In this document: positions 1-64,000 of the stretch, piece by piece
Numbering within the stretch: position 1 is the first letter of the stretch
Layout: each line of letters starts with the position of its first letter
Source: Candidatus Magasanikiibacteriota bacterium
GTDB taxonomy: Bacteria > Patescibacteriota > Patescibacteriia > Magasanikbacterales > GWA2-37-8
NCBI GenBank assembly: GCA_009694865.1
Contig: SICD01000001.1
Span: 403-64,402 of the forward strand
Length of the DNA stretch: 64,000 nt
Direction of reading: 5' to 3'
Translations under genes and position numbers: made by a program
The notes under the pieces: model-generated
Told to the model about the DNA's origin: nothing
Databases searched by the model: none
Seen by the model: the letters and a program-made list of their open reading frames with translations, nothing else

Positions 1-217
1 TTGCGGCTTCCTCTAAAAATTTTGACATTCTTTTGATCAAGTCTTTTTTATTTTGTTGGAATGATTCTATGTAAAAATTTTCAAAGACACCAAAAACAAC
101 ATACTGGTTGTCGGCATTACCATGTGATGCGATAGCTTGAAAATCTTTAAAATCACGGATTTCAGGAATCAACCTTAATAATTCTCCAATACTATTTTGA
201 AAAGTTAAATTTTCCAT
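1..217 (-). CDS. Partial small protein (N-terminal 72 aa seen; runs off the window). Its start sits 5 nt after the stop of the giant repeat protein, so it may be an immunity-like partner.
   Basis: ATG at 215-217 on the minus strand gives an open frame to position 1 (MENLTFQNSIGELLRLIPEIRDF...). It is tightly coupled to the upstream gene, whose stop is at 223-225. No SD, as for other backbone genes. Confidence 0.4.
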   Translation of the reverse strand, partial: MENLTFQNSIGELLRLIPEIRDFKDFQAIASHGNADNQYVVFGVFENFYIESFQQNKKDLIKRMSKFLEEAA

Positions 218-222
218 AAATA

Positions 223-2286
223 TTATTTATTACACAGAGCGTCTTCTATATCATTTATCAAATCGTTAACAACTTCTTGATCGGAAAGACGAGCCTTCGG
301 GTTGTTGTTTAACCAATTCTTTAACCCTTTGAGATACGCCTTACCTTTTAAACTATGGAATTTATTACCAACTTGATTCCCTGTGGCCAACTCTTCACGA
401 ATTGCTCCGGCCGTACCACCGGGAATTTTATCAGTTGGCTGAAATAATTTATCTATATAATTTTTTTGAAGTATTTGATCATCTGCTTTAGGCTTATTCA
501 AAACTCGCTTAACTGACGTTTGTCCGCAATCATCACCTGATTTATTCGGCGGCTGTGGAGTGGCGGTAGCATCGACAGATACACTCTTTGGCTGTACCTT
601 TGGTAGTGCCTGATCTTGGCTAAGCGAAACGTCTTGTGGAACAGGCTCTCCGCATCCCGCGCATTCTGGCCAAAATACTCCAACTATAATTCCAATAATG
701 GGCAGTGCTCTCAAACCAACCTTCGCTGCCGCGCCAGCTAACTCCGCCCCTCCAATGGCGGGCAAGGCAGGCCACGCAGGCGTTAACACACCTTCCGCCG
801 TTCCGGCAGTAAATGCTACGTAGCCGATTGGCGAAATAGATGGAGTATTTATAATAGCCTTCAAGGACGACTCATCCGTTATGGCTCCGGTATAATATAT
901 ACTACTATGAACATCAACCGTGCTTCCATCGCCCATATGAAAGCTCGCATCAGGCATTAATACTTTAATTTTCTTCACCACCTGCTTCGGTACCTCCACC
1001 ACATATTCATAAACCTCTTTCACTTTCTGGATAACCGTCTCCTTAACCGTATCATACACGGTTTTAACAACCCGATAGGCCTCTTCAGATTTTTGCGTCA
1101 CATAATCGGTAACTTGCCGAACGACTGGAACAATTTTTTCCACCAATCGTTTACCAGTTTGCCACACCGTATCCACTACTTGACGCACTACCTGAACTGG
1201 CTTTTGCACCCAACGATAAGCTGTCTCGCGCACAGTATCATAAACTGTTTTTACTACTGACACCGCGCGATTCACCCACTCCGTCACCGTGTCGTACACC
1301 GTGCGAGCCACGCTCGTTATCACGGGGACAACTCTGGCTACTGTTCGAGTAACATAATCGGTAATCGTATCGTATACCGTGCGAGCGACGTGAGTGATTT
1401 GTTGAACCAATTGAGTGACATACCCCCAAAACTTACCCAACCAACTACTTACTTGTTTCGGCACCCAACTGGTAACTGCATCCCAAACAGTACGGGCTAC
1501 TTGCCGAACCACTGGAACAGTTTCCTGTATCCACTGCGTCACATAGTTAGTCACGCGATCATACACAGTGCGAGCGATTTGTTTTGTCACCGCCACCTGC
1601 TGATTTACCCATTCGGTAATTTGGCGTGGTACTTGTTTAACTACTTCATAGGCTTCCCGAACGTTTTCTATCACGGTCTCCACCACATTTCTAACAACTT
1701 GGACGGGGTAGGCGTAGGCTTCTTCCACAAACGTTTTAACATATTCAACCACTTGCCGCACTATTGGCACAGTCTTCTCAATCAAACGCGTTCCAGTTTC
1801 AATTATGGTACGGGGCACCTCATGGACTACCTCCACAACCTTATCTACCCAGCGTTCACCGGTTTTAATTACTTTTTCCGTGGTATCAAAAACAACGTCA
1901 ATAATTTTCTCGACCCAACGCCCTCCATTAGAATCAGTAACATTATTTGCGGTCGATAAAACTGTTGCCACATTTGACCGGACCGGAACCGACACGGTAG
2001 TAGGGATTTCAACAACTTTCGCTGGCACTGTCGTGACAATTGGAAGAAGCGGCAATTCTGATGACGCGGCGCCAAAAAATGTTGGCTTGGGCGATCTGGT
2101 CAAAGGAGTTTGTAAACGTCCCGGAGCCGAAACAGTAAAAGGAATTGCTTGCTTTGAAGGCGCAGTGAAACTCCCGGCAGACGGACTAAAAATACCAATC
2201 GCGGCTGCGGGAACCACGTTTGAAAAAAAAGTTGAAACCAAAACCAAAAAAACGAAAAATTTTCTGATAATGATAAGTCGTTTCAT
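223..2286 (-). CDS. Large secreted protein (about 687 aa). It has a signal peptide, roughly 40 tandem 11-residue amphipathic-helix repeats, a C-terminal hydrophobic segment and a distinct roughly 100-aa C-terminal domain of unknown (toxin-like?) function.
   Basis: ORF track 223..2331. The likely ATG is at 2286 (MKRLIIIRKFFVFLVLV... signal peptide). The repeats follow the pattern TVYDTVTEWVN / RQVVDTVWQTG. A C-terminal hydrophobic stretch LRALPIIGIIVGVFW precedes the tail ...KIPGGTAGAIREELATGNQVGNKFHSLKGKAYLKGLKNWL.... The two + strand ORFs 1390..1959 and 1805..2542 are shadows of the repeats. Confidence 0.7.
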   Translation of the reverse strand: MKRLIIIRKFFVFLVLVSTFFSNVVPAAAIGIFSPSAGSFTAPSKQAIPFTVSAPGRLQTPLTRSPKPTFFGAASSELPLLPIVTTVPAKVVEIPTTVSVPVRSNVATVLSTANNVTDSNGGRWVEKIIDVVFDTTEKVIKTGERWVDKVVEVVHEVPRTIIETGTRLIEKTVPIVRQVVEYVKTFVEEAYAYPVQVVRNVVETVIENVREAYEVVKQVPRQITEWVNQQVAVTKQIARTVYDRVTNYVTQWIQETVPVVRQVARTVWDAVTSWVPKQVSSWLGKFWGYVTQLVQQITHVARTVYDTITDYVTRTVARVVPVITSVARTVYDTVTEWVNRAVSVVKTVYDTVRETAYRWVQKPVQVVRQVVDTVWQTGKRLVEKIVPVVRQVTDYVTQKSEEAYRVVKTVYDTVKETVIQKVKEVYEYVVEVPKQVVKKIKVLMPDASFHMGDGSTVDVHSSIYYTGAITDESSLKAIINTPSISPIGYVAFTAGTAEGVLTPAWPALPAIGGAELAGAAAKVGLRALPIIGIIVGVFWPECAGCGEPVPQDVSLSQDQALPKVQPKSVSVDATATPQPPNKSGDDCGQTSVKRVLNKPKADDQILQKNYIDKLFQPTDKIPGGTAGAIREELATGNQVGNKFHSLKGKAYLKGLKNWLNNNPKARLSDQEVVNDLINDIEDALCNK

Positions 2287-2299
2287 ACTTTTTTTCAAA

Positions 2300-2345
2300 T
2301 CATTATTAAAAAACAAATTTAAAGCCCCCAAAATTGGGGGCTTTA
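2300..2345 (-). terminator. Intrinsic terminator or attenuator hairpin between the flp pilin gene and the giant repeat-protein gene
   Basis: Palindrome aaagcccccaaaattgggggcttt at about 2321-2344. On the minus strand it is followed by a T-rich tract (tttgtttttt). This fits the common partial terminator found after pilin genes. Confidence 0.45.
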
Positions 2346-2349
2346 AAAA

Positions 2350-2526
2350 CTATAAGGGTTTTGTACCAAGTGCCGCGGTAGCGGCTTTAAAGGCATCGCC
2401 GAGTTTGTCTCGAAACGCCACCACCAGTATCACCAGCCCGGCAATAACCAAAGCTATTAATAGGCCGTACTCCGCCATGGCCTGGCCCGACTCATCAGAA
2501 AACCATTTTTTTACAACACGCGACAT
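2350..2526 (-). CDS. flp: Flp/Fap-family type IVb prepilin (58 aa)
   Basis: Hand translation of the minus strand gives MSRVVKKWFSDESGQAMAEYGLLIALVIAGLVILVVAFRDKLGDAFKAATAALGTKPL. This has the Flp G-x4-EY processing motif followed by a hydrophobic helix. Length is 177 nt including the stop. It was not in the ORF track because it is under 60 aa. Confidence 0.75.
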   Translation of the reverse strand: MSRVVKKWFSDESGQAMAEYGLLIALVIAGLVILVVAFRDKLGDAFKAATAALGTKPL

Positions 2527-2627
2527 ATGGTTGATGATATAAGAATAAATGTATTTAAAATATGAGCATGAGCTTTCTCGATTTAAATTTAGTTAAATGT
2601 AGAAATCGTGAGCGTTGTTTACACTTT

Positions 2628-2769
2628 TGTCATTCCGACCGAAACGAATCGCCTCGCGGCGATGAGTGCAATGGAGGTCATCACAGATACTCCGAGGAGT
2701 GAATCTCGCCGTAATGGCTTGATAAAATGGCTTAACTACGAGATCCCGCGACTGCGCTCGGGATGACAA
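2628..2769. repeat. MITE-like palindromic element, family A (termini tgtcattccgac...gggatgacaa), intergenic
   Basis: The terminal inverted repeats are visible. It shares the internal module ...gagatccc.../...gggatctc... with the other copies. ORF 2593..2796 lies inside it and is spurious. Confidence 0.7.
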
Positions 2770-2884
2770 TTGGTGGTTATCGCAAAGTGTATACAACGCT
2801 CTAAATTCTTACAAGTTAAACTAACAAAACACGTCTCTAAAACATTGTAGGTACACTGTCACGAAAGCGACATGTTGTCAAAAA

Positions 2885-2917
2885 ACTTATCCACAGGGTC
2901 ATTCGACCCTGCGAGCA
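2885..2917 (+). repeat. 33-bp repeat acttatccacagggtcattcgaccctgcgagca (DnaA-box-like TTATCCACA plus a 7-bp-stem hairpin); copy 1
   Basis: A near-identical copy lies in inverse orientation at 11923..11955. A weaker third box (ttatccacagga) is at 15738..15749. Confidence 0.5.
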
Positions 2918-2930
2918 ATGGATAGCATCT

Positions 2931-3242
2931 TTAGTTTAACAAAGAGGCGATGTCGTTCCCCACGAAGAGGGCGTGCTTTCCCGCCCCGCCTTCAGCCAAT
3001 TCCAAACAGGCCACCGTCCCCTTCGGCCCCCTCGCCACTCGCCAAGGGCCAAGATTGGCCTGTATCTCAATAACTTTATTTTGCCAGTCAAGCCACACCA
3101 CGTCAATTGGGAAACGCATAAACCAAGTATGCACTCCCATACAATGAGGAATCAAAAGGGCTTCGTCCGGCGGCAAATTAGATTTTCCAAGAAGCCCAAT
3201 CAGACGAGCGAAAAATGTTTTGGCGGTATAAATAGTGAGCAT
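2931..3242 (-). CDS. DUF192 (COG1430)-family protein
   Basis: Pattern recall: 103 aa with ...IPHCMGVHTWFMRFPIDVVWLD...ACLELAEG..., typical of DUF192. Confidence 0.5.
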   Translation of the reverse strand: MLTIYTAKTFFARLIGLLGKSNLPPDEALLIPHCMGVHTWFMRFPIDVVWLDWQNKVIEIQANLGPWRVARGPKGTVACLELAEGGAGKHALFVGNDIASLLN

Positions 3243-3249
3243 ACATACA

Positions 3250-4887
3250 TTATACCACCCCCTCGCTCGGCGGCGTTGGTTTCAGCGGTATCCAAAACCC
3301 AAACTCACTCCCCTTTTTAAGCCCCGCACTTTTGGCCCACACCCGCCCGCCATGGGTTTCAATAAACTTGCGACAGACATACAGCCCCAAACCCGTGCCG
3401 TTCACATTCTTATTTTTTACATTCTCGCCCCGATAAAACTTTTGGAAAAAATTTGGTTGGTCCACCACTCCAAAACCAAAACCTTTGTCGTTAACCCGAA
3501 CCGCCAAACCATCTTTCTCGGGCGCTACCGTTACCGTAATATCGCCGTGCTCGCTGTACTTAATGGCGTTGTCAATAAAATTAAATACCACATGGCGCAC
3601 TTTTTCCTCATCCATAATAATGACTGGTAATTTAATATGGCGCCACACCAATCGGGGACCACGTTGTTTAGCCCGCTCTTCCAATTCTTTCACCACTCCA
3701 TCTATTAAAACGGCCATATCATGCTCGGCAAAATCAAATTTGGTGCGCCCTTGCTCAATCCGCGTAATATCCAAAAATTCATCCACGAGTTTAATTAAGC
3801 GGCCGTTGCTCTCGTCAATATTGTGAAAAATATCTTTGGTGGCCTTGGTCACTTTGCCATACGCGCCATCACCCAATAATTCAATATAGCCGTTAATAAT
3901 AGAGAGGGGCGTGCGAAGCTGATGCGCCGCAATGGAAAGAAAATCGGTTTTCTGGCGGTCGAGCTCTTGCAAACGCGCATTGGCTAATTCCAAAGATTTG
4001 GCGAGTTTAGATAATTCTTCGCGCTGGGCAATTTCTTTAGTAACGCTTTTAACTAAAAACACTCCTAAACCAGCCACCAAACAAGCCAAAACAATTTTAA
4101 ACAAGATAATCGGGAGCGAACCAGACAACACCCCTTCCGAAAGAAGTAAAATCGTCAAAATAGCCACTAGAACTTCAGTGGCCACAATTTTAATGTCAAA
4201 TAAATGATATCTAAAGATAGCGTAGGCGATAAAACTAATTAAAATAACGGAGGAAAGCGGCCCCAAAAATACCGCCGCCGATGTTTTGAGAATAACCACA
4301 AAAATGACCGTTGTGATGGCCATAAAAGAAAACGTGGCGATGACTCCCAAAAGAAAAAATAAAATTTGAACCCGTTCGTTGCCGCTTGATTTGCGGTGCT
4401 TGTAGATTAGAATAATGAAACTTAAAATAAATAGACCGACAAAATCAGCAAAAAAAATACCAATGCCCGGCCCCGGTACTGGCACCGGTTCGCCGCTCGC
4501 GTAACTTAGAGAACTAAATACCGCCGGGGTTAAAGACGCAATGGCCGATGTGGCCATAAGAATAATAAGGGGAACAAGATAGCGCGTTTTAATAGTAAAA
4601 TGATCATGCGGGAAAGTTGCTACCAAAAATACCAAAGTGGGTCCAATAAACGAACAGGTAAACATTACAACCCTAATCCAAAAAAGTTGCGCCGCGACCT
4701 CCGGCGGGTGGAGTGAAATAAAATTGACTAAAATATAAACATCTATTAAAAAACTCAAAATAATAAAAAACCGACTCGTCCAACTTGCCCTATTTTTAAG
4801 CCAGACCACCAAGCCTAAATAGGTAGTAAACAAAAACGTAAAAATACCCAAAAGTATTTCGGCGTTGAAGAGCTGAAAGTAGTTCAT
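3250..4887 (-). CDS. Sensor histidine kinase with a multi-pass (about 7 TM) N-terminal sensor domain. There is no adjacent response regulator.
   Basis: HisKA H-box LSIAAHQLRTPLSIINGYIELL and HATPase_c G-box GTGLGLYVCRKFIETHGGRVWAKS. The likely start is the ATG at 4885-4887 (MNYFQLFNAEILLG...). The longer ORF-track start at 5037 runs into the foreign high-GC island. Confidence 0.8.
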   Translation of the reverse strand: MNYFQLFNAEILLGIFTFLFTTYLGLVVWLKNRASWTSRFFIILSFLIDVYILVNFISLHPPEVAAQLFWIRVVMFTCSFIGPTLVFLVATFPHDHFTIKTRYLVPLIILMATSAIASLTPAVFSSLSYASGEPVPVPGPGIGIFFADFVGLFILSFIILIYKHRKSSGNERVQILFFLLGVIATFSFMAITTVIFVVILKTSAAVFLGPLSSVILISFIAYAIFRYHLFDIKIVATEVLVAILTILLLSEGVLSGSLPIILFKIVLACLVAGLGVFLVKSVTKEIAQREELSKLAKSLELANARLQELDRQKTDFLSIAAHQLRTPLSIINGYIELLGDGAYGKVTKATKDIFHNIDESNGRLIKLVDEFLDITRIEQGRTKFDFAEHDMAVLIDGVVKELEERAKQRGPRLVWRHIKLPVIIMDEEKVRHVVFNFIDNAIKYSEHGDITVTVAPEKDGLAVRVNDKGFGFGVVDQPNFFQKFYRGENVKNKNVNGTGLGLYVCRKFIETHGGRVWAKSAGLKKGSEFGFWIPLKPTPPSEGVV

Positions 4888-4920
4888 ACTACTATAGTAT
4901 ATACTATTTTGGCTTGACTC

Positions 4921-4957
4921 ACAACAAAAAAGTTTAAAAAGAACAGCGCCCCGCGGA
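4921..4957 (-). terminator. Intrinsic terminator of the high-GC cassette gene 5045..5608
   Basis: Hairpin gcgccccgcggatgcggagcgc at 4936-4957, preceded on the plus strand by aaaaagaaca (a T-run on the minus strand). Confidence 0.5.
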
Positions 4958-5044
4958 TGCGGAGCGCTTTGTTGCCTTGTTGCGAAGGCGAGCCCGAAGG
5001 GACCGAGCGACCTCGATAGAACCGAGCCACCCAGCACCCCAGTG

Positions 5045-5608
5045 CTACTTGCCGCGCGGGAGGACGTAGCGGGCGCCGAAGTCGTTGCCGACCCAGCCGA
5101 AGTCGAGCACCCACGCGTCGCCGCGCCAGAACAGGCCGGCGACGTAGAGGTTGCAGTCGGAGCGGCGCAGGCGAGTTGCGGTGAAGACGATGGCCTTCTT
5201 GCCCCGGAACTCCTCCGGGATGAGGTGCGGGTTGTCCCGCAGGTACACCGCGTCCAGGAGACCCTTGTTGGCCTCGAGGATCATCGCGCGACCGCACATC
5301 ACCTCGCCGACCACCGAGCCGCCGTCGCCCTCCTCGAAGAACGAGGGGTATTCGATCCCATTGGCCTTGAAGAGGGTGGGGATGACATCGGTCTCGACCG
5401 TAAAGCCGTGCTTAGCGGCTTCGGCGCTCGAGGGGAACTGCAGGTCGCCGCCGACGGCCTCGAACCGGCCTTCCGTGAGCGCCTGAAGCGCCACGTCCAG
5501 CTGGTCTGTGTCGAAGGGGTAGCCTTCCCGCTGCCGGAGCTGGCGGACGATCTCCAGCAACTTCCCGTCCAACTTGTAGTACTGATCGCCAGTGACGATA
5601 GTCGCCAT
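5045..5608 (-). CDS. Hypothetical protein (187 aa) carried on a conspicuously high-G+C island; probably horizontally acquired
   Basis: G+C is about 65% by eye against mid-40s flanks, with codons ending in G or C. A canonical SD (aggag) lies 6 nt upstream of the ATG at 5608 (plus strand ctcct at 5614-5618). It has its own terminator at 4921-4957. The plus- and minus-strand ORFs 5042..5626, 5151..5486, 5299..5724 and 5412..5645 are GC-rich shadows. Confidence 0.6.
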   Translation of the reverse strand: MATIVTGDQYYKLDGKLLEIVRQLRQREGYPFDTDQLDVALQALTEGRFEAVGGDLQFPSSAEAAKHGFTVETDVIPTLFKANGIEYPSFFEEGDGGSVVGEVMCGRAMILEANKGLLDAVYLRDNPHLIPEEFRGKKAIVFTATRLRRSDCNLYVAGLFWRGDAWVLDFGWVGNDFGARYVLPRGK

Positions 5609-5882
5609 GACAATCTCCTTTCGTAAGGCTCATACCCGCCAGCACACATGTGCCGACAGATGTTTGCCTGATTTGACTGGGTAGTTCCCAGCCTTCTTTC
5701 TAATCCCGAGTTAGTCGTGACCAAAAAGAAAGCTGGTAATTATAAAGTCCGCCTCTTCGGCGGATCAGCCGGTGAGGCTGAAACAACGGATAACTATAAC
5801 ACATTTTAGCACGATTGTCAATAGTGACATACAAAAAATGGCTCTCATAAGCCATTAGATTCTTAGGTATCCTAAAAATACT

Positions 5883-6044
5883 CTACGATTCTACGCCATC
5901 TTTAATTTTTTTAACAATCGTAACAAGACTCTCAAGTATTACTTTTATCTCTCGCAGATCATCCTTAGTCGCCATAGTTTCCTTAACTATACGCATATCT
6001 TCTTTCAACCCAATTATTTCTTGTATAACTTTATCTTCATCCAT
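5883..6044 (-). CDS. Small hypothetical coiled-coil protein (53 aa)
   Basis: Internal ATG of ORF 5883..6074: MDEDKVIQEIIGLKEDMRIVKETMATKDDLREIKVILESLV... The composition matches the backbone. No homology was recognised. Confidence 0.25.
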   Translation of the reverse strand: MDEDKVIQEIIGLKEDMRIVKETMATKDDLREIKVILESLVTIVKKIKDGVES

Positions 6045-6150
6045 AGTATTGTAGTAACAAAAATTAAACCTCACCTAACGTCTTAGAACTGGTAGCGAGT
6101 TATTTCTATAAGTGGCTTAACGTAGCCAAAAATTGACAAAAATTTTTGGC

Positions 6151-6279
6151 TGTCATTCCGACGACACAGGAGGTCTCGCGATCCCTCATAGGGGAATCTC
6201 TGGCTCACTCAATTGATGACATTTGTTGTTGGGTAAGCCAGAGATCCCTCGTCGGCGCGAGCCTCGCTCGGGATGACAA
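6151..6279. repeat. MITE-like palindromic element family A, intergenic
   Basis: tgtcattccgacgacacaggaggtctcgcgatccc...gggatctc...cgctcgggatgacaa. The central part is a nested palindrome. Confidence 0.7.
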
Positions 6280-6395
6280 TTGGTGAAACTCGCTATGAAT
6301 TCTTATACCTTTTAGTATATATAACAAAAAAAGCCTTGTCAAACGCAAACACCGTTGTTGCTCGTTCCCCGTTTATATAATATAATTCCCCCACT

Positions 6396-7568
6396 ATGGA
6401 CAATTACTCTGCCTGGAACGTTCCCCAGCATTCTCCTGATATTTTTAAAACACTCCCCCCGCGAGAACAGCTAGAATATCTGTGCGCCTTGGCCCACCTC
6501 GCCCCCAGCACCCACAACACCCAGCCATGGCGATTTAAGATATCGGTGGAGACGCACATTATTGAACTCTATCTGGATCGCAACACCGTACTGCCGGCTT
6601 CGGACGTGGTGGGTCGACAATCGGTAGTGAGCTGTGGCACGGCGCTCGCTCACCTCAAACTCGCTTCGGAATATTATGGCTTTAAAGCAGAAGTGGCTAC
6701 CGCGTCAATTGATCCAGCGTCAGTGAAACCGCTTCCTGTTTCGAGCCTCCCCTCACCCAACCTCTCCCGTGAGGAGAGGAGGTCGTTCCCCTCGCCCCGC
6801 GGGAGAGGGACGCAGGGTGAGGGGTCGCCGCTCGCAATCATAGCGCTCACCCCAGCGACACCAAACCTAAATAAAGAAAAATTAATCACCAGTATCTGGA
6901 AACGAAAAATGATGCGCGCGGAATTTAAACCAGACCAACTCATCCCAACAGAAGTAATATCAGAATTAAAACAATGGACCGATAACGACGTAACAAAACT
7001 TCACATTATAACCGACCCGGTGCGACGCTTGAGCATCGCGGAATTCCAAGCCCAGGCCGATGGGTTTGTGATAAACTCAACAAAATTTAGCCGTGAGCTC
7101 GGCGATTGGCTCCTCCCCAACGATACAAATTCCCCGGTCGGCATGCCCGGCATTGGTTTTGGCCTGCAAGACGAAGAAGCTAAACGATTACACGCCGGAC
7201 TCTCTGGCGAAAAAGCTCTCGAAGCCGAAGACGGCCTGCGTTTTGCTTTGGGCGGAAAAATGGGGCTAGAAAAATCGCCGCTCATTGGCTTTATTACGAC
7301 CAAAGATGACACACCGGAAAGTTGGCTGGCGGCGGGCGAAGCGTTTGAAAAAATGAATTTAACGCTCGTTGCCGCCGGTTTAAGCGTTGCCATGCACGCC
7401 GGCATTACCGAAGTACCGCTCATTAAAAAAATTTTTAGCGTGTCGCTCGGCACGCTCCGGCCTATCACTGTGCTCTTTCGCGCCGGTTATTTAAAAAATG
7501 AGCACGATGCGAATCGCCCTCATTCTCCTCGTCTGCCACTCTCCGCTGTCATCCTGAAAGATAAGTGA
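6396..7568 (+). CDS. Nitroreductase-superfamily protein (long form, about 390 aa) carrying an in-frame palindromic insertion
   Basis: The nitroreductase signature APSTHNTQPWRF is near the N-terminus. The size fits a two-domain (Acg/SagB-like) nitroreductase. Family-B element 6747-6824 is translated in-frame as ...[31 protein letters not shown].... Confidence 0.65.
   Translation: MDNYSAWNVPQHSPDIFKTLPPREQLEYLCALAHLAPSTHNTQPWRFKISVETHIIELYLDRNTVLPASDVVGRQSVVSCGTALAHLKLASEYYGFKAEVATASIDPASVKPLPVSSLPSPNLSREERRSFPSPRGRGTQGEGSPLAIIALTPATPNLNKEKLITSIWKRKMMRAEFKPDQLIPTEVISELKQWTDNDVTKLHIITDPVRRLSIAEFQAQADGFVINSTKFSRELGDWLLPNDTNSPVGMPGIGFGLQDEEAKRLHAGLSGEKALEAEDGLRFALGGKMGLEKSPLIGFITTKDDTPESWLAAGEAFEKMNLTLVAAGLSVAMHAGITEVPLIKKIFSVSLGTLRPITVLFRAGYLKNEHDANRPHSPRLPLSAVILKDK
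6747..6824. repeat. Palindromic element family B (cccctcaccc...gggtgagggg with two internal hairpins), in-frame inside the nitroreductase gene
   Basis: cctcccctcacccaacctctcccgtgaggagaggaggtcgttcccctcgccccgcgggagagggacgcagggtgagggg. A second copy is at 61803-61877 inside uvrB. Confidence 0.65.
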
Positions 7569-7584
7569 AGGATCTAATTTAAAT

Positions 7585-7719
7585 TGTCATTCCGAATCCC
7601 CCGTCGCAGGGGGTGAGGAATCTCTGTCTCAATCAACGTAACGACAGACAGAGATCCCCCTACGAGGGATCGCGAGACCTCGTCGCACCGCACGATACGG
7701 GGCTCGCTCGGGATGACAG
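7585..7719. repeat. MITE-like palindromic element family A, filling exactly the gap between convergent genes (stop at 7568 and stop at 7720)
   Basis: tgtcattccgaatcccccgtcgcagggggtgagg...cgctcgggatgacag. Confidence 0.7.
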
Positions 7720-8970
7720 TTAAAAAATCTTCGCTGTCAAATTGTGTTTATTAATAATCGCCCTTGGCGGATAATCGTAACCAAGCCGAATTCGCGCCAC
7801 CGTTTCAGCCGCTACTGCACCCGCCATCGCCACGGTTGACCCCAGTTGCGGAATTAAAGTTGAAGTAGGAATTTCACTTTTTTCTTCAATAATATCTTTT
7901 AACTCGTCTTGACGATACGCGGTGCCAACGAGGCTATCCACAAACGCAAAAAATGCTTGCCTATTGCCAGGCCGATTATAAACTTCTTCCATTTTTTTAT
8001 ACAACTCACTATCGGTCGTTCCAAATGTGAGCGGAAGCGTTTGGTCTTGGTCAAATCGACACACATCCAGTTGCACAGCCGAGCCAATGTCCGTCACCAT
8101 CACCACCGGAAGTTTCCGTTTCCTTGCTTCCTCGCGAATGAATAATTTCACACGTGGATCATCCACTTCTTCCACAACAATATCGGTCGTTGGCTCGCCC
8201 TCTCTGCCATCAAAAAATTCTTTCACATTATCCAATGTCACGCCTTCGTCGTACACAAACACATTCATATACGGATCCATGGCATAAATTTGTTCCGCCA
8301 CGACCCGCGCTTTATTTTTTAACGCCAAATCTACTTCGCTTGCTCGCTCGGCCTGGCTTTTTACCATTTCAAAATATCCCAAACGCACGCGGTTAATATT
8401 TTCCATTTTATACAAACTCTTGTCGGCTACTTTAATATTACTCGGACGCATGTCCATAACCAGGCTATGGATGACGCTGCTCCCCACGCTGCACCCGGCC
8501 ACTGCCACAACAGTAGTAGATAATTTCTCTCGCACCTCTGCCCAGGATAATTTTTTATTTTTATCAGTCAGCAGGGTGGAACTACTGGTGACAGCCACGG
8601 TGTGATGCCAGTACGGCGGACAAAACCTCACTAGATGGTTCCGCTCGGCATAATAAGCATAATACCCATAAGCAAACGGCGCACCTGGCCCCAAAACGGA
8701 TAATTGATTGCTGTAATTTTCCCATTCACCATTAAACTCTTCACGCAAACTTTTCCCAGAAGCGCCCCGCGCCGAAAGCGTCAATCTCTCATTCAAACCA
8801 AAAATTGTGGCTTGGGTTAAATCGTATTGATGCGACGGTGGGACGCCTCGCTCCTCGCCATCAATCGTAATTTTTGTTGTTCCGTCATTTTCGTAACGCA
8901 CCAAACCTAAACTGTGAGCCACACCAGCTTCATAGATAAACGGTTTACCAATTAGTCGAGAAACGGACAT
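7720..8970 (-). CDS. ThiF/MoeB/E1-like adenylyltransferase-family protein with a roughly 150-aa N-terminal extension
   Basis: Rossmann GxGxxG loop VAVAGCSVGSSVIHSLV followed by a ThiF-like core. Its start is 3 nt after the stop of the upstream 371-aa gene. Confidence 0.6.
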   Translation of the reverse strand: MSVSRLIGKPFIYEAGVAHSLGLVRYENDGTTKITIDGEERGVPPSHQYDLTQATIFGLNERLTLSARGASGKSLREEFNGEWENYSNQLSVLGPGAPFAYGYYAYYAERNHLVRFCPPYWHHTVAVTSSSTLLTDKNKKLSWAEVREKLSTTVVAVAGCSVGSSVIHSLVMDMRPSNIKVADKSLYKMENINRVRLGYFEMVKSQAERASEVDLALKNKARVVAEQIYAMDPYMNVFVYDEGVTLDNVKEFFDGREGEPTTDIVVEEVDDPRVKLFIREEARKRKLPVVMVTDIGSAVQLDVCRFDQDQTLPLTFGTTDSELYKKMEEVYNRPGNRQAFFAFVDSLVGTAYRQDELKDIIEEKSEIPTSTLIPQLGSTVAMAGAVAAETVARIRLGYDYPPRAIINKHNLTAKIF

Positions 8971-8973
8971 AGT

Positions 8974-10089
8974 CTATTTAAGATCAAGAGCCGCGACCGC
9001 TGCGTCCAATTGCGCGCGCCACCCTGGCGCGTCAATAAATCGGAGTAGTGGTCCATCCCCCACTTCCGCGTCTACCAAGGCTCGCAGTTGTTTACCAGTT
9101 AACGTAGCGCCGGGAATTTGTCCATGGGCTGTAAGCAGACGCCCCAATCCGCGCAGATGATTCAATAAATCGCGGTGCGATGATTCTTCCCACTGTTCAA
9201 TTTCATGTTCCACAAAATTTTCCAAAAAATGACAAAACGACTGCGCTGTCATCTTGCCTTCGTGATAAAGCCGTTTGAGGAGCCGTGCTAGCTCGTGCAT
9301 ATTCAAAAAATACCCCGGAAAACGATAGGCCATTACTTTGCGCTCCAACATAATTTCTTCCGGAGTACATTTAAAATGCACTTCAATACCCGGCACAGTG
9401 AGCTGAACATTTGTTTCGCGCTGAATCTCCATCGAAATTTTATTAAATAGTCGTTCACTAAACACCGCTGTAACAAAGGTAAGATCGCGCGTGGTGGCAT
9501 GGTGAAACACATAATAATTCATCAGCAAAAAAGCGACCGCTGAATATTTAAGACGCGTGGAACGATTCCCAATAAGACCCTTGGAATTATAATGAGCAAA
9601 ACCGCAAATGCGCGATATCGTCATGACATTTTTCCAAAAAACACCCTCACTCTCGCCCACCTCCTCCGCGAGATGCTGACCAACACTTTTTCCAAGAAAA
9701 TGATACTGGTCAAGATCTTCAGTGGAAAGTGGCGTGCCGTTCGCTGGAATAAAACGAGTGCTTACCCATTCCGTATGATACGTTACCACCCCTTCTTCGT
9801 CGGTCGCTGGATAATCTACTCGGCACAGATATACCGCGGCCTTGTCGTCGTAGCTATCGAGCAACGGCACCGCGCCATAACGCAAGTACGATCGCCGCGC
9901 TTCACTCACCAGCGCTGGCCAATGGGGGTGAAGCCAATTAGATACGTGGAATTCTTTTGCTTCGTATAAAACAAAATGAACCTGACCCCAACGATAGGTA
10001 TAAAGAGGGTCGGGTAATTCACTGGTAAGATGCTGGATATGCTCCGGCGTCAAAGCTGACTTTCCATTTCGATGGATGCCAAAAGGCAT
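8974..10089 (-). CDS. Hypothetical protein (371 aa), translationally coupled between argS and the E1-like gene
   Basis: Open frame with a conserved-looking Cys/His-containing core (...MTISRICGFAHYNSKGLIGNRSTRLKYSAVAFLLMNYYVFHHATTRD...). No family was recognised with confidence. Confidence 0.55.
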   Translation of the reverse strand: MPFGIHRNGKSALTPEHIQHLTSELPDPLYTYRWGQVHFVLYEAKEFHVSNWLHPHWPALVSEARRSYLRYGAVPLLDSYDDKAAVYLCRVDYPATDEEGVVTYHTEWVSTRFIPANGTPLSTEDLDQYHFLGKSVGQHLAEEVGESEGVFWKNVMTISRICGFAHYNSKGLIGNRSTRLKYSAVAFLLMNYYVFHHATTRDLTFVTAVFSERLFNKISMEIQRETNVQLTVPGIEVHFKCTPEEIMLERKVMAYRFPGYFLNMHELARLLKRLYHEGKMTAQSFCHFLENFVEHEIEQWEESSHRDLLNHLRGLGRLLTAHGQIPGATLTGKQLRALVDAEVGDGPLLRFIDAPGWRAQLDAAVAALDLK

Positions 10090-10102
10090 ATAAGGATGAA
10101 AA

Positions 10103-11800
10103 TTACATCTTTTCTACCACTTTAATTCCCAAAAGATAGAGGCCGCGCTTGGCGACTGTGAGAACGCTTTTAATTAATTGAGCTCGAAAAATTCTAGTAG
10201 CACCTTCAGATTTTACTACCGAGCAGGCTGCATAAAAATCGCTAAAGCGTTGCGCGAGTACCAGCAAATAATGAGCAATAAGCGAAGGATCCGGCAATGC
10301 CGCCGCCCGTGCTGTGACCGCTCCAAATTCGCCTAGCAATAATAATAGCCGTTTTTCTTCTAAAACAATCGTCTCCGGAATCTCGCCGAGACTAAGAGTG
10401 CCAATTTTTTCTAAAATACTGCGAATACGCGCGCACATATACAAAAGATACGGCCCAGAATCACCCGTTAAACTCACCGAAGTTTTAAAATCAAACGCAA
10501 TATCATTCTCAATTCCCGTCTTAAGAAACGCATACTTAACCGCCGCCAAAGCAACATTTTTAATAACATCGTCCTTGTTTGGAAGATCGCTCTCGCTCAT
10601 AATTTGCGTCACTTCTTTTTCTGCTTCGTCCAAAAGCCACTCCCCTAAAACCACTTTGCCTGTGCGCGAACTCATTTTCCCCTCTTTAAGTTTGACCCAA
10701 CCATATTCTAAATGCCGCTCTCGCTCCTTGCTTTTTGGCAAAGTAAATTCTAAAGCTTTAAACAACACTTTAAAATATTCCGATTGTTCCTTGGCCACCA
10801 CATGATAAATTGCTACTGGGTCAAACTCAGCAAATTGTTTTTCCGCCAAAGCCAAATCCTTGGCTTCATACGTAGGGAAGCCTTTGCTGTTTAAAAACAC
10901 CCGGTCGTGCAAACCAAATTCAGAGCCTTTAAAAATCACCGCGCCCTCACTTTGCACAAAAATTTCTTTTACCACGCACTCTTTCACAATTTCCCGTCCA
11001 CGCGCGAACACTTCCGATTCAAAATACAACCGGTCAAACCGACTCCCCACGCGCGCATAAATAGCGTCAAAATATTCCAAACTCCAGCCCCTCGTCTCCG
11101 TGTACATTTCTCGAATGGATTCGTCGTGAGTGTAAATCGATTCATTAATCTCCCCAATTTCGGCTTTAACCTTTTCATCTTGTTCAAACGTCTGACTCCC
11201 CAAAGCATAAGCCTTGCCCAAAAACGCCACGCGCTCGGTAATCGTTTTATTTTTTACCGTCTCATATTCAGCTCGCAGCTGCCGCACTCCCCACAAACAT
11301 TTGGCAATGTGCATACCCACATCACCCTGATAATTCGCTCGCACCACTTCGTATCCGGCATTCTCCAAAATTCGCACTAAACTCTCGCCCGTCACGATAT
11401 TTCGTAAATGACCAATATGAAAAGCTTTGTGTGTGTTCGGATGCGCGAACTCCACTATCACTTTTTTACCTTTCCCAATTTCACCCATGCCATAATCATC
11501 ACCCCGGCGCGTAATTTCTTCAATCACCATTCTAGCCACCTCCGCTCCATTAAGAAAAAAATTCACATACGATCCCACCGCGCGCACGTCACTCACCATT
11601 CTTAATTCTTCATTCTTAATTCTTAATTCCAATTCTTTGGCCACTTCCACCGGACTCTTTTTTTGAGTCTTCGCGATCCCAAAACACGCGAACGCGAAAT
11701 CACCCATCTCGGCTTTAGGTGGAGCGGTAAATTCAATTGCGCCTTCCACTCCCACGGAGCGGAGCGCGGCTTCTAATTCACTGGTTATCTTAAAAGACAT
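10103..11800 (-). CDS. argS: Arginyl-tRNA synthetase
   Basis: Class I HIGH region EFAHPNTHKAFHIGHLRN, and the ArgS-type C-terminus ...AKRGLYLLGIKVVEKM. The likely start is MSFKITSELEAAL (ATG at 11798-11800). Confidence 0.8.
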   Translation of the reverse strand: MSFKITSELEAALRSVGVEGAIEFTAPPKAEMGDFAFACFGIAKTQKKSPVEVAKELELRIKNEELRMVSDVRAVGSYVNFFLNGAEVARMVIEEITRRGDDYGMGEIGKGKKVIVEFAHPNTHKAFHIGHLRNIVTGESLVRILENAGYEVVRANYQGDVGMHIAKCLWGVRQLRAEYETVKNKTITERVAFLGKAYALGSQTFEQDEKVKAEIGEINESIYTHDESIREMYTETRGWSLEYFDAIYARVGSRFDRLYFESEVFARGREIVKECVVKEIFVQSEGAVIFKGSEFGLHDRVFLNSKGFPTYEAKDLALAEKQFAEFDPVAIYHVVAKEQSEYFKVLFKALEFTLPKSKERERHLEYGWVKLKEGKMSSRTGKVVLGEWLLDEAEKEVTQIMSESDLPNKDDVIKNVALAAVKYAFLKTGIENDIAFDFKTSVSLTGDSGPYLLYMCARIRSILEKIGTLSLGEIPETIVLEEKRLLLLLGEFGAVTARAAALPDPSLIAHYLLVLAQRFSDFYAACSVVKSEGATRIFRAQLIKSVLTVAKRGLYLLGIKVVEKM

Positions 11801-11922
11801 GTAGGCTATTCTATTACAAACAAAGGCAAAAAGCAAATAAAAAAATAATCCCACTTCACAGGATTATCGTTCCCCTCCTCAAAGAACATTATACCACAAT
11901 TTATCGGATAATGACACTACCC

Positions 11923-11955
11923 TGCTCGCAGAGTCGAATGACCCTGTGGATAAGT
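11923..11955 (-). repeat. Copy 2 of the 33-bp DnaA-box-like/hairpin repeat, in inverse orientation
   Basis: The reverse complement reads acttatccacagggtcattcgactctgcgagca (1 mismatch to the copy at 2885-2917). Confidence 0.5.
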
Positions 11956-11960
11956 TCTTG

Positions 11961-12260
11961 CTATTCCGCTTCATGAATAACGCGAGCGCGACGCAAAAGC
12001 GTAGGGTTAACTAAACGATGGGCACGGGTAATGTCGTCAACCAAAAGCGCGCTACCCGGATTTTCTCCAACTCGCCCCATAAAACGCCATGGCTTAACGT
12101 CATCCCGCGATTGAACCAAATCGCCCGGCTGCGCCTTGCAACCAGAAAACGATTCGGGGTAATAGATGATATTTTGCTCCGGCGATGTGAATGTTTGCGG
12201 ACGAATCTCTTTTGGGCTCACGCTATCGCGACTTCCTTCGCCACCAAGTCTTTTACTCAT
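11961..12260 (-). CDS. Hypothetical protein (99 aa) coupled 4 nt downstream of tyrS
   Basis: Only ORF evidence and tight coupling. No homology was recognised. Confidence 0.3.
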   Translation of the reverse strand: MSKRLGGEGSRDSVSPKEIRPQTFTSPEQNIIYYPESFSGCKAQPGDLVQSRDDVKPWRFMGRVGENPGSALLVDDITRAHRLVNPTLLRRARVIHEAE

Positions 12261-12264
12261 ACAC

Positions 12265-13458
12265 TTAGATTGTTTTTACAAAAAACCGCTTGCCTTTTTG
12301 GATGATATCACCTGGCTTTAAAATCGTGTATTGATCGGCAACAACATCATTTACTCGAACACCGTCTTGCGATAAAAGTCTACGTGCCTCAGTCCTGCTT
12401 GAACATAATCCAGAGTATAATAATACTGAGATAATGCTACTATCACTAGCAAGAAGTTTGTGCTCTGGAATATCTTCGACTGGGGGTCTTTCTTTATTTT
12501 GGATAACACTGGCAAAATTTTTCTCTCCCTGCTCAGCCGCTTCCTCGCCTAAAAATGTTTTAGTAATTTCATACGCCAACATTTTTTTAAATTTCATCGG
12601 CTCGGCTTGAATGAATTTTTCACTCGGCACGTCAGCGCGGGTACATAATTCAAACCCACCACGAATCATCCCATCGCTCCAGCGCATTACTTTGCCAAAC
12701 ATATCTTCCGGCGTATCGCTAAACGCCACCATATTTCCTTCGGTCTTGCCCATTTTTACACCGCTGTCATCGACCAAAAGCTTAAGCGTAAGTACAAATT
12801 TTTCTTTTCCTTTAAACTGCTTCATCAAATCACGCCCTACTAGCATGTTAAACGTCTGATCATTCCCACCGACTTCGCCATCTACCTCCATTGCCACCGA
12901 ATCATATCCTTGAAGCAAGGGATATAATAACTCGTGCGCGTAAATTGGTTTGCTCTCAGCTAGTCGCTTTTGGAACATATCTCGCTCCATTAAACGTTGT
13001 TGCGTAATATGTGTAGCGACATTCAATAAATCAGCCGCACTCATCTTGCCCCACCACTCGCCATTAAATTTAACGAGCGCTGGATTGTCACCGCTAAAAT
13101 TTAAGATAGCACTCGCCTGTTTTTTGTATAACGCGCAGTTCTGGCTTACCTGTTCTGGCGTCAGTTGTTGGCGTGCCGCCAATTTATCAGTCGGGTCGCC
13201 TATCATGCCAGTAAAATCACCAACCAAAAAAATTACCTTGTGGCCAAGTTCTTGAAATTGTTGAAGTTTTAAAAGTGTGATCCCATTGCCAATATGGAGC
13301 GTGGGAGCCGTTGGATCATAGCCAACATAGAGCGTGAGCGGCTTTCCATCTTTAAGGCGAGCCTCCAAAAATTCTTTTTTAGGGTAAATATTTTCTACTC
13401 CGCGAGAGAGAAGTTCGTTAATTTTTTTATCGTCAGTTGAAATTTTCATATTGGCCAT
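12265..13458 (-). CDS. tyrS: Tyrosyl-tRNA synthetase
   Basis: YVGYDPTAPTLHIGNGI (HIGH-like), LLQGYD, KMGKTEGN (KMSKS) and a C-terminal S4 domain (...EARRLLSQDGVRVND...). Confidence 0.85.
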   Translation of the reverse strand: MANMKISTDDKKINELLSRGVENIYPKKEFLEARLKDGKPLTLYVGYDPTAPTLHIGNGITLLKLQQFQELGHKVIFLVGDFTGMIGDPTDKLAARQQLTPEQVSQNCALYKKQASAILNFSGDNPALVKFNGEWWGKMSAADLLNVATHITQQRLMERDMFQKRLAESKPIYAHELLYPLLQGYDSVAMEVDGEVGGNDQTFNMLVGRDLMKQFKGKEKFVLTLKLLVDDSGVKMGKTEGNMVAFSDTPEDMFGKVMRWSDGMIRGGFELCTRADVPSEKFIQAEPMKFKKMLAYEITKTFLGEEAAEQGEKNFASVIQNKERPPVEDIPEHKLLASDSSIISVLLYSGLCSSRTEARRLLSQDGVRVNDVVADQYTILKPGDIIQKGKRFFVKTI

Positions 13459-15680
13459 TTTTGAATCATAAGTAGTTTTTCTTTTTCCTTTCCATACATC
13501 TCACTCCAAATCGCCTCCGTCACAAACGGCATAAACGGGTGCAGGAGCTTGAGCGACATAATAAGATTATGGAGAAGAATTTTTTTAGTATTATCCGCAA
13601 ACGCTTCGTCAACTAATTGCGTTTTGCTCGCCTCCAAATACACATCGGCCAATTTGTGCCACACAAAATCATAAATAGTTTGCGCCGCTTCGTGCAAACG
13701 AAACGCTTCAAGACCGCTCGTCACTCCCTCAATCGTTTGTTGTAATTCGAGAATAATGGTTTTATCGGCCTCAGTCTTCGTTTCAATCGATTTGGAGCTT
13801 GAAATTTGGAGCTTGGAAACTTCCAGATTTGTCAAAACAAATCTGGCGATGTTCCACAACTTATTCGCGAAATGCTTCATACCCTTAACCTTATCTTCCG
13901 CCAACGGAATATCGTTACCCGCCGCAGTGGAAAACACCAGCGCGAAACGAAGCGCGTCCGTACCATAGGTATCAATAACTCCTAACGGATCAATCACATT
14001 CCCCTTACTTTTGCTCATTTTCTGACGATCTTTATCGCGCACCAGGCCATGCAAAAATATTTTTTCAAATGGCGGTTTGCTAGTTCGATAATATGACATC
14101 ATTACCATTCTAGCCACCCAGAAAAAAATAATATCCCAACCAGTTTCCATTACTTGCGTAGGAAAATAGGTTTCAAAATCTTTGGTACCATGCTTGGCAT
14201 CATTCGCCATAAGCGTGGCGTACGGCCACTGACCGGACGAAAACCAAGTGTCGAAAGTATCAGGATCATGAATAATTTCTGTAGAATCACAATGCGGGCA
14301 GACTGTCAGAGTATTCTCAACATCAACAATCACACCATTCTTCATTCGACATTCGTCATTCTGCATTCGCTGACAGTACCACACTGGCAGCGGTATCCCC
14401 CACCAAATTTGGCGGCTAATTGGCCAATCGCGAATATTTTCCATCCAGTGACGATATGTTTTTTCGAATTTCTCCGTAACAATCTCTACTTCTTTTTTGT
14501 CGAGCGCCTGGACGGCCATATCGCGAAGCGAAGGGCGGCCATCGGGCAATTGCTTGGTCATGGCAATGTACCACTGCGGCACAATTTGCGGCTCAATGAG
14601 ATTACCACATTTGTAGCAGAGCTGGACATTGTGCTTATATTTATCATCAATATGGTCTACCAACCCTTTGCCTTGTAGTTTCTCCACAATTTTAACGCGC
14701 GCGTCCAAAATTTTCATACCCGAAAACTCTCCGGTCATCGGGAGCATTTTACCTCGTTTGTCTATTACCTGTTCAACATCCAATTTGTGCCGCTCCGCAA
14801 TCTCAAAATCCACCGCCGAGTGTGCTGGAGTGATGGTCATAACGCCGGTACCAAATTCCATATCCGCGGCTTCATCTTTTATAACGGTGGCGGTAATGGA
14901 TCCGTTAATCCATTCTAAATTTAATTTATCACCATGTTTATACCGGGTGTAGCGCTTATCATCCGGATGCATAACAACATATTTATCGCCAAATTTTGTT
15001 TCGGGACGCGATGTGCCAATAACAAACGGACCGTATTTAAAATAATAAAATTGTTCTTGGCGCTCTTCATATTTCGTTTCTAAATCTGCCAAACCGGTTT
15101 GATGCTTGGGACACCAATTGCAAATACGACCCGCACGATAAATTAGACCATCGGCGTACATTTGTTTAAACGTGGCGTAAACGACTTTAACAATTTCCGG
15201 ATCAAGACTAAAAATATTTCGGCTCCAATCGCATGACGCCCCCAAACGGCGAATACCATTCTCGCTCAAATGCTTGTTATGTTGCACAAAATCCCAACAC
15301 GCTTTATAGAATTCCTCACGCGTCATTTTAAAACGGCTGGTGCCTTCTTTCTCTAATTTTTTTTCAAATACCACCTGGGTTTCAAAACCAGCGTGGTCGG
15401 TGCCCGGCAACCACAAAGCTCTGCGCCCGCGCATGCGGTGATACCGAGTTAAAATATCTTGAATTGTTAAACCCAAAGCATGCCCCACGTGCAAGGGAGC
15501 GTTGGCGTTGGGGAGCGGGAGCATTATCGTAAAGGGCCTTCGCTCCGCTTCGCTTAGATTATCCACCCAAGGCAGATGCGCCTCGGGCGCAAAAAAACCG
15601 CTGTCTTCCCAGCGCTTATAAATATCGGCCTCGTATTGGCCAGGGTCGTAAGCTTTAGCTAATTCTTCCATAGTCTCCAT
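13446..15680 (-). CDS. valS: Valyl-tRNA synthetase, short form (744 aa; the C-terminal coiled-coil appears absent). Its 3' end overlaps tyrS by 13 nt.
   Basis: PNANAPLHVGHALG...LWLPGTDHAGFETQ, WPISRQIWWGIPLPVWYC, KMSKSKGNVIDP. Confidence 0.85.
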   Translation of the reverse strand: METMEELAKAYDPGQYEADIYKRWEDSGFFAPEAHLPWVDNLSEAERRPFTIMLPLPNANAPLHVGHALGLTIQDILTRYHRMRGRRALWLPGTDHAGFETQVVFEKKLEKEGTSRFKMTREEFYKACWDFVQHNKHLSENGIRRLGASCDWSRNIFSLDPEIVKVVYATFKQMYADGLIYRAGRICNWCPKHQTGLADLETKYEERQEQFYYFKYGPFVIGTSRPETKFGDKYVVMHPDDKRYTRYKHGDKLNLEWINGSITATVIKDEAADMEFGTGVMTITPAHSAVDFEIAERHKLDVEQVIDKRGKMLPMTGEFSGMKILDARVKIVEKLQGKGLVDHIDDKYKHNVQLCYKCGNLIEPQIVPQWYIAMTKQLPDGRPSLRDMAVQALDKKEVEIVTEKFEKTYRHWMENIRDWPISRQIWWGIPLPVWYCQRMQNDECRMKNGVIVDVENTLTVCPHCDSTEIIHDPDTFDTWFSSGQWPYATLMANDAKHGTKDFETYFPTQVMETGWDIIFFWVARMVMMSYYRTSKPPFEKIFLHGLVRDKDRQKMSKSKGNVIDPLGVIDTYGTDALRFALVFSTAAGNDIPLAEDKVKGMKHFANKLWNIARFVLTNLEVSKLQISSSKSIETKTEADKTIILELQQTIEGVTSGLEAFRLHEAAQTIYDFVWHKLADVYLEASKTQLVDEAFADNTKKILLHNLIMSLKLLHPFMPFVTEAIWSEMYGKEKEKLLMIQKWPI

Positions 15681-15766
15681 ATTCTACTTAAAAAAGAGAA
15701 AATACGCAAGTTTTTTGGCTAAAATAATGAGTTTTGTTATCCACAGGACACCCAAACTTGGCGTAG

Positions 15767-15795
15767 TTGACACATTTCTTAAAATTTGCTACAAT
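15767..15795 (+). promoter_or_regulatory. Sigma70-like promoter TTGACA-N17-TACAAT upstream of the DHH-family gene
   Basis: ttgaca at 15767-15772, a 17-nt spacer, and tacaat at 15790-15795. Confidence 0.5.
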
Positions 15796-15844
15796 CACTG
15801 GTCGTCTTGATGGCAGACCTTTGTGCTTTTATTAGATAAATCCT

Positions 15845-16984
15845 GTGGCTTTAAATGATACTGAACAATTTAAAACCCTGCTTACCAATAGCCGCCACGC
15901 GCTAATTGTGTTCGCGTCCAAAAATAATGGCGACGCTATCGCGAGCGCGCTAGCCCTTAAAAAATGGTGTGGACGGGGAAATCGTGAGGCTGAAATCGCC
16001 TGCAGTGATTTTACCGCGCCCGCGAATTTAAAATTTCTTCCCGGCCTAACCGAAATTAAACCCGAACTCGCGCACCTGCAAAAATTCATCATCAAAGTAG
16101 ATGTGAGTAAAGCACCGATTGATACTTTAAGTTACGATGTAAAAGATAACTGGCTCTCCATTTATTTAACCCCCAAAGCCGGCACCATCACCAAACAAGA
16201 ACTGCGCACCGCCCAGTCCACTTTTAAATATGATTTAATTATTACGCTCGGCGCTCCGGATTTGGATTCGCTCGGGAGCATCTTTTTTAATAACACTGAT
16301 TTGTTTTACCGCACGCCCATCGTCAATTTTGATTACCAAAGCGGCAACGAACGCTACGGCCAAGTAAATATTGTAGACGGAACTGCCAGCGCCATTGCCG
16401 AAGTGGTAGCGCACACCCTGCACACTTTGGAACCAACCAGTCTGAATGGCGAAATTGCCACCGCGCTCCTTGCCGGGCTGACGATTGCGACTGGCAGTTT
16501 TAAACATGCCCGCCTCTCCCCCCTCACTATGCAACTCGCCAGCGACCTGGTGACCGCCGGCGCCGAACGCGAAAAAATTGTCCAACACCTCTACCGCACC
16601 CGCTCGGTCGCCAGCCTTAAGCTCTGGGGCCAGGCGCTTACTCATTTACAAATCGATGCCGAGCTCGGCCTGGTATCAACACTATTAACCCGCGATGATT
16701 TTATTCACTCCGGAACGACCGCGGACGATTTGCACGGCATTGTAGAAGAACTACTCTCCACCGCGCCCGAAGCCAAGCTCACCTTGGTACTCTACGAAGT
16801 TAACGGTGGAGGAACAAAAAAAATCCACGGCATTTTAGCCGTGGATAAAAACTTTGACGCCACGAAACTCCTCGCCCAATTAAACCCCACCGGCACCAAA
16901 CGCCAGGTGTCGTTTATTTTGGAAAATATGAGTTTGCAGGAAGCGGAGGAGAAAGTGAAGATCATAATTAAAGAAGCCCGCTAA
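15845..16984 (+). CDS. DHH-family (NrnA-like) phosphoesterase homolog lacking the catalytic DHH motif
   Basis: DHH fold motifs I/II are diverged (IVFASKNNGDAIASALAL). In place of DHH it has ITLGAPDLDSL. A DHHA1-like GGG...H region is present (EVNGGGTKKIHG). It has a GTG start. Confidence 0.55.
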   Translation: MALNDTEQFKTLLTNSRHALIVFASKNNGDAIASALALKKWCGRGNREAEIACSDFTAPANLKFLPGLTEIKPELAHLQKFIIKVDVSKAPIDTLSYDVKDNWLSIYLTPKAGTITKQELRTAQSTFKYDLIITLGAPDLDSLGSIFFNNTDLFYRTPIVNFDYQSGNERYGQVNIVDGTASAIAEVVAHTLHTLEPTSLNGEIATALLAGLTIATGSFKHARLSPLTMQLASDLVTAGAEREKIVQHLYRTRSVASLKLWGQALTHLQIDAELGLVSTLLTRDDFIHSGTTADDLHGIVEELLSTAPEAKLTLVLYEVNGGGTKKIHGILAVDKNFDATKLLAQLNPTGTKRQVSFILENMSLQEAEEKVKIIIKEAR

Positions 16985-16991
16985 TCGCTCA

Positions 16992-17080
16992 CTGTCATTC
17001 TGAGCGGAGCGAAGAATCCCTTAAAGCCAACATCTAAGTTAATGCAAACATCAAGGGATCCTTCATTTCACTCAGGACAA
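16992..17080. repeat. Degenerate copy of MITE family A, immediately upstream of high-GC cassette A
   Basis: ctgtcattctgagcggagcgaagaatccc...gggatccttcatttcactcaggacaa. Confidence 0.5.
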
Positions 17081-17151
17081 CAAAGAGAACAACAACCCAT
17101 GAGGTGGCCGCCCCAAAAGGACAGGCCACCAGCCTCGAAAGGAGGCAGACC

Positions 17152-17463
17152 ATGAAGATGTTCCTGGTCGTATACATCTCCAAGACCGTGGGAATCCCCT
17201 TCGCTAATGTCGTCACAGGGAAAAAGATCAAGACCCAGAAGCAAGCGCGAGAGACCATGGTGGCGAAAGGCCACACCGTTGTATCCGTGAGTGAGGTCCC
17301 AGTCAAGAACACAAGTGATGAGGATACGAAGAAGATGGCGGTGGCACTGATCAATCTCGTCGAGCAGTGCCCTCCGCTCAACAACGTCCTCAACAGTCTG
17401 GCGTATTGGGCGTTGTGCGCGGGACGCGACTACGAACGCAAGCTCGGCCTGAAGAAGAAGTAA
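17152..17463 (+). CDS. Small hypothetical protein (103 aa) on a high-G+C single-gene cassette
   Basis: aggagg at 17140-17145, 6 nt before the ATG at 17152 (MKMFLVVYISKTVGIPF...). G+C is visibly higher than the flanks. It is followed by three hairpins including a canonical terminator. The ORF-track 17104 start and the antisense ORFs 17034..17393 and 17068..17526 are rejected. Confidence 0.55.
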   Translation: MKMFLVVYISKTVGIPFANVVTGKKIKTQKQARETMVAKGHTVVSVSEVPVKNTSDEDTKKMAVALINLVEQCPPLNNVLNSLAYWALCAGRDYERKLGLKKK

Positions 17464-17598
17464 ATCAGCGCGCCCTTCACCGCCTGCCCCCTCCACACGG
17501 GTCCAACCCCCGTGGAGCGAAAACACAGATCGCTCGTGCTCTCGCTTTATTGGTACAAACAGTTGTATTAATAAAGCGCGAGCGATCTGAAATTTAAA

Positions 17599-17632
17599 AC
17601 ATCCTGACGCTATCCGTCGGGATGTTTTTTTG
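17599..17632 (+). terminator. Rho-independent terminator of cassette A
   Basis: acatcctgacg-ctatc-cgtcgggatgt followed by ttttttt. Two further GC-rich hairpins lie upstream (17491-17517 and 17528-17587). Confidence 0.55.
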
Positions 17633-17679
17633 TGCTACTGTACTAGTACAATAGCACACTAACTCTTAAAAATTAATTG

Positions 17680-19401
17680 CTACAGTTCATCTTCAATAAC
17701 ATCTATCTCCTCTTCAATTTTCTTTTCAATACCACGAATCTGCGCCCGCAGATCGCGTAGAACCTTTTCTTCGGCCGCGCTTAATTTTCGCTCGGCCATG
17801 GCCTGTTCCAAATGTTTAATATCCTGCCGCATTTGTTCGGCTAAATCACCTAATGATTCGTGCACCGTGTTGCGTATCAGTACAGCCTCTTTACGCAACA
17901 ACCGGTTGGTATAAAAACCCCGATACGAGAAAAAAAGAATAATGGCAAAAAGCACAAGAATAACCGCCACCAAAATTATAATAATATAGTTATAGGCGCT
18001 TATGGATTCCAAGAGGGGCACCGGGTGAACGGTAAATGTTTCTACGGCGCTTCGCTCGCTCACATTGCCGCTGGTGTCAATGGCCTGGACCCAAAACGCA
18101 TAGGTACCCCGACGTAACTTTTTAGGCCACGCCAGAGAAAAATATCCGGCATTGTTGCTTTTGGTCTCGGCCATGGAAATTATTCCTTTGCTGTCTTTAA
18201 CCGATACCACGGCGGTGGCAAAGGGGTACGAACTACCCTGGACTTGAAATAAGTCGCCCTCGTCTAAATCGGCCGGAAAATTTGAAACCAGGGGCATGGC
18301 CAGCGGATTAATAACCACTTCTGCATTAGCTTCGCGAAAATTACCGGCATTATCTACGGCCCGCACGAGCACCGCGTATTTCCCTGGCTCACGAGGCGGC
18401 AATACAAAAGGGTTAGATTCCACCACCTCGGCCGGAACTACCTTTAAATAGGGGGAATCGCCAATTTTAACCTCATAATACGCGATACCAGAAATTTTAT
18501 CGGGTGTATTAAACAAAACAACCGGCCGCTGATCGGGAGTCACGTCGCCATGAGGGAATGTGACCGCAAACGGTTCAGGCGGTTCGTTGTCAATTTGCAG
18601 ACGGTAGACAACTACTTTTCCCCAGCCAAGGGCAGTGCGCGCCTGCAGTTGAAAATACCAAACACCATTGGCCAAATCAGGGATAGTTTTAGAGCGAACC
18701 GAAACTGGCACGGCCTGGCTAGGCAGAGCGCCTACCTCCCGACTTATTCCCCACCGAGTCGCGCTCGTGAGGGGCGGCAGGGTCCAGTTAAAGACAGCGG
18801 TTGACGTGGCATACCAGCCTGTCGAATCTGGATGGGTAAGAGAACTAATACGCGGGAGAGTTGGGTCGTCGCTCAACGATTTTGACAAGCTGCTAGACCC
18901 CTGAATAACATACTGCGCTGATTCGGTTTTGGCTTGTACATTGGTGCCGTTACCATCGTTCGCTAGTACCAGGGCGGAAACAAACGACACCTGCGCCACC
19001 CCTGAAGAAAGCGCGCGGAAGCGAATAGTGGCCAAAGTTCCTCCCGACCCGCTAAACCCCGGATTTTTAATAATGCCCTCTAGGCCAATGGTGCTCTGGT
19101 TACGGATAATAACAGGCTCGCGTACCCAAAAATCAATAATTGAATTACTAGTGGAAACAGACAGGGCTTCGAGAGTGGTTGCGGAATAACGCAAAATCGC
19201 CTGCACCGCGTTTATGGGGTCATCGCTCCCGGCCTCAAGGGTAACGGTAAAAATATCGCCAGCCGAAATAGGGGCGCGCGGACCAACAAAAAACAAGCGA
19301 GCCGGTTTATCCGTTGCCGTTGCACTAGAGGCAAGTGCGGCTCCGATAACGGATGAGAGCATCGCCACCCCGATAATTATTTTTTTAAATAAATCCCCCA
19401 T
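17680..19401 (-). CDS. Surface protein (573 aa) with a signal peptide, an N-terminal cohesin-like domain, FN3/Ig-like repeats, and a C-terminal TM anchor plus cytoplasmic coiled-coil tail
   Basis: The cohesin-like pattern is ARLFFVGPRAPISAGDIFTVTLEAGSDDPINAVQAILRYSATTLEAL...GGTLATIRFRALSSGVAQVSF. The FN3-like pattern YYEV...VRAVDNAGN occurs three times. The TM segment is YIIIILVAVILVLFAIILFF, followed by a charged helical tail. Confidence 0.65.
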   Translation of the reverse strand: MGDLFKKIIIGVAMLSSVIGAALASSATATDKPARLFFVGPRAPISAGDIFTVTLEAGSDDPINAVQAILRYSATTLEALSVSTSNSIIDFWVREPVIIRNQSTIGLEGIIKNPGFSGSGGTLATIRFRALSSGVAQVSFVSALVLANDGNGTNVQAKTESAQYVIQGSSSLSKSLSDDPTLPRISSLTHPDSTGWYATSTAVFNWTLPPLTSATRWGISREVGALPSQAVPVSVRSKTIPDLANGVWYFQLQARTALGWGKVVVYRLQIDNEPPEPFAVTFPHGDVTPDQRPVVLFNTPDKISGIAYYEVKIGDSPYLKVVPAEVVESNPFVLPPREPGKYAVLVRAVDNAGNFREANAEVVINPLAMPLVSNFPADLDEGDLFQVQGSSYPFATAVVSVKDSKGIISMAETKSNNAGYFSLAWPKKLRRGTYAFWVQAIDTSGNVSERSAVETFTVHPVPLLESISAYNYIIIILVAVILVLFAIILFFSYRGFYTNRLLRKEAVLIRNTVHESLGDLAEQMRQDIKHLEQAMAERKLSAAEEKVLRDLRAQIRGIEKKIEEEIDVIEDEL

Positions 19402-19407
19402 GTTATT

Positions 19408-20328
19408 TTATTTTTTTATGCGTCGGCGTATACCAAAAACGAACAGAAGCGCAACGCCACTTACTACTAGTATACTCCAAATTCGTACAGAATAAAATGG
19501 TGATAAATTAACTGACGGAGGCAATGTCACCATAGCGCGATTCCCAGCACTGTCGACTGCCCGAACCGCCACAAAATGACGCGCCAATTGATCGCGCAAT
19601 ATATAAGGGCTGGTGGCGCGCTTCCAGGCGCCCGGCTTCGCATCACTCTCTCGAGTTTCCGCCACTTCATAATACTCAACTCCTGACTGCGTATCTCGCC
19701 CCATAAATACTACGGTTTTGACCCCCCCTGCCACCATAGGGTGCTCGGCGCGTTCTGCTACCAGAGAGGGCGGCGTGGTATCAGAAACGCGAAGCAAAGC
19801 CGCGGGGGCCACTCCTTGAGATTCAATAATATTAACGGTTAACGGTACAACCGTTACTGGCAACACAGTTGCTTTACCATCATGAGAGAGGAGGCTCACT
19901 TTAGACAAGGAAAATGTTACCGAGCCGGGCTCTCTAGCTTCAAAATCCACGCTAAACATTTTACCCGGTTCTGGTTCTTTGGCATACGGACTAAACACAC
20001 CTTGAAAACCGCCAGGAATAATTCCGGAAAAAACCACTCCCCGTTTTTGAATAACAGGGGCAGTAACCCACCAAGTAATAATTGAATTAGCGCCCGAAGT
20101 AGCGCGCGGAACTACCCGATCCGTATCGGCTTCCAGCGTTCCCTCTAAGGCATTAATCACCACCTCGTCCGGCTTAAGTTCGGCCGACACGGTAAAGGTA
20201 CTGCCCACCGGAACCGACCGTGCGGGACCAATTAAATTAATAGTGGCGGCCTTAGCAACACCGCCCATTGCTAAAGCAATAAATCCAAGGGCAATACTAA
20301 AACCCAAACGCAAAATAAAAAATTTCAT
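19408..20328 (-). CDS. Surface protein (306 aa) with a signal peptide, a cohesin-like domain, an FN3-like domain and a C-terminal TM anchor
   Basis: ATINLIGPARSVPVGSTFTVSAELKPDEVVINALEGTLEAD...SIITWWVTAPV... aligns by eye with the N-domain of the 573-aa protein. C-terminal anchor IWSILVVSGVALLFVFGIRRRIKK. Confidence 0.6.
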   Translation of the reverse strand: MKFFILRLGFSIALGFIALAMGGVAKAATINLIGPARSVPVGSTFTVSAELKPDEVVINALEGTLEADTDRVVPRATSGANSIITWWVTAPVIQKRGVVFSGIIPGGFQGVFSPYAKEPEPGKMFSVDFEAREPGSVTFSLSKVSLLSHDGKATVLPVTVVPLTVNIIESQGVAPAALLRVSDTTPPSLVAERAEHPMVAGGVKTVVFMGRDTQSGVEYYEVAETRESDAKPGAWKRATSPYILRDQLARHFVAVRAVDSAGNRAMVTLPPSVNLSPFYSVRIWSILVVSGVALLFVFGIRRRIKK

Positions 20329-20338
20329 AATGCCTCAA

Positions 20339-21253
20339 TTAGCCCGTCCAATAAAACGCCATAATACTAAAATCTTTTAAATCAATCTGTCCGTCATTAT
20401 TTAAATCAAACTGCGCCGGTGCCCCGGGTTTTGCATACCAAAAAGCAATCATGGAAAAATCTACCAAATTAACACGCTGGTCTGCGTTAAAATCTCCGAG
20501 TAGTGTCTGCGTACCCGCCGGGTTAAAGGTCGTTGTATCCCCGAGCAATACCGTTTCGGGGCGACTGGCCGGGGTTTCCTTATCCCCCACTATAACCGAG
20601 GCCTCTAACGTATAGGTTCCGCGCAAGAACGGTTTTGTGTTAATAACCACCCGAAATAAACCGACGTTGTTAGAGCGCGTGGTAATAAGAGCCGAGGAAG
20701 GACCCTTTAAACGAATTGTCACCCGCGCGCCCGGCGAGGAGAGGCCGCTCACAATTAAATTATCGCCTTGCTTTACCGCGCTCTGGTCTGCCCACATCAC
20801 GGGCGTGGCAACAATACCGCTAACCGTGAGGGTGGTACGCTCGGCAACTAACAGTGGAATCAAAAAATTGCTGGAACGAAAACCGTTGGTATCAATGCTA
20901 TTAATAGTAAAGACGTGGTTGCCAATTGTAACCGCCGGTAAAACAATGGTAAATGCACCCTGCGCTGTGGTTGTGGCGCTGGTGGTGAGCACGCCATCAG
21001 TGAGAATTGTTATACGAGCTCCTGGGAACGACGTGCCGGCAAAACTCACGCTGGTAGGTGTGTTAAGTTCAGAAAAAGCCCCGCCCCCGCCAGATGTTTG
21101 CCCTGGAGAATTGGACTGTGTCCCCGGCAACACTACCGCGGTCACCGTTATGGTAGTTTCAGCCCCCTGTACCCTCTCCCCCGCCACCAACAAAAAAACA
21201 GCCAGCATTATTGCCAGGCCGACTGAATATAATTTTGAAACAGTGGTAATCAT
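20339..21253 (-). CDS. Secreted protein (304 aa) with two Ig-like domains and a C-terminal type-I-like dockerin module
   Basis: The C-terminus carries duplicated calcium-loop segments: GDFNADQRVNLVDFSMIAFWY and FDLNNDGQIDLKDFSIMAFYW (DxNxDxxVNxxD pattern, two copies). Confidence 0.7.
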   Translation of the reverse strand: MITTVSKLYSVGLAIMLAVFLLVAGERVQGAETTITVTAVVLPGTQSNSPGQTSGGGGAFSELNTPTSVSFAGTSFPGARITILTDGVLTTSATTTAQGAFTIVLPAVTIGNHVFTINSIDTNGFRSSNFLIPLLVAERTTLTVSGIVATPVMWADQSAVKQGDNLIVSGLSSPGARVTIRLKGPSSALITTRSNNVGLFRVVINTKPFLRGTYTLEASVIVGDKETPASRPETVLLGDTTTFNPAGTQTLLGDFNADQRVNLVDFSMIAFWYAKPGAPAQFDLNNDGQIDLKDFSIMAFYWTG

Positions 21254-21261
21254 GGGCCTTA

Positions 21262-22278
21262 CTAGTGGCGGGAATCACGCGCGCGAGCAATAATCCAGGC
21301 ATTATAACGCCGAATACCCACGCGGCCGCCGATCAATATCAAAGCTATAATTAGAACACAAAGAGTTAGCAGCTGCCACGGCACCAGTAGCACGCGCTGC
21401 GTAGCCATCATTTGCTCGACCGATTCCACCCCCCACTTTAAGTCGAGCTTGGCGGTGTACAACCCAAAAGCAAAATGATTCCATTGGTGTTTTACGGTTT
21501 GCCAATAACCAGCGGGCCGATTTAAATTGCCAGCAAATTCTTGAGGCCAAACGACCTCAAAACGCCGAATGCTCGCCGGTAAAACATTATTTTCTGCCGG
21601 GTTGGCGGAAAGCTCGGCCACCTTCTGGCCAAGCATAGAAGTAATTGTTATGGTTCCGGCAGGCTTTAGCCGATCACCCCCGCCGTTGCGCAAACGAAAC
21701 ACAAACGTCACTGGCACGCTATCAAACCAGCGCTGGTTATTAAGCGAAGTAAACTCAACTAGCCCAGCTTCCTCTTTGACATCGCCCGAAACACGAAGCA
21801 AAACCAGGGTGCCTATTTTGGCTCCCACGGCTAATTGCCCGCCTTGGCCCTGGCTTGGCGTTGTGCTCCAAAAAATTGCGGCAAAGTGGCCACCCGGTTC
21901 TGCCGACGCCGGAATGGTTATGGTAAAAGGAACTTTACGCTGCTCTCCCGGAGCCAGGGTTATCTCGCCAGACGTGTTCACCCATGTTGACAAGCCTTCG
22001 GTTCCAGCCACAAAATTGGGTACTCCACCTTCGCCTTGGGCCTCAAAATTTTCGGCCGAAGAATAAAAACGTTTGGACTCCTTTTGGTCATTCATGAGGA
22101 GGAGTTCGGAACTAATAACACTGCCCGGGTCCCCCGTTAACTCCAGTCGCGCCGGAGAAATGGTAAGGGCCTTCGCGCTCTTTGACCCTAAAAAAAAGCT
22201 CATCGCTATCAAAAAAAATATCGCGGAGCTCTTTGTTGCCGAACGGAAAAAAATATGAAACGTAAGAAACTTTTTCAT
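21262..22278 (-). CDS. C-terminally membrane-anchored surface protein (338 aa) with an N-terminal beta-rich domain resembling pilus-chaperone / DUF916-like domains
   Basis: Signal peptide, then ALTISPARLELTGDPGSVISSELLLMNDQKESKRFY. C-terminal TM LLTLCVLIIALILIGG followed by a basic tail RVGIRRYNAWIIARARDSRH. Confidence 0.55.
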   Translation of the reverse strand: MKKFLTFHIFFRSATKSSAIFFLIAMSFFLGSKSAKALTISPARLELTGDPGSVISSELLLMNDQKESKRFYSSAENFEAQGEGGVPNFVAGTEGLSTWVNTSGEITLAPGEQRKVPFTITIPASAEPGGHFAAIFWSTTPSQGQGGQLAVGAKIGTLVLLRVSGDVKEEAGLVEFTSLNNQRWFDSVPVTFVFRLRNGGGDRLKPAGTITITSMLGQKVAELSANPAENNVLPASIRRFEVVWPQEFAGNLNRPAGYWQTVKHQWNHFAFGLYTAKLDLKWGVESVEQMMATQRVLLVPWQLLTLCVLIIALILIGGRVGIRRYNAWIIARARDSRH

Positions 22279-22315
22279 ACGTTACCAACCTCCCATTTAA
22301 ACATATAAAAAAGGA

Positions 22316-23368
22316 CTAGAAGTTTGCGGTGGCAACGTAGGTTAACGTGGCTGTATAGCTACCCGCTTCGGTGTTAGCGCCGATATTAGCCAGATACCGC
22401 ACCGAGTAGGTGGTGTTGGCCGAAGCGCCCGCCGCCGATGCGACGGTACTTGCCGTGTTGCCCGTGGCGGCATAAGCAAACCCAGCGGCCGCATAGGGCG
22501 CGCTTACCGCACCGCTGCCGCCTGCCGCGTTACTACGCAAACCAAATTGTTCAGTGCCGGCGCTGGACGCGGTATTAACGTTACCAATGGCGCTAACCGT
22601 ATTAGCGCCGCTTGTTAGCGTGGCGCCTTTAACAGTAACGGTGTACCCGCTGTTTCCGTTGGTACTGGCAATTAAGGTATGCGCTTCGGCTTCCACGTCC
22701 GAGCCAGCACCAACGCCAGCATAGCGAGCCGCGGCCGAACTTAAAGTCCCAAAATCAATGGTGTTGGCCGAGATACTAAAAGACAAAGAGGGCGCGACCG
22801 TTGCCGAAATCGCCACTTGGTCGTTGGTGACAATCTGCACGCTCATGATTCCCGCATCACCAAACGTACCGCTAATAGTAATAGTATATGGCCCAGCGAC
22901 CGAGGGGTTAACGGCATTGGAGCTATCCAAAATCATAATGAGCTTATCGCTGGCCGCTACGGCCGCCGCGCCCACGCCATCCGTTGGCGCCGTTAAAGTT
23001 AATATACGATTTTGGACTCCGGAAAAAACCGCCCCCCAAGCAGTGGCGGAGGGGTTAGCGGCCAAGGTCTCGGTGTTCTCGGCCCCGGTATTGGCACCAT
23101 GGGTAAACGTCACAGTATTAATTGCTTTGCTCGACAAATTAAAATCTGAGGGAAATGTGACTATTATGGTATCAGTATTTTCATTGGCACCGGTTGGTGA
23201 AGTAAAAGTGAGGATGTGGCTCGAAGCGGTATTTACCTTAAGCGAGGACATGGTATCGCTTAAACCCATAAGCGCCGCCGCCTCCGCCCCGGAGTATGGC
23301 CACCCTACCCCAGCCATAATAACACTTATAACGAGAGTGGCGGAAACAATTATTTTGACTGTTCTCAT
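22316..23368 (-). CDS. Secreted protein (350 aa) whose C-terminal roughly 150-aa beta-domain is paralogous to the C-terminus of the next gene
   Basis: SLSFSISANTIDFGTLSSAAARYAGVGAGSDVEAEAHTLIASTNGNSGYTVTVKG...TEQFGLR...GSYTATLTYVATANF matches FLSFSISTSTAGFGLLYPHAARYATASGAGAATETEAHTLAIGSDGVLPYVITVQG...TNQFGLR...GEYQAALTYVVTATY. Confidence 0.6.
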   Translation of the reverse strand: MRTVKIIVSATLVISVIMAGVGWPYSGAEAAALMGLSDTMSSLKVNTASSHILTFTSPTGANENTDTIIVTFPSDFNLSSKAINTVTFTHGANTGAENTETLAANPSATAWGAVFSGVQNRILTLTAPTDGVGAAAVAASDKLIMILDSSNAVNPSVAGPYTITISGTFGDAGIMSVQIVTNDQVAISATVAPSLSFSISANTIDFGTLSSAAARYAGVGAGSDVEAEAHTLIASTNGNSGYTVTVKGATLTSGANTVSAIGNVNTASSAGTEQFGLRSNAAGGSGAVSAPYAAAGFAYAATGNTASTVASAAGASANTTYSVRYLANIGANTEAGSYTATLTYVATANF

Positions 23369-23466
23369 ATATTTAAAATTACTCCTTTTTTAGGATTTCT
23401 TTAGAGCCTATAGTATAACACAGTTTGCTCAAGTCTCGAACAAAGTTATACACATAATTAATTCGT

Positions 23467-25689
23467 CTAATAGGTAGCAGTAACCACATAGGTGAGGGCG
23501 GCTTGATATTCGCCCGTTGGTTTAGTGGGGGCAACATTGGCCACATACCGAACGGAAACAGTCGTTGGCGCTCCGACGAGCGTACTTCCCCCTACAATCA
23601 TACTCGTGCTCGTGCCGGTAGCGCCATACGCAAACCCAGCTCCCATATAAGGAGTAGTGATAATGTTTGAACCGTTGGAGATGACAATCCGTAGGCCAAA
23701 CTGGTTCGTACCAGGCATTGATGCTGTATTGACGGGGCCAATCGCATTAATAACTCCTATCACGGAACCAAGCGGATCGCCCTGTACCGTTATAACATAG
23801 GGCAAAACTCCGTCTGATCCAATGGCCAAGGTATGGGCTTCGGTTTCGGTAGCGGCTCCCGCGCCACTAGCCGTAGCATAACGCGCGGCGTGGGGATATA
23901 ACAAACCAAAACCGGCCGTGCTGGTTGAAATTGAAAAAGACAAAAATGTCGGCGGAGGTGGATTTGTCGCCGGAGTTATCCACCTCACACTCACCAGCGC
24001 AAAATCCCAATCCCGCGTCACCGGCGCCACCGCCGTAGAAGCCGACGTGCGCAAACGCAGAGCCGCCACATTGTTCACGGTATCAATAAAATTCTGCGGG
24101 TTAATTTGGAAGATGCCATCCGTAAACGTGAACGTGGTTAAAGCGTTGGTACCACCCACCGCGCTCCACCCCCCGGCAATGGTTTGGCCGGCAAATTGAC
24201 CGGAATAATCTTTAAGGCCAAGCTGAACGGTGTTGGCCGTGACATTGCTTCTAAAGCGAGCCGCGAAACGAATGCCGGTGACGGCCGCGCCAGCGGGAAC
24301 GGTAATCGGAACGGTCACATTGGCGCTCGCGCTGTAATTGGTTCCCCAGGTACCAGCCCCATCGGTTGGGTAGGGCGTGGTAGCGCAGGGGGCCGTGTTG
24401 TTTAAACAGGTTGTTTGGGTCCACGTGTTACCAACGGTGGCCGTGGTGAGAGCGGCTAAATCTGCTGTCGCCGCAGATGTACCGGACCCTAGTTGACCAA
24501 AAGATATTTCCGATTGGTTCGTATCGGTATTCACCGAGCCAACGGTAATATATATTTGATCGGTGCCCAGTGTTTGCGTGCCGCCCACGGTGCTAAAAAT
24601 AAGGATTCTCGTTTCTCCACTGGAGATATAATTAGCGAGCGTGACATTGGATTTGGCAAAAAAATTACTTTGGAGGGTATTAATCGCGGAAGCGACAATG
24701 GGAGCGGCGTTTAAATTTTCCCAACTGCTACTATTGAAATTCCAAATAGCCACATTGTACGTGAGGGCAAGGTTTGAAACAAAGCCGCCGTTGTACGCCA
24801 CGAGGATAGTGTTCGCGCCAGTGTAGGTTTGAATGTTTTTAAAAGAATAGTAAAAACTTAAAGGGTTGGCTACGGTGTTGGTAATGGTTTGGCGAGTAGC
24901 ATTGTTAGTAAACACCGAAAGGTAATCTCCATTTACGGCGCCGGCAAACGGGGCGATGGGGTTGTAGGAGTCGGGGTAATACACCGGGTCAATGGCCGCC
25001 TCAAGCTGTACTCTGTCAAGGTTGAATTGTACCAGCGAATTAACGGTGGAAAAAAATCTAATCCGCACGGTACTGTTCGAGACGAAGTTGGTGAGCGGGG
25101 TGGCGACTTTAACCCCGGGGTTGGTGCCCGTGTAAAAATATCCGTTAAAAATTTCAAAGGTGCGGCTGGTGTCAGCCGTTTCGGTAAAAGCGGTGGCTTT
25201 GGGGTTGTTCAGCGTGCGCCATCCCCCGCCCGTACACTGTGCGTCGGCGACATTGTCGACTCCGGTGGACGAAGCCCAATCACAAATTTGAATAAAGAAA
25301 TTGCGGGCCGTGGTAACATTCGCGGTCTCGGTTGTGAGGAGCAGTTTGTTAGCGCCATTGAGGCTGACGCCGCCGAGATCAACCTGGGCATTGAAGCCGG
25401 TGGGCGTGCCAACAAACGACCAGAACAGGTTGTCGGTGGCGAGGGTACCACGATATGACCCGACATTAGTGGCGGAATTGGCAGCAGGGGTGCCGAGGAC
25501 AAGGTTGCCGGCCGAGGGGGAGAAGAGGGAGGTGGCGGCCTGAACCGGGGTGACCAAAGAATTGTCCGGCCCCACATTTAAACCAATACCCACTAATAGC
25601 GGCACCGATGCGTTAGAAAAAACGATGACCGCGGTGAGCGCCCATACGGCCAGTACAATAAATTTTTTTCGTATCGCGCGCATATGCAA
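23467..25689 (-). CDS. Large secreted protein (740 aa) with a signal peptide, a long N-terminal region and the shared C-terminal beta-domain
   Basis: See the previous entry. N-terminal signal MHMRAIRKKFIVLAVWALTAVIVFSNA. Confidence 0.6.
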   Translation of the reverse strand: MHMRAIRKKFIVLAVWALTAVIVFSNASVPLLVGIGLNVGPDNSLVTPVQAATSLFSPSAGNLVLGTPAANSATNVGSYRGTLATDNLFWSFVGTPTGFNAQVDLGGVSLNGANKLLLTTETANVTTARNFFIQICDWASSTGVDNVADAQCTGGGWRTLNNPKATAFTETADTSRTFEIFNGYFYTGTNPGVKVATPLTNFVSNSTVRIRFFSTVNSLVQFNLDRVQLEAAIDPVYYPDSYNPIAPFAGAVNGDYLSVFTNNATRQTITNTVANPLSFYYSFKNIQTYTGANTILVAYNGGFVSNLALTYNVAIWNFNSSSWENLNAAPIVASAINTLQSNFFAKSNVTLANYISSGETRILIFSTVGGTQTLGTDQIYITVGSVNTDTNQSEISFGQLGSGTSAATADLAALTTATVGNTWTQTTCLNNTAPCATTPYPTDGAGTWGTNYSASANVTVPITVPAGAAVTGIRFAARFRSNVTANTVQLGLKDYSGQFAGQTIAGGWSAVGGTNALTTFTFTDGIFQINPQNFIDTVNNVAALRLRTSASTAVAPVTRDWDFALVSVRWITPATNPPPPTFLSFSISTSTAGFGLLYPHAARYATASGAGAATETEAHTLAIGSDGVLPYVITVQGDPLGSVIGVINAIGPVNTASMPGTNQFGLRIVISNGSNIITTPYMGAGFAYGATGTSTSMIVGGSTLVGAPTTVSVRYVANVAPTKPTGEYQAALTYVVTATY

Positions 25690-25692
25690 GTA

Positions 25693-27192
25693 CTATGGCG
25701 ATAGTGTTGTCGTAACTACTGTTATTATGGGCGATGAACTCGCCATAATTTCGCTAGTAGTGGTAGTAAACATATCACTCGTGCTCGTGGCCATAACCGA
25801 AAGTATTGTGGTATCTGGCGAAGACGAAACAACGATGGTAGGAACGGCGACCAGCGGCAAAGCCACTAAAGCCGCTACTGTGGTGGTGGCGTTAAGTGCG
25901 GCCACAACCTGCGAGTCCGGCAACTCATACTCTTCAGTGTCTCCGTTAAAAATAATCCATTGCCCGCCGCGCCAGTGCACTTTATAACTGCCCGATCCAA
26001 TCCAATCGGTTGGTTCGCTGTCAATAATAATAGTTTGTGAATTATACTCGCCGTCAGCGCGCCAGGCGGCAATCACCTCTGGCTCCGCTCGGCCCGAGAG
26101 CCAAAAAATAGTGTTGTCTTTCACCATTGGGGGGAGCGGCAAAAGCTCGGAGGTTTCAATTTTGTACGCGGGAGCCGTGGTGTTGCCCAACTCATCGGCT
26201 GGCGCGTACCACAAACTATACCCATCCGGGGTATGCGCCAAAGCAGTAGTAATACCCGGAGACACCACCACAATGCTAATTTCTTCGGCTTTGAGAAGCG
26301 GCTCTACAGCCTCCGGCACACTATCGGTTGGCGCGGCAATAAGCATCATCCCATCCACATACACCGGCGGCTCTGGCATAGCCCCCGGTACAAACTGGAG
26401 CATTATTTGCACCCGCCCCGGATCAATTGGTTCTGTAATGGGAATTTCAAAATCGCTCTCGGGGTGATCAATGTTAACGGTCGCGAGCGATTGCCAAGCC
26501 ACCCCATCGAGCGAGTATTGTATTAAGAACATCCCGGGTAAACTTTCGGGTACGAGTAGCGCAGTGGAGGCTTCCGCGGTTGAACTAACATTATCACTGG
26601 TGGATGTAACCACTAGGGGTAGTTCAAAAACACTACCAGTAGTAGAATTTGTCTCGGGGATAGTTTCCTCATCCAACGCCATACTCAATTCAAGAGTGGC
26701 GGGTTCCTCGGTCGTGGTGGTTGCGGCGGATGGCGTAATTTCATTAACCGTACTCACTAAAGATTCTTCAGAAACCAACGACCAGGCTAAATGCAAACGC
26801 AAACGCGAAACAAGTATTTGCTCCTCTGCCACACCCCGAAAATCCCCGCAATACAATTGCTGTACTCCTTCCGTGAACACAGCCGCGGTAGTAGTGGAAA
26901 ACAAATCTCGGGGTTCAGTAGTATCTAAAATATTTTGAGCGGCGTGCTGTGGATTTTGAACACTGCCCAAACAGGTGGTAGGGAAAAATACTATTTCTTG
27001 AGCTTGAGAAATAGAAAAAATAACCATTGTTAGCGCAATGCCAAAAAACACGGTGGTGGTTACCAAACCAAACGTCCGTATTTTTACATACGCCCACAGA
27101 CGCTCTGCGATAGTTGCGGACGTTGATAGTGCCCTGTGTCTACGACGCCACACCACAGCGCGAGTGCGTGCCTTCAATTTTTTCGCAGCCAT
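25693..27192 (-). CDS. Type II (N-terminally anchored) membrane protein, 499 aa, with a Thr/Ser-rich extracellular domain. It is the first gene of the surface locus.
   Basis: Basic cytoplasmic N-terminus MAAKKLKARTRAVVWRRRHR, a single TM LVTTTVFFGIALTMVIFSI, then a large ectodomain with T-rich stretches. Confidence 0.55.
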   Translation of the reverse strand: MAAKKLKARTRAVVWRRRHRALSTSATIAERLWAYVKIRTFGLVTTTVFFGIALTMVIFSISQAQEIVFFPTTCLGSVQNPQHAAQNILDTTEPRDLFSTTTAAVFTEGVQQLYCGDFRGVAEEQILVSRLRLHLAWSLVSEESLVSTVNEITPSAATTTTEEPATLELSMALDEETIPETNSTTGSVFELPLVVTSTSDNVSSTAEASTALLVPESLPGMFLIQYSLDGVAWQSLATVNIDHPESDFEIPITEPIDPGRVQIMLQFVPGAMPEPPVYVDGMMLIAAPTDSVPEAVEPLLKAEEISIVVVSPGITTALAHTPDGYSLWYAPADELGNTTAPAYKIETSELLPLPPMVKDNTIFWLSGRAEPEVIAAWRADGEYNSQTIIIDSEPTDWIGSGSYKVHWRGGQWIIFNGDTEEYELPDSQVVAALNATTTVAALVALPLVAVPTIVVSSSPDTTILSVMATSTSDMFTTTTSEIMASSSPIITVVTTTLSP

Positions 27193-27218
27193 ATAAATAA
27201 TTTTTCCTAAAATTTTGT

Positions 27219-28865
27219 TTATATCAAAGGCGTCCCCGTCATCTCTTTGGGCTGTGTAAGCCCCATAAGTTTTAAAACCGTCGGCGCGACATCCGCTAAA
27301 AATCCCACCGGCGGAAGCAAACTCAGATCCCCTTCCGGCGCGTCGCCACCTGGGCCGGCCTGACCGCGAAAATCAGCGCCGATGACGAGCAGGGGAACGG
27401 GATTGGTAGAGTGCTCTTTATCCATTTCACCAGTTTGCAAATTAATCACTTCTTCGGCATTGCCATGATCCGCTGTCATAATAACCACACCGCCAACCGC
27501 CAGTGTATGGCCTACAATATCGCCCAAACATTTATCAATGGTCTCACACGCGGCAATGGTGGCTTTGCGATCGCCGGTGTGGCCAACCATATCGGCATTG
27601 GCATAATTAATAACCACCAAATCAAACTTGCCGCTATCGATGGCTTTAATAGTTTTTTTTGTTACTTCGGACGCTGACATAGCTGGTACTTCGGCGTAAC
27701 TGGCCACATGCGGCGACGACACCAAAGCGCGCTCCTCGCCCGGAAAAGCTTCTTCAATTGTGCCATTCAAAAAAAATGTTACATGCGCGTATTTTTCCGT
27801 TTCCGCCGCGTGAAATTGCTTAAGACCGGCCAAACTAACGGCTTCAGCCAAACAATTACGCGCCACAATGGGCGCATAGGCCACTACCACCGGCAAATCT
27901 TTTTCATACTCCATCATGGTGACAAAAAATAACTTTTTTATGTCGCTGCGTTTAAATTTATCAAACCCGGGGAGTACAAAGGCTTTAGTGAGTTCGCGCG
28001 CGCGGTCGGGACGAAAATTAGCAAAAATAATAGCATCCCCATCAGTCACAGTCGCCACTGGCTTACCTGCCTCGCTCGCCTCGCTGGAGCTATGGCGAAG
28101 CGGGCCGGAGCCTTTGGCGGAGGCTGAATCACCATCCATAATCACGGTCGGCACAAATTCTTCATCATAATTTTTTTTCGCGTAGCTGGCTTTAATCGCC
28201 TCGGCGGGGCTAGTCGCGCTGCGTTCCGCTTTGCCTTCCGCCATTGCTTTGTAAGCCGCTTCAACTCGTTCCCAGCGGTTATCCCTATCCATGGCATAAA
28301 ACCGCCCCGAGAGCGAGGCGATCGCTCCAACTTTCAACTTTTTCAGCTTCGCTTCCAATTCTTTTACAAAACTTTCCCCGGCGCTATAAATACAGTCACG
28401 CCCATCTAAGATAACGTGGACAAAAACCTCTTTGCCTAAACCTTGCTTTTTACACAAATCCAAAAGTGCATAAAGGTGTTCATTGCTAGCGTGCACATTA
28501 CCGGAACTTAACATGGCAATAATATGGAGTTTGCTTTTATTCTTTTCCACGTGGGCAATCGCATCTAGAAAAGCCTTGTTCTTAAAAAATTCACCGCTCG
28601 ATATTTCTTGGTTAATGCGAGGACAGGATTGATAATAAACTCTACCCGCGCCAATATTAAGGTGCCCCACTTCCGAATTACCAATTTCACCAAATAAAAG
28701 ACCCACTTCGTTCCCCGAAGCGTGCAAGGTCATCGCCGGATACTCTTTAATATACGATTTAAAATTGGGCAACTTAGCCTGGGCAATAGCATTGCCATCG
28801 CTATCTGGCGCTACACCCCAACCGTCGCAGATGACAAGGGTAACTGGTTTGTAAGATTTACTCAT
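27219..28865 (-). CDS. gpmI: 2,3-bisphosphoglycerate-independent phosphoglycerate mutase (copy 1, 548 aa)
   Basis: iPGM motifs GNSEVGHLNIGAGRV and TADHGNAEE, with a metalloenzyme core. Confidence 0.85.
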   Translation of the reverse strand: MSKSYKPVTLVICDGWGVAPDSDGNAIAQAKLPNFKSYIKEYPAMTLHASGNEVGLLFGEIGNSEVGHLNIGAGRVYYQSCPRINQEISSGEFFKNKAFLDAIAHVEKNKSKLHIIAMLSSGNVHASNEHLYALLDLCKKQGLGKEVFVHVILDGRDCIYSAGESFVKELEAKLKKLKVGAIASLSGRFYAMDRDNRWERVEAAYKAMAEGKAERSATSPAEAIKASYAKKNYDEEFVPTVIMDGDSASAKGSGPLRHSSSEASEAGKPVATVTDGDAIIFANFRPDRARELTKAFVLPGFDKFKRSDIKKLFFVTMMEYEKDLPVVVAYAPIVARNCLAEAVSLAGLKQFHAAETEKYAHVTFFLNGTIEEAFPGEERALVSSPHVASYAEVPAMSASEVTKKTIKAIDSGKFDLVVINYANADMVGHTGDRKATIAACETIDKCLGDIVGHTLAVGGVVIMTADHGNAEEVINLQTGEMDKEHSTNPVPLLVIGADFRGQAGPGGDAPEGDLSLLPPVGFLADVAPTVLKLMGLTQPKEMTGTPLI

Positions 28866-28883
28866 AAAAAATCAAGATACGAT

Positions 28884-29067
28884 TGTCATTTCGAAGCCCC
28901 CTTCGCAGGGGGTGAGAAATCTCTGGCTCAATCACTTGTCATCCCGAGCGTAGTCGAGGGATCTCGCGTCGTTGGCGAGATTCCTCCACTTCGCTGCGCT
29001 CCGGTCGGAATGACAAACGACGGACAGAGATCCCTCGTCGGCCGCGAGGCCTCGCTCGGGATGACAG
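28884..29067. repeat. Composite or nested MITE family A element (about 185 bp) between the two gpmI paralogs
   Basis: tgtcatttcgaagcccccttcgcagggggtgag...cttgtcatcccgagcg...ggtcggaatgacaaacgacggacagagatccctcgtcgg...cgctcgggatgacag. It looks like two elements, one inside the other. Confidence 0.65.
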
Positions 29068-29070
29068 CAC

Positions 29071-30657
29071 TTACAGCAAGCTTCGTCCTGTCATTTCCTT
29101 CGGTTTCTTAATTCCCATTATTTTTAAAATCGTGGGAGACACGTCCGCCAGTTTGCCTTTTTTAAGGTTTCGAGATTTTAGCTTAAATTGTTTATGTACG
29201 GACGCAGGCGCTATAAACACAAATGGCACGGGATTTACCGAATGCTCCGTATCAACTTCGTCGGTCTTGAGGTTTACCATTTCTTCGGCATTACCATGAT
29301 CGGCGGTTATAACACATTGCCCTCCAGCCTTGAGGACACTCTGTGCCACGCGGTTAAGCTGTTTGTCAAGAATCGCAATCGCCTTTTCGGCGGCCGCAAT
29401 ATTCCCCGTGTGCCCCACCATGTCGGCATTGGCAAAATTAACCGCGATAAAATCATATTCCCGCGCTTCAATTGCTTTCACGGCGTAGGTGGCGATTTTA
29501 TCCGCTTCCATCGCCGGGTCAGTTTCAAAATCTTTCACGCGATCCGAAGCAATTTTTACCCACCGCTCATCGCCAAAATGCTGTTGGTAGCCGCCATTAA
29601 AAAAATAAGTGACGTGCGCGAACTTTTCTGATTCAGCGAGATATAATTGCCGGCGCGGACACAAAGTCTGTACCAAAGTATTAGGAATGTCACGACTCGG
29701 AAACGCTGTGAGTACACGCGGAAAATCCGGACCAAAATCCGCCATCGCCACAAACCGAGTATTTTTCGGCACAATTTTTCGATCAAACGTTCCGCCATTT
29801 TCCTTCTCAAACTGCGGATGCACAAACGCCTTCGTAATCTGCCGCGCCCGGTCACTGCGCAAATTAAAAAAGAAAATCGCGTCGTTACTTTTTATCGTCG
29901 CCACTGGTTTATTATTTTCAACAATCACCATGGGCGTAATAAACTCATCACTTTCACCAGAATTATACGCTTGCGTTAGTGCCTCTTCCGCGCTATTTGC
30001 CTGCTTACCTTTGCCTTCAACCATCGCCCGGTACGCCTTTTGTGTCCGGTGCCAAATTTTATTACGATCCATCCCGTATAACCGCCCCATCACCGTCGCA
30101 ATTTTCTCCGTGCCGTGAAAATGATTTTGTAAATGTTTAAGATGATGCGGCGCGTCGTGTTGACCAGAATCCCGCCCATCGGTAAATAAATGCAAATACA
30201 CTTTTTTAATTCCCTCCTGATGAATTAAACCCAAAAGCGCGAACAGGTGCTCCGGACAGGAATGCGCGCTGTTGTGATTCGAGAGCAATCCCATCAAATG
30301 CACCGCCGTTTTGTATTTTTTTACATGGTGCAGTGCTTCGTGAAACGCATTATTCTTAAAAAACGTACCGTCATTAATCGCATCGGTAATATACAGCGTA
30401 TCTTGTTTTACAACTCGCCCCGCCCCAATATTCAAATGCCCGGCTTCACTATTCCCCTCCTGCCCGCGCGGCAATCCGACGGCGACACCGCTCGCCTCAA
30501 GAAGAGTGTGGGGATATTTTTTCCACCAACCAAAAAAATTCGGCGCCGTTTTGGGCGTAATAGCGTTGCCCTTTTGTTTTGGGTCAGCCATGCCAAAGCC
30601 GTCGAGGATAATGAGGATGGTGATTGGTGATTTTGTAGGCATAATATTTCGTAACAA
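29071..30657 (-). CDS. gpmI: 2,3-bisphosphoglycerate-independent phosphoglycerate mutase (copy 2, a divergent paralog of 528 aa)
   Basis: GNSEAGHLNIGAGRV, ITADHGNAEE. Collinear with copy 1 but clearly diverged. Confidence 0.8.
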   Translation of the reverse strand: MLRNIMPTKSPITILIILDGFGMADPKQKGNAITPKTAPNFFGWWKKYPHTLLEASGVAVGLPRGQEGNSEAGHLNIGAGRVVKQDTLYITDAINDGTFFKNNAFHEALHHVKKYKTAVHLMGLLSNHNSAHSCPEHLFALLGLIHQEGIKKVYLHLFTDGRDSGQHDAPHHLKHLQNHFHGTEKIATVMGRLYGMDRNKIWHRTQKAYRAMVEGKGKQANSAEEALTQAYNSGESDEFITPMVIVENNKPVATIKSNDAIFFFNLRSDRARQITKAFVHPQFEKENGGTFDRKIVPKNTRFVAMADFGPDFPRVLTAFPSRDIPNTLVQTLCPRRQLYLAESEKFAHVTYFFNGGYQQHFGDERWVKIASDRVKDFETDPAMEADKIATYAVKAIEAREYDFIAVNFANADMVGHTGNIAAAEKAIAILDKQLNRVAQSVLKAGGQCVITADHGNAEEMVNLKTDEVDTEHSVNPVPFVFIAPASVHKQFKLKSRNLKKGKLADVSPTILKIMGIKKPKEMTGRSLL

Positions 30658-30731
30658 AGATCATCGGCATCCCCTCCTTACCAAAAAGGGCGAGGGGTGA
30701 TTTGCCGTTGCGCGCGCTGCCGAGTGAGCAC

Positions 30732-31055
30732 CTAAACATTTTGCTTAACAAGAAGCAGCGTTGCTTCATCTAGCTTGCCTTTTGCTTTAATGTTAGCCGC
30801 CGTTTCTGGCGTCACTATGGCTTTAAGCGCCGCTAATAAATCAGGTTTTTTCTTTAAAAATTCTATTTTAGCAATAATTTCATTTCGCTTGTTGCTACCC
30901 ACCCCTAAATCTCTTAGAACCTTTTGCAGCTCCCATATTGTGTCATCCAATGTTTCCTCACTTACCTTATCAGCCGCAGATTTTTCGTCAGCCCATACCC
31001 ACTTATCACCATCTAACACATACTGACCATCACTCCCTCGTTTTACATCGGCCAT
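30732..31055 (-). CDS. Hypothetical protein (about 107 aa)
   Basis: ATG at 31053-31055 (MADVKRGSDGQYVLDGDKWVWADEK...). The ORF-track start at 31082 is a GTG. Confidence 0.35.
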   Translation of the reverse strand: MADVKRGSDGQYVLDGDKWVWADEKSAADKVSEETLDDTIWELQKVLRDLGVGSNKRNEIIAKIEFLKKKPDLLAALKAIVTPETAANIKAKGKLDEATLLLVKQNV

Positions 31056-31145
31056 ATATTTTATTGATAATTTCTTAGGCACAAAATTTTGGCACCCTTG
31101 AATAAATAAAAATAGTTTAATAATTGAACAATCGAACCGTTGAAC

Positions 31146-31202
31146 CGGACAGAGATTCCCCTAAGAGGGATCGCGAGACCTCCTTCTTCGTCGGAATGAC
31201 AG
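31146..31202. repeat. Half copy of MITE family A (3' arm ...cttcgtcggaatgacag), followed by a ccccctcgaggggg hairpin at 31238-31252
   Basis: cggacagagattcccctaagagggatcgcgagacctccttcttcgtcggaatgacag. Confidence 0.5.
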
Positions 31203-31295
31203 TTGGGCGGCGGCGCATGGGCCTTACACCCCCACCGTCCCCCTCGAGGGGGAATTCACGAATTTCGTACTTTCGTAGTTTTCATATTTTGTACA

Positions 31296-32543
31296 TTACA
31301 ATCCTAATTCCGCTTCAATCTCCATCAACCGATTATACTTTTCCACCCGCTCCGAACGCGACATAGAACCAGTTTTAATAAATTCCGCGTTCACCGCCAC
31401 TGCCAAATCCGCAATAAACGTATCGGCGGTCTCCCCGCTCCGGTGCGACACGGCAATTTGATAACCGCTGGTCTGCGCCAAACGAACCGCTTCAATCGTA
31501 TCCGTTAGTGTCCCAATTTGGTTCAGCTTGATGAGAATGGCATTCCCCACATGGCTCTCAATTCCCTTATTCAACCGTTCCACATTCGTCACAAACAAAT
31601 CATCGCCCACCAGCAAAACTTTTTTACCAAGTTCTTGTGTGAGTATTTGCCAATTTTTCCAATCATCTTCCGCTAGCCCATCTTCAATGGAAATCAAAGG
31701 ATATTTTTTAACCCAAGCCGCCATTTGAACAATCATTTTTTCCGCCCGCCAGGCTTGTTTTTTACCTACAAAATAATAATTACCGTGACGATAAAATTCT
31801 GAAGCGGCCACGTCGAGCCCTAAAAAGACATGCTTGCCTGGTGTCCAACCAGCCAATTTTATCGCTTCCATAATCAGTTGCAATCCACGCTCGTTATTCA
31901 AAAGTTCCGGCGCAAACCCGCCCTCGTCACCAACGGACGTAAGGTAGCCTTTTTGACTTAATAAATTCGCCAAAGAATGAAAAATTTGCGAACCCATGCG
32001 CACGCGCTCGCGAAACAATTTATGCCGCGGCATAATTAAAAACTCCTGAATCGTTAGGCCGTTATCCGCGTGCCGCCCGCCGTTTAAAATATTGATCATC
32101 GGCACGGGCAAACGCCATTCTTTATATGGCAATTCAAACGCTTTGCGAATGTAGCGATACAATGATAACTTCGCTTCGGCCGCAAAAGCGCGAGTGGCCG
32201 CGAGCGACACCGCGAGCGTGGCATTGGCCCCCAAACGCGATTTATTTTCCGTCCCATCTAATCTATCTAAAAGTTTATCCAATTCCAAAATACTCGCAAC
32301 CGTCCGATCACTAAAAAATTTAGCAATCGTCGTATTAACATTATTCACGGCTTTCAAAACGCCTTTGCCGCCATAGCGCTTGCCCCCATCACGTAATTCT
32401 AAATCCTCGTGCTCACCCGTGGACGCGCCCGAGGGTACTTTAGCGATACCAACAAAACCAGTGTCGAGCGTAAGCTTGGCCTCCACAGTTGGGTTGCCGC
32501 GCGAATCGAGAATTTCACGAGCGGTAATTTGTTTAATTTTCAT
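31296..32543 (-). CDS. eno: Enolase
   Basis: The start MKIKQITAREILDSRGNPTVEAKL is the canonical enolase N-terminus. The likely ATG is at 32541-32543 rather than the ORF-track 32603. Confidence 0.9.
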   Translation of the reverse strand: MKIKQITAREILDSRGNPTVEAKLTLDTGFVGIAKVPSGASTGEHEDLELRDGGKRYGGKGVLKAVNNVNTTIAKFFSDRTVASILELDKLLDRLDGTENKSRLGANATLAVSLAATRAFAAEAKLSLYRYIRKAFELPYKEWRLPVPMINILNGGRHADNGLTIQEFLIMPRHKLFRERVRMGSQIFHSLANLLSQKGYLTSVGDEGGFAPELLNNERGLQLIMEAIKLAGWTPGKHVFLGLDVAASEFYRHGNYYFVGKKQAWRAEKMIVQMAAWVKKYPLISIEDGLAEDDWKNWQILTQELGKKVLLVGDDLFVTNVERLNKGIESHVGNAILIKLNQIGTLTDTIEAVRLAQTSGYQIAVSHRSGETADTFIADLAVAVNAEFIKTGSMSRSERVEKYNRLMEIEAELGL

Positions 32544-32716
32544 ATGATTTAACGAAATCATGCTGCGCAACCGATTTGACGAAATCGTGTCGCGTAACGT
32601 CATCTGAGACGCGACGAAGCGCGGCCTAATACTTTTAAATAACCTACTTTATATTACCATAACTTGATAGAATAAAAAAGAGGCTCCGCGTTTGCGAAGC
32701 CTCCCTTAAAACAGGT

Positions 32717-33610
32717 TTAATAGGCGTAATATTTCGGCGCAATCTTATAGGTAATATTCACGTTCATAACCACATCTTTACTGCCCGTAGCTACTGCTTC
32801 CGGAGCATTCATCATTGGCCCTCCTCCCATCGCGTCCATTTTAAGCATCGGATACGGCCCGGGGTATTCTGGCCCGCCTTCATATTCGTTATAAGCCACC
32901 ACCTCAACGAGTCTAACACCGAGCTGTCGTGCCAAAGTTTTAGCTTTCATGCCGGCATCCGTTAAGGCTTTATCGCGCGCGGCCACTTTAAGATTGTCCG
33001 GATCATCAATGGTAAAACTAAGCCCGCTCACTTCGGTAGCGCCATACTTGCCCGGAAGCGACAACACAGCTGGAATCTTGGTAAGGTCGCGAATTTTTAT
33101 GGTTACGTTATTGCTGACGCGATAGCCTTTTAACTGCTGCCCCTTATCTTGTGTATAATTATATTCGGGATAAATAGTATAATTCGTTTGCATGTCTTTT
33201 TCAGACACTCCCATTTTCTTCAATTCGGTCATTAGCGCGTCCATAACCTTTTTATTCGCGGCTTGAGCCTTGGCAACGTCGGCATCTACATTGGAGTAGC
33301 CTATCGTCGTAACAGCAATATCATTAGCACCATTCACTTTGCCATAACCGTTCACCGTAATCATGCGTTCAGTTTGGTCGGCAGTGCCAATATAATCAAA
33401 TTTCTTAATACTATTACGAGTTAAAACACCCACGTAAAAAACCAGATACACCAAAAGAACGCCCATCAGCGTCATCATTATTTTTTTACCAAAATGATCG
33501 TGGCGCATTCCACCCCACCCGGTGCCACAGTGTCCGGCGCCATTCACTTCACTCGGACCGGAGGAACTGTTTCCATTTTTTATTGGTTTACCATTTATTC
33601 CTACTGGCAT
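32717..33610 (-). CDS. SIMPL/DUF541-family protein (related to the 26-kDa periplasmic immunogenic protein) with an N-terminal signal-anchor
   Basis: Pattern recall: ...TNYTIYPEYNYT...GYRVSNNVTIKIRDL...LSFTIDDPDNLKVAARDKALTDAGMKAKTLARQLG.... The true start may be an internal Met (MRHDHFGKKIMMTLMG...). Confidence 0.55.
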   Translation of the reverse strand: MPVGINGKPIKNGNSSSGPSEVNGAGHCGTGWGGMRHDHFGKKIMMTLMGVLLVYLVFYVGVLTRNSIKKFDYIGTADQTERMITVNGYGKVNGANDIAVTTIGYSNVDADVAKAQAANKKVMDALMTELKKMGVSEKDMQTNYTIYPEYNYTQDKGQQLKGYRVSNNVTIKIRDLTKIPAVLSLPGKYGATEVSGLSFTIDDPDNLKVAARDKALTDAGMKAKTLARQLGVRLVEVVAYNEYEGGPEYPGPYPMLKMDAMGGGPMMNAPEAVATGSKDVVMNVNITYKIAPKYYAY

Positions 33611-33668
33611 ATTATTCTCCTTTATGAATTACCCCTGCGAGAGAAGTAATTCGCTTAAATAAATATTT

Positions 33669-34859
33669 TTATTTTTTTAAAGCTTCAATCCCTGGCAATT
33701 TCTTACCACCTAAAAATTCTAACATCGCACCGCCACCAGTAGAAACGAGATTTATCTTATTAATTATACCACACTTCTTAAGTATCTCCACACTTTCACC
33801 GCCACCTACGATGCTAAAAGCCTTGGTTTTTCCCAAAAGCTTCATTAAAGCAAAAGTGCCTTTCTCATAAGGACGCACTTCAAACTTACCCATGGCACCA
33901 TTCCACAAAATCGTCCCCGCCTTTTTAAGGTAGGTACTAAACAATTCTACGGTTTGTGGGCCAATATCATACATTCCATGGTCATTGGGAACGGCCATGG
34001 GTGAGAGCGCAGAGAAAACCCTAACGTCACCTCCTTGTGGTGCCCCCACCACGCAATCAACTGGCAAAACTACTTTTTTATTTTTACAATATTTTAAAAT
34101 ATCCGCCTTAAAATCTTTGCCAACGAGCGACTGCCCCACGGTACTTCCTTTGGCCCACCAATAGGTGTTGGCAATTTCGCCGCCCACTAAAATGTAATCG
34201 GCCTTCTGTAGTAGATGGCGTACAATCGGAATTTTTGTTTCCACTTTAGCGCCGCCGAGCAAAACCACCAAAGGCCGTTTTGGTTTTTCCATCGCGCGAG
34301 ACAAAACGCTTACTTCTTCAAAAAGTAACAAACCAGCAAAATGCGGGAGATACTTGGCCACGCCCGTAATCGAGGCCGCGTCGCGGTGCGCGACCGCGAA
34401 ACAATCTGAAACAAAAATATCAGCCAGCGCCGCCAGTGCTTTGGCAACATTCGGGTCATTATCTTCTTCTCCCTTAACAAACCGAATATTTTCGAGCATC
34501 GCCAGTTCGCCGTTTTTTAATTTTTCAATCGCTCGACCGACAATCTTCCAATCTTGTAATCTTCCAATCTTCACAAATGCCACCAACTGCTTCAACAATT
34601 TCTCAAGATGCTCCACAACCGGTTGTAGGCTCAGCTTAGTGTCAACCCCCTTCGGCCTCCCCAAATGACTCACCAAAATAACTTTCGCTCCTTTTTTGAT
34701 AAGATACTGAATTGTTGGTAAAGTTTTTTTAATTTTAAAATCATCTTTCACTTTCCCATTTTCAAGCGGTACATTAAAATCAACCCGCACTAATACTCGT
34801 CTGCCTTTTACATCCTTTATTTCTTTAATTGATCGTATATACATAAAATCTCGGCTCAA
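33669..34859 (-). CDS. pgk: Phosphoglycerate kinase
   Basis: Canonical PGK N-terminus ...RVLVRVDFNVP and C-terminus ...VSTGGGAMLEFLGGKKLPGIEAL. Confidence 0.9.
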   Translation of the reverse strand: MSRDFMYIRSIKEIKDVKGRRVLVRVDFNVPLENGKVKDDFKIKKTLPTIQYLIKKGAKVILVSHLGRPKGVDTKLSLQPVVEHLEKLLKQLVAFVKIGRLQDWKIVGRAIEKLKNGELAMLENIRFVKGEEDNDPNVAKALAALADIFVSDCFAVAHRDAASITGVAKYLPHFAGLLLFEEVSVLSRAMEKPKRPLVVLLGGAKVETKIPIVRHLLQKADYILVGGEIANTYWWAKGSTVGQSLVGKDFKADILKYCKNKKVVLPVDCVVGAPQGGDVRVFSALSPMAVPNDHGMYDIGPQTVELFSTYLKKAGTILWNGAMGKFEVRPYEKGTFALMKLLGKTKAFSIVGGGESVEILKKCGIINKINLVSTGGGAMLEFLGGKKLPGIEALKK

Positions 34860-34896
34860 TTATTAACAATGTAACAATTGAACAATGTAACAATTA

Positions 34897-35955
34897 TCAC
34901 TCCACATCATTCGCCAAATTAAGATAGCCGTGGTCGCTGGGCCAGCGATAATGTGTGAGGACCCATTCGGCCAAATCCCTGGCTTCGCTAAAACGCGCGG
35001 TGTTCGAATCCGTTCCCAGCACCACTACGCGCACAGCGCGATGATTATCATCGGCGAGGCGTACCGCGAAATTATAACCAGACTCGGCAATGTAGCCGGT
35101 TTTACCAACAATATTTTCCTTATCAAAATTATTAGGCACCCAATTGTTTAACAGCCAATCCGTACTCCATACCCGGCGCGCTTGCTTGCTTCCAATGGGA
35201 TGAGCATAGTACTCGCCGATTTGGAGAGCGCTATAAATTTTATCGTTTTGCAGAGCGCGCTGGAGGAGCCGTACAACATCGCTGGCGCTCCCCACGTTTT
35301 GGGGGGAGAGGCCGGTTGGTTCGACAAAATGGAGGGTACGCAAACGCCACTCTTCGACTTGACTGTTCATTTTAGTTACAAACGCTTCTTCACTTAACCC
35401 ACTTGCTCTCACCAAGGCATTAATCGCGCTGTTGGACGACCCAACCAACGCCACGTGCCATAAATCTTCCAAAGTAAAACGCTCGCCCGCACTCACACTG
35501 TGACTGCCAGGGTCAATATCATCTTGTTCTACCACGGTAGTACTCGCCCAGTTAATTGGCAACCCCTGCAAAACCAAAGCGGTCATAAGTTTTGTAATGC
35601 TGGCCAGCGGCCGGGGAACAGCGCTATTTAATTCAAACAACGGAGCATTCGTTTTATCATCCACCACAATCGCGGCCGCCGCGCTCAAACCTCCTTCGAA
35701 AGGAGTGTTCGTAGTCGCCAACGGAATCTCTGGGTGCAGCGGCAACGATGGTGGCAACACATTGTCGCCTCCCGAACTTTCCGAAAGCCGAATAGTAGGC
35801 ACCGTGCCGCTAGCCACCATTTTTATTCCCGCTACCGCCGCTAGCGGCCGAGCTGGGGTGGCATGACTAAATGTAACCGAACCAACCAATAATAAAAACA
35901 CCCCTAAAATCATGAGGCCAAAAGAAGAGAGGAAATCGGAAAATTTATTAGACAT
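34897..35955 (-). CDS. D-alanyl-D-alanine carboxypeptidase (peptidase S11 / PBP5 family)
   Basis: SxxK (ASITKLMT), SxN (GSSNSA) and KTG (GKTGYI) motifs in the expected order, with a signal peptide. Confidence 0.75.
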   Translation of the reverse strand: MSNKFSDFLSSFGLMILGVFLLLVGSVTFSHATPARPLAAVAGIKMVASGTVPTIRLSESSGGDNVLPPSLPLHPEIPLATTNTPFEGGLSAAAAIVVDDKTNAPLFELNSAVPRPLASITKLMTALVLQGLPINWASTTVVEQDDIDPGSHSVSAGERFTLEDLWHVALVGSSNSAINALVRASGLSEEAFVTKMNSQVEEWRLRTLHFVEPTGLSPQNVGSASDVVRLLQRALQNDKIYSALQIGEYYAHPIGSKQARRVWSTDWLLNNWVPNNFDKENIVGKTGYIAESGYNFAVRLADDNHRAVRVVVLGTDSNTARFSEARDLAEWVLTHYRWPSDHGYLNLANDVE

Positions 35956-35964
35956 ATATTTTTA

Positions 35965-36069
35965 CTGTCATCCTGAGGGAGTGGAGCGACCGAAGGATCT
36001 AGTTCGCTGGCCAACTAGATTCTTCGCGGAGTTTATCCTGAGCGGAGCGAACGGGCTCAGAATGACAGA
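35965..36069. repeat. MITE-like element, subfamily A2 (termini ctgtcatcctgag...ctcagaatgacag)
   Basis: ctgtcatcctgagggagtggagcgaccgaaggatctagttcg...cgaacgggctcagaatgacag. Confidence 0.65.
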
Positions 36070-36078
36070 CCCTCTATG

Positions 36079-36621
36079 TTAGCTGGTTCCGGCCAAAACG
36101 TTAGTAATAAATTCATGTTTATGTAATTCTTGATAATCCGGCAATTCCTCAAGTGAAATCAATCCCATATGTCGCAAATATTCCATGGTTACTTCGTAAG
36201 TAGGCAAAAGATTGGCCACATCTTCGTTCTCTTTCACCAATCCGCGCATGAGTAAATTTCGTAGAATCAAACTGCAATTAACTCCGCGAATTTGTTCCAA
36301 TTCCGGTTTCGTAATTGGCCCGCAATATGAGATAACGGTAATCGTCTCGAGTTGTGGGCGAGTGAGCTCGCCGGAAATTTCCGCTTTCACAAATTGTTCG
36401 GCAATTTCGCGATTGGCCGGATTACTCACCAGTTGCCAATCTTCATTGGTGTGGAGCAGTGTTACGCCAGAATCGGCTCCGGAAAATTTGAGCATTAATT
36501 GACCAAGAGCATCCGACACATCTGTTTCTTGTGTGCCAAGAACTTTCGCCATTTTTTTGGCCGTCAAAGGTTTGCCCGCCACAAATAAAATGGATTCAAT
36601 TTTTGATGATACATTATTCAT
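36079..36621 (-). CDS. scpB: Segregation and condensation protein B
   Basis: ScpB pattern ...IESILFVAGKPL...QLETITVISY.... Its start overlaps the scpA stop (36618-36621). Confidence 0.8.
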   Translation of the reverse strand: MNNVSSKIESILFVAGKPLTAKKMAKVLGTQETDVSDALGQLMLKFSGADSGVTLLHTNEDWQLVSNPANREIAEQFVKAEISGELTRPQLETITVISYCGPITKPELEQIRGVNCSLILRNLLMRGLVKENEDVANLLPTYEVTMEYLRHMGLISLEELPDYQELHKHEFITNVLAGTS

Positions 36622-37313
36622 ACTCGTCGTATTTCCATGTCTCCAAACGCGTCCGATTGTTTAATCGTTATTTTTTCTTGTTTCACCAACTCAAGAAGTG
36701 CTAAAAAACTCACAATCACTTCCGTTTTATTTTCCGACTGGCCGAGCAATTTTTTAAAGCTTAAGTGCGTCCACTGCTTTAAAAAATTAAAAATTGATTC
36801 CACTTTTTGTTTTACCGAAAACGTATGATCAATCCGCACTTCTGGCAAGGGGGCGATTGGTTTTAAGCGTTTTAACAAAAAGACAAACGAAGCGTGCAAA
36901 TCGTGCGGGTGGGCGTTAACGGGAACCACCATTTCAGGAGATCGCGCGGGCGGCGGTTCAACTCGGCCATACGACACGTTTCCCTCGTTCCACAAATTTT
37001 CCACCAATTTACTCGCGTCGGCGTAGCGTTTATAAAGTTTAAGCTGGTCCGCGAGGCTCGGCCCCTCATCCTCCTCCGGGTACAGGTACGGCAACAACTG
37101 TTTTGATTTTAAATAGACGAGTTTCGTAGCAATGACCAAAAAATCCGCCAATAATTCCGACCGTTCGCCTCCCAGTGTATCAAGGTGCTTAAAATATTGC
37201 TCTGTCACCTGGCCGAGCGCGACCTCCGTAATATTTAATTTTTCTTCTTCAATGAGTTCAAGCAACAGTTCTAGCGGTCCCTGAAATTTTTCGAGCTTAA
37301 GCTCCGCTGTCAT
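36618..37313 (-). CDS. scpA: Segregation and condensation protein A
   Basis: ScpA N-terminus LKLEKFQGPLELLLELIEEEKLNITEVALGQVTEQY. Confidence 0.8.
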   Translation of the reverse strand: MTAELKLEKFQGPLELLLELIEEEKLNITEVALGQVTEQYFKHLDTLGGERSELLADFLVIATKLVYLKSKQLLPYLYPEEDEGPSLADQLKLYKRYADASKLVENLWNEGNVSYGRVEPPPARSPEMVVPVNAHPHDLHASFVFLLKRLKPIAPLPEVRIDHTFSVKQKVESIFNFLKQWTHLSFKKLLGQSENKTEVIVSFLALLELVKQEKITIKQSDAFGDMEIRRV

Positions 37314-37318
37314 AGTAT

Positions 37319-38656
37319 TTATTGTTTGTTCTCCGGCGGGGACAACTGTAAATCAATGCGGTTTAAATCACGGGGGAAAAGCACTGCCTCTTTTACATTG
37401 GGTATTTCGAGCATTCTAGCCGTAATTCTTTCTAACCCCGTGGAACACCCACCGTGTGGGGGCATGCCATACTTAAAAGCTTCCAAATAAAACGAAAATT
37501 TTTCCGGATCTAATCCGCGGCTCTTAATTTTCTCTACTAATGTCTCGTATGAGTGGACGCGCTGAGCACCACTGTTAATCTCAAGCCCCCGGAACAGCAA
37601 ATCAAACCCGCGGGATAACGGCGCTTCACTCGGCTCTTCATAGGTATACCATGCCCGCGCTTTAGTTGGGAAGTGTGTTATAAAAACAAAATCAGAATTT
37701 TTTTCTTTTTTCGCCCATTCGCAAATGGCCCGTTCCTGTTCCGGATCCAGATCATCGCTGTGGGGAGCTCCCAAAATATCCTGCGCTTCGTGGAGTTTAA
37801 AAATGGGGAATTTCTCTCCCGAGAGCGGTAATGGAACGCCGCGTTTGGCAAACACACTAGCGTGCTTCTCTACCACCCGGGCCACAATATGCTTAATTAC
37901 TTTTTCAAGCATTGCCATCACATCGTATTGGTCGTTAATAAAACCCATTTCAAAATCCATTTGTACAATCTCACTCAAATGCCGCGTGGTAGCGCTTTTT
38001 TCCGCCCGAAAAATTTTCGCCGTGGTAAACACACGCTCAAATACGCCTGTCATGATTTGCTTGTACAGCTGCGGACTGGTAGCCAGATAAGCCTTTTGGT
38101 TGTAAAAATAATCAACCTTAAACACTGCCGAACCGCCTTCGGCGTCACCACCCACCAAGGCAGGCGACTGAAACTCGGTAAACTGTTCCTGTGCCAAAGC
38201 TTCACGGAAACTTTGAATGATGGTTTCCTGCACCTTAAAAACATCCTGCCAGCGTTCGGCGCGCAGGGTAATCGGCAAATGATCTAAGTGGATGTCGAGG
38301 CCAACTTTGTCGTCTTCCAAATCAATTGGGAGCGGTTCGGCCATGGAAAGCACGCGGAGTTCTTTAATTAGGACTTCGACATTGCCGGTTGGGACATTTG
38401 AATTCTTCTGTTTCTCCCCGCGCTCCTGCACCACACCCGTAACTTCAACCACCCACTCGTGCCGAACGTCTTTCATCCGCTCCACCGATTCCGCGTCCAT
38501 TTGGCTCGACACTCCCACCAACTGCACAATGCCGCCCCGATCACGCAAATCCAAAAACACAATTTTACCCATGTTGCGCCGAGCATTAATCCAACCTTTT
38601 AAAAGGACTTCTTCGCCTATTTTGGTTACCGTTTCAATGGAAAGAGTGCGATTCAT
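37319..38656 (-). CDS. Class IIb aspartyl/asparaginyl-tRNA synthetase (445 aa; archaeal-type AspRS or AsnRS, which cannot be told apart by eye)
   Basis: N-terminal OB fold (VLLKGWINARRNMGKIVFLDLRD), SPQLYKQ, and motif 3 PPHGGCSTGLERITARML...LFPRD. Confidence 0.8.
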   Translation of the reverse strand: MNRTLSIETVTKIGEEVLLKGWINARRNMGKIVFLDLRDRGGIVQLVGVSSQMDAESVERMKDVRHEWVVEVTGVVQERGEKQKNSNVPTGNVEVLIKELRVLSMAEPLPIDLEDDKVGLDIHLDHLPITLRAERWQDVFKVQETIIQSFREALAQEQFTEFQSPALVGGDAEGGSAVFKVDYFYNQKAYLATSPQLYKQIMTGVFERVFTTAKIFRAEKSATTRHLSEIVQMDFEMGFINDQYDVMAMLEKVIKHIVARVVEKHASVFAKRGVPLPLSGEKFPIFKLHEAQDILGAPHSDDLDPEQERAICEWAKKEKNSDFVFITHFPTKARAWYTYEEPSEAPLSRGFDLLFRGLEINSGAQRVHSYETLVEKIKSRGLDPEKFSFYLEAFKYGMPPHGGCSTGLERITARMLEIPNVKEAVLFPRDLNRIDLQLSPPENKQ

Positions 38657-38659
38657 AAA

Positions 38660-39004
38660 TTATTTATCCTTTCTCGCCGCTAACGCAAACTTGAAAAAAT
38701 ATTTTTCCAACCCCTCCGGGGTATCATTGTATTCCCTTTTCCCATAAAACGTATCAGCCACCACCTCGCGCGCTCGACAAATTTCTTTTAAACGTTTGCG
38801 CCAACGGGTGTCGGCCATCGTCAAATCGAGCAAATCAAAGGCACGGTCAAGCGCCTGGTTCCGGCGGCTCACATCACCTTGGCGCTCCCATTTAGTCGCC
38901 CGACCAATTTCACTCCCCACATTTCCCAATTGTTCACAGAGCGTCATGGTAAACCAGCTGCCAGCGGCTATATTTTTATGAATTGCATCAGCCATATCAA
39001 ACAA
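38660..39004 (-). CDS. Small all-alpha protein, possibly a MazG-like NTP pyrophosphohydrolase
   Basis: Weak pattern recall only (...CEQLGNVGSEIGRATKWERQG...DRAFDLLDLTM...). Confidence 0.3.
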   Translation of the reverse strand: MFDMADAIHKNIAAGSWFTMTLCEQLGNVGSEIGRATKWERQGDVSRRNQALDRAFDLLDLTMADTRWRKRLKEICRAREVVADTFYGKREYNDTPEGLEKYFFKFALAARKDK

Positions 39005-39362
39005 TTAATTTGCGCACCACCTCGCGAATACGATTCTGGGCATCAATGTCTTCCACCGAACGCGAACGATTATTTTGTTTTGGCCGCAGATTAATCATGG
39101 AATCAAACTCCAGAAAATCCAACCCGCTCACGTCAGGGTACAAATTTATTCCCCAAAGATTCTCTTGCGCCGAACCATGTTCGAGCATCACCGCTTCTTC
39201 ATCCGCGTGCAGATCGCCGCCAATCGCCATAATTTCTTGATTAACATCCACAACCGCCTTTACCATATTGCCAAACCGCTCCGCTGCCACGTTTTTTAAG
39301 TCAGCGAGCGAAATTGGCTCGGTTATTATTTTAATGCTATTTTCATCGGTGGGCTTATTCAT
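38997..39362 (-). CDS. Hypothetical protein (121 aa; DUF5674-like pattern ...IGGDLHADEE..LLEHGSAQENLWGINLYP...)
   Basis: ORF plus pattern recall. Its 3' end overlaps the next gene by 8 nt. Confidence 0.35.
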   Translation of the reverse strand: MNKPTDENSIKIITEPISLADLKNVAAERFGNMVKAVVDVNQEIMAIGGDLHADEEAVMLEHGSAQENLWGINLYPDVSGLDFLEFDSMINLRPKQNNRSRSVEDIDAQNRIREVVRKLIV

Positions 39363-39502
39363 ACAAGAACTTTATTGTAACAAAACAATTCGAAAAAATT
39401 CGTGTTTCAAATTTGTGTTTCCCATTGTAACAGATAAAAAAATACCTGGCAACTCTATTTATTGTAACTATTCATTACTTTCCCAAACAACACGCGATCA
39501 CT

Positions 39503-39638
39503 TGTCATTTCGACCGAAGCGACCGTAGGAGCGAAGTGGAGAAATCGCTTAACAACGTTGGCCAATTGGTGAAAGGGATTCTTCGACGGAGTTTACCCTG
39601 AGCGAGCGACAGTGAGTCGAACGGGCTCAGAATGACAG
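39503..39638. repeat. MITE-like element subfamily A2
   Basis: cttgtcatttcgaccgaagcgaccgtaggagcgaagtggag...gagcgagcgacagtgagtcgaacgggctcagaatgacag. Confidence 0.65.
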
Positions 39639-39692
39639 CGTTTGGAAAGAAGTGAATAGATACCTCCCAAACTTCCCATACAAGCCAGTAAG

Positions 39693-40955
39693 TTAGATAG
39701 TCACCAAACAGACCAAAAGCCCCAACAGCGCCACGGTTTGCACAATAATATGGGGATGTTGGCGACGAAACTCAATAACGATATTTAAAACTAATACCAG
39801 GCTAAAAAATATAAGGAAACCTAAATAAATTCCCTGCGACGCGGAAAATAACCATTTAAACGACGGCAAAACTTGCGCGTTAAAATATTGCTCCATCGGG
39901 CTGGGGGCGGTAACTTTGACAGTATACCAATCAATACTATCAGTCACTTCCTGTCCTTGGGGCGCACGAATTATAATACTCGGAATAATAATCGGATGAA
40001 AAAAAGTCTCTGGCGACAAGGGAACTCGGAGGTCGGCTGTCCAATCATCGCTCGCCGGGTCGGATGTAAGCGGAATTGAATACTGCCCCACAATCACGCT
40101 CGCCCCGGCCACCGGCCCAGTCAAACGCGCTTTAATAGTGAGAACTGTTTGGTTATTATCCCCCGCCCAAAAAACATGGGAGTGTTCTTTATCAATTGCC
40201 GGAAGGTTTTGCGCAACTGGAGCACTGACTTTTTCTCCCTTTACCTTTGGAGCCAAAGCTAAACGACTGGTCGCGCTTGGTACGGTAGAGTGTGCCGCTG
40301 GTTTAGCAACAATTAAATTCGACGCAGTCGCGACAACAAGGGGAGGGGCTCCAAAATGCTGGGCCACAAATACCGTGGGAATTCCACTGTACTCACCCGC
40401 TTCTAGCCCCAAACCAAACTCACGATAATCGGCGTCGAGTAAATTTTGATAATGCGTTGGACTTTTCAGCCAAGCCCCAATTACTTCTTCGCCGCTTTTA
40501 AATCCCATGGCCAAATTTTCCCCGGCCACACCATAACGATATCCGGCTTGGCTTAAAAAATACTGCAGGGTATGTGCTTTAGGCCCAAAATGGCTAAAAT
40601 AATTATTCTCGGCCATGTCATTGGCTTTGGCCGTGGCCGAACTATTTAATTTGTTCTGGACGATAAGCTCCGGAAGGCCGTGCTGGGCACGCGCACTATT
40701 CGTGAGGTCAATAATGTTTTGATAATGCACCGCCAAAACATCCGGCGCCAAATAGGCCCGCGCGGGAATAAATAACACTGTGACAAAAACAATCAATTTT
40801 AAACCCAAAAAAACCGTGCTATAAAAAATAGCGCGTTTGGTGTGCAAAATGTGCGGGTGGTAGTTATTCCCATGATGGGGAATAAAAAAGTCGTGTAACT
40901 TTGAAGACATAATCGCAAGCCCCCCCCTCGAGGGGGCGGTTGTATTGATTAACAA
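39693..40955 (-). CDS. Membrane protein with a CAP (SCP/PR-1, YkwD-like) domain
   Basis: N-terminal TM. CAP signature ...NDMAENNYFSHFGP...GENLAMG...WLKSPTHYQNLL...DYREFGLG.... C-terminal TM helices. Confidence 0.65.
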   Translation of the reverse strand: MLINTTAPSRGGLAIMSSKLHDFFIPHHGNNYHPHILHTKRAIFYSTVFLGLKLIVFVTVLFIPARAYLAPDVLAVHYQNIIDLTNSARAQHGLPELIVQNKLNSSATAKANDMAENNYFSHFGPKAHTLQYFLSQAGYRYGVAGENLAMGFKSGEEVIGAWLKSPTHYQNLLDADYREFGLGLEAGEYSGIPTVFVAQHFGAPPLVVATASNLIVAKPAAHSTVPSATSRLALAPKVKGEKVSAPVAQNLPAIDKEHSHVFWAGDNNQTVLTIKARLTGPVAGASVIVGQYSIPLTSDPASDDWTADLRVPLSPETFFHPIIIPSIIIRAPQGQEVTDSIDWYTVKVTAPSPMEQYFNAQVLPSFKWLFSASQGIYLGFLIFFSLVLVLNIVIEFRRQHPHIIVQTVALLGLLVCLVTI

Positions 40956-41947
40956 AATTCTTCGGCCATTTCAATAAGCCGATGCGCGTACCCGGCTTCG
41001 TTATCGTACCAGGCCACTACTTTAACTAAGTTACCACCAACAACGTTCGTGAGTGCCAAATCTACCGTGGCCGAATATGTGTTGCCAATAAAATCGGATG
41101 AAACGAGTGGCTCATTTGTTACTGCCAAAATATTTTTAAACCGCGGCGACTCGGCCGCCTTCGTCAAAGCCGCATTAATTTGCTCCTTCGTCACGTCACG
41201 TTTAAGAACTGCCGTGATATCAGAAAGTGAAACCGTGGTCACTGGCACACGAATGGCGACTCCGTCAAAAATACCATGAAGCTCGGGGATGGCTTCCGTC
41301 GTGGCCAGTGCGGCTCCGGTCGTGGTCGGGACAATATTCGCGGCGGCGGCGCGTGCCCGGCGCAAATCTTTATGCGGCCCATCCTGAAGATTTTGATCAG
41401 CAGTATACCCGTGCACTGTCGTCATCATCGCCTTCTCGATACCAAACGTGTCTTCTAAAACTTGCATCACCGGTGAAATGCAATTTGTTGTACACGACGC
41501 ATTATTTATCACCTTTACTTTTTCGCCTTTTACTTTTTTACTATTCACAGACATTACATATGTTGGCACATCACCGCCCTTGGCTGGCGCGCTAATAATC
41601 ACTTTCTTGGCTCCCGCTTTTAAATGGAGCCCGGCCCCCTCTTTATCCGTAAACCGCCCGGTACACTCCAGCACCACATCCACTTTTAATTTAGCCCACG
41701 GGAGCAGGCTTGGATCTTTTTCCGCAAACACCGGAATTTTTTTGGTGCCAATAATAATATTTTTTTCATCGTGAGAAATCGCCATCGGCCAGGTGCCATA
41801 GGCCGTGTCGTATTTTAAAAGATGCGCCAAGGTTTTGGTGTCGGTTAAATCGTTGATGGCCACAATTTTAATATCCTTTTTTAAAAACGCGGCCTTAAGC
41901 GCTTGCCGCCCAATGCGACCAAAACCATTAATTGCGATGTTTGTCAT
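40949..41947 (-). CDS. gap: Glyceraldehyde-3-phosphate dehydrogenase
   Basis: INGFGRIGR near the N-terminus, the active-site motif ASCTTNCISP, and ...WYDNEAGYA... at the C-terminus. Confidence 0.9.
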   Translation of the reverse strand: MTNIAINGFGRIGRQALKAAFLKKDIKIVAINDLTDTKTLAHLLKYDTAYGTWPMAISHDEKNIIIGTKKIPVFAEKDPSLLPWAKLKVDVVLECTGRFTDKEGAGLHLKAGAKKVIISAPAKGGDVPTYVMSVNSKKVKGEKVKVINNASCTTNCISPVMQVLEDTFGIEKAMMTTVHGYTADQNLQDGPHKDLRRARAAAANIVPTTTGAALATTEAIPELHGIFDGVAIRVPVTTVSLSDITAVLKRDVTKEQINAALTKAAESPRFKNILAVTNEPLVSSDFIGNTYSATVDLALTNVVGGNLVKVVAWYDNEAGYAHRLIEMAEEFC

Positions 41948-41967
41948 ATCAAAAAATAAATTTCAAA

Positions 41968-42387
41968 TTAATAGAATTCTCTATAACGAAAAGCTCCGGG
42001 GTGCCCTTTAATATCCAACAATAGACTTTTGTGATAACCAAAATGGGATGAGGCAACCGCAAAATGCGTCTCCGCCATTTTCTTCAACAATTGTTCGTAC
42101 AGGGCTTTAGCTTTAGCCGGGCTCGCAATCGAAGATGACAAATGGACGAACGGGCTGATTAAAATATTCTGTACACCCAACTCCTCCGCTGTTTTCAGTA
42201 TCTCATGATATAAATCTACCAGCTGCTTAGTAGCATCGTCTTTCTCGGCGCAAAACAATACGCTCAAACACTGCGTCATTTTACCATTTGATCCTGAAGG
42301 ATCTTCCGGTTCAATAGCGACTGGTCGCGACGATGGTTCAACCAAGCGAGATTCAAACCGGTTAGTATGTAATAATAAAGCCCGCAT
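41968..42387 (-). CDS. Free-standing archaeal-type threonyl-tRNA synthetase editing domain (ThrRS-ed / tRNA-Thr_ED, DTD-like fold)
   Basis: MRALLLHTNRFESRLV..., ISPFVHLSSSIASP and SHFGYHKSLLLDIKGHPGAFR align with the N-terminal editing domain of archaeal ThrRS (MRVLLIHSDYIEYEV..., [34 protein letters not shown]). Confidence 0.7.
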   Translation of the reverse strand: MRALLLHTNRFESRLVEPSSRPVAIEPEDPSGSNGKMTQCLSVLFCAEKDDATKQLVDLYHEILKTAEELGVQNILISPFVHLSSSIASPAKAKALYEQLLKKMAETHFAVASSHFGYHKSLLLDIKGHPGAFRYREFY

Positions 42388-42412
42388 AAGTTAGCCTATA
42401 GTATACTCTATG

Positions 42413-43714
42413 TTAGAGTACTTTTGCAAAAACACACTTTAAATACTCCCCTTCCGTAAACGCCGCCAGTTCCGGGTGGTCAATGCCGTGGGTGAATGTT
42501 TCCAGTACTTGCACAGTCCTTCCGGCCCGAGCTGCCGCCTCCGACAACATAAACCTAAAATCCTCCAGCCGCACGTGAGCCGAGCATGAGCAGGTCAAAA
42601 GAATGCCCCCTGGCGGCAAAATGCGTAAAGCCATCTCATTAATTTTCCTGTATCCTTGTAACCCTTCTTTTATTTTGTGCCGATCTTTAACAAACGCTGG
42701 TGGGTCTAAAATAATCACATCAAATTCGCCCGACTGACAATCCGTTAGATATTCCTTCACATCCGCCAAAATAAATTCGCATTTTGATTCGTCCAATTTA
42801 TTTAATTTCACATTCTCTTCGGCCAGCTCAAGTGCTGGTTGCGAAGCATCCACGCTCACCACACTCTTAGCGCCCGCGCCGAGGGCATAAACTGAAAAAC
42901 CGCCGGTATAAGAAAAACAATTCAACACTTTTTTATTCATTACATATTTTTGTAGAGCCAAACGCTTATCCCGCTGATCCAAGAAAAACCCCGTTTTCTG
43001 TCCACCAATAATATCGACCCAAAACAAATAGCCGTTCTCTTTTATCTTTACTCTCTCCGGCACTTCGCCAAAAAGCAAACCGACTTTTTCGTTGTCATTC
43101 CGAGCGAAGTCGAGGAATCCCTTGGTTTGGCCAGGAGGGATTTCTCCACTGCGCTTCGCTTCGGTCGAAATGACAGAATGTGCGCTATGCCCCGTACGAC
43201 GTCCAACATCCGACCGCTCATAAATCCCTTTTGGTTTTAAAATCTTAACGAGCGCTTTCACAATCAAATCTTTCCAATGTTCGATCCCCGGATTATGAAA
43301 CTGAACGGAAAGATACTCGGCGTATTTATCAACAATTAGCCCCGGCAACAAATCATTTTCCGCGTGGATTAATCGATACGCGTTCGTCTGTGTCCCCCTG
43401 CCCGAGGGGGACTGTAGGGGGGAGGGAGTGTTGGCGACAAAATCTTTGCGCAACTCATAAGCCCGTTTGAGGCGTTTCTCAAAAAATTCCGCGTCAACCA
43501 TCTCCTCTTTATCCCAACTCCAAATCCGCACCGCGATTTGCGAATACGAATTAAAAAAACCCTGCGCCAAAAAATTGCCTTGCTCATCGTGGAGTACTAC
43601 CGGCTCGCCGCTCGTGAGTCCTTCCGGAATATTTTTCAACGCGCCCGAAAACACCCACGGATGCCTTCCGCGAATTGGTCCAACACGTTCTTTTTTAACT
43701 ATTAGTGTAACCAT
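42413..43714 (-). CDS. rlmI: PUA-domain class I SAM-dependent rRNA (m5C) methyltransferase, RlmI-like, carrying in-frame repeat insertions
   Basis: N-terminal PUA-like VKKERVGPIRGRHPWVFSG and a SAM-methyltransferase core (...DPPAF...). MITE 43092-43176 and a GC hairpin at 43391-43410 are read through in-frame. Confidence 0.7.
   Translation of the reverse strand: MVTLIVKKERVGPIRGRHPWVFSGALKNIPEGLTSGEPVVLHDEQGNFLAQGFFNSYSQIAVRIWSWDKEEMVDAEFFEKRLKRAYELRKDFVANTPSPLQSPSGRGTQTNAYRLIHAENDLLPGLIVDKYAEYLSVQFHNPGIEHWKDLIVKALVKILKPKGIYERSDVGRRTGHSAHSVISTEAKRSGEIPPGQTKGFLDFARNDNEKVGLLFGEVPERVKIKENGYLFWVDIIGGQKTGFFLDQRDKRLALQKYVMNKKVLNCFSYTGGFSVYALGAGAKSVVSVDASQPALELAEENVKLNKLDESKCEFILADVKEYLTDCQSGEFDVIILDPPAFVKDRHKIKEGLQGYRKINEMALRILPPGGILLTCSCSAHVRLEDFRFMLSEAAARAGRTVQVLETFTHGIDHPELAAFTEGEYLKCVFAKVL
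43092..43176. repeat. MITE family A copy inserted in-frame within rlmI
   Basis: ttgtcattccgagcgaagtcgaggaatcccttggtttggccaggagggatttctccactgcgcttcgcttcggtcgaaatgacag. Confidence 0.65.
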
Positions 43715-43809
43715 AAGAATGCACGCATTATACCATTTTTAGGCCTAAAAAACAAGAGACGCCTTCAAGGCGTCTCTACTTTAATAGACCTGATAACTTT
43801 ATGAACTTG

Positions 43810-44688
43810 CTACTTGTTCACTTGCTCCGCTACTTCCGCCACAAAATCTTTCGTTACCTTCTCAATCCCCTCGCCCAATTCGTATCGAACGAATCGGACA
43901 ATCGTCGCGCCTTTGCCCTTGGCCAGGTCGCCCACCTTCACATCTTCGTTCTTAATGAACGCTTGTTCCAGCAAAGTAACATCACTATAAAATTTATCTA
44001 TTTTACCTTTAAGAATATTTTCAATAATATTCTCCGGCTTGCCCGCTGCTTTAAGCTGGGCGGCGTACACATCACGTTCGCTTGCAAGTAAAGCGGCATC
44101 AACGCCCGAACGATCCAAAGCCTTAGGGTTACTGGCGGCCACATGCATAGCCACGTCGGTGCCAAGTTCCGCGTCACCACCAGTCATTTCAATCATGACG
44201 CCAATTTTACTGCCGTGTAAATATGAGTACACTTTTCCGACACTTGACTCGTAGCGCGTAAACCGGCGCACGCTAATTTTTTCACCGATTTTTAAGGTGA
44301 GATTATTCGCAGTTTCGCCGACGGTTCCGCCAGCCCCGAGTTTGGTGTTTTGGAGAGCGTCAACATCAACTGGATTTTCTTTCGCCACAACTTCTGCCAC
44401 GCTTTTGGCAAACGCTCCAAAATCCGCACTCTGTCCCACAAAATCCGTTTCACAATTTACCTCAACCAAAACCCCCGCTTTGCTGTCAACGGAAATAAAA
44501 CTAGCAACCAACCCTTCGGCCGCCACCTTGTCGGCCCGCTTGGCCGCTTTAAGAATTCCTTTTTTGCGCAAAAGATCAACGGCTTTGTCCATATCGCCAC
44601 CCGCCTCTTCCAACGCGTTTTTACAATCCATCATGCCCGCCCCAGTAGAATTCCGGAGCTTCATGACGTCAGAAGCACTTATTGTCAT
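43810..44688 (-). CDS. tsf: Elongation factor Ts
   Basis: N-terminal UBA-like VMKLRNSTGAGMMDCKNALEEAGGDMDKAVDLLRKKG and a duplicated EF-Ts core. Confidence 0.9.
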   Translation of the reverse strand: MTISASDVMKLRNSTGAGMMDCKNALEEAGGDMDKAVDLLRKKGILKAAKRADKVAAEGLVASFISVDSKAGVLVEVNCETDFVGQSADFGAFAKSVAEVVAKENPVDVDALQNTKLGAGGTVGETANNLTLKIGEKISVRRFTRYESSVGKVYSYLHGSKIGVMIEMTGGDAELGTDVAMHVAASNPKALDRSGVDAALLASERDVYAAQLKAAGKPENIIENILKGKIDKFYSDVTLLEQAFIKNEDVKVGDLAKGKGATIVRFVRYELGEGIEKVTKDFVAEVAEQVNK

Positions 44689-44690
44689 AT

Positions 44691-44800
44691 AATTTCAAAT
44701 ATCAAAATCCAAATGTCAAACCAAGTTCAAAATCCAAAAACCAATTTTTGACATTATGGCTTTGGATTTGATTTGGCATTTGACATTTGTCGTTTGGATT
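44691..44800. repeat. Leader repeat family C (aaatccaaatgtcaaa / tttgacatttg motifs) between rpsB and tsf. A related copy lies upstream of rplY at 52700-52830.
   Basis: caaaatccaaatgtcaaaccaagttcaaaatccaaaaacc...ggatttgatttggcatttgacatttgtcgtttggattttt. It contains TTGACA motifs in the sense orientation of tsf. Confidence 0.55.
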
Positions 44801-44801
44801 T

Positions 44802-45668
44802 TTAAACAACCTCTTGCGTTTTAATCACCCGGCGTTCTTTTTTAGAAGCGTACGGAGTAACTGACTCGGCCGGAATAGCGCTGGCCACAATTTTAGGCAT
44901 CGCGGCCGCTACTTTAACTTCCCCGCCCGAGGCGGGTCCGCCTTGGGAGGATTGCTCTTTAAGCAAAGCTTTAGTTTTTTCATAATCTGCCTTGCCTTCT
45001 TTCACCGCTTCAGCCATTAAATTCACTATCATCTTAATGGAATTCACCGCGTCATCATTCGCGGGAATGGCATAATTAACTTTGGTAGGGTCAACATTGG
45101 TGTCGCAAACTGCCACCATGGGAATATTCAAACGCACCGCTTCAGCCACCGCGGTTTTTTCTACCCGCAAATCAGCAATATACAAAGCGTCCGGTAATTT
45201 TTCCAGAGTTACCAAACCAGCCAAATACTTTTCCATTTTCTCAACTTGTTTTTGAAACACTACCTGTTCTTTTTTCGTGTACTTTTCAATTTCACCAGTC
45301 GCGAACATTTCTTTAATACCTTTATACTTCTTCATGCGACGTTTAAACTCATCAAAATTGGTTATGAGTCCGCCAATCCAGCGTTCGGTTAAGTACGGCA
45401 TACCACAATCGAGCGCGGCCACTTTAACCAATTCGCGCGCCTGGCGCTTGGTGCCAACAAATAAAATAACCTTGCCTTTAGCGGCGAGGTCGTGCACGTA
45501 CTGGAGCGCGCTTGCGAGTTGCTCCAAAGTTTTGTCTAAATCAATCACGTGCACGCCATTACGCAGACCAAAAATATAGGGCTGCATTTTAGGGTGCCAG
45601 CGTGACCGTTGGTGGCCAAAATGGACGCCTGCTTTAAGCATTTCCATGAGGCTTGGTAGCTGTGTCAT
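44802..45668 (-). CDS. rpsB: 30S ribosomal protein S2
   Basis: MLKAGVHFGHQRSRWHPKM and ...ITNF.... There is a C-terminal extension. Confidence 0.9.
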   Translation of the reverse strand: MTQLPSLMEMLKAGVHFGHQRSRWHPKMQPYIFGLRNGVHVIDLDKTLEQLASALQYVHDLAAKGKVILFVGTKRQARELVKVAALDCGMPYLTERWIGGLITNFDEFKRRMKKYKGIKEMFATGEIEKYTKKEQVVFQKQVEKMEKYLAGLVTLEKLPDALYIADLRVEKTAVAEAVRLNIPMVAVCDTNVDPTKVNYAIPANDDAVNSIKMIVNLMAEAVKEGKADYEKTKALLKEQSSQGGPASGGEVKVAAAMPKIVASAIPAESVTPYASKKERRVIKTQEVV

Positions 45669-45805
45669 AATATTTTTTTCCTTATTACTCCTCTCAACCT
45701 AACCCACGGGAATGGCCCAGGGAGGAAAATGTCCGCCAAAAGCGGAGGTTGATGAGATATTTAAAGTATCATCAGTATATAGGAAAACTAAGAATCAGTC
45801 AAGTC

Positions 45806-45834
45806 TTGACACCCCCAGCGAGTAATGTTATACT
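45806..45834 (+). promoter_or_regulatory. Sigma70-like promoter TTGACA-N17-TATACT upstream of rpmE
   Basis: ttgaca at 45806-45811, a 17-nt spacer, tatact at 45829-45834. Confidence 0.5.
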
Positions 45835-45855
45835 CTTTTCACTTATAAAAATCAT

Positions 45856-46164
45856 ATGAAAACCAAAATTCATCCCGAATATCATACCGATTGCCAAGTC
45901 ACCTGCGCTTGCGGTAATAAATTCGTAACCGGCTCCACACTAAAAGAACTTCGCGTGGAACTGTGCAACCAATGCCATCCTTTTTATACCGGCAAACAAA
46001 AATTCGTTGACACCGCCCGCCGCGTCGAAAAGTTTGAGGAAAAAATGGGCAAAGTAAGCGCTGTCGCCGCCAGTCGCAAAGGCAAAAAAGTAAAAAAGGC
46101 CGTCGCAACTGCTAAAAAGGAAGCGAAGAAAAAGGAAGCCAAAACCGCCGCGACCGAAAAATAG
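45856..46164 (+). CDS. rpmE: 50S ribosomal protein L31 with a Lys/Ala-rich C-terminal extension
   Basis: [28 protein letters not shown]...[12 protein letters not shown], with a 30-aa basic tail. Confidence 0.8.
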
Positions 46165-46222
46165 CTAAAATTTTCAAAACAGACTATACTATTGTTAGTC
46201 TGTTTTTGTTTAGTATTTCACT

Positions 46223-46336
46223 TGTCATCCCGAGCGAGGCTCGCGCCGACGAGGTCTCGCGATCCCTCGTAGGGGAATCTCTGTCCGTCGGTTGTTGATT
46301 GAGCCAGAGATTCCTCCTTCGTCGTCGGAATGACAA
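46223..46336. repeat. MITE family A copy abutting the prfA start codon
   Basis: cttgtcatcccgagcgaggctcgcgccgacgaggtctcgcgatccc...cttcgtcgtcggaatgacaa. The prfA ATG is 4 nt after the element. Confidence 0.7.
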
Positions 46337-46339
46337 TTG

Positions 46340-47422
46340 ATGACCGACCATGAAAAATATATGCTCGCCAAGTACTCGCATCTCTTAACCAAGTTCAAAT
46401 CCCTCGAAACCTCTTTGCAAAATCCAGAGGTTATTAATGATGCCAAAAAATTAAAGGACGCCTCCCAGGAATATACCGATATGAAACCGGTCGCGGAAAA
46501 AATCTCTGAATTGTATTCAATTGAAAAGAATATTGCCGAGACAGATTTAATGCTCGCGAGCGATGGTGATACCGAAATACAAAACTTGGCCACTGGCGAG
46601 CTACTCGAACTCCGAGACAAAAAAACCGCTCTGGAAACCAAACTCGCCGACCTCACCCGCCCTCAAGACCCCCTTAATAAAAAAAATGTGATTGTGGAAA
46701 TTAGGGCCGCGGCCGGGGGCGACGAATCGGCCCTATTCGCGGCCGAGCTGTTCCGCATGTATTCCAAATACGCGGAAAGTAAAAAATGGAAAACCTCGTT
46801 TATCGATTCCAGTCAAATTGGCATTGGCGGATTTAAAGAAGTGCTTTTTTCGGTTAAGGGGCATGACGTCTACAAAGATTTAAAATGGGAAATGGGCGTG
46901 CACCGCGTGCAACGCGTGCCCGAAACCGAAAAAGCCGGCCGGGTGCACACCTCCACCGTAACGGTAGCGGTGATGCCCGAAATTGAGGAAACTGAATTAA
47001 AAATTGATCCTAAAGACTTGCGTATCGACACCATGACCGCCGGCGGCCACGGCGGGCAGAGCGTGAATACCACCTATTCGGCGGTGCGCATTGTGTATAT
47101 TCCCACCGGTATGATTGTACAATGTCAGGATGAGCGTAGCCAGCAAGCCAACCGGGAAAAAGCCATGGCGGTACTCCGCGCGCGCCTGTTTGACATTGAA
47201 CGAGCCAAAAAAGCAGAGGAACTATCGGCCAAACGCCAAGCGCAAATCGGCACCGGCGATCGCAGTGAAAAAATCCGTACCTACAACTTCCCCCAAGACC
47301 GCATTACCGACCACCGAATTCATGCCAGCTGGAATAATATTGGCACGATTTTAGAAGGCAACTTAGAGCCAATTATTACCGCGCTACAAAAAGCGGAGCA
47401 TGAACAACAAGACAAAGATTAA
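46340..47422 (+). CDS. prfA: Peptide chain release factor 1
   Basis: GGQ motif [18 protein letters not shown], and an RF1-type PxT tripeptide region [18 protein letters not shown]. Confidence 0.9.
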
Positions 47423-47455
47423 AAGACTGGAAGATTACAAGATTGCCATTTGACA

Positions 47456-47470
47456 CAATCTTCTAATCTT
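47456..47470 (+). repeat. Left 15-bp direct repeat (caatcttctaatctt) flanking high-GC cassette B
   Basis: It is identical to 47937-47951. The extended similarity is gattgcca...caatcttctaatctt versus gattgtcgcaatcttctaatctt. Confidence 0.7.
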
Positions 47471-47525
47471 TTGATCTTTCTCTGATCAAACCGCGCCAGC
47501 GGATTCTGGAATTTTGGAGGGAAAC

Positions 47526-47831
47526 ATGCCGGGACCGGGAGTAAGTCGTTGGCACCGAGTGCTGCTGGCACTCGATCTGTGCGTCGAGCAAGTGCGAATG
47601 GCGCTGTCATTGCCGGCGCCGGGAAACATCGAGTTGATTCGTCTCCAGCATCGCTGGGTGCGGAGAAGGCTCGGACTGGAAAGGCGGCATGAGGCTGTTA
47701 TCTTTTGGTTCGATGGCGGAAAGACCGGCATCTGCCAAATGTGTAACGAAGACGTGGCTTTCGAGCAGGGGGGAAGCCACCCGACCAATTGCCCGGGCCC
47801 GCCCAACACCACCGACCGTTCTGGCCGGTGA
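47526..47831 (+). CDS. Small hypothetical Cys-containing protein (101 aa) on high-G+C cassette B
   Basis: ggagg at 47516-47520 precedes the ATG at 47526 (MPGPGVSRWHRV...CQMCNEDV...NCPGPP). It is G+C-rich and has its own terminator at 47865-47897. The antisense ORFs 47419..47610 and 47486..47812 are rejected. Confidence 0.5.
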   Translation: MPGPGVSRWHRVLLALDLCVEQVRMALSLPAPGNIELIRLQHRWVRRRLGLERRHEAVIFWFDGGKTGICQMCNEDVAFEQGGSHPTNCPGPPNTTDRSGR

Positions 47832-47864
47832 AGAGCGATGCCGGCGCTAACCCCGGCTCATCCA

Positions 47865-47897
47865 AAAACAGCTTTTTTAAAAGGCTGTTTTTGTTTG
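47865..47897 (+). terminator. Rho-independent terminator of cassette B
   Basis: aacagc-ttttttaaaag-gctgtt followed by tttgttt. Confidence 0.5.
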
Positions 47898-47936
47898 CGT
47901 TGACTGAAGTGTGGTGGTACAGTACGATGATTGTCG

Positions 47937-47951
47937 CAATCTTCTAATCTT
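47937..47951 (+). repeat. Right 15-bp direct repeat (caatcttctaatctt) flanking cassette B, 8 nt upstream of the prmC ATG
   Basis: Identical to 47456-47470. Confidence 0.7.
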
Positions 47952-47958
47952 AAAATTC

Positions 47959-49083
47959 ATGCCAACTATCAAAATTTTACAAAAACGATACCATAGCCAA
48001 ATAAACGAGCTTGACTTTAGCATTCTTCTCGCTCACGCTATTAACAAACCGCGAGAATTCCTCTACGCTCACCCCAACTTTCCGCTTTCCGCTTTCGCCT
48101 ACGCGCGCCTAAGGTATTTTTTGTTTCACTACAAACGCGGCTATTCCGTTGCCGCCATTACCCACCATAAAGAATTTTACGGGTTAAATTTTTATGTGAA
48201 CAAAGACACCCTCATCCCCCGCCCCGAAACTGAACTGCTGGTTGAAGAAGCCATTGCGGCAATTAAAACCCCCCCCTCGCGGGGGGGCTCGGGGGGGTGT
48301 TGGCTCATCGACGTTGGCACTGGGAGCGGGTGTATTCCAATCACGATCGCCACACACCTCAATTGTCATCCTGAGCGCAGCGAAGGATCTCTGTCTCAAT
48401 CGGGAGCGGACAGAGATTCTTCGATCGCTAAGCTCCCTCAGAATGACAGTTTAAAAATATTTGCGACGGACATTTCTAAATCAGCGCTTCGCGTCGCCCG
48501 TAAAAACGCTCGAATACAAAATGTATCCATAAACTTTTTACACGGTAACCTCCTCGAACCGTTCGTAAAACAGATCAACACCGCAACACATCAACACCGC
48601 AACACTTTAACAATTGAACAATTGAACAATCAAACTATTATAATAACAGCAAATCTTCCGTATCTTACTCCGATTCAATTCGAAGCCGAACCAAGTATCC
48701 AACGCGAACCTCGCTCCGCCTTGGTTGCGGAAAATAGCGGCCTCGCATTGTACGAAAAATTGTTACAACAAATTTCTCATCTTTCTCCGTCTGTCATTTC
48801 GACGACACGTTCGCTACGCTCAGTGCAGGCTCCGGAGGAATCTCTGGCTCAATCGGCAAAACGGACAGAGATTCCCCTACGAGGGATCGCGAGACCTCGT
48901 CGGCCGCGAGACCTCACTCGGAATGACAAACTAAAAATGATCATTTTTTTCGAAATCGATCCTTCCCAAACACAAAAAATATCCTCTCTCGTAAAAACCT
49001 ATCTTCCTTTGGCCTCTATCGAAATAAAAACCGACCTCGCGGGGCGAGATCGGGTGGTGAAAATTAACCTTACGTTACCTTAG
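47959..49083 (+). CDS. prmC: Release-factor glutamine N5-methyltransferase (PrmC/HemK) carrying three in-frame repeat insertions
   Basis: NLPY variant of NPPY (ITANLPYLTP) and a SAM-binding motif IDVGTGSGCI. The product is about 90 aa longer than typical PrmC. The extra segments coincide with hairpin 48271-48287, MITE 48364-48449 and MITE 48792-48929. Confidence 0.75.
   Translation: MPTIKILQKRYHSQINELDFSILLAHAINKPREFLYAHPNFPLSAFAYARLRYFLFHYKRGYSVAAITHHKEFYGLNFYVNKDTLIPRPETELLVEEAIAAIKTPPSRGGSGGCWLIDVGTGSGCIPITIATHLNCHPERSEGSLSQSGADRDSSIAKLPQNDSLKIFATDISKSALRVARKNARIQNVSINFLHGNLLEPFVKQINTATHQHRNTLTIEQLNNQTIIITANLPYLTPIQFEAEPSIQREPRSALVAENSGLALYEKLLQQISHLSPSVISTTRSLRSVQAPEESLAQSAKRTEIPLRGIARPRRPRDLTRNDKLKMIIFFEIDPSQTQKISSLVKTYLPLASIEIKTDLAGRDRVVKINLTLP
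48364..48449. repeat. MITE subfamily A2 copy in-frame within prmC
   Basis: attgtcatcctgagcgcagcgaaggatctctgtctcaatcgggagcggacagagattcttcgatcgctaagctccctcagaatgacag. Confidence 0.65.
48792..48929. repeat. MITE family A copy in-frame within prmC
   Basis: ctgtcatttcgacgacacgttcgctacgctcagtgcaggctccggaggaatctctggctcaatcgg...gggatcgcgagacctcgtcggccgcgagacctcactcggaatgacaa. Confidence 0.65.
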
Positions 49084-49084
49084 T

Positions 49085-50647
49085 CTAGCGCTTCCTCTTT
49101 CTTTTTTTATGAACATCTCTTTTCTGTTCCGCTTTTTCCACTTCCTGCTTACGACGACCGAAGCGATGCAATAAACCAAGGGCTGCTATCACTGCAGTGG
49201 TAATAATGGTGACTTCTCCCGCCCCACCGGTACAAGGGCCTGGTGCGCTCTCTCGATGTAAACCCGGTTTCGTTGCTGATTGGCTTGATGTTACATTGTG
49301 CTCTGGCAAAACACCCAAACCAGGCTTCTGTTTTGCCTCAAGACGTTCATACAGTTTTCTTGCCAAATGTTCTAGCTTGGGCGGATCCAAAGCCAAACTT
49401 GGCAAAAAAAATAATGCTTGGTTTTTTTCGCTGATACCAGAATCATTACGAAATTGTAACCCGTAATACTCCGGCTTAGCAAGAATCTCTTCCACAGCTG
49501 CTGCTCGCAAGTTTTCTGCCGCCACTTGATGACCGGCATCGGTCAAATTATTCCGATGAGCTTCATCCGAAATATACACAACATCCATGAGTGCGCGCAC
49601 CTTATCCTTAGCAAATAATAAATGACCTACGGCACCATACGACTCCGCTCGAGCTGATTGTTCATTTTCTAATTTAGCCTCTTGACTGGCTGAACGTACT
49701 CCTGGCTGAGGCATAAAATCTGCTTGGTAGCTACTACTTTGTCTATGCAACAGATGCCCAGACTCATGTGCGATAGAATTAGCTTCCTGATTAAAATTAG
49801 AAAATGTTTGTGTATAAAATATCCGCATGAGGCGCTGCGAAGCTCCAATTGTCGCCCATTTATTTTGTTCACTGCCGCTCTTGGCAGCAATATGATTCCA
49901 CATAAAAGCATCATCCTTATCGGCGAAATAAACTAAATATTGTGGTCGCTTCTGGATTCGCTCATCGTGTACCGCTCGTAAAAGTCCTTCATCAAGAACA
50001 ATACTATTCCTAGCATTATGAGCTTCTTCTATGTTGCCGCCTCTGCGAACAGATGCGCCATTAATAACCAATTGATCCACCATGACAATTTGACGCGGGT
50101 ACTCACGACCATTAAACATGAGGCTGTCATTTTTAACTTTGTGTATACGACGTAGTTCAAATTTAGGAATACGAGCTACTACTTTATCGTGCTCATCCGT
50201 CGCTTTATCAGCACCAATGGTTACCCAAACCCCGTGCTCAGCGAGTATTTTGGGAATATCCTGAAGCAAAAGTCGAAAAAACTTTTCTTCCGAATATGCC
50301 ACATGACGATTCAACAATTTGTTTCCTGCCTCCCATAACGCTGCGTGATCGGTAGGCCCAGGAATTCGACCTCGAGCGATAATCGAATCATGCGCATTTT
50401 GAAGCGCGACCATTTCTTCTACTATTTTAGCGACTGGCTTTGGCAATTCTCCTTGTGATTCGCGGCATTGTGGCGTTGAATTATCAAGTTCAAAGGCAAG
50501 ATTTTGAATTAAAAATTGAACTTCGGGTGATTGGTAAAAATTTTCTCCAGCTTCGGCACGACCTTCTTGAGTAATTTTGCCAACAGCTAATGCGGCGCCT
50601 GCAGCTAACCCAGCCTCAAGAAAACTTCTTCTAGAAATATCACTCAT
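49085..50647 (-). CDS. Tat-signal protein with an HExxH zinc-metallopeptidase-like motif and a C-terminal TM plus Lys/Arg-rich tail. It is A+T-richer than its neighbours.
   Basis: Twin-arginine motif MSDISRRSFLEAGLAAGAALAVG. Motif IAHESGHLLH. C-terminal ...VTIITTAVIAALGLLHRFGRRKQEVEKAEQKRDVHKKRKRKR. Codon usage (AGA/AGT-rich) differs from the backbone. Confidence 0.55.
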   Translation of the reverse strand: MSDISRRSFLEAGLAAGAALAVGKITQEGRAEAGENFYQSPEVQFLIQNLAFELDNSTPQCRESQGELPKPVAKIVEEMVALQNAHDSIIARGRIPGPTDHAALWEAGNKLLNRHVAYSEEKFFRLLLQDIPKILAEHGVWVTIGADKATDEHDKVVARIPKFELRRIHKVKNDSLMFNGREYPRQIVMVDQLVINGASVRRGGNIEEAHNARNSIVLDEGLLRAVHDERIQKRPQYLVYFADKDDAFMWNHIAAKSGSEQNKWATIGASQRLMRIFYTQTFSNFNQEANSIAHESGHLLHRQSSSYQADFMPQPGVRSASQEAKLENEQSARAESYGAVGHLLFAKDKVRALMDVVYISDEAHRNNLTDAGHQVAAENLRAAAVEEILAKPEYYGLQFRNDSGISEKNQALFFLPSLALDPPKLEHLARKLYERLEAKQKPGLGVLPEHNVTSSQSATKPGLHRESAPGPCTGGAGEVTIITTAVIAALGLLHRFGRRKQEVEKAEQKRDVHKKRKRKR

Positions 50648-50658
50648 AATAAAACAAA

Positions 50659-51708
50659 TTAATTCATCACCATCACAACTAAGCTTTCTGGCACCACTTC
50701 TACCCACATCTTCCCTGGCGGAAACACAATCTCACTGCCGTTTGCATCATAAAATTTCGTGCGGGTGGAGACACTTGGTTTTTTCCACGAGCCACGAAAT
50801 AATTGACCATTAAACAAAATTCTGGCATTGCCGCTTCCCACGGTGGCAAACTCACGCCTGCCTTCGGCATCAAGAACACTCACCGGCATAAACTGAACAA
50901 TCACCGTGGTAGCAGACATTGGCAATTTGTCGTCGCCAAACTTCGCCTCGTCATTTATAAAACGCTCATAGCTACTGCTGGCCTTATTAAATTTCCAGGC
51001 AACAGAATAATCCAAGGTAAAAGGTAAAATCACTCCCCCAACTAGTTCCGTGGACGCACTCACGCGAATAGTCTTCGTAGTCGCAAATTTCCAACTCTCA
51101 AAATTGGTCGCGGTGTTCACGGGGCGGGATAAGAGCAAAGACTGCCACAAACTACTAGAGGTAAATAAATCATGCGGGGCTATGGCTATTTTGTCGCGCC
51201 AATAATATTTGCCCCAATAAAATTCATTCACATCGCGCACCGGCGGAGGATTGTTTTTCAGATACTCAAGGGCTACTGGCGAACCGCCGGAATGAAGATA
51301 AAGCGGATTGCCATACTCCCTTAGCCAATCGATGTAATACGGCCGGGCGCTCCGAATGGGCCCGAGTTTATAAACAGTCTGGTCGGACGTAAACAATGCT
51401 AAGTACCGTGTAATTCCTCCCTCGGCTAACGCCTCGTAGACTACCTTGGCGCTCGAAAGCCTTGCCTGATACTCCCAAGCTTCCGGATTGTTGTCTATCA
51501 TGGCACCTAAGACTACCCCCTCATTTTCCTTAGCCGTTAATCCCGAACCATTGAGCTTACTAAAATGCGTGTACCCCGGGCCAGTTGGCCGACGCACAAT
51601 TTTTCGTCCTAAAACCAATTGCGGGGCAGTAATTACCGCGCTTGCCAAATCAAAGGCAACCACAATAATTACCAATAAACCCGTGAGAAGTAAATATTTT
51701 TTGTGCAT
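50659..51708 (-). CDS. DUF3048 (YerB-like) family lipoprotein or secreted protein
   Basis: Signal peptide. DUF3048 pattern ...GPIRSARPYYIDWL... Confidence 0.55.
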   Translation of the reverse strand: MHKKYLLLTGLLVIIVVAFDLASAVITAPQLVLGRKIVRRPTGPGYTHFSKLNGSGLTAKENEGVVLGAMIDNNPEAWEYQARLSSAKVVYEALAEGGITRYLALFTSDQTVYKLGPIRSARPYYIDWLREYGNPLYLHSGGSPVALEYLKNNPPPVRDVNEFYWGKYYWRDKIAIAPHDLFTSSSLWQSLLLSRPVNTATNFESWKFATTKTIRVSASTELVGGVILPFTLDYSVAWKFNKASSSYERFINDEAKFGDDKLPMSATTVIVQFMPVSVLDAEGRREFATVGSGNARILFNGQLFRGSWKKPSVSTRTKFYDANGSEIVFPPGKMWVEVVPESLVVMVMN

Positions 51709-51722
51709 AGGGTAAATTCAGT

Positions 51723-51839
51723 GCGTCATTGCGAGCGAGATAATTGTGGTCGTCCCGACGGCGGTCGGGACAATCCCTTCGTTTTAAGAAGTTTTTAAGC
51801 TAGGGGATTGCCACGTCGCTTCGCTCCTCGCAATGACGC
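51723..51839. repeat. MITE-like element, subfamily A3 (termini gcgtcattgcgag...ctcgcaatgacgc)
   Basis: gcgtcattgcgagcgagataattgtggtcgtcccgacggcggtcgggacaatccc...ggggattgccacgtcgcttcgctcctcgcaatgacgc. Confidence 0.65.
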
Positions 51840-51952
51840 CATCATAACACAAAACAAAAACCCCGACAATCGCCGGGGTTAATCTGTTTAAATCATCACA
51901 AAATCTGTCTAAATCTGTGTTACTTTTTCTCTGCCCTTGCCTCGCCATAGCT

Positions 51953-52699
51953 TTACGCGGAGGCAGGCTTCTTCTTGTCGTCTTTCTTAGCTTCAGCCGC
52001 TTTATCCGCCGTAGCTTTAGCGGAGGCGGACGGAGCTCCTGCGGCACCCTCCGCGCCTTCTTCAGGAGCCTTCTCGGGCTTGGCCGATTCAATCTTCGCC
52101 AAATCAACCGTAACCGAACCAGCTGTTTCCATCGCCTTAATTTGTTCCTCGGTCAAAGCCGGAGCCGCTTTAACCACCAAAGCATCCTCCTGCGGACTCA
52201 AAATTTTAATACCGGCCGGTAACACAAAATCTTTAATTTTTATAACATCCTCGTAGGAATTAAGCCCCGCGATGGAAATATCAATATGTGAAACTAAATC
52301 CTGCGGCAAACACTCTACTTCCACGGTATGCACGCTGGTTACAATAGTTCCACCGGAAGCTTTAATCACCGGCGCTTCCCCAATAAAACGAAGCTCAACC
52401 GGCGCTTTCATTTTTTTACTCATATCAATTCGTTTCAAGTCAACATGAATAATGCGGTCGCTCACCGGGTCATGCTGAACTTCTTGGACAATCACCTTGC
52501 CCACACTGGCGCCATCAACAAGCAAATCCACCAAGGTAGATTCACCAGCGGCCCGATAGAGTTTTACAAAATCCGAATAACCAAAGGACACCGACTCCGA
52601 AATGGTCTTCGCGCCATACACAACACCGGGAAGCTGACCTTCGTAGCGTGTCTTTTGTCCTTTTACCGAACGCTTCATTGCGGTGAGTTGAAAGTTCAT
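51953..52699 (-). CDS. rplY: 50S ribosomal protein L25 / general stress protein Ctc, with an Ala/Lys-rich C-terminal tail
   Basis: MNFQLTAMKRSVKGQKTRYEGQLPGVVYG, the L25 N-terminus. The likely ATG is at 52697-52699. Confidence 0.85.
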   Translation of the reverse strand: MNFQLTAMKRSVKGQKTRYEGQLPGVVYGAKTISESVSFGYSDFVKLYRAAGESTLVDLLVDGASVGKVIVQEVQHDPVSDRIIHVDLKRIDMSKKMKAPVELRFIGEAPVIKASGGTIVTSVHTVEVECLPQDLVSHIDISIAGLNSYEDVIKIKDFVLPAGIKILSPQEDALVVKAAPALTEEQIKAMETAGSVTVDLAKIESAKPEKAPEEGAEGAAGAPSASAKATADKAAEAKKDDKKKPASA

Positions 52700-52830
52700 A
52701 TATTTATTCAAATTTCAAATTACAAATGTCAAATCAAATCCAAAATCCAAATTTTAAAACCATCACATTTGAGCTTTGAGCTTGATTTGACATTTGGATT
52801 TTGTCATTTGGCATTTGCTGCGTTAGTAAT
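52700..52830. repeat. Leader repeat family C copy upstream of rplY
   Basis: caaatttcaaattacaaatgtcaaatcaaatccaaaatccaaa...ttgatttgacatttggattttgtcatttggcatttg. Same motifs as 44691-44800. Confidence 0.55.
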
Positions 52831-52844
52831 TTCTTTAAAATCAA

Positions 52845-53186
52845 TTATTGTCGAGTCGCTTCCTTTTGGAACTCATCTTGTAACATAAATTGGTACCCAT
52901 CAATAATCTCATCCACCGTAATTGATTCGGCCGTGTGGAGCCGTTCCACGTCAGCAAAATTTAAATCTGTTACCATACCCACCGAACTAAGACCCTGTCC
53001 CAAAAGCACAATCATGGCCACAAAACCACTCCCACAACCCTGGCACGTCAGGTGCACCAGGCTCGCTGTTTCATTTTTAGCAAAAATTTTAGCCGCGTCA
53101 GGCTCGTAATCGGCCTTACAAATTGGGCAACGGCTCATCATTTTAAGCGCCTCCCGCCATCTATCCGATTGAGAAACAGACTTCAT
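52845..53186 (-). CDS. Small zinc-ribbon protein (CxxC...CxxC), hypothetical
   Basis: ...MMSRCPICKADYEP...LTCQGCGSGFVAMIVLLG.... Backbone-like composition. Confidence 0.4.
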   Translation of the reverse strand: MKSVSQSDRWREALKMMSRCPICKADYEPDAAKIFAKNETASLVHLTCQGCGSGFVAMIVLLGQGLSSVGMVTDLNFADVERLHTAESITVDEIIDGYQFMLQDEFQKEATRQ

Positions 53187-53240
53187 ATGGCTTGAAAGTA
53201 GGACAATACTAATGTATTAGACAAAAAATGTCAAGAGGTT

Positions 53241-53286
53241 AAGAGTATAAATACTCTTGACGTCACTTACTAGTATAGACTATAGT
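53241..53286 (+). promoter_or_regulatory. Perfect 18-bp palindrome (aagagtataaatactctt) overlapping a putative promoter (TTGACG-N18-TATAGT) of cassette C. Candidate operator.
   Basis: Palindrome 53241-53258, -35 ttgacg at 53257-53262, -10 tatagt at 53281-53286. Confidence 0.4.
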
Positions 53287-53316
53287 GAACCTGTCGTCAA
53301 ACCAAGGAGGCTCCCG

Positions 53317-53835
53317 ATGAGTCGTGAAATCCCGCACCAGATGATGCTCTTGGCCTTTCTCTCGCTTTTCCGAGCGCTCCGCGTTCAGCGCCGCTTCTCG
53401 GTAGAACAGCGGGAGACGCTGGTCACGGCGCTGCCCCAACCGTACTCGCTCGGATCGGCTCCGATGGATCTGCAAATCGCCTGGAACATGCTGGGGCGGA
53501 CCCTCGACCTCCCTCTGGGAGAAACCGCCCTCAACAACGAACGCGGCCTCGCGAAGAAGGCTCCGCTCCGACCCACGAATTGGGATCTGATCGCCGCACT
53601 CGCGTCGCTGTTCCGTGTCCTCAAGGCAACACGAGCGTTCCGGCGAGAGAAACTTCATGAGCTCCGATGCCAGCTGCTGGAACCGCTCGGACGCGAGAGC
53701 CGGTACATGCCACCCGCCACAGCCTGGGAGACGATCAGGCTCGGACTCTTGCATGGCTCCTTTGAGATGCTCGGACTCTCGCTCAAGCACTTCAAGAAGA
53801 GGCATGCGGCTCCACAAAAGACGAAAACGGGGTGA
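53317..53835 (+). CDS. Hypothetical helical protein (172 aa) on high-G+C cassette C
   Basis: aaggagg at 53304-53310 precedes the ATG at 53317 (MSREIPHQMMLLAFLSLFRAL...). Visibly G+C-rich. A hairpin and a T-rich region follow the stop. The antisense ORFs 53263..53853, 53385..53624 and 53655..53843 are rejected. Confidence 0.5.
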   Translation: MSREIPHQMMLLAFLSLFRALRVQRRFSVEQRETLVTALPQPYSLGSAPMDLQIAWNMLGRTLDLPLGETALNNERGLAKKAPLRPTNWDLIAALASLFRVLKATRAFRREKLHELRCQLLEPLGRESRYMPPATAWETIRLGLLHGSFEMLGLSLKHFKKRHAAPQKTKTG

Positions 53836-53944
53836 ACCCCCAAGGAGAGACAACCAAAGGACGGCGAGCGACTCCGCTCGCCGTCCCAGCTTCTAAAAAA
53901 TAAACCAGTCGCTCACAAGTGACTGATTTTTATTTCTCCCGCCA

Positions 53945-55468
53945 TCAGTGGGATACCGCTCGCCGCGGGACAATTTGTCTCGTTCTTCGTTTTCTATGAA
54001 ACGTAATCGCGAACCGGTGCGCTTCGTCGCGAACCTGAATTAATAATCTCTGATGCCGAGTAACCCACGCAATAAATTCCGGACTCTTATCTCCTAAAAT
54101 TATATCGTTACGTTTGCGCTCTCTCCCTTTGGCAATACCGACGATTGGAATTCTGCGCACAGACGCATTGCTATGCGTCTCTACAAAGTTCCGCGCCCGA
54201 CTCACTTGCGGCCGTCCCCCGTCAATCAAAATGACATTTGGGAACTGCCATTCCGCGTGCTTAAACCGGCGCTCCAAAACTTCTGCCAATGAATCAACAT
54301 CACTCTGCCCAAAAACAGTTTTAATAATAAACTTTCGATACTCCGATTTCACCGGACCCTCCTCATTAAACACCACCATACTCCCCACTTTTTCGGAAGC
54401 ACCTAAGTTGGAAATATCATAACCTTCGATTCGGAGCTTCCTCTCCCCCCGAGCCCCCTCTCTGGCAGAGGGGGACACACCGCCTCCCCCTCTTTCTAAG
54501 AGGGGGCGTGGGGGAGTTGCCGTCGCCGTGTCAACAAAACTCTTATTCAAAAGCGCAATATCCTGAATTCTACGCAGAGAGTGTAATTGGTCACGCAGTC
54601 TCGCCGCGTCTTCAAACCGCTCGTCTTTCCCCGCCCGCTTCATCTCCATTTCAAAAATTTTAATAACCTGCTTTTTCCGACCTGACAAAAATGTCACCAG
54701 CGGCCGAATGATCTGCCGTCGATACTCGGCTGAACTAATCTCACCCGTGCACACCCCCGGACACCACCCCATTTGGCGATACAGGCACACTCGACTTCCA
54801 GGCACACAATTACTAAACCGAAACATCCGCCGCAACAACTTCATCGCCGCCTTCGTATTCAACCCCGGATACGGCCCAAAAACATAGGCAAAGGCGTCAT
54901 CACGAGCGAGCTTAAGGCGAGCGTCGTGATCCCCTTGCTGTAAAAACTTATTTAGTTCGGGGGATTGCGACGTCGCTGCGCTCCTCGCAATGACGCTGTA
55001 CTCCCGCTCCCGCATTGTCAAAACTTTTGGATATTCGTCTTTGCTGACGAGAATATAATTCCAACTCTTATCATCCTTTCCATCCACATTATACTTGGGC
55101 TGGAATTTTTTAATGTACTCCGCTTCCAAAATAATCGCCTCAAGCGCCGACTCGGTCTCCTTCCACTTAATATCTACCACCTCATGAATCATTCCCTCAA
55201 TCGGACGACTCACAACCGCACTGTCATTCTGAGCGGAGGCTCGCGCCGTAGTCGAAGAATCCCTCTCACCGTGGTAAGGGGATTTCTCCACTTCGTTCCT
55301 TTGTCGCTGTGGTCGGAATGACAATCGAAAATACGACCGCACCCGACTCCGGAGCGACGTCGCCTTGCCCACATACACCAATTCTTTTTGGGAATTATAA
55401 AAAAGATATACCCCCGGCGAATCTGGCAAACTAACTAAAATTTTACCGACACCATCTGCCTTATCCAT
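53945..55468 (-). CDS. uvrC: Excinuclease ABC subunit C, with in-frame repeat insertions
   Basis: GIY-YIG N-terminus (PGVYLFYNSQKELVYVGKA) and a UvrC RNaseH-like/endonuclease C-terminal region. The hairpin cluster 54425-54520, the A3 half-element 54959-54995 and MITE 55221-55324 are all translated in-frame. Confidence 0.85.
   Translation of the reverse strand: MDKADGVGKILVSLPDSPGVYLFYNSQKELVYVGKATSLRSRVRSYFRLSFRPQRQRNEVEKSPYHGERDSSTTARASAQNDSAVVSRPIEGMIHEVVDIKWKETESALEAIILEAEYIKKFQPKYNVDGKDDKSWNYILVSKDEYPKVLTMREREYSVIARSAATSQSPELNKFLQQGDHDARLKLARDDAFAYVFGPYPGLNTKAAMKLLRRMFRFSNCVPGSRVCLYRQMGWCPGVCTGEISSAEYRRQIIRPLVTFLSGRKKQVIKIFEMEMKRAGKDERFEDAARLRDQLHSLRRIQDIALLNKSFVDTATATPPRPLLERGGGGVSPSAREGARGERKLRIEGYDISNLGASEKVGSMVVFNEEGPVKSEYRKFIIKTVFGQSDVDSLAEVLERRFKHAEWQFPNVILIDGGRPQVSRARNFVETHSNASVRRIPIVGIAKGRERKRNDIILGDKSPEFIAWVTRHQRLLIQVRDEAHRFAITFHRKRRTRQIVPRRAVSH
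54959..54995. repeat. Half copy of MITE subfamily A3 in-frame within uvrC
   Basis: gggggattgcgacgtcgctgcgctcctcgcaatgacgc. Confidence 0.55.
55221..55324. repeat. MITE family A copy in-frame within uvrC
   Basis: ctgtcattctgagcggaggctcgcgccgtagtcgaagaatccctctcaccgtggtaaggggatttctccacttcgttcctttgtcgctgtggtcggaatgacaa. Confidence 0.65.
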
Positions 55469-55552
55469 AAAATTATTGCCTCTAAAAATAACTTATGCTA
55501 TAATTATCTTTGTTCGTGGCGACACCGTCGCGATATTTAATTATTATACACT

Positions 55553-56143
55553 ATGACCAAACACTATCGGCTCATGGGTTTAGTTACCACTTCGCTCGGG
55601 GCAGCATTACTGTTGGGCGGCGGAGGCTGCGGCAGCACACCTATCACCACCCTAACCACAACCAAAGAAGAAACCAAAGCTCCTGTCGTTGCCATGAGCA
55701 CCTTTGCCAACTCTAAATATCATTTCGAAATTCAATATCCCAGCGACTGGATGATGAACGACAAAGACGCTGCAACCGCGGTTAAATTATTCTCTCCCCT
55801 CGAAAGTGCCGCTGACACCTTTCGCGAAAACATAAATGTCATCGAGAAAGACTACTCCCAGTATACCATCACACTCGACCAATATTTTCAACTTAACCTA
55901 AAGGATATCACCGCCGCGCCTAACTTTAAACAAGTGGAATCTAAAAATACTACCATTGCCGGCCAACCAGCGAAAAAATTGGTTTTCATGGCCACCCTCG
56001 ATGACCAAAACTTGGAATTTCTCCAATATTACATCTTAAAAGACAAACGAACCTACATTATAACCTGCACCACCCCACCCGATACCTTCAAAAAATTCAC
56101 TCCCACCTGTGAAAAACTTATTGGGACATTCAAACTGAAATAA
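55553..56143 (+). CDS. Lipoprotein (196 aa), hypothetical
   Basis: Lipobox LLGGGGCGS after a signal peptide. It is followed by a terminator at 56178-56207. Confidence 0.6.
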   Translation: MTKHYRLMGLVTTSLGAALLLGGGGCGSTPITTLTTTKEETKAPVVAMSTFANSKYHFEIQYPSDWMMNDKDAATAVKLFSPLESAADTFRENINVIEKDYSQYTITLDQYFQLNLKDITAAPNFKQVESKNTTIAGQPAKKLVFMATLDDQNLEFLQYYILKDKRTYIITCTTPPDTFKKFTPTCEKLIGTFKLK

Positions 56144-56177
56144 TCACTTCCAGAAAACAACCCCAACAACCCCTTCC

Positions 56178-56207
56178 GATCCCGACTCCGTCGGGGTCGG
56201 TTTTTTT
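56178..56207 (+). terminator. Rho-independent terminator after the lipoprotein gene
   Basis: cccgactccgtcggggtcgg followed by ttttttt. Confidence 0.55.
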
Positions 56208-56291
56208 ATGTGCTTTTTTTATGTGCTTTACAAACCCCTTCCAATTTGCTAATTTATAAGTACTGTCCAAAACGACAGTGAGGAAAAAACC

Positions 56292-56531
56292 ATGATATCT
56301 TGCCGATTGTCGGGTACGGTTGCTCGGCTGCTCAAGCCGGGCGAAAACTTTCACCTGGGGCACGACTGCTACACGCATGCCACCGCACCGCCCGCCTGGA
56401 GTGCGGGCGAGGTGTTCGGCGAATGCAAGAATCTGTGGGCCACCCCGCTCGACGGCGGAGAGATGAAACAGATCTCCGCGGAAACGTCCGTCCACATCAT
56501 CCCGCCCCCCAAGGTCAAAATCGGCCAGTAG
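56292..56531 (+). CDS. Small hypothetical protein (79 aa) on a high-G+C island (cassette D)
   Basis: gtgaggaaaaaacc precedes the ATG at 56292. G+C-rich (MISCRLSGTVARLLKPGENFHLGHDCYTHATAPPAWSAGEVFGECKNLW...). A hairpin plus T-run lies at about 56549-56624. Confidence 0.45.
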   Translation: MISCRLSGTVARLLKPGENFHLGHDCYTHATAPPAWSAGEVFGECKNLWATPLDGGEMKQISAETSVHIIPPPKVKIGQ

Positions 56532-56666
56532 CCGCCGGGGGAGCAATCAGCATCCGCTCCCTGTTACCCCGATAATTAATTGTCGGAATAACAAGGAGGT
56601 ATCCGCGGATGCTTTTTGTTTTATTTAACTTAAAACGCCTTGCCTCACCCTTCGAGAACGACGGGG

Positions 56667-56695
56667 TTGACAAATAGCGACTCTCTCATTAGAAT
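56667..56695 (+). promoter_or_regulatory. Sigma70-like promoter TTGACA-N17-TAGAAT upstream of cassette E
   Basis: ttgaca at 56667-56672, a 17-nt spacer, tagaat at 56690-56695. Confidence 0.45.
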
Positions 56696-56758
56696 TACCC
56701 GCATCAGTAACCTGTTCCGCCGACGGTCGGCGGCCAACGTTCTGAAAGGAGCAATGCG

Positions 56759-56932
56759 ATGTCGAGATTAATCGTGTTCGGTTCCGGAGTGGCCCTGATC
56801 ATCAGCGCCGCGATCGTGGTCATGATCAAGGAGGTCCTCAAAAAGAAGACGGGAGAGGGACTGTACTGGCTCGCTGCCGTGCTGATCCTCGCCGGAGCGG
56901 CCCTCGCCTTTCCCGCCTTATACGACCCATGA
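56759..56932 (+). CDS. Small two-TM membrane protein (57 aa) on a high-G+C island (cassette E). It is not in the ORF track because it is under 60 aa.
   Basis: aaggag precedes the ATG at 56759. Hand translation gives MSRLIVFGSGVALIISAAIVVMIKEVLKKKTGEGLYWLAAVLILAGAALAFPALYDP, ending at the stop at 56930-56932. G+C-rich. The antisense ORF 56704..56940 is rejected. Confidence 0.4.
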   Translation: MSRLIVFGSGVALIISAAIVVMIKEVLKKKTGEGLYWLAAVLILAGAALAFPALYDP

Positions 56933-57158
56933 CCGCCCACCAGCCCCGCCGTGCGCCCTGCGCGCCGGCGGGCTTCCTATTTTAAATGATCTTAAATATA
57001 TGCACTGCTGTACCATTACACGAGTACACATATCTCTCAACTATTTTTATTAGCACCACCCCGGGGTCTGGGGGTCCAGCTGTTTGAGCGTCCTGCCATA
57101 CACAATAACTTTAGCCACATGACGACTAAGCGAGTTTTGGACCCCCAGCAGTTTTTTG

Positions 57159-57186
57159 GATACTTTTTTGCTGCCAAAAAAGTATC
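57159..57186. terminator. Bidirectional intrinsic terminator (perfect 12-bp inverted repeat with T-runs on both strands) between cassette E and the convergent uvrA
   Basis: gatacttttttg-ctgc-caaaaaagtatc. Confidence 0.5.
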
Positions 57187-57260
57187 ATCGCAATTATTTC
57201 AAAACCCGCTTCAAATACTGCCCCGCCTTCGCTAAAGCTTCGGCGGGCAAGCCTGTAAAA

Positions 57261-60092
57261 CTATTTAAGCACACGTTTAAGGTATTGCCCGGTGAAAGAA
57301 GCGGATTTCTTAGCAACTTCTTCCGGTGTCCCGCTGGCAACAACCTCACCCCCCTTATCCCCCCCCTCCGGCCCCAAATCAATAATCCAATCCGCGCATT
57401 TAATCACATCCAAATTATGTTCAATCACCATCACGGTATTCCCTTGTCCAACAAGTCGTTGGAGCACATCAAGCAACTTCCGCACATCATCATAATGCAA
57501 ACCCGTCGTCGGCTCATCCAGCAAATACAACGTCTTAGTCGTGCCGTGTTTTGCCAACTCCCGGCTAAGTTTAATCCGCTGTGCTTCCCCGCCCGACAGC
57601 GTCGTTGCCGATTGTCCCAAGGTTAAATAATCCAACCCCACCTCATTTAACATTTTCAATTTATCTTCCACCAGCGGAATATCTTTAAAAAACTCTTCCG
57701 CGTCTTCAATTGTCATGTTCAAAACATCCGAAATATTCTTGTCTTTATAATGCACCTGTAAAATTTCGTTGGTAAACCGTTTGCCGCGGCACACATCACA
57801 AATAATTTGCACGCTCGGCAAGAAATGCATCTCAATTTCTAAATTTCCTCGGCCTTCACAGTTTTCACAACGCCCACCTGGGACGTTAAAGCTAAATTTA
57901 CCAGATTTGTACCCCCGAATTTTTGCCTCTGGAGTTGACGCGAATAATTCCCGAATAAAATCGAAGGCTTTCGTATACGTCGCCGGGTTACTACGCGGCG
58001 TGCGCCCAATCGCGCTCTGGTCAATCGTAATCATCCGATCAATATATTCGGTCCCGGTGATTTCCAAATGCTTGCCGACCGATTTATTAAGACGAAATAA
58101 ACGATTGTTAATCGAGCGATGCAAAATATCGTGCATTAAAGTAGATTTTCCCGATCCGGAAACACCGGTAAGGCATACAAACCGTCGCAGAGGAATCTCC
58201 ACGGTAATATTTTTCAAATTATGTTCCGTCGCTTTCTTAATTTTAATTTTCGGCGTCGCCCCATCTACTTTCCGTCGCTTTTCGGGTACAGGAACTTTTA
58301 ATTCGCCGCGGAGGTATTGGCCGGTGAGAGATTTTGCTGGGTCGCCTTGGGTAGCGGCAAATACGGACTGCCCCCTCGAGGGGGCCTCACGGGGGTGTAA
58401 GACCGCTGCGTGGCCGTTTCGACTTCGCTCAAGGCCACCCTGAGCAAGGTCGAATTGGTGGCGGTCGTCGATTGAGCGACGCAAAGGACTCACACCCCCC
58501 CGAACGCCCTGCGGGGCGCCCCCCTCGAGGGGGGATTTGGCGAGCATCACCTCTAACGGCCCCGAAAACACCACTTCCCCACCATGCTTCCCCGCCCCCG
58601 GTCCAATGTCCACAATCCAATCACTCACCATAATCGTATCCTCATCATGCTCCACAACAATAATGGTATTCCCCACATCACACAAATTCCGGAGCGTCCT
58701 CACTAGTCGGTCGTTATCCCGTTGATGCAACCCAATCGTTGGTTCATCCAGTACATACAAAGCACCAACCAGTCGCGTGCCCACTTGTGATGCTAACCGA
58801 ATACGCTGTGCCTCACCTCCCGACAGAGTGCCCGCTTTCCGATTAAGTGTTAGATAATGCAAACCAACATCAAACATGAACTGCAAACGATTGCAGACTT
58901 CCTTCAATACCGCCCCGGCAATTTCGCGTTGCGTTTCCGGCAATTCCATATCCACGCTCGCAAAAAATTCCCGCGCTTCGGCAATCGATAAATTTGTTAC
59001 TTCCCAAATATTTTTATCCACCACTTTCACGCTCAAGGCCGTGGCGTTTAACCGCTTGCCTTTACACACCGGACACTCTTCTTCACTGAATAATTCTTTA
59101 GTGCCCAAACCAGTACACGCTTGGCAATAACCATAAGGACTGTTAAAACTAAACAACCGCGGTTCAATTTCCGGAAAACTAAAACCATCTTTAGGGCAAG
59201 AATATTCGGTGCTATAAATATGTTCCTCGCCGCTGGGGTACAAGACCGTACAAAGGCCGTTGGAAAGTTCCACCGCATTGGCTACTGCTTCGCCCAAACG
59301 CTGTTCAACGTCTTTCTTTGTCATCCCGACAGAGGCTCGCGCCGACGAGGTCGAAGATCCTCCGAGGAGGAGATCTCTGTCTATCGTTTGGTGAGCCAGA
59401 GATTTCTCCTTCGCCGTCGAAATGACAGACAACGCTGCCATTGGAATTTTATCAACAATTACTTCAATAGTATGTTTATCATTTTTTTCTAAAATAACCC
59501 GTTCACGCAAACTTTTTATATTGCCATCCACTCGCACCTCTAAATATCCGGAATTATAAACATCATACAACATCTGATAATATTCGCCTTTGCGTCCGCG
59601 TACTACCGGAGAAAATAAAATTAATTCAGGAGCCTTTTTTGTTTTCCCACCATCTTGTTTTAGTGCTTTTTTAATTTTTTCTATCATCTGATCGGTCGTC
59701 ATTTTCTGAATTTTCGTGCCACAAAGCGGACAATGCGGCTCGCCTACTCGGGCAAATAAAACACGGAGATAATCATAAATCTCCGTGATCGTCGCCACGG
59801 TGGAACGCGGATTCGCACTGTGCGCTTTTTGATCGATCGAAATTGCCGGCGACAACCCTTCAATTTCATCCACATCCGGCTTTTGCATGCCACCCAAAAA
59901 CTGCCGCGCGTAAGCCGACAAACTTTCAATATACCGCCGCTGACCTTCCGCAAAAATCGTATCAAAAGCCAAGCTCGATTTTCCCGAACCTGATAATCCT
60001 GTAAACACAATCATTTTATTCCGCGGCAGTTCCAAATTAATATTCTTGAGATTGTGTTCTCGCGCCCCTTTGATTATAATTTTGTCTTGCAT
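57261..60092 (-). CDS. uvrA: Excinuclease ABC subunit A, with in-frame repeat insertions
   Basis: The start [20 protein letters not shown] is the canonical UvrA N-terminus (ATG at 60090-60092). It has two ABC ATPase modules and zinc-finger Cys clusters. MITE 59318-59428 and the two ccccctcgaggggg hairpin regions at 58371-58384 and 58519-58534 are translated in-frame. Confidence 0.9.
59318..59428. repeat. MITE family A copy in-frame within uvrA
   Basis: ttgtcatcccgacagaggctcgcgccgacgaggtcgaagatcctccgaggaggagatctctgtctatcgtttggtgagccagagatttctccttcgccgtcgaaatgacag. Confidence 0.65.
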
Positions 60093-60100
60093 GTGATTCG

Positions 60101-60182
60101 ACAGAATCATGCCGAGCAATGTCCTTTGAAGCTCGGCGGATTTAACAGAATCATGCCGAGCAATGTCCTTTGAAGCTCGACG
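60101..60182. repeat. Tandem duplication (2 copies of 38 bp, period 44) of a hairpin-containing 38-mer in the uvrA 5' leader
   Basis: acagaatcatgccgagcaatgtcctttgaagctcg[g/a]cg at 60101-60138 and 60145-60182. Each copy contains the stem gccgagc/gctcggc. Confidence 0.65.
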
Positions 60183-60323
60183 AATTAGTGGACAGTGTAA
60201 TAGCGTTTAAAAAAATTGCGGCTTACAACGGCGGCACTATAGCATTGTCGCCATTACCACTTTTCTTGATAATTGACAAACCAGTCAGCCATAGATACAC
60301 TTATGGCCAAGGAGGCAACAACC

Positions 60324-60515
60324 ATGTCGGGGAACGAGCGTGAAGCCCGCCGCGGCGGGCAAATCTGTTTTTCTCTGGGTGCTTTGCTCGGCGGACTCTG
60401 TGGCTGGGCCTTCAGCGGCCAGCCGCTCGAGGGGCTAGCGATCGGCCTCAGTATCGGTCTGTTCTTCGGAGGGTTTATCTACCTCCGTGACCGCCGGCCA
60501 CCGCCGGCCATGTGA
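60324..60515 (+). CDS. Small glycine-zipper membrane protein (63 aa), GlsB/YeaQ/YmgE-like (transglycosylase-associated protein family), on high-G+C cassette F
   Basis: ggagg at 60311-60315 precedes the ATG at 60324 (MSGNEREARRGGQICFSLGALLGGLCGWAFSGQPLEGLAIGLSIGLFFGGFIYLR...). G+C-rich. A terminator hairpin at 60583-60600 plus a T-run overlaps the 3' end of uvrB. An alternative ATG lies at 60303. Confidence 0.45.
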   Translation: MSGNEREARRGGQICFSLGALLGGLCGWAFSGQPLEGLAIGLSIGLFFGGFIYLRDRRPPPAM

Positions 60516-60570
60516 GGAGCCGTGTCCCACCTCGTGCCGGGCTCCGCCATCGCGCGGACCCGGCACACTT

Positions 60571-62931
60571 CTACCCATTGCCCCCGACCACTCGGTCGGG
60601 TTTTTTATTAGAGAGCGCTTTGATTTTCGGCGTTCCCGAAACTTTCACCCTCGTCCGCAATTCCCGCAACTCATCCCTGAGTATCGCCGCCAACTCAAAC
60701 TCTAACCCCTTCGCCGCCTCCCGCATCTGTTTCTCTTTATCTTTAATAATTTCCTCCATCGGCCGCGCATCGCCGAGCAAATCCAAATCAAGAGTTGAAA
60801 TCGCTCCGGTGCGGCCTTTTAGCCCTCTCCCGGCTCTCGCGCCTTTTGAGCCTTTAGCATTTCCCCCATCTCGACTAACACCAAACTCTTCGAGAATATT
60901 CCTAATTGTTTTTTCAATCGTCTTCGGCGTAATGCCATGTTCTTTATTATACGCCAACTGAATTGTGCGACGACGGTCTGTTTCTTTAATCGCTCGTTCC
61001 ATGGAACCCGTCATATTATCCGCATACAACACTACTTGCCCATTCACATTCCGCGCCGCCCGGCCAATCGTCTGAATGAGTGACGTTTCACTGCGCAAAA
61101 ATCCTTCTTTATCCGCGTCTAAAATTGCCACCAGTGATACCTCGGGCATGTCAAGCCCTTCGCGCAACAAGTTAACCCCCACCAACACATCATGTTTACC
61201 CAGCCGCAAATCCATAATAATCTCAATCCGTTCCAACGTGAGCACATCACTATGAATATACGCCACTTTAATTTTTTTCTCTTTTAAATACTCCGTTAAA
61301 TCCTCCGCCATTTTTTTCGTGAGGGTGGTCACGAGCACTCGCTCACCCTGCTTAATCCGTTCGTCGATGCGGATAAGGAGGTCCTCGACTTGCGACTTTC
61401 CTAAATTGTCATTCTGAGCCCCGTCAGGGGTGGCCGAAGAATCTTCCTTTTTTCTATTCGGAAGATCCTTCGCTCCGCTCAGGATGACATTTTTATTTTT
61501 ACCGGTGATGGGCCTCACCACCACCTCTGGATCAATCAACCCCGTCGGCCGCACCACCTGCTCCACAACTTGCTCACTTTCCTTAATTTCATAGGGTGTT
61601 GGCGTAGCAGACACGTACACAAGCTGTCCCACACGCTCTTCAAATTCCTTATACTGAAGCGGCCGATTATCACGCGCACTGGGAAGACGAAAACCATGCT
61701 CAACCAGAGTATCTTTGCGTGCCCGGTCGCCATTATACATCCCTCTGATTTGAGGAACGGTAACGTGGGACTCGTCGATGATGGTGAGGAACCCCCGAGA
61801 CATCCCCTCACCCGACCTCTCCCGCGGGGAGAGGAGGCGCTTCCCCTCGCCCCGCGGGAGAGGGACGGAGGGTGAGGGTTCGGTCGCACTATACCTAAAA
61901 TAATCCAACAACGTAAACGGCGGCTCCCCTTCCGCGCGCCCTTCAAAATGCCGCGAATAATTTTCAATGCCGTTGCAATACCCAATATTTTTTATCATCT
62001 CCAAATCATACGCCACTCGCCGCTTTAACCGTTCATATTCCAAAACTTTCCCCTGCCGTTCAAACACCGCGAGTTGTTCGTCGAGCTCGCTTTTGATTCT
62101 CGCAAACGCCTGTTGACGAGAGGCCTCACTCACCACATAATGCTTCGCCGGAAAAAACCAAACATCAGACTCGCGCCTGATGTTTGTCCTGAGGCCGCGC
62201 ACGGCCGAAGGACCCCTCTCATCAACATCCGAACTAGCAAGAACCGCCCGAGTAACACGATCTAATTTTTCAATTCGGTCGATATGGCTCGAGATCTCGA
62301 ATCGATAAATCGCATCCTCATTCACCGGCATTATTTCAAACACCTGCCCGTGCAACCGAAAACTGCCCCGCTTTAGTTCGCTGTTCGTCCGCTCAAATTG
62401 CATCGCGACCAATTGTTCCAACATCGCCCGCCGATCAAGTTCATCCCCCCGTCGCAAATGCAAAACAATTTTTTCATATTCTTTAGGAGACCCCAAACCG
62501 TAAATCGCCGAAACCGATGCCACAATAATAACATCCCGCCGCGTCAACAACGCCTGCGTACACGCATGCCGCAACCGATCAATCTCCTCGTTCACCTGCG
62601 CCTCTTTTTCAATATAAGTATCACTCCCCGGCATATACGCCTCGGGCTGGTAGTAATCATAATAACTAACAAAATATTCTACCGCGTTATCAGGAAAAAA
62701 TTCCCGAAATTCATTACACAACTGCGCCGCCAAAGTTTTGTTATGCGCAATAACAAGCGTTGGCATTTGCACCTGTTGAATCACATTCGCCATCGTAAAG
62801 GTCTTTCCCGAACCGGTTACGCCAAGCAATGTCTGCTTCCGCATTCCCTGCTCCAAACCCAAAACAAGCCTTTCAATGGCTTTGGGCTGGTCTCCATCTG
62901 GCTGGTATTTTGATTTTATTTTGAATTGCAT
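60571..62931 (-). CDS. uvrB: Excinuclease ABC subunit B, with in-frame repeat insertions
   Basis: The start [22 protein letters not shown] is the UvrB N-terminus (ATG at 62929-62931). Helicase motifs GVTGSGKT and the C-terminal UVR domain are present. MITE 61406-61490 and the family-B element 61803-61877 are read through in-frame (...[26 protein letters not shown]...). Confidence 0.9.
61406..61490. repeat. MITE subfamily A2 copy in-frame within uvrB
   Basis: ttgtcattctgagccccgtcaggggtggccgaagaatcttccttttttctattcggaagatccttcgctccgctcaggatgacat. Confidence 0.65.
61803..61877. repeat. Palindromic element family B copy in-frame within uvrB
   Basis: tcccctcacccgacctctcccgcggggagaggaggcgcttcccctcgccccgcgggagagggacggagggtgaggg. 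Nearly identical to 6747-6824. Confidence 0.65.
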
Positions 62932-62972
62932 GCTGTATGTGTCATTGCGAGGAGGAAAAAATCTACCGCCGA

Positions 62973-63056
62973 CTGTCATCCTGAGTCGGAGCGAAGGATC
63001 TAGTTCGATCAAAATGGCTTACCGACTAGATTCTTCATTTCATTCAGAATGACAGC
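62973..63056. repeat. MITE subfamily A2 copy (intergenic, between uvrB and xerC/D). A partial A3 terminus (tgtgtcattgcgagg) lies at about 62937-62951.
   Basis: ctgtcatcctgagtcggagcgaaggatctagttcgatcaaaatggcttaccgactagattcttcatttcattcagaatgacag. Confidence 0.65.
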
Positions 63057-63086
63057 GTCATTTTTCCCAACCCTCGTCAAACATTA

Positions 63087-63926
63087 TCACACATCCAACG
63101 GACTCACAATCCCCGCGATCGCCGTACTCGCCACATGCGTATAAATTTGCGTCGTCTGCAATTTGGCATGGCCCAACAATTCCTGAATATACCTAATATC
63201 CGTCCCCGCTTCCAAAAGATGCGTAGCGAAACTATGCCGCAACGTATGCGGCGAAACATTTTTTTGTATCCCCGCCTTCTGCGCCGCCGCACCCACAACT
63301 TTCTGAATCGTCGCTTCCGTTAGCCGACTACCTCTACCATTGGTAAAAAGATAATCATCCGCCATTTTTAATTTTTGTTGCTTTAACAAAATTTCTTTCA
63401 ACGCTTTCGGAATAATTGTCTGCCGATCCTTTTTCCCTTTCCCCTGATACACCCGCAAAATCATCCTGTCCAAATCCACATCTCGCATTTTAATGTGCGT
63501 CAACTCACTAACCCGCACTCCCGTGCCATATAAAAGAGAAATAATACAATTGTGTTTAGGGTTTTCCGTCACCTCAATAATTTTGGCCACCTCCGCCTTA
63601 GACAAAACATTGGGCAAATGCTTTTCTTTTTTCGCGCGTGGCAAATTTACAAAAAACCTGCGATACAAAATCTTACCAAAATAAAATAACAGCGCGCTGT
63701 ACGCTGTATTTATAGTAGAAGCAGAAAAATCTTCGCTACTCAAATACTCCAAATATGCCCTCACGTCAGCCTGCGAAACGCTCCGCGCATCTTTATTAGC
63801 AAAACGCAAAAACTCTCCCACATAATGTAAGTAACTTTTAATGGTTTTAACACTGAACCCTCGCAAAACCATCTCCTGCTTAAGCAAAATAACCGGATCC
63901 CTACTTGGCCGATAATGTGTATCCAT
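63087..63926 (-). CDS. Tyrosine site-specific recombinase, XerC/XerD family
   Basis: N-terminal SAM-like core-binding domain. C-terminal catalytic motifs ...HTLRHSFATHLLEAGTDIRYIQELLGHAKLQTTQIYTHV. Confidence 0.8.
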   Translation of the reverse strand: MDTHYRPSRDPVILLKQEMVLRGFSVKTIKSYLHYVGEFLRFANKDARSVSQADVRAYLEYLSSEDFSASTINTAYSALLFYFGKILYRRFFVNLPRAKKEKHLPNVLSKAEVAKIIEVTENPKHNCIISLLYGTGVRVSELTHIKMRDVDLDRMILRVYQGKGKKDRQTIIPKALKEILLKQQKLKMADDYLFTNGRGSRLTEATIQKVVGAAAQKAGIQKNVSPHTLRHSFATHLLEAGTDIRYIQELLGHAKLQTTQIYTHVASTAIAGIVSPLDV

Positions 63927-64000
63927 ACCTTGCTTATGATTACACGTTTATGATAAGATTGTAGCATAAGTTAGGGAAAATATTAAATGGTTGGTATATA

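Follow-up and report, generated by a model that had tools for sequence, protein, structure and literature searches.

A free-standing homolog of the archaeal threonyl-tRNA synthetase editing domain in a Magasanikbacteria genome, from a stand-alone clade shared by CPR bacteria and DPANN archaea

The window, the stretch of 64,000 nucleotides of a bacterial contig that was analyzed here, encodes an intact single-domain protein with the editing-domain fold seen in archaeal threonyl-tRNA synthetase (ThrRS). The protein, to be referred to as tRNA-Thr-ED, belongs to an apparently paralogous clade of proteins of about 139 residues in CPR bacteria and DPANN archaea. We favor, with moderate confidence, the view that it is an accessory deacylase acting in trans, and not a built-in substitute for editing that is absent from ThrRS.

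The DTD-like fold is known with three specificities, for D-aminoacyl-tRNA (DTD), Ala-tRNA-Thr (ATD) and Ser-tRNA-Thr (NTD, the N-terminal domain of archaeal ThrRS). The deacylases DTD and ATD are free-standing homodimers, and the acceptor end is the only part of the tRNA that they read. The stand-alone clade can be regarded as a fourth branch of this fold, spread over CPR and DPANN organisms and with an altered amino-acid pocket, and it is a reasonable target for biochemistry. Trans-editing factors decide the fidelity of translation in organisms with small genomes, and the clade also adds a clean case of the exchange of single genes for translation components between CPR and DPANN. The gene in the window is one more member of a known family and is not evidence for an unusual ThrRS in the host bacterium, and the interest of the finding is modest.

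Overall features of the gene and its product

The gene has the following position in the window.

41968 to 42387, minus strand: coding sequence (ATG-to-stop open reading frame) of a free-standing tRNA-Thr-ED protein of 139 residues with the DTD-like fold, corresponding to MSU74926.1

The product is identical to GenBank entry MSU74926.1 (EXS55_00190), from a metagenome-assembled genome (MAG) of a Candidatus Magasanikbacteria bacterium. A reading of this DNA from its sequence alone had taken the product for a free-standing homolog of archaeal ThrRS's N-terminal, DTD-like editing domain in a bacterial genome. This assignment is borne out by the full-length match to the Pfam family PF08915 (tRNA-Thr_ED), by the fold (TM score of 0.91, see below) and by the bacterial contig. 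The Pfam match has an E value of 2.2e-22 and a score of 80.1 bits, against a cutoff of 30.2 bits, and it aligns residues 1–136 with positions 1–135 of the 137 in the profile. The protein also aligns with the first 131 residues of the NCBIfam model for archaeal threonine-tRNA ligase. A phmmer search through the Protein Data Bank finds the editing domain of P. abyssi ThrRS (1y2q; E value of 3e-15) as well as those of M. jannaschii and A. pernix, with E values overall between 3e-15 and 1e-10. The three motif blocks on which the sequence-only reading had relied, MRALLLH at residues 1–7, PFVHLSSSIASP at residues 79–90 and FGYHKSLLLDIKGHP at residues 116–130, are all present. The 139 residues contain no anticodon-binding domain (PF03129), and they are not fused to a class II catalytic core or an HGTP domain.

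The open reading frame is intact, with a start and an end that recur in more than 80 clusters of homologs, 138–139 residues in length and 47–60% identical to the protein. The contig that carries it is bacterial. In the window are genes for ribosomal protein S2, EF-Ts, a class-I release factor, UvrA, UvrB and UvrC, ScpA and ScpB, and a D-Ala-D-Ala carboxypeptidase, together with one for DUF5674, which is typical of CPR.

These observations bear on whether the protein functions in translation quality control at all. It could be the decayed remnant of a transferred archaeal thrS gene, a contaminant from binning or assembly, or a domain put to some other use, for example RNA binding. A radical-SAM fusion in one relative (P0120) shows that the fold has been re-used elsewhere, and no functional or operon partner gene is conserved nearby in 58 loci, both in keeping with such explanations. 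Against them, the open reading frame is of full length with ends shared across the homologs, the structural model is very confident, and the residues of the catalytic site are invariant. The gene is flanked by bacterial genes over 64 kb, and in GC content it falls short of the window by just 0.04. We consider this group of explanations very improbable; a pseudogene or a contaminant is excluded for practical purposes by the intact reading frame, the invariant residues and the bacterial flanks.

Predicted structure and comparison with DTD

The AlphaFold2 model of the protein, calculated with an alignment of 35 homologs, has a mean pLDDT of 94.2, with values of 84–91 for residues 19–28. The closest match found with Foldseek is the P. 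abyssi NTD (PabNTD, entry 3pd4), with a TM score of 0.91, an rms distance of 1.6 Å and an E value of 1e-14. Over the four NTD structures 3pd4, 1y2q, 4rrf and 4rr6, the TM scores are 0.87–0.91 and the rms distances 1.6–2.1 Å. The protein therefore shares both its fold and its Pfam family with the NTDs of archaeal ThrRS (1y2q/2hl1/3pd4, 4rrf and 4rr6). Structures of DTD (D-Tyr-tRNA deacylases) come next after the NTDs, with E values of about 1e-6, and the TM score is about 0.7 for the enzymes from E. coli, H. influenzae and P. falciparum.

The protein belongs to the same fold superfamily as DTD (PF02580) and ATD, the animal paralog of DTD, and it could act on D-aminoacyl-tRNA (or Gly-tRNA-Ala), in place of DTD or DTD2, in the small genomes of CPR and DPANN organisms. 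Besides the common fold, there are weak matches to PF02580 and TIGR00256 over residues 87–126. Like DTD, moreover, the protein is free-standing, has no domain for binding the body of the tRNA, and is common to bacteria and archaea. The scores, however, are below the cutoffs (20.3 bits against 25 for PF02580, and 17.4 bits against 101.5 for TIGR00256), and the structural match to the NTDs is better than that to DTD by eight orders of magnitude. DTD is characterized by a cross-subunit Gly-cisPro motif (N-x-G-P) and by an SQFTL motif. The corresponding loop of the protein is K-G-H-P-G-A-F, which has a histidine between the glycine and the proline as in the NTDs and thus lacks the Gly-Pro motif, and a motif of the SQFTL type is absent from the sequence. 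Because of the G-H-P loop and the sub-threshold match to PF02580, a chiral proofreader like DTD is the less likely assignment, and we regard it as improbable.

The active site

The close family of the protein, diverse stand-alone representatives and the N-termini of full-length archaeal ThrRS were aligned with PabNTD. Four segments are of importance for the comparison.

42133 to 42153, minus strand: codons of PFVHLSS (residues 79–85), by alignment with Pro80-Phe81-Ala82-His83 of PabNTD
42028 to 42042, minus strand: codons of FGYHK (residues 116–120), by alignment with Phe117-Gly118-Tyr119-Tyr120-Lys121 of PabNTD
41989 to 42009, minus strand: codons of KGHPGAF (residues 127–133), the cross-subunit loop, by alignment with PabNTD
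42304 to 42333, minus strand: codons of SSRPVAIEPE (residues 19–28), a loop, by alignment

In PabNTD, Pro80, Phe81, Ala82 and His83 adjoin the scissile bond (PMC4491819). A productive site requires His83 and Lys121, with the lysine positioning the catalytic water, and the 2′-OH of A76 assists catalysis in the NTD of ThrRS (PMC4491819). The equivalents of both side chains are kept in the protein, as His82 and Lys120. His82, Lys120 and the F116-G117-Y118 segment are invariant in the stand-alone clade, and the K-G-H-P loop is invariant or nearly so. The motifs H-L-S, F-G-[YW]-x-K and K-G-H-P are therefore common to the protein and the archaeal NTDs.

There is a clear difference, however, in the part of the pocket that holds the amino acid. 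The serine moiety is held in the NTD by two side chains, Tyr120 and Glu134, which were described as completely conserved (Ahmad et al. 2015, PMC4491819); Glu134 holds the α-amino group of the substrate (PMC4491819). In the protein, Tyr120 is replaced by His119, an invariant residue of the clade, and Glu134 by Phe133. Within the close family, 100% of the sequences have His at position 120 (PabNTD numbering) and 94% have Phe at position 134. Two further replacements distinguish the protein from the NTDs, Ala82 to Val (97% of the close family) and Pro116 to His (89%). It is also unfused, it is only about 29–30% identical to the NTDs, and it has an extra loop with the motif S-x-x-P-x-G-I-x-P-E. 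This motif is conserved only in stand-alone proteins and not in synthetase-borne domains; Ser19 and Pro22 in it are invariant.

The same division is seen more broadly. Among 238 relatives, the Tyr120/Glu134 pair is present in 21 of the 23 long (fused) proteins with a readable motif, whereas the stand-alone proteins mostly have His/Phe, His/Val or Asp/Val at these positions. For DPANN ThrRS, Glu134 is kept in 120 of 121 sequences and Tyr120 in 102 of 121. The substitutions at positions 120 and 134 are the mark of a different regime of selection, but taken alone they leave Ser-tRNA(Thr) open as a substrate, since the Tyr120Ala and Glu134Ala mutants of PabNTD and ApNTD retain activity as well as discrimination between Ser and Thr (PMC4491819).

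Relationship to other stand-alone proteins

A word-indexed search finds 92 clusters, nearly all of 138–139 residues and 47–60% identical to the protein; several of them have already been named by NCBI's annotation pipeline. An exhaustive search of representatives at 50% identity finds 433 clusters with E values of 1e-3 or below. The best 150 of these are mostly stand-alone proteins of 135–145 residues, with full-length archaeal ThrRS appearing only from an E value of about 1e-10. The set of stand-alone copies is accordingly large and varied. One relative, P0120, is a fusion of tRNA-Thr-ED to a radical-SAM domain.

A bacterial copy had been thought unusual in the sequence-only reading. This does not agree with the 433 clusters, nor with an earlier survey that already covered Magasanikbacteria, in which "a wide distribution ... 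among prokaryotes" was reported for free-standing "tRNA-Thr-ED" proteins (Mukai et al. 2017 mBio, Text S1, PMC5424206). Two entries in Data Set S1 of that study are KKR49220.1 (Candidatus Magasanikbacteria GW2011_GWC2_40_17) and EKD43573.1 (ACD_72C), and among the other bacterial groups of the set are Bacteroidetes, Deltaproteobacteria, Nitrospira and Microgenomates (PMC5424206). KKR49220.1 is 55% identical to the protein and EKD43573.1 (cluster P0036) is 57% identical, and both lie inside its clade.

The proteins in that survey (see also Mukai et al. 2022 Front Genet) are, like the one described here, single domains of about 140 residues with no anticodon-binding domain. Their pocket residues were noted to be conserved except for the equivalent of M. 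jannaschii Glu135 (PMC5424206), which is Glu134 in PabNTD, and the same is found here. It was proposed that they may hydrolyze aminoacyl- or hydroxyacyl-tRNAs (PMC5424206). The groups treated in detail there are archaeal, linked to SepCysS, and keep W-Y-K, whereas the present clade has the His120/Phe134 combination and is not associated with SepRS or SepCysS in 58 loci. The other bacterial groups of the survey (HSFAHLS ... FGYF/FGQF) are without Lys121, which the present clade keeps. No biochemical test of any free-standing tRNA-Thr-ED group was found in the literature searched, nor any report that combines CPR/Patescibacteria with ThrRS editing. The family was thus already known, having been catalogued in 2017 in a supplement without biochemistry and named by annotation pipelines. 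New in the present work are a His120/Phe134 signature that holds consistently, the split between the clade and the synthetase-borne domains, and direct evidence of a recent transfer of a single gene from DPANN to CPR.

The separation is seen in a neighbor-joining (NJ) tree. In 199 of 200 bootstraps, the synthetase-type domains (from P. abyssi, M. jannaschii, Nanoarchaeum, one DPANN ThrRS, Sulfolobus ThrRS-ed and an MSBL1 protein linked to SepCysS) are set apart from all stand-alone proteins without the Tyr120/Glu134 pair; the tree is rough, and the internal nodes of the stand-alone clade are poorly supported. As judged from these sequences, the clade appears to be an old paralog rather than a piece that was lately detached from ThrRS.

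Distribution and gene transfer

Few species representatives carry the clade. A pattern scan of 185,579 genomes, one per GTDB species, finds only 18 loci. Their patescibacterial hosts are Vogel-, Falkow-, Berkel- and Kuenenbacteria and Paceibacterota; the others are MAGs labelled Woesearchaeota or Undinarchaeota, and some TPA assemblies with doubtful labels. Metagenomes from JGI contain 44 further loci, and no copy is found in IMG/VR as a sign of viral carriage.

The neighboring genes show that the stand-alone clade is really present in both CPR bacteria and DPANN archaea. Loci L014 and L018 are syntenic and archaeal, with Nre, deoxyhypusine synthase, GatD/GatE and an ATP-dependent DNA ligase. 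An archaeal context is also seen in L024 (proteasome α subunit and an RFC-like clamp loader) and in L039 (an Rpo3-like subunit without CTD, and DUF655). The context is bacterial in L001 (HrcA-GrpE-DnaK-DnaJ, RecR, DnaB and a Mur ligase), in L048 (NAD-dependent ligase) and in L008, from Vogelbacteria (ECF sigma factor). Members of the same clade with 50–83% identity occur in Woesearchaeota-type archaea. Locus L050 looks bacterial as well (Tgt).

The members in archaeal contexts are monophyletic in none of 200 NJ bootstraps. The gene in the bacterial locus L008 has 90% DNA identity to that in the archaeal locus L039 over exactly the coding region. Its GC content is 0.31, compared with 0.50 for the rest of the contig, and it lies within a low-GC patch of about 3.5 kb. 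Offsets of −0.10 to −0.19 in GC are also observed in the higher-GC bacterial loci L031, L035, L001, L002 and L021, while no offset is seen in low-GC hosts. Transfer from archaea to bacteria, as raised in the sequence-only reading, is thus supported for the family, with at least one CPR copy (L008) being a recent import. It is not supported as a recent event for the copy in the window. The GC content of this gene is 0.43, compared with 0.47 for the window, and is within the range of the neighboring genes, so that there is no sign of recent arrival in GC relative to the window and the neighbors. To judge from its composition, this copy is probably old enough to have been ameliorated. TyrRS and TrpRS provide a precedent for genes of translation that are exchanged by DPANN and CPR organisms (Mukai et al. 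2017, Life).

Two possible associations of the gene were considered and rejected. The gene for CysRS adjoins it in L001 and is one gene away in L047/L048, and only there, which is too thin for a neighborhood link. A XerC/D-like recombinase gene is adjacent in 8 of the 58 loci, which could indicate a cassette moving as a unit. This was rejected because the recombinases are just 31% identical between loci with 91%-identical tRNA-Thr-ED genes, and because the copy in the window is 21 kb away. With regard to the discriminator base of tRNA-Thr, no tRNA gene is found in the window, and no tRNA-Thr gene in 20 related loci.

Possible function and substrate

By homology with the domains of P. abyssi, M. 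jannaschii and A. pernix, the protein would be homodimeric and would act in trans, at the 3′ end of mis-acylated tRNA. The aminoacylated A76 would be bound in a pocket formed by PFVH (residues 79–82) and FGYHK (residues 116–120), with the GHP loop contributed by the partner subunit. His82 would be located at the carbonyl group, and a water molecule positioned by Lys120 would hydrolyze the ester with the assistance of the 2′-OH of the tRNA. Such RNA-assisted hydrolysis at the dimer interface is presumably common to the protein and the archaeal NTDs. As the protein has no anticodon-binding domain, any choice of tRNA would have to be made from the acceptor end.

The protein may be a deacylase for Ser-tRNA(Thr) that offsets a ThrRS without the bacterial N2 domain in a reduced genome, just as ThrRS-ed serves ThrRS-cat in Crenarchaea. 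CPR genomes are indeed reduced. In both sequence and fold, the protein is closest to domains with Ser-tRNA(Thr) as the known substrate, and it keeps the equivalents of His83 and Lys121. PabNTD can edit Ser without the side chains at 120 and 134, and the isolated editing domain is active by itself in vitro (PMC4491819).

Several observations argue against this compensation, all of them indirect. The first comes from ThrRS-ed of crenarchaea (NCBIfam NF011500), which acts in trans and is built on the same editing domain. It is a protein of about 390–570 residues with an anticodon-binding domain and the Tyr120/Glu134 pair (P0186, P0194 and P0231), whereas the protein in the window has 139 residues, and its clade lacks both features. 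ThrRS-ed is said to have been described by Korencic et al. in 2004 as a hydrolase of Ser-tRNA(Thr). The NCBIfam model for such a hydrolase gives the protein a score of 39.3 bits, against a cutoff of 362.

Second, the clade is also present in DPANN lineages with a ThrRS that edits in cis, a comparison made at the level of lineages (Woese- and Pacearchaeota). The PF08915 domain is found in cis in all 120 of the DPANN ThrRS sequences considered, the best 120 of 8000 candidates from a search with a Pacearchaeota ThrRS; they span Woese-, Pace-, Nano- and Aenigmarchaeota. Third, the rarity of the clade among species representatives and its late acquisition in some hosts would be odd for an essential factor, and an accessory factor therefore fits better. 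Fourth, in none of 58 loci does the gene have thrS as a neighbor. In a tblastn search with ThrRS of E. coli (L004) and the catalytic part of a DPANN ThrRS (P0241), thrS is absent from the window and from 66 related loci (about 630 kb); the sole match is a class II sequence in L031, with 23% identity. Taken together, compensation for a ThrRS without editing is disfavored by this indirect evidence, and we consider it unlikely.

The replacement throughout the clade of the side chains that hold serine argues instead for the accessory deacylase, a proofreading factor exchanged horizontally, with a substrate that may differ from Ser-tRNA(Thr). A substrate that is distinct from Ser-tRNA(Thr), or a broader range, is somewhat more likely. 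As a tentative proposal, the members of the His120/Phe134 clade could be deacylases acting in trans on a substrate other than Ser-tRNA(Thr), encoded by an accessory gene for fidelity or detoxification that is traded singly between DPANN and CPR organisms. Candidates for the substrate would be another mis-acylated tRNA that is read by way of its acceptor end, or an acyl-tRNA that has no free α-amino group. The latter is suggested by the change to Phe of the Glu residue that anchors this group.

Local organization in the window

The gene is the second in a run on the same strand, in the order methyltransferase, tRNA-Thr-ED, GAPDH and a CAP-domain protein. The adjacent features are as follows.

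42413 to 43714, minus strand: upstream gene for a protein with a PUA domain and a SAM-dependent RNA methyltransferase, separated by a gap of 25 nt; this neighbor is not conserved elsewhere
40949 to 41947, minus strand: downstream gene for GAPDH (gap), separated by a gap of 20 nt; this neighbor is not conserved elsewhere
42400 to 42429, minus strand: promoter-like sequence TTGCAA-18-TATACT, identified by its match to the consensus only
43755 to 43777, minus strand: strong terminator-like hairpin after tsf, with a 10-bp stem followed by a T run, identified by its match to the consensus only

The promoter-like site ends 13 nt before the ATG of the tRNA-Thr-ED gene and is located within the 3′ end of the methyltransferase gene. 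The hairpin after tsf parts rpsB-tsf from the run of methyltransferase, tRNA-Thr-ED and gap.

Probable transfer of the editing-domain gene

The tRNA-Thr-ED gene of a Candidatus Vogelbacteria contig (L008 5650-9250, PCYI01000001.1) looks like a very recent transfer from DPANN archaea to CPR bacteria. It shares 90% DNA identity with the tRNA-Thr-ED gene of a locus in an archaeal gene context (L039, 4276-4694), and the DNA match spans exactly the coding region. The GC content of the L008 gene is 0.31, while that of the remaining contig is 0.50. The gene is located in a low-GC patch of about 3.5 kb, together with a tyrosine recombinase and an SDR gene.

The tRNA-Thr-ED gene of CPR/DPANN type is also found in TPA assemblies (L009, L011, L012, L016 and L021; L007 and L010), which are labeled "uncultured Gammaproteobacteria" or "Woesearchaeota". 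The organism assignments in these records seem unreliable. One of them, L011, carries a T4SS coupling protein and a short AlaRS of 617 residues.

Neighboring genes

In the archaeal loci L014, L018/L059, L024 and L033, an AsnC/Lrp-type regulator of about 320 residues, with two wHTH domains, is conserved beside the tRNA-Thr-ED gene. It is positioned just upstream and is divergently transcribed, and the regulators of these loci share 44-69% identity. The start of the tRNA-Thr-ED gene in L018 and L024 is abutted or overlapped by a small ORF without any Pfam match.

CysRS is located directly upstream of the tRNA-Thr-ED gene in L001 (8632-10420), with a gap of 4 nt, and is separated from it by one gene in L048 (6994-10417). 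These are only two of about 35 informative loci, from two distant bacterial lineages. The proximity might nonetheless be more than chance, as other tRNA-Thr-ED groups have been tied to Cys-tRNA formation (Mukai et al.).

Fusions of the editing domain

A ThrRS of 738 residues (P0313) combines a PF08915 editing domain at its N-terminus with a PF04073 (YbaK/ProX-type) editing domain, and therefore has two distinct deacylase folds within a single synthetase. It is encoded on a 330-kb DPANN-type contig (Ga0209514_10000036):

L073 3001-5217, P0313 ThrRS

The domain architecture of P0338 is identical. In P0120 (502 residues, from a 2.9-kb contig of a Logan assembly), a radical-SAM domain is fused to a stand-alone-type tRNA-Thr-ED domain, with His120 and Val134 (P. 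abyssi ThrRS numbering). P0147 (643 residues) has a tRNA-Thr-ED domain at its N-terminus, in which the canonical Tyr/Glu pair is present, on a SepRS-like class II core (tRNA-synt_2d, SepRS_C), in agreement with the known SepRS fusions (Mukai et al. 2017 and 2022).

Other genes in the window

The following genes were also identified:

13446-15680 (-), class I aminoacyl-tRNA synthetase, Ile/Leu/Val/Met type, 744 residues
27219-28865 (-) and 29071-30657 (-), tandem pair of cofactor-independent phosphoglycerate mutase paralogs (iPGM_N and Metalloenzyme domains)
53945-55468 (-), UvrC
57261-60119 (-), UvrA
60571-63012 (-), UvrB
63087-63926 (-), XerC/D-like tyrosine recombinase, following the Uvr cluster

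The class I synthetase is short for its type. Of 58 other loci, 8 have a recombinase adjoining the tRNA-Thr-ED gene, and the XerC/D-like recombinase of the window shows 43% identity to these.

Follow-up and report, generated by a model that had tools for sequence, protein, structure and literature searches.

The sample analysed here was a single 64-kb window of a contig from a Ca. Magasanikbacteria (CPR) bacterium, with 51 genes. At the locus under study, an intact rlmI gene (42413-43714, reverse strand) encodes a homolog of the 23S rRNA m5C1962 methyltransferase. Its 433-aa product is 100% identical to NCBI protein P0121, contains the Pfam domains PUA_3 and Methyltrans_SAM and matches PDB entry 3c0k with E = 2e-90. 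On the forward strand, rpmE is followed by a probable intrinsic terminator (AAACAGACTA..TAGTCTGTTT and then a T run, 46178-46210), which was read directly from the sequence and does not appear in the scanner output; with a loop estimated by eye at about 9 nt, it probably went over the scanner's limit of 8 nt. Further downstream lie prfA (RF1; 46361-47422; Pfam PCRF and RF-1) and an intact prmC (RF N5-glutamine methyltransferase; 47959-49083), both on the forward strand. The PrmC protein counts 374 aa from the NCBI start and has a Pfam PrmC_N match and a HemK match in the PDB. Pfam detects only its N-terminal domain because the gene is so interrupted.

The interruptions belong to repeat families present throughout the window. 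We searched for TIR pairs (TGTCATTCCGA, at most two mismatches) and compared the result with 100 shuffles: 49 matches were found in the window against 16.5 expected, and none of the 100 shuffles scored as high. The termini, TGTCATYCYGA and TCRGRATGACA, lie 79-183 nt apart, and about 17 full copies in 64 kb, palindromic and 80-180 nt in size, make up 2.8% of the window. Six full copies are intragenic, one each in rlmI, uvrA, uvrB and uvrC and two in prmC, and the host genes are intact. Measured from TIR to TIR, these six (83, 85, 137, 102, 109 and 83 nt) are in most cases not divisible by three; the actual ends of the insertions may lie elsewhere, or subsequent indels may have compensated. One copy (28937-29015) is nested within another (28884-29066). 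REP-like GC hairpins of the class C5+..G5+ (C5-8..G5-8) form a second family, with nine observed in the window against 0.26 expected. An earlier note on this DNA had placed repeats in rlmI, in prmC and ahead of prfA; the TIR pairs agree with its coordinates within 1 nt, and the same search recovered all eight intergenic copies that it had listed. A syntenic relative (L125, 20.8 kb) has zero copies, and its PrmC measures 276 aa.

In rlmI, the 83-nt TIR element (43093-43175, reverse strand) is read in frame as HSVISTEAKRSGEIPPGQTKGFLDFARND and represents a net insertion of 87 nt with respect to an ortholog with an empty site. A 36-nt insertion (43394-43429, reverse strand), which contains a CCCCC..GGGGG hairpin (43394-43410) of the nine-copy class, is read as TPSPLQSPSGRG. 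The ortholog with the empty site is the closest one available (L124/P0122, 86% amino acid identity); it lacks both inserts and aligns with clean gaps of 87 and 36 nt. The alignment to the PDB (YccW/RlmI) is gapped exactly at the repeats. In the AF2 model, pLDDT falls below 50 over residues 170-209 at the TIR insert and is about 61-65 at the 36-nt insert, between helix 75-94 and strand 112-116. Gene identity (Pfam, PDB), TIR pair, hairpin and empty-site ortholog all agree with the proposal that RlmI carries both a MITE and a hairpin insertion.

PrmC had been thought about 90 aa oversized, and with a median of 291 aa in the 120 closest homologs the excess indeed comes to about 83 aa. The extra residues had been attributed to three repeats. 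All three coincide with them, but a fourth repeat-derived stretch had been overlooked. Along the forward strand, the first is a C8..G7 hairpin (48269-48287), read in frame as PPSRGGSGG, about 7 aa more than in E. coli HemK. It is followed by an 85-nt TIR element (48364-48448), which gives a 28-aa peptide at a codon site also filled in the three closest orthologs. The overlooked stretch (48591-48641, in frame approximately TATHQHRNTLTIEQLNNQ) is an octamer repeat of the AACAATTG type; other members of its family (D1) occur between genes at 31109 and 34863. The last is a 137-nt TIR element (48792-48928), read as VISTTRS...LTRND and seen in no other of the 120 closest homologs. The alignment to PDB HemK is gapped exactly at the repeats, and the AF2 core matches HemK structures 2b3t, 1t43 and 1nv8 with TM 0.79-0.82, normalised by target. 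Values of pLDDT below 50 were found at residues 108-110 for the hairpin (between helix 91-103 and strand 114-119), 140-160 for the 85-nt element, 211-216 for the octamer stretch, which is a variable loop in the alignment, and 278-322 for the 137-nt element. Mapping the inserts on the predicted structures of PrmC and RlmI, a check suggested beforehand, thus placed them in loops predicted with low confidence and flanked by confidently modelled core elements; in both models, pLDDT drops below 50 precisely where the MITE inserts lie.

Loop lengths vary among homologs, and the second PrmC insert is common to four related proteins, which might be taken to mean that the inserts are ancient, lineage-specific variable loops that resemble repeats by composition only. 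We give this explanation hardly any credence. Both TIRs are present at the nucleotide level, and identity with intergenic copies reaches 100% over 44 nt: over this length, the copy upstream of prfA and the prmC copy (48861-48904) are perfectly complementary. The sites are empty in the 86%-identical ortholog, and the element termini are better conserved than the saturated coding flanks. Indeed, one PrmC codon site is occupied in three species by different element subfamilies, whose termini are 86-94% identical versus 68-80% for the coding flanks.

The excision repair genes uvrA, uvrB and uvrC carry at least two in-frame repeats each. In uvrC, a 102-nt TIR element (55222-55323, reverse strand; LSFRPQRQ...SAQNDS) lies inside the stretch matched by Pfam to GIY-YIG, and a second in-frame repeat is found at about 54897-54995. 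The 109-nt TIR element of uvrA (59319-59427, reverse strand) matches 43 inserted aa (residues 226-268) that are absent from solved UvrA; an in-frame insertion of about 213 nt in the same gene (58335-58547, reverse strand; residues 525-595; family D14) has two CCCCCTCGAGGGGG hairpins at its bounds. In uvrB, an 83-nt TIR element (61407-61489, reverse strand) corresponds to 33 inserted aa (residues 506-538) not present in solved UvrB, and an 80-nt CCCCTCACCC..GGGTGAGGGG palindrome of family D5 (61803-61882, reverse strand) is read in frame as residues 373-405. A second copy of the D5 palindrome (6748-6827) lies within a nitroreductase-like ORF. As for PrmC and RlmI, the UvrA and UvrB alignments to the PDB are gapped exactly at the repeats. 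On the side of annotation, Pfam misses the methyltransferase domain of PrmC, and NCBI names the UvrC homolog hypothetical.

All six full intragenic TIR copies are free of stops in the host frame, as against 9 open frames out of 60 for the intergenic copies of the window, so that this comparison, also proposed in the earlier note, came out in its favor. The intragenic share of 6/17 compares with 89% coding sequence, a depletion with p = 2e-7, and no split gene was found among the gene pairs flanking intergenic copies. The dN/dS ratio was 0.05 for rlmI versus L124, while prmC gave 0.16-0.24, at saturated dS; judged from these ratios, purifying selection acts on the host genes. Across 240 homologs, inserts derived from repeats concentrate at the same few loops: those of 12 aa or more cluster at about four sites in PrmC and three in RlmI, and about 25% of the RlmI homologs have an insert at site 160-171. 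The earlier idea that the element inserts frequently and persists where the frame stays open therefore holds, given the stop-free copies, the empty sites in RlmI, the purifying selection, the depletion and the clustered loops.

Alternatively, the inserts may never be translated, owing to intron-like removal or ribosome bypass, or may reflect pseudogenes or assembly artefacts. Intervening sequences in rRNA genes are a known trait of CPR genomes, and repeats can be mis-joined in MAG assemblies. Removal or bypass is nevertheless unlikely since nothing would then keep the inserts in frame and stop-free, as all of them are, and Rfam gave no intron or ribozyme. Values of dN/dS far below 1 argue against pseudogenes. 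Hundreds of homologs assembled elsewhere show the same architecture, and a second assembly of the locus, an ENA contig, has equal gene lengths, although the ENA and NCBI assemblies may share reads. As a whole, we consider the absence of translation very improbable.

The copy upstream of prfA (113 nt, 46223-46335, forward strand; fold -50.5 kcal/mol, z = -2.3) lies between rpmE and prfA like any other intergenic copy. The earlier note had proposed that prfA translation begins on a structured leader. The element does end 4 nt before the first in-frame ATG at 46340, which yields the 360 aa of the ENA gene call. The start used by NCBI (46361; MSU74931.1, 353 aa), however, is the conserved one (ortholog N-termini MLSKFTQLL vs MLAKYSHLL) and lies 25 nt after the element, with an A-rich spacer of this length in between. 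No promoter could be placed. An effect of this copy on prfA expression is possible.

More broadly, the inserts could have been exapted, their hairpins or peptides tuning prfA and prmC via mRNA structure, pausing ribosomes, offering RNase III sites or modifying the activity of repair enzymes, a role that has been speculated upon for REP-tagged uvr genes. The folds of the rlmI copy and of the two prmC copies are very stable, from -36 to -54 kcal/mol with z = -3.4 to -4.4 (rlmI -36.5, z = -4.4; prmC 85-nt -37.9, z = -3.9; prmC 137-nt -53.6, z = -3.4), and elements end 4-25 nt ahead of the first codon of prfA, uvrB, gpmI and a DUF3048 gene. Many lineages have the same loops filled, and a recurrent uvrABC bias is on record (PMC3733652). 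Yet the closest RlmI ortholog and the syntenic relative are entirely without inserts, the insert peptides differ between lineages in family, length and sequence and are predicted to be disordered, and identical sequences are scattered between genes. We therefore regard exaptation as unlikely.

Our preferred explanation, to which we assign a probability of about 80%, is that these are non-autonomous, hairpin-forming mobile repeats, recently or still spreading in this Magasanikbacteria genome, whose survivors lie in frame in loops. They would comprise MITE-like TGTCATYCYGA..TCRGRATGACA elements, REP-like G+C hairpins and the 80-nt palindrome. The empty sites in the rlmI of L124, the copy-free L125 and the nested copy are evidence for mobility. 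The data directly support that copies landing in genes are mostly lost, and that those remaining bring a multiple of three bases, are free of host-frame stops and lie in loops between secondary structure elements. The sequence of the element itself would restrict the frames that can be used: at the 5' terminus all three appear open, but TGA occurs in one of them at the 3' terminus, so that the length of the element modulo 3 would have to fit the frame of entry, as it does in six of six intragenic copies. Surviving copies would be expressed as part of the host gene, in mRNA and protein, probably adding floppy, disordered peptides of 7-46 aa to the surface, and the conservation of the host enzymes suggests that these still work. 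The same permissive loops may be hit repeatedly, or re-homogenised, in related lineages. No target-site duplication was visible at the flanks of 16 copies, at the nested copy 28937-29015 or at the rlmI empty site (87 nt gained for an 83-nt element). A search of the window and 123 loci for TIRs spaced by 0.6-4 kb revealed no unit containing a transposase; one degenerate Y1-like ORF was found near a solo end in L020, and the window has no Y1 gene. With neither a target-site duplication nor an autonomous partner found, the MITE label refers to architecture alone.

The TGTCATYCYGAGCG..CTCRGRATGACA palindrome was found in Acidobacteriota, Chloroflexota, Bacteroidota, Proteobacteria, Verrucomicrobiota, Gemmatimonadota, Planctomycetota, Bacillota and CPR. 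It had no Rfam or Pfam match, and our literature search yielded no name or paper for it, nor a published description of in-frame palindromic repeats in this bacterial group. It is conceivable, if somewhat doubtful, that it represents an undescribed mobile-element superfamily of many phyla, inserting without target duplication through an as yet unknown enzyme and acting, with its relatives, as a major ongoing source of loop insertions, specific to a lineage, in the conserved enzymes of Magasanikbacteria-like CPR. If so, the same loops would have been colonised independently or kept uniform by conversion, and part of the 'CPR-specific protein insertions' would be repeat-derived. The in-frame repeats as such account for the oversized PrmC, RlmI and UvrABC proteins of this lineage that escape domain models, and give a concrete origin to lineage-specific protein loops. 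The recurrent loops offer a natural guide to the positions in PrmC, RlmI and UvrABC at which insertions are tolerated, and the termini shared across phyla point to an element family that pipelines now annotate as spurious ORFs.

In-frame palindromic repeats as such are already known, from the RPEs of Rickettsia and the uvrABC REPs of other phyla. RPEs (Ogata et al. 2000, 2002; summarised in PMC10969869 and PMC3733652) are palindromic repeats in frame within many unrelated Rickettsia housekeeping genes. They share several features with our elements: short palindromic mobile repeats, intergenic as well as in frame in housekeeping genes of a small genome, with intact hosts and presumably fold-compatible sites. 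Here, too, palindromic repeats lie in frame in intact rlmI, prmC, uvrA, uvrB and uvrC. The host, however, is a CPR bacterium (Patescibacteria) and not an alphaproteobacterium, so the comparison is one of functional analogy and not of membership. The TGTCAT..ATGACA ends recur in many phyla, whereas RPEs are described from Rickettsia, and our inserts are mostly shorter (83-137 nt against roughly 150). Tolerance of in-frame repeats is suggested as general to small, compact genomes. REPs tagged with GTAG or CGTC (Di Nocera et al. 2013) occur in frame in uvrA, uvrB, uvrC, uvrD, polA and recBCD and add 20-82 aa; intragenic REPs, single or as dimers, are known from Opitutus terrae, R. conorii, Thauera and Thioalkalivibrio, with a bias to translation and repair genes (PMC3733652), and a like preference may exist among the 51 genes here. 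The repeats in all three uvr genes resemble this situation, but the TIR ends read TGTCAT and lack either tag. The nine C5+..G5+ hairpins have no consistent GTAG/CGTC flank, only one copy beginning with CGTC, and three RayT-like Y1 genes (L126-L128), relatives of the ORF in L020, are flanked by GGCTGCCCCACCC..GGGTGGGGCAGCC hairpins and not by TGTCAT elements. With the classical MITEs (Correia/NEMIS, ERIC, RUP, BOX; PMC10969869), finally, our elements share TIRs, a size of 80-180 nt, many copies without coding capacity of their own, stable RNA hairpins and occasional in-frame fusions with host ORFs. They differ from these in that no target-site duplication or parent IS was found, in the conservation of their termini across phyla and in an intragenic fraction, 6 of 17, that is unusually high.

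The observation of in-frame repeats in host genes was confirmed, and the repeat families are genuine. With up to two mismatches, the 11-mer TGTCATTCCGA occurred 49 times in the window against 16.5 expected, and pairing of plus- and minus-strand hits gave 17 full elements of 79-183 nt, amounting to 2.8% of the window; at 28884-29066 one copy is nested within another. Every one of these terminal inverted repeat (TIR) elements is a long imperfect palindrome, and the intragenic copies folded with -36 to -54 kcal/mol (z -3.4 to -4.4). Short C5-8..G5-8 hairpins numbered nine, against 0.26 expected. An 80-nt palindrome, CCCCTCACCC..GGGTGAGGGG, was present twice, at 6748-6827 and 61803-61882, with 90% identity. 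Its first occurrence lies inside a 390-aa nitroreductase-like ORF and its second in frame in uvrB (residues 373-405); the encoded PSP..GEG-type peptides were also found in PrmC and RlmI homologs. The repeat coordinates listed in the earlier note were right to within 1 nt, and its eight intergenic copies were all present. Rfam assigned no known RNA family to the whole window at the gathering threshold or, with E values of up to 1 allowed, to two sub-regions, giving only chance-level miRNA and sRNA matches, and six insert-encoded peptides had no match in Pfam.

Between 42413 and 49083 the gene order is rlmI (minus strand), tsf, rpsB and rpmE, prfA, a 101-aa, essentially orphan ORF and prmC. PrmC and RlmI were 100% identical to NCBI proteins of a Candidatus Magasanikbacteria MAG, which belongs to the CPR/Patescibacteria. 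The intragenic copies are insertions into intact genes. PrmC was indeed over-long, as had been claimed: it has 374 aa, where the median of its 120 closest homologs is 291 aa. In PDB alignments the solved homologs of PrmC, RlmI, UvrB and UvrA were gapped exactly at the repeats. The closest ortholog of RlmI (P0122, 86% identical, 392 aa) was without either insert, and its DNA aligned with two clean gaps, one of 36 nt at the hairpin (43394-43429) and one of 87 nt, made up of the 83-nt element and 4 nt more. The third prmC insertion, at 48792-48928, was seen in this genome alone among 120 homologs. L125, a syntenic locus of 20.8 kb from a relative, held zero copies of the family, a PrmC of 276 aa and overlapping prfA and prmC. 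Besides the hairpin and the two full copies, prmC contains a fourth repeat-derived stretch (48591-48641) of a AACAATTG-type octamer motif that occurs intergenically as well; this stretch is in frame, and the intergenic occurrences are at 34863-34897 and 31109-31143. In another locus, L003, inverted motifs of the same type (~2480-2520 and ~2905-2940) flank a 23S_rRNA_IVP (four-helix-bundle) gene that is inserted between rpmE and prfA.

In-frame repeats also numbered at least two each in uvrA, uvrB and uvrC. The UvrC homolog (53945-55468) has GIY-YIG, UVR and RNase H-like domains by Pfam and is labelled 'hypothetical protein' by NCBI (MSU74938.1), a label for which the two interrupting in-frame repeats may be responsible. 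In a related Magasanikbacterium (locus L001), the 572-aa UvrC ortholog is interrupted in frame by two TGTCATTGCGA-type elements of 134 nt, at 4465-4598 and 5080-5213, and a further element of this type ends 59 nt upstream of prmC there.

As read from conservation, the host genes appear functional: dN/dS came to 0.05 in rlmI and to 0.16-0.24 in prmC, synonymous sites being saturated. A second assembly of the locus, in ENA, had identical gene lengths. Mapping of the inserts onto PrmC and RlmI, as the earlier note had proposed, placed them in loops of low pLDDT in the AlphaFold2 models. The cores of both models were confident, and that of PrmC matched HemK structures, among them 2b3t, a complex with RF1, at TM scores of 0.79-0.82 normalised by target. 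Stretches with pLDDT below 50 (PrmC residues 108-110, 140-160, 211-216 and 278-322; RlmI residues 170-209) were each predicted between secondary-structure elements.

The proposal that copies persist where they keep the frame open fared well. Six of the 17 full copies were intragenic against a coding density of 0.888 (binomial p = 2e-7), the host frame was free of stops in all six, and no split gene halves were found around intergenic copies in the window. Intergenic copies were open in 9 of 60 frames. In unused frames, openness was 10/30 in intragenic against 9/60 in intergenic copies (Fisher p = 0.057), a difference that is suggestive only, confounded as it is by the intragenic copies being shorter. 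At the 5' end of the element all three frames are open (CH.., VI.., SFR..), and at the 3' end one frame runs into GAA TGA, so that a copy can be read through only if its entry frame suits its length modulo 3. This rule, derived from the element sequences, held for all six intragenic copies, which showed the combinations VI..ND with L = 2 mod 3, CH..ND with L = 1, SFR..ND with L = 0 and VI..GMT with L = 1. A selection filter is the supported interpretation.

Insertion sites were recurrent. For each protein, inserts of at least 12 aa were counted in its 120 closest homologs; they clustered at about four sites in PrmC and three in RlmI, where the site at 160-171 was occupied in about a quarter of the homologs. 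Many of these inserts bore entry and exit peptides of the family (VILSEAK.., VIPSE.., CHPE.., ..RND, ..QDD). For the second prmC insertion (48364-48448), the same codon position was filled in the three nearest orthologs. The inner stem, however, differed in both arms, CTCTGTC..GACAGAG versus CTAGTT..AACTAG, both variants being subfamilies found elsewhere in the window, and the element termini were 86-94% identical versus 68-80% for the coding flanks. A single old insertion decaying neutrally does not fit these stem variants and identities. Either a hot spot that was hit independently or an old insertion homogenised by conversion with other copies would account for the pattern.

Upstream of prfA, the TIR element 46223-46335 does end 4 nt before ATG 46340, as the earlier note had it. 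Initiation on a structured leader was less well supported, since the start in orthologs corresponds to ATG 46361, as in the NCBI annotation (353 aa), with 46340 being the ENA gene call. A terminator-like hairpin (46178-46210) follows rpmE, and from there to the prfA starts only one sigma-70-like match (9/12) was found on the plus strand. This would be a hybrid promoter in which the element end supplies the -35 box ATGACA, separated by a 17-nt spacer from AAAAAT; it was not adopted, as 2 nt between the end of the -10 box and ATG 46361 are too few for it to serve that start. Shine-Dalgarno sequences were missing from most genes in the window. Given the conserved start, the position of the promoter match and the few Shine-Dalgarno sequences, the structured leader is no more than plausible. 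Several ATGs (e.g. those of rlmI, rpmE and the tRNA-Thr_ED-domain gene 41968-42387) have TATAAT-like boxes at about 7-20 nt on their upstream side, which, with the scarce Shine-Dalgarno sequences, suggests very short or absent leaders.

Element ends also lie upstream of uvrB (8 nt from its true start, ATG 62931; 62931-63054), gpmI (19 nt; 28866-28894) and a DUF3048 gene (15 nt; 51709-51734). Such proximity may reflect chance, given short spacers, or an effect on expression. The nested TIR pair separates two adjacent full-length iPGM (gpmI) paralogs (27219-28865 and 29071-30657), which share DNA segments of about 70% identity.

Another observation concerned the spacer between prfA and prmC, where an insert of about 480 bp that is rich in G+C (47471-47950; about 60% G+C by eye) is flanked by the 15-nt direct repeat CAATCTTCTAATCTT (47456-47470 and 47936-47950). 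It contains a GGAGG Shine-Dalgarno sequence, rare in this genome, the 101-aa ORF (47526-47831) and, at 47863-47893, a strong terminator. With no Pfam match and one homolog (48% identical) among 1.8 billion representatives, the ORF is essentially an orphan. Relatives have prfA and prmC either overlapping or 110 bp apart.

As to mobilisation, no target-site duplication was visible at the element flanks or the rlmI empty site, and the rlmI and prmC empty sites shared no common target motif: CGGAAT in the former resembles the TIR, with nothing comparable in the prmC empty site of the syntenic relative. A degenerate Y1_Tnp ORF in locus L020, at a distance of about 100 nt from a solo end of the element, pointed to a Y1/RAYT transposase. 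This lead was dropped as unsupported, because the palindrome around three intact relatives is a different one. With tblastn, no Y1 transposase beside a TIR element was found elsewhere in the loci compared. In these relatives, on metagenome contigs, inverted GGCTGCCCCACCC..GGGTGGGGCAGCC hairpins flank the RayT-like Y1 genes at 1893-1943/2588-2638 (L126), 1890-1941/2569-2621 (L127) and, in tandem, 1857-1940/2532-2928 (L128), a TIRtron-like layout unrelated to the TGTCAT element.

The exact pattern of both termini, for which we estimated about 0.13 chance matches in 596 Gb, matched GTDB species representatives in at least 119 stretches. Those listed came from Acidobacteriota, Chloroflexota, Bacteroidota, Proteobacteria, Verrucomicrobiota, Gemmatimonadota, Planctomycetota, Bacillota and others, and at most 11 of 125 copies in those genomes could be intragenic. 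We found no paper on the TGTCAT element in the literature, a full-text search on its terminal sequences returning unrelated primers only, and no report of MITE- or RPE-type in-frame repeats in CPR bacteria. Most worth following are how widely the termini are spread among phyla and the loops that recur as insertion hot spots. The in-frame phenomenon itself is already known: the RPEs of Rickettsia are the classic in-frame palindromic repeats (PMC10969869), and Di Nocera et al. (2013) described in-frame REPs in uvrA, uvrB, uvrC, uvrD, polA and recBCD of several phyla (PMC3733652).

Follow-up and report, generated by a model that had tools for sequence, protein, structure and literature searches.

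REP- and BIME-type elements are imperfect palindromes at gene 3' ends that form stable hairpins. They occur as dispersed copies, with homologues in other genomes and with full and partial copies close together, and they have been tied to rearrangement and to terminator or mRNA-stabiliser roles; their consensus is GC-rich and 20-40 nt long. CIMEs and integrase islets are stretches of acquired DNA without a recombinase of their own, bounded by identical repeats (attL and attR) at the 3' end of a conserved gene. Transposon and MITE insertions are also bracketed by direct repeats, and a target-site duplication is usually 2-14 bp long. Integron cassettes are compact units with a small orphan ORF of deviant composition beside an imperfect hairpin, which lies downstream of the ORF; they go with the integrase IntI, an attI site and attC-type sites with R''/L''/L'/R' boxes, and they form arrays. 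Our literature search on intergenic palindromes in CPR found nothing specific.

Here we describe a locus in the prfA-prmC spacer of a Candidatus Magasanikiibacteriota bacterium, within a 64-kb window (the whole stretch of 64,000 nt that was analysed). We read it as a small gene gained by the genome, with flanking short repeats that stem from a REP-like palindrome. As in REP/BIME-type palindromes, an imperfect palindrome at a gene 3' end forms a stable hairpin, a full and a partial copy lie close together, and ties to rearrangement and to terminator or stabiliser roles are likely. It differs in that its arms are AT-rich and built of 7-8-nt tandem units, its hairpin takes up all of the spacer between the two codons, stop and start, and related arrays also lie in frame within coding genes (pgk and prmC). 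The candidate dispersed copies that we counted are three loci in the 64-kb window, one external homologue (on contig L096) and period-7 arrays in two relatives (L020 and L081). As in CIMEs, identical 15-bp repeats enclose DNA that was acquired where a conserved gene has its 3' end, and that DNA lacks a recombinase. Unlike CIMEs and islets, the unit spans just 0.48 kb and has one small ORF, neither a cognate integrase nor attP, attB or an excision product is known for it, and its repeat comes from a recurring hairpin and simple-repeat family rather than from a unique site. The segment is bracketed by direct repeats as a transposon or MITE would be, but the repeat is too long, its edges are off the boundary between native and foreign DNA, and the segment has neither terminal inverted repeats nor other copies. 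The small, compact orphan ORF of deviant composition beside an imperfect hairpin recalls an integron cassette, but here we recognise no IntI, attI or attC-type site, the ORF follows the full hairpin instead of preceding it, and the ORF has its own terminator and stands as a single unit with no array. A Pfam scan of 13 window proteins for recombinases and integron integrases found no integron integrase and, as the only recombinase, a Xer-like gene 15 kb away, and the structure 3' of the ORF is an ordinary terminator hairpin.

A small orphan gene in the prfA-prmC spacer

Around the spacer, which is 536 nt long, the genes run tsf, rpsB (minus strand), rpmE, prfA and, beyond the spacer, prmC; the features from prfA to prmC described below are on the plus strand. 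The prfA gene (peptide chain release factor 1; 46340-47422) matches Pfam PCRF (E 3.6e-64) and RF-1 (E 8.2e-42) and ends with a TAA stop codon at 47420-47422. Its product matches a Candidatus Magasanikbacteria RF1 at NCBI (P0002) with 100% identity, and its close relatives are all from Magasanikbacteria MAGs. The prmC gene (release-factor glutamine methyltransferase; 47959-49083; Pfam PrmC_N, E 2.4e-05) begins with the ATG at 47959, and its start has no Shine-Dalgarno sequence. Rfam and tRNA scans of the window detected no RNA genes.

Within the spacer, a 30-nt GC profile delimits a GC-rich core of foreign composition at 47488-47862 (about 0.6 GC, against 0.47 for the window), and both flanks of the core are host-like in GC. 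The core contains an ORF of 101 aa, ORF-B (47526-47831), preceded at 4 nt by a GGAGGG (47516-47521) that reads as a Shine-Dalgarno sequence. GC content by codon position in ORF-B is 0.65/0.51/0.68, which is a coding pattern, and its GC3 of 0.68 lies 4.1 standard deviations above that of the host (0.48 +/- 0.05; 41 host genes). ORF-B encodes an Arg-rich orphan protein with the motif C-x2-C-x11-H-x3-C, which looks zinc-finger-like and may bind zinc. An exhaustive HMMER search of 1.84 billion representatives returned one homologue, P0122 (48% identity, E 6.7e-10), encoded together with a paralogue fragment (L083:2-199) on an unrelated 2.4-kb high-GC Logan contig, in which Rfam also detected nothing. 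All three proteins share RHRRWR...GL and C-x2-C-x11-H-x3/4-(H/C). We conclude that ORF-B is a real gene, its codon-position GC pattern fitting a coding sequence, and that its family is very rare. We found no match to ORF-B in Pfam, PHROGs, NCBIfam, PADLOC, PDB sequences or a phage tblastn search, and its protein has no transposase, HUH, HNH or recombinase signature; the AlphaFold model (pLDDT 48.6) is too poor for a fold search.

Downstream of ORF-B, a terminator scan identified a hairpin at 47863-47893 with 14 pairs, followed by the T tract TTTGCGTTGA (whole feature 47863-47899). This hairpin shares CTGTTTTTGTTT and its layout of A tract and stem with the rpmE terminator at 46186-46211, 1.7 kb upstream, so that ORF-B probably ends in a host-style intrinsic terminator. 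Immediately beyond it, a consensus scan picked out TTGACT-17-TACGAT (47900-47928; 9/12 matches), which faces prmC and could conceivably serve as a promoter for that gene.

To place the gene in its lineage, we compared the prfA-prmC region across about 30 Magasanikbacteria. These keep prfA followed by prmC, with the two genes overlapping or adjacent in roughly half, and neither ORF-B nor the 15-mer described below is present in any of them. In six relatives with PrfA identity of at least 76% (L081, 87%; L001, L002 and L082, 84%; L067, 80%; L076, 76%) there is no intervening gene, and the spacers, of 1-255 nt, hold only hairpins or MITEs. Larger prfA-prmC intervals in distant members and in L003 (76%) were considered as possible cassettes and rejected; they hold conserved lineage genes, for a membrane protein of ~500 aa and a protein of ~240 aa. 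The nearest PrfA in all collections searched is 87% identical, and its spacer could not be aligned with the one studied here. Exact-protein look-ups with PrfA (353/360/361 aa), PrmC, ORF-B and L31 returned just an ENA contig and the Logan contig L102 (run SRR8561390), which is 100% identical to the window and ends inside a MITE upstream of prfA. The ENA assembly contig was deposited separately, and it carries ORF-B with the same gene order and spacing. The collections searched thus yielded neither a strain-level variant nor an empty site. The proposal in the earlier note that a cassette was inserted into the prfA-prmC spacer is borne out by the relatives without the gene, by the foreign GC3 and by the orphan status of ORF-B, which, relative to these relatives, is a lineage-specific gain.

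The direct repeat and the spacer hairpin

The repeat that brackets the segment is exact over 15 nt: CAATCTTCTAATCTT is found at 47456-47470 and again at 47937-47951. As the earlier note had reported, similarity runs further on the 5' side; over the extended copies (47450-47470 and 47931-47951) 19 of 21 positions match (TTGaCaCAATCTTCTAATCTT against TTGtCgCAATCTTCTAATCTT). The inner distance is 466 nt, in agreement with the earlier estimate, and the gap from the right copy to the prmC ATG is 7 nt rather than the 8 nt given before. The interval had been said to contain exactly the ORF, its Shine-Dalgarno sequence and its terminator; all of these are there, and so are the continuation of a hairpin and the promoter-like site. 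The edges of the GC-rich core do not coincide with those of the repeat, being 17 nt from it on the left and 74 nt on the right.

We searched the window for the 15-mer with up to two mismatches and obtained seven matches, against 0.15 expected. All seven fall into three loci: the prfA hairpin (both arms), the region upstream of prmC, and pgk at 34541-34571. Immediately before the left repeat, two of the seven stand in inverted orientation, and without mismatches the 15-mer is confined to its two copies. A count of all exact direct repeats in the window that are 15 nt or longer and no more than 3 kb apart gave four, against ~0.2 expected by our own estimate; these four include one tandem repeat, one MITE terminus and one unexplained pair (11526 and 14104). 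The 15-mer pair is not due to chance, and its non-randomness comes largely from membership of a recurring repeat motif. The earlier note had held that its reading would suffer if the repeat proved to be a frequent low-complexity 15-mer genome-wide, and this is partly what we see, the motif being a recurring simple-repeat and hairpin family. It had also suggested looking for other cassettes with the same flanking repeat; the 64-kb window has none beyond the hairpin family, and the repeats that flank other high-GC genes (5050-5608 and 53263-53853) are just 11-mers, at chance level.

The left 15-mer makes up the inner portion of the 3' arm in a complete AT-rich hairpin of 74 nt at 47410-47483. 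The predicted RNA fold (-25.1 kcal/mol; z -4.3) was equalled by 0 of 200 shuffles. The hairpin begins within the last prfA codons, and its 5' arm, which includes the prfA stop codon, consists of approximately four 8-nt units, AAGATTAA AAGACTGG AAGATTAC AAGATTG. The 3' arm reads CAATCTT CTAATCTT TTGATCTT TCTC, so that the whole is constructed from AAGATTNN / NNAATCTT units around a loop that includes TTGACA. The arm matching the left 15-mer lies at 47431-47445, and the inner 5' arm as a whole (47431-47446) is complementary to both copies (inverted repeats I2 and I3): to 47936-47951 over 16 nt (94%), and to 47456-47470 over 15 nt with one mismatch. The stem extends 13+3 bp past the left 15-mer, with 47471-47483 pairing with the 3' end of prfA. 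A fold of the whole 576-nt region retains the 47410-47483 hairpin, and its minimum-energy structure contains no long-range pairing of the 5' arm with the distal copy. When the interval is deleted at the repeat, giving a reconstructed empty site, the hairpin weakens from -25.1 to -11.5 or -12.3 kcal/mol. The hairpin is likely to act as a terminator or 3'-end stabiliser of prfA.

The right copy is part of a much smaller structure. The stub GATGATTG-TCG-CAATCTTC (47926-47944) folds at -4.1 kcal/mol, which alone is not significant. Aligned against the full hairpin and the pgk array, it resolves into a single 5' unit, a tip of 3 nt and the beginning of a 3' arm, and its GATTGTCG is also carried by the pgk array. 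The right 15-mer thus looks like part of a truncated hairpin adjoining the prmC start. The loops beside the two identical 15-mers are very different (CCATTTGACA against TCG).

The third locus of the family in the window is an array of four 8-nt units, GAAGATTGGAAGATTACAAGATTGGAAGATTG, at 34541-34571 on the minus strand. It lies in frame in an ORF assigned to pgk solely by a LENIRF motif, in which it encodes KIGRLQDWKI, and 23 nt of it are 95.7% identical to 47423-47445. We also scanned metagenomes with the pattern GATTGN{3,10}CAATCTTCTAATCTT, in which 20 bases were specified beforehand. The 13 matches are roughly the number expected by chance on our own estimate, and all are single copies in unrelated sequence except one. 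The exception, on a contig from another organism (L096; GC 0.38), is a homologous hairpin at 2299-2363 in the spacer between nadE and NMNAT-NadA. There, GATTAAAAGACTGAAAGATTGAAAGATT-AA-CAATCTTCTAATCTTCTAATCTTCTAATCTTTC comes after the stop codon of nadE, with the ATG of an archaeal-type NMNAT-NadA fusion 5 nt further on. By our count, about 28 of 31 positions are common to this 5' arm and that of the window hairpin, including the imperfect units AAGATTAA and AAGACTG, and this 5'-arm match lay outside the search pattern. Its 3' end, AATCTTTC, likewise matches the window hairpin, at 47471-47483. A viral scan with the 5'-arm pattern gave five matches, which we set aside as a coding coincidence, all being from one phage gene that encodes IKRLEDY.

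Similar structures recur in the same genomic setting. Between the prfA stop and the prmC start, the spacer is taken up by long AT-rich hairpins in L081 (-36.8), L001 (-27.4) and L010 (-35.9), and the tsf-rpsB spacer in the window is likewise filled by an AT-rich hairpin (-33.7). Short spacers here and in relatives typically consist of one long hairpin from the upstream stop codon to the downstream start codon. Searched together, arrays of period 7 (L020 and L081) and of period 8 (the window) gave 13 matches, against 0.2 expected, in 700 kb. On these data the family comprises the window copies, one external homologue and, in relatives, arrays of a different period (7 nt).

Origin of the direct repeat

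We propose that the two 15-mers are two copies of one piece, two 8-nt units long, of an AT-rich palindrome that filled the prfA-prmC spacer. A 0.37-kb block of foreign composition would have been captured next to or inside this palindrome, and would have acquired, or brought with it, a Shine-Dalgarno sequence, a terminator and an outward-facing promoter-like site, all of host style. The left copy would then lie within the complete 74-nt hairpin at the prfA stop codon, and the right copy within the stub, which consists of a single 5' unit, a tip of 3 nt and two 3' units and has kept its place beside the prmC start. The mechanism was most likely illegitimate or short-homology recombination at a recombination-prone palindrome, with the piece of arm either duplicated in repair or carried in from another copy of the hairpin family. 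If the 15-mers are indeed copies of a palindrome arm, the direct repeat would be a side effect of a gene having been gained at a repeat element. We give about an even chance to this account, the capture of foreign DNA at a palindrome filling the spacer, with part of its arm duplicated or carried in. Of its variants, a recent short duplication or gene conversion fits a perfect 15-mer beside different loops as well as a carried-in copy does.

A close rival, which we nonetheless consider unlikely, is that both arm copies are older than the gene. The full hairpin and the stub would be native, made by slippage or spread of the 8-nt-unit array, and the foreign block would have landed between them later, so that the repeat had no causal part in the insertion. 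Tandem units of 7-8 nt are prone to slippage and are found at several loci and in relatives, the right copy has a tip and a 5' unit of its own, and the GC-rich core is offset from the repeat edges. The close relatives, however, have one hairpin per spacer and no combination of hairpin and stub, and 15/15 identity between old neutral copies near diverged loops is unexpected unless conversion has acted. Chance, or a chimera of assembly, is the least probable of the explanations that we weighed, and we regard it as barely tenable. In its favour, finding some 15-nt direct repeat with copies less than 3 kb apart in 64 kb is no great rarity at the expected number given above, the pair at 11526 and 14104 is also without explanation, and the GC content of the insert differs. 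Yet both copies stand within a 540-nt spacer, next to a third copy in inverted orientation, the motif is enriched in the window (seven matches), and a 15-mer is too short for a k-mer chimera; the ENA contig agrees in gene order and spacing, and the insert, with its host-style Shine-Dalgarno sequence and terminator, is continuous on both sides.

The earlier note had interpreted the repeat as a target-site duplication or an att-like signature, and at the edges of the repeat we find support for neither: 47471-47483 belongs to the hairpin, and terminal inverted repeats, an adjoining recombinase and, in the loci searched, further copies are all missing. In a classical target-site duplication, a transposase would have inserted a non-autonomous element at 47471-47936, and the perfect direct repeats do closely bracket a compact unit of Shine-Dalgarno sequence, ORF and terminator. 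Nevertheless, we consider this reading very improbable and largely refuted, because the edge of the repeat is off the boundary between native and foreign DNA, the first 13 nt of the supposed element being part of the native hairpin and matching the end of the L096 hairpin; because no terminal inverted repeat joins the sequence from 47471 to that ending at 47936; because blastn of 47400-47960 against the window and 100 loci found hairpin motifs only and no other copy; and because 15-21 bp exceeds the usual length. The lack of a transposase, HUH or HNH signature in ORF-B also speaks against it. Site-specific integration at an att-like core of 15-21 bp, with a tyrosine recombinase acting in trans and the segment as a cis-mobilisable remnant, has somewhat more to commend it, and we judge it improbable. 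By analogy with islands that target tRNA genes, an incoming copy of the 3' arm might have rebuilt the prfA hairpin while the native arm was displaced towards prmC. The identical core at both junctions (15/15 exact, 19/21 extended) would suit this, as would a target that is a conserved, structured site at a gene 3' end; the arm on the side of the element (47456-47483) restores a more stable hairpin than would the displaced one, and the window does encode a tyrosine recombinase (63087-63926). Against this, the 481-bp unit neither contains nor adjoins a recombinase gene, the one found at a distance of 15 kb has an ordinary Xer-type domain layout, the window has no second cassette or core site beyond the hairpin family, and phage and viral collections contain no relative of the segment. 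We conclude that the direct repeat is neither a transposase footprint nor a demonstrated attachment core, and that the locus is more likely an ordinary recombination scar than an attachment core.

The readings predict different sequences in related strains. A precise empty site would read ...TTGACACAATCTTCTAATCTTAAAATTCATG... and, together with excised or circular 481-bp products, would point to site-specific or transpositional mobility; ...CCATTTGACACAATCTTCTAATCTT joined straight to AAAATTCATGCC is the junction expected of excision if the segment is mobile. A native single hairpin whose 3' arm runs as CAATCTTCTAATCTTTTGATCTTTCTC up to the prmC start would mean that the right copy was brought in, and a native 3' arm of ...AATCTTAAAATTCATG would mean that the extension of the left arm came with the insert.

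Repeat arrays and gene gain in CPR genomes

The locus is a clean example of a streamlined CPR genome gaining an orphan gene within a conserved translation-factor operon, prfA-prmC, in which prfA and prmC both keep their reading frames open and seem undisrupted. The locus also draws attention to AT-rich array hairpins as places where such genomes may be fragile or recombinogenic. Were the repeat a true attachment core, the locus would represent a new mechanism of cassette capture in organisms with very few known mobile elements. As a long shot, spacer hairpins of 8-nt units might act, in CPR and perhaps also in further uncultivated microbes of very small size, as sites of recombination or attachment that capture and perhaps exchange cassettes of Shine-Dalgarno sequence, ORF, terminator and promoter; duplication of the arm would preserve the upstream 3' hairpin and the downstream leader, and a recombinase would act in trans in a system distinct from integrons.

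Of specialist interest are the hairpin family, the rare zinc-finger-like protein family and the in-frame repeat insertions in essential genes. Alignment of the window PrmC with those of L081 and L020 reveals in-frame repeat insertions in the window protein. The prmC genes of L020 and L081 themselves contain two or three period-7 AATCTTC arrays, which sit in insertion-tolerant loops where the window PrmC carries other repeats.

Gene content of the prfA–prmC spacer and the ORF-B terminator

The interval between prfA and prmC encodes a conserved multi-pass membrane protein of ~500 aa (motif YGDFWGDEMFSFVYSQKPW) in loci L003, L005, L007, L018, L019 and L020 of relatives; this protein is found in part of the phylum. 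In L003 and another relative, L004, a ~240-aa protein is also encoded between prfA and prmC. Since these two proteins occur in some lineages, the gene content of the spacer is lineage-dependent, independently of ORF-B, the 101-aa GC-rich orphan at 47526–47831 (+).

We found ORF-B homologues on only one contig (L083, positions 1–2426; Logan SRR20823017), which carries two paralogues, at 2–199 (partial) and 1259–1570, upstream of a pyruvate-phosphate-dikinase-like gene. The same contig contains two copies (620–709 and 1120–1214) of a hairpin element of ~95 nt (two 27-nt arms separated by 41 nt), for which we detected no match in Rfam. We compared the ORF-B terminator (47860–47896; CAAAAACAGC...GCTGTTTTTGTTT) with that of rpmE (46176–46211; CAAAACAGAC...GTCTGTTTTTGTTT), and observed the same layout and a common 12-mer. 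These shared features suggest that ORF-B, as an acquired gene, uses a terminator that is host-style or locally derived.

Other high-GC orphans and a recombinase gene

A 186-aa ORF at 5050–5608 (−), which is probably the "cassette A" of the earlier note, has a GC content of 0.65 and a GC3 of 0.90 in a genome with 47% GC; its composition is extreme for its genome, and it has its own GC-rich terminator. We detected no match to this ORF in Pfam, PHROG, NCBIfam or PADLOC, and a search of its flanks for direct repeats yielded none that was significant. The third high-GC orphan (196 aa; 53263–53853, −; GC 0.60, GC3 0.63) adjoins uvrC and has no family match; its sole flanking direct repeat is an 11-mer, CTCCCGCCATC (53151 and 53936), at chance level. 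Among the 13 window proteins scanned, the only recombinase is a 279-aa tyrosine recombinase (63087–63926, −) with an N-terminal SAM-like domain and a Xer-type layout.

Palindromic and short-unit repeats

The termini of a MITE-like palindromic family, TGTCATYCYGAGC, have 21 matches in the 64-kb window, as compared with 0.13 expected. Copies lie at 46223–46336, 48364–48448, ~48790–48928, 55222–55323 and 61407–61489, among others. Several are in frame within essential genes, with two copies in prmC and further ones in uvrC and uvrB, and do not interrupt the ORFs. PrmC is 374 aa long in the window, versus 292 aa in the relative L081.

Four tandem 8-nt units at 34541–34571 (−), AAGATTGG AAGATTAC AAGATTGG AAGATTG, lie inside an ORF taken to be pgk on the basis of its LENIRF motif; the peptide encoded by these units is KIGRLQDWKI. 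The prfA hairpin (47410–47483) carries, in its 5′ arm, 18 nt identical to this array, which also shares GATTGTCG with the truncated hairpin upstream of prmC (47926–47944). In two relatives, period-7 AATCTTC arrays occur 2–3 times inside prmC itself (L020: 8299–8320 and 8538–8565; L081: 2040–2075 and 2220–2250), at the same three variable loops where PrmC of the window carries other repeat insertions; the encoded peptides are SSIFNLQSS-like. Contig JAEEGL013600188.1 carries blocks of different 8-nt tandem units at 60–400 and 980–1110 (GAAGATTA, GGTTTAAC/GGTTGAAG, GCATGGAC, AACGACAA and more), where one of the two sides has the units and the other, ~600 nt away, has their reverse complements; the AT-rich segment between them includes a perfect promoter, TTGACA-17-TATAAT.

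The sequence ACCATTCTAGCCACC forms a second exact direct repeat of 15 nt (11526–11540 and 14104–14118), with its copies 2.6 kb apart and within two different long ORFs; this pair may be due to chance. Between the uvrA-like and uvrB genes there is a tandem duplication with a period of 44 nt (60101–60179) and a 35-nt exact core, ACAGAATCATGCCGAGCAATGTCCTTTGAAGCTCG.
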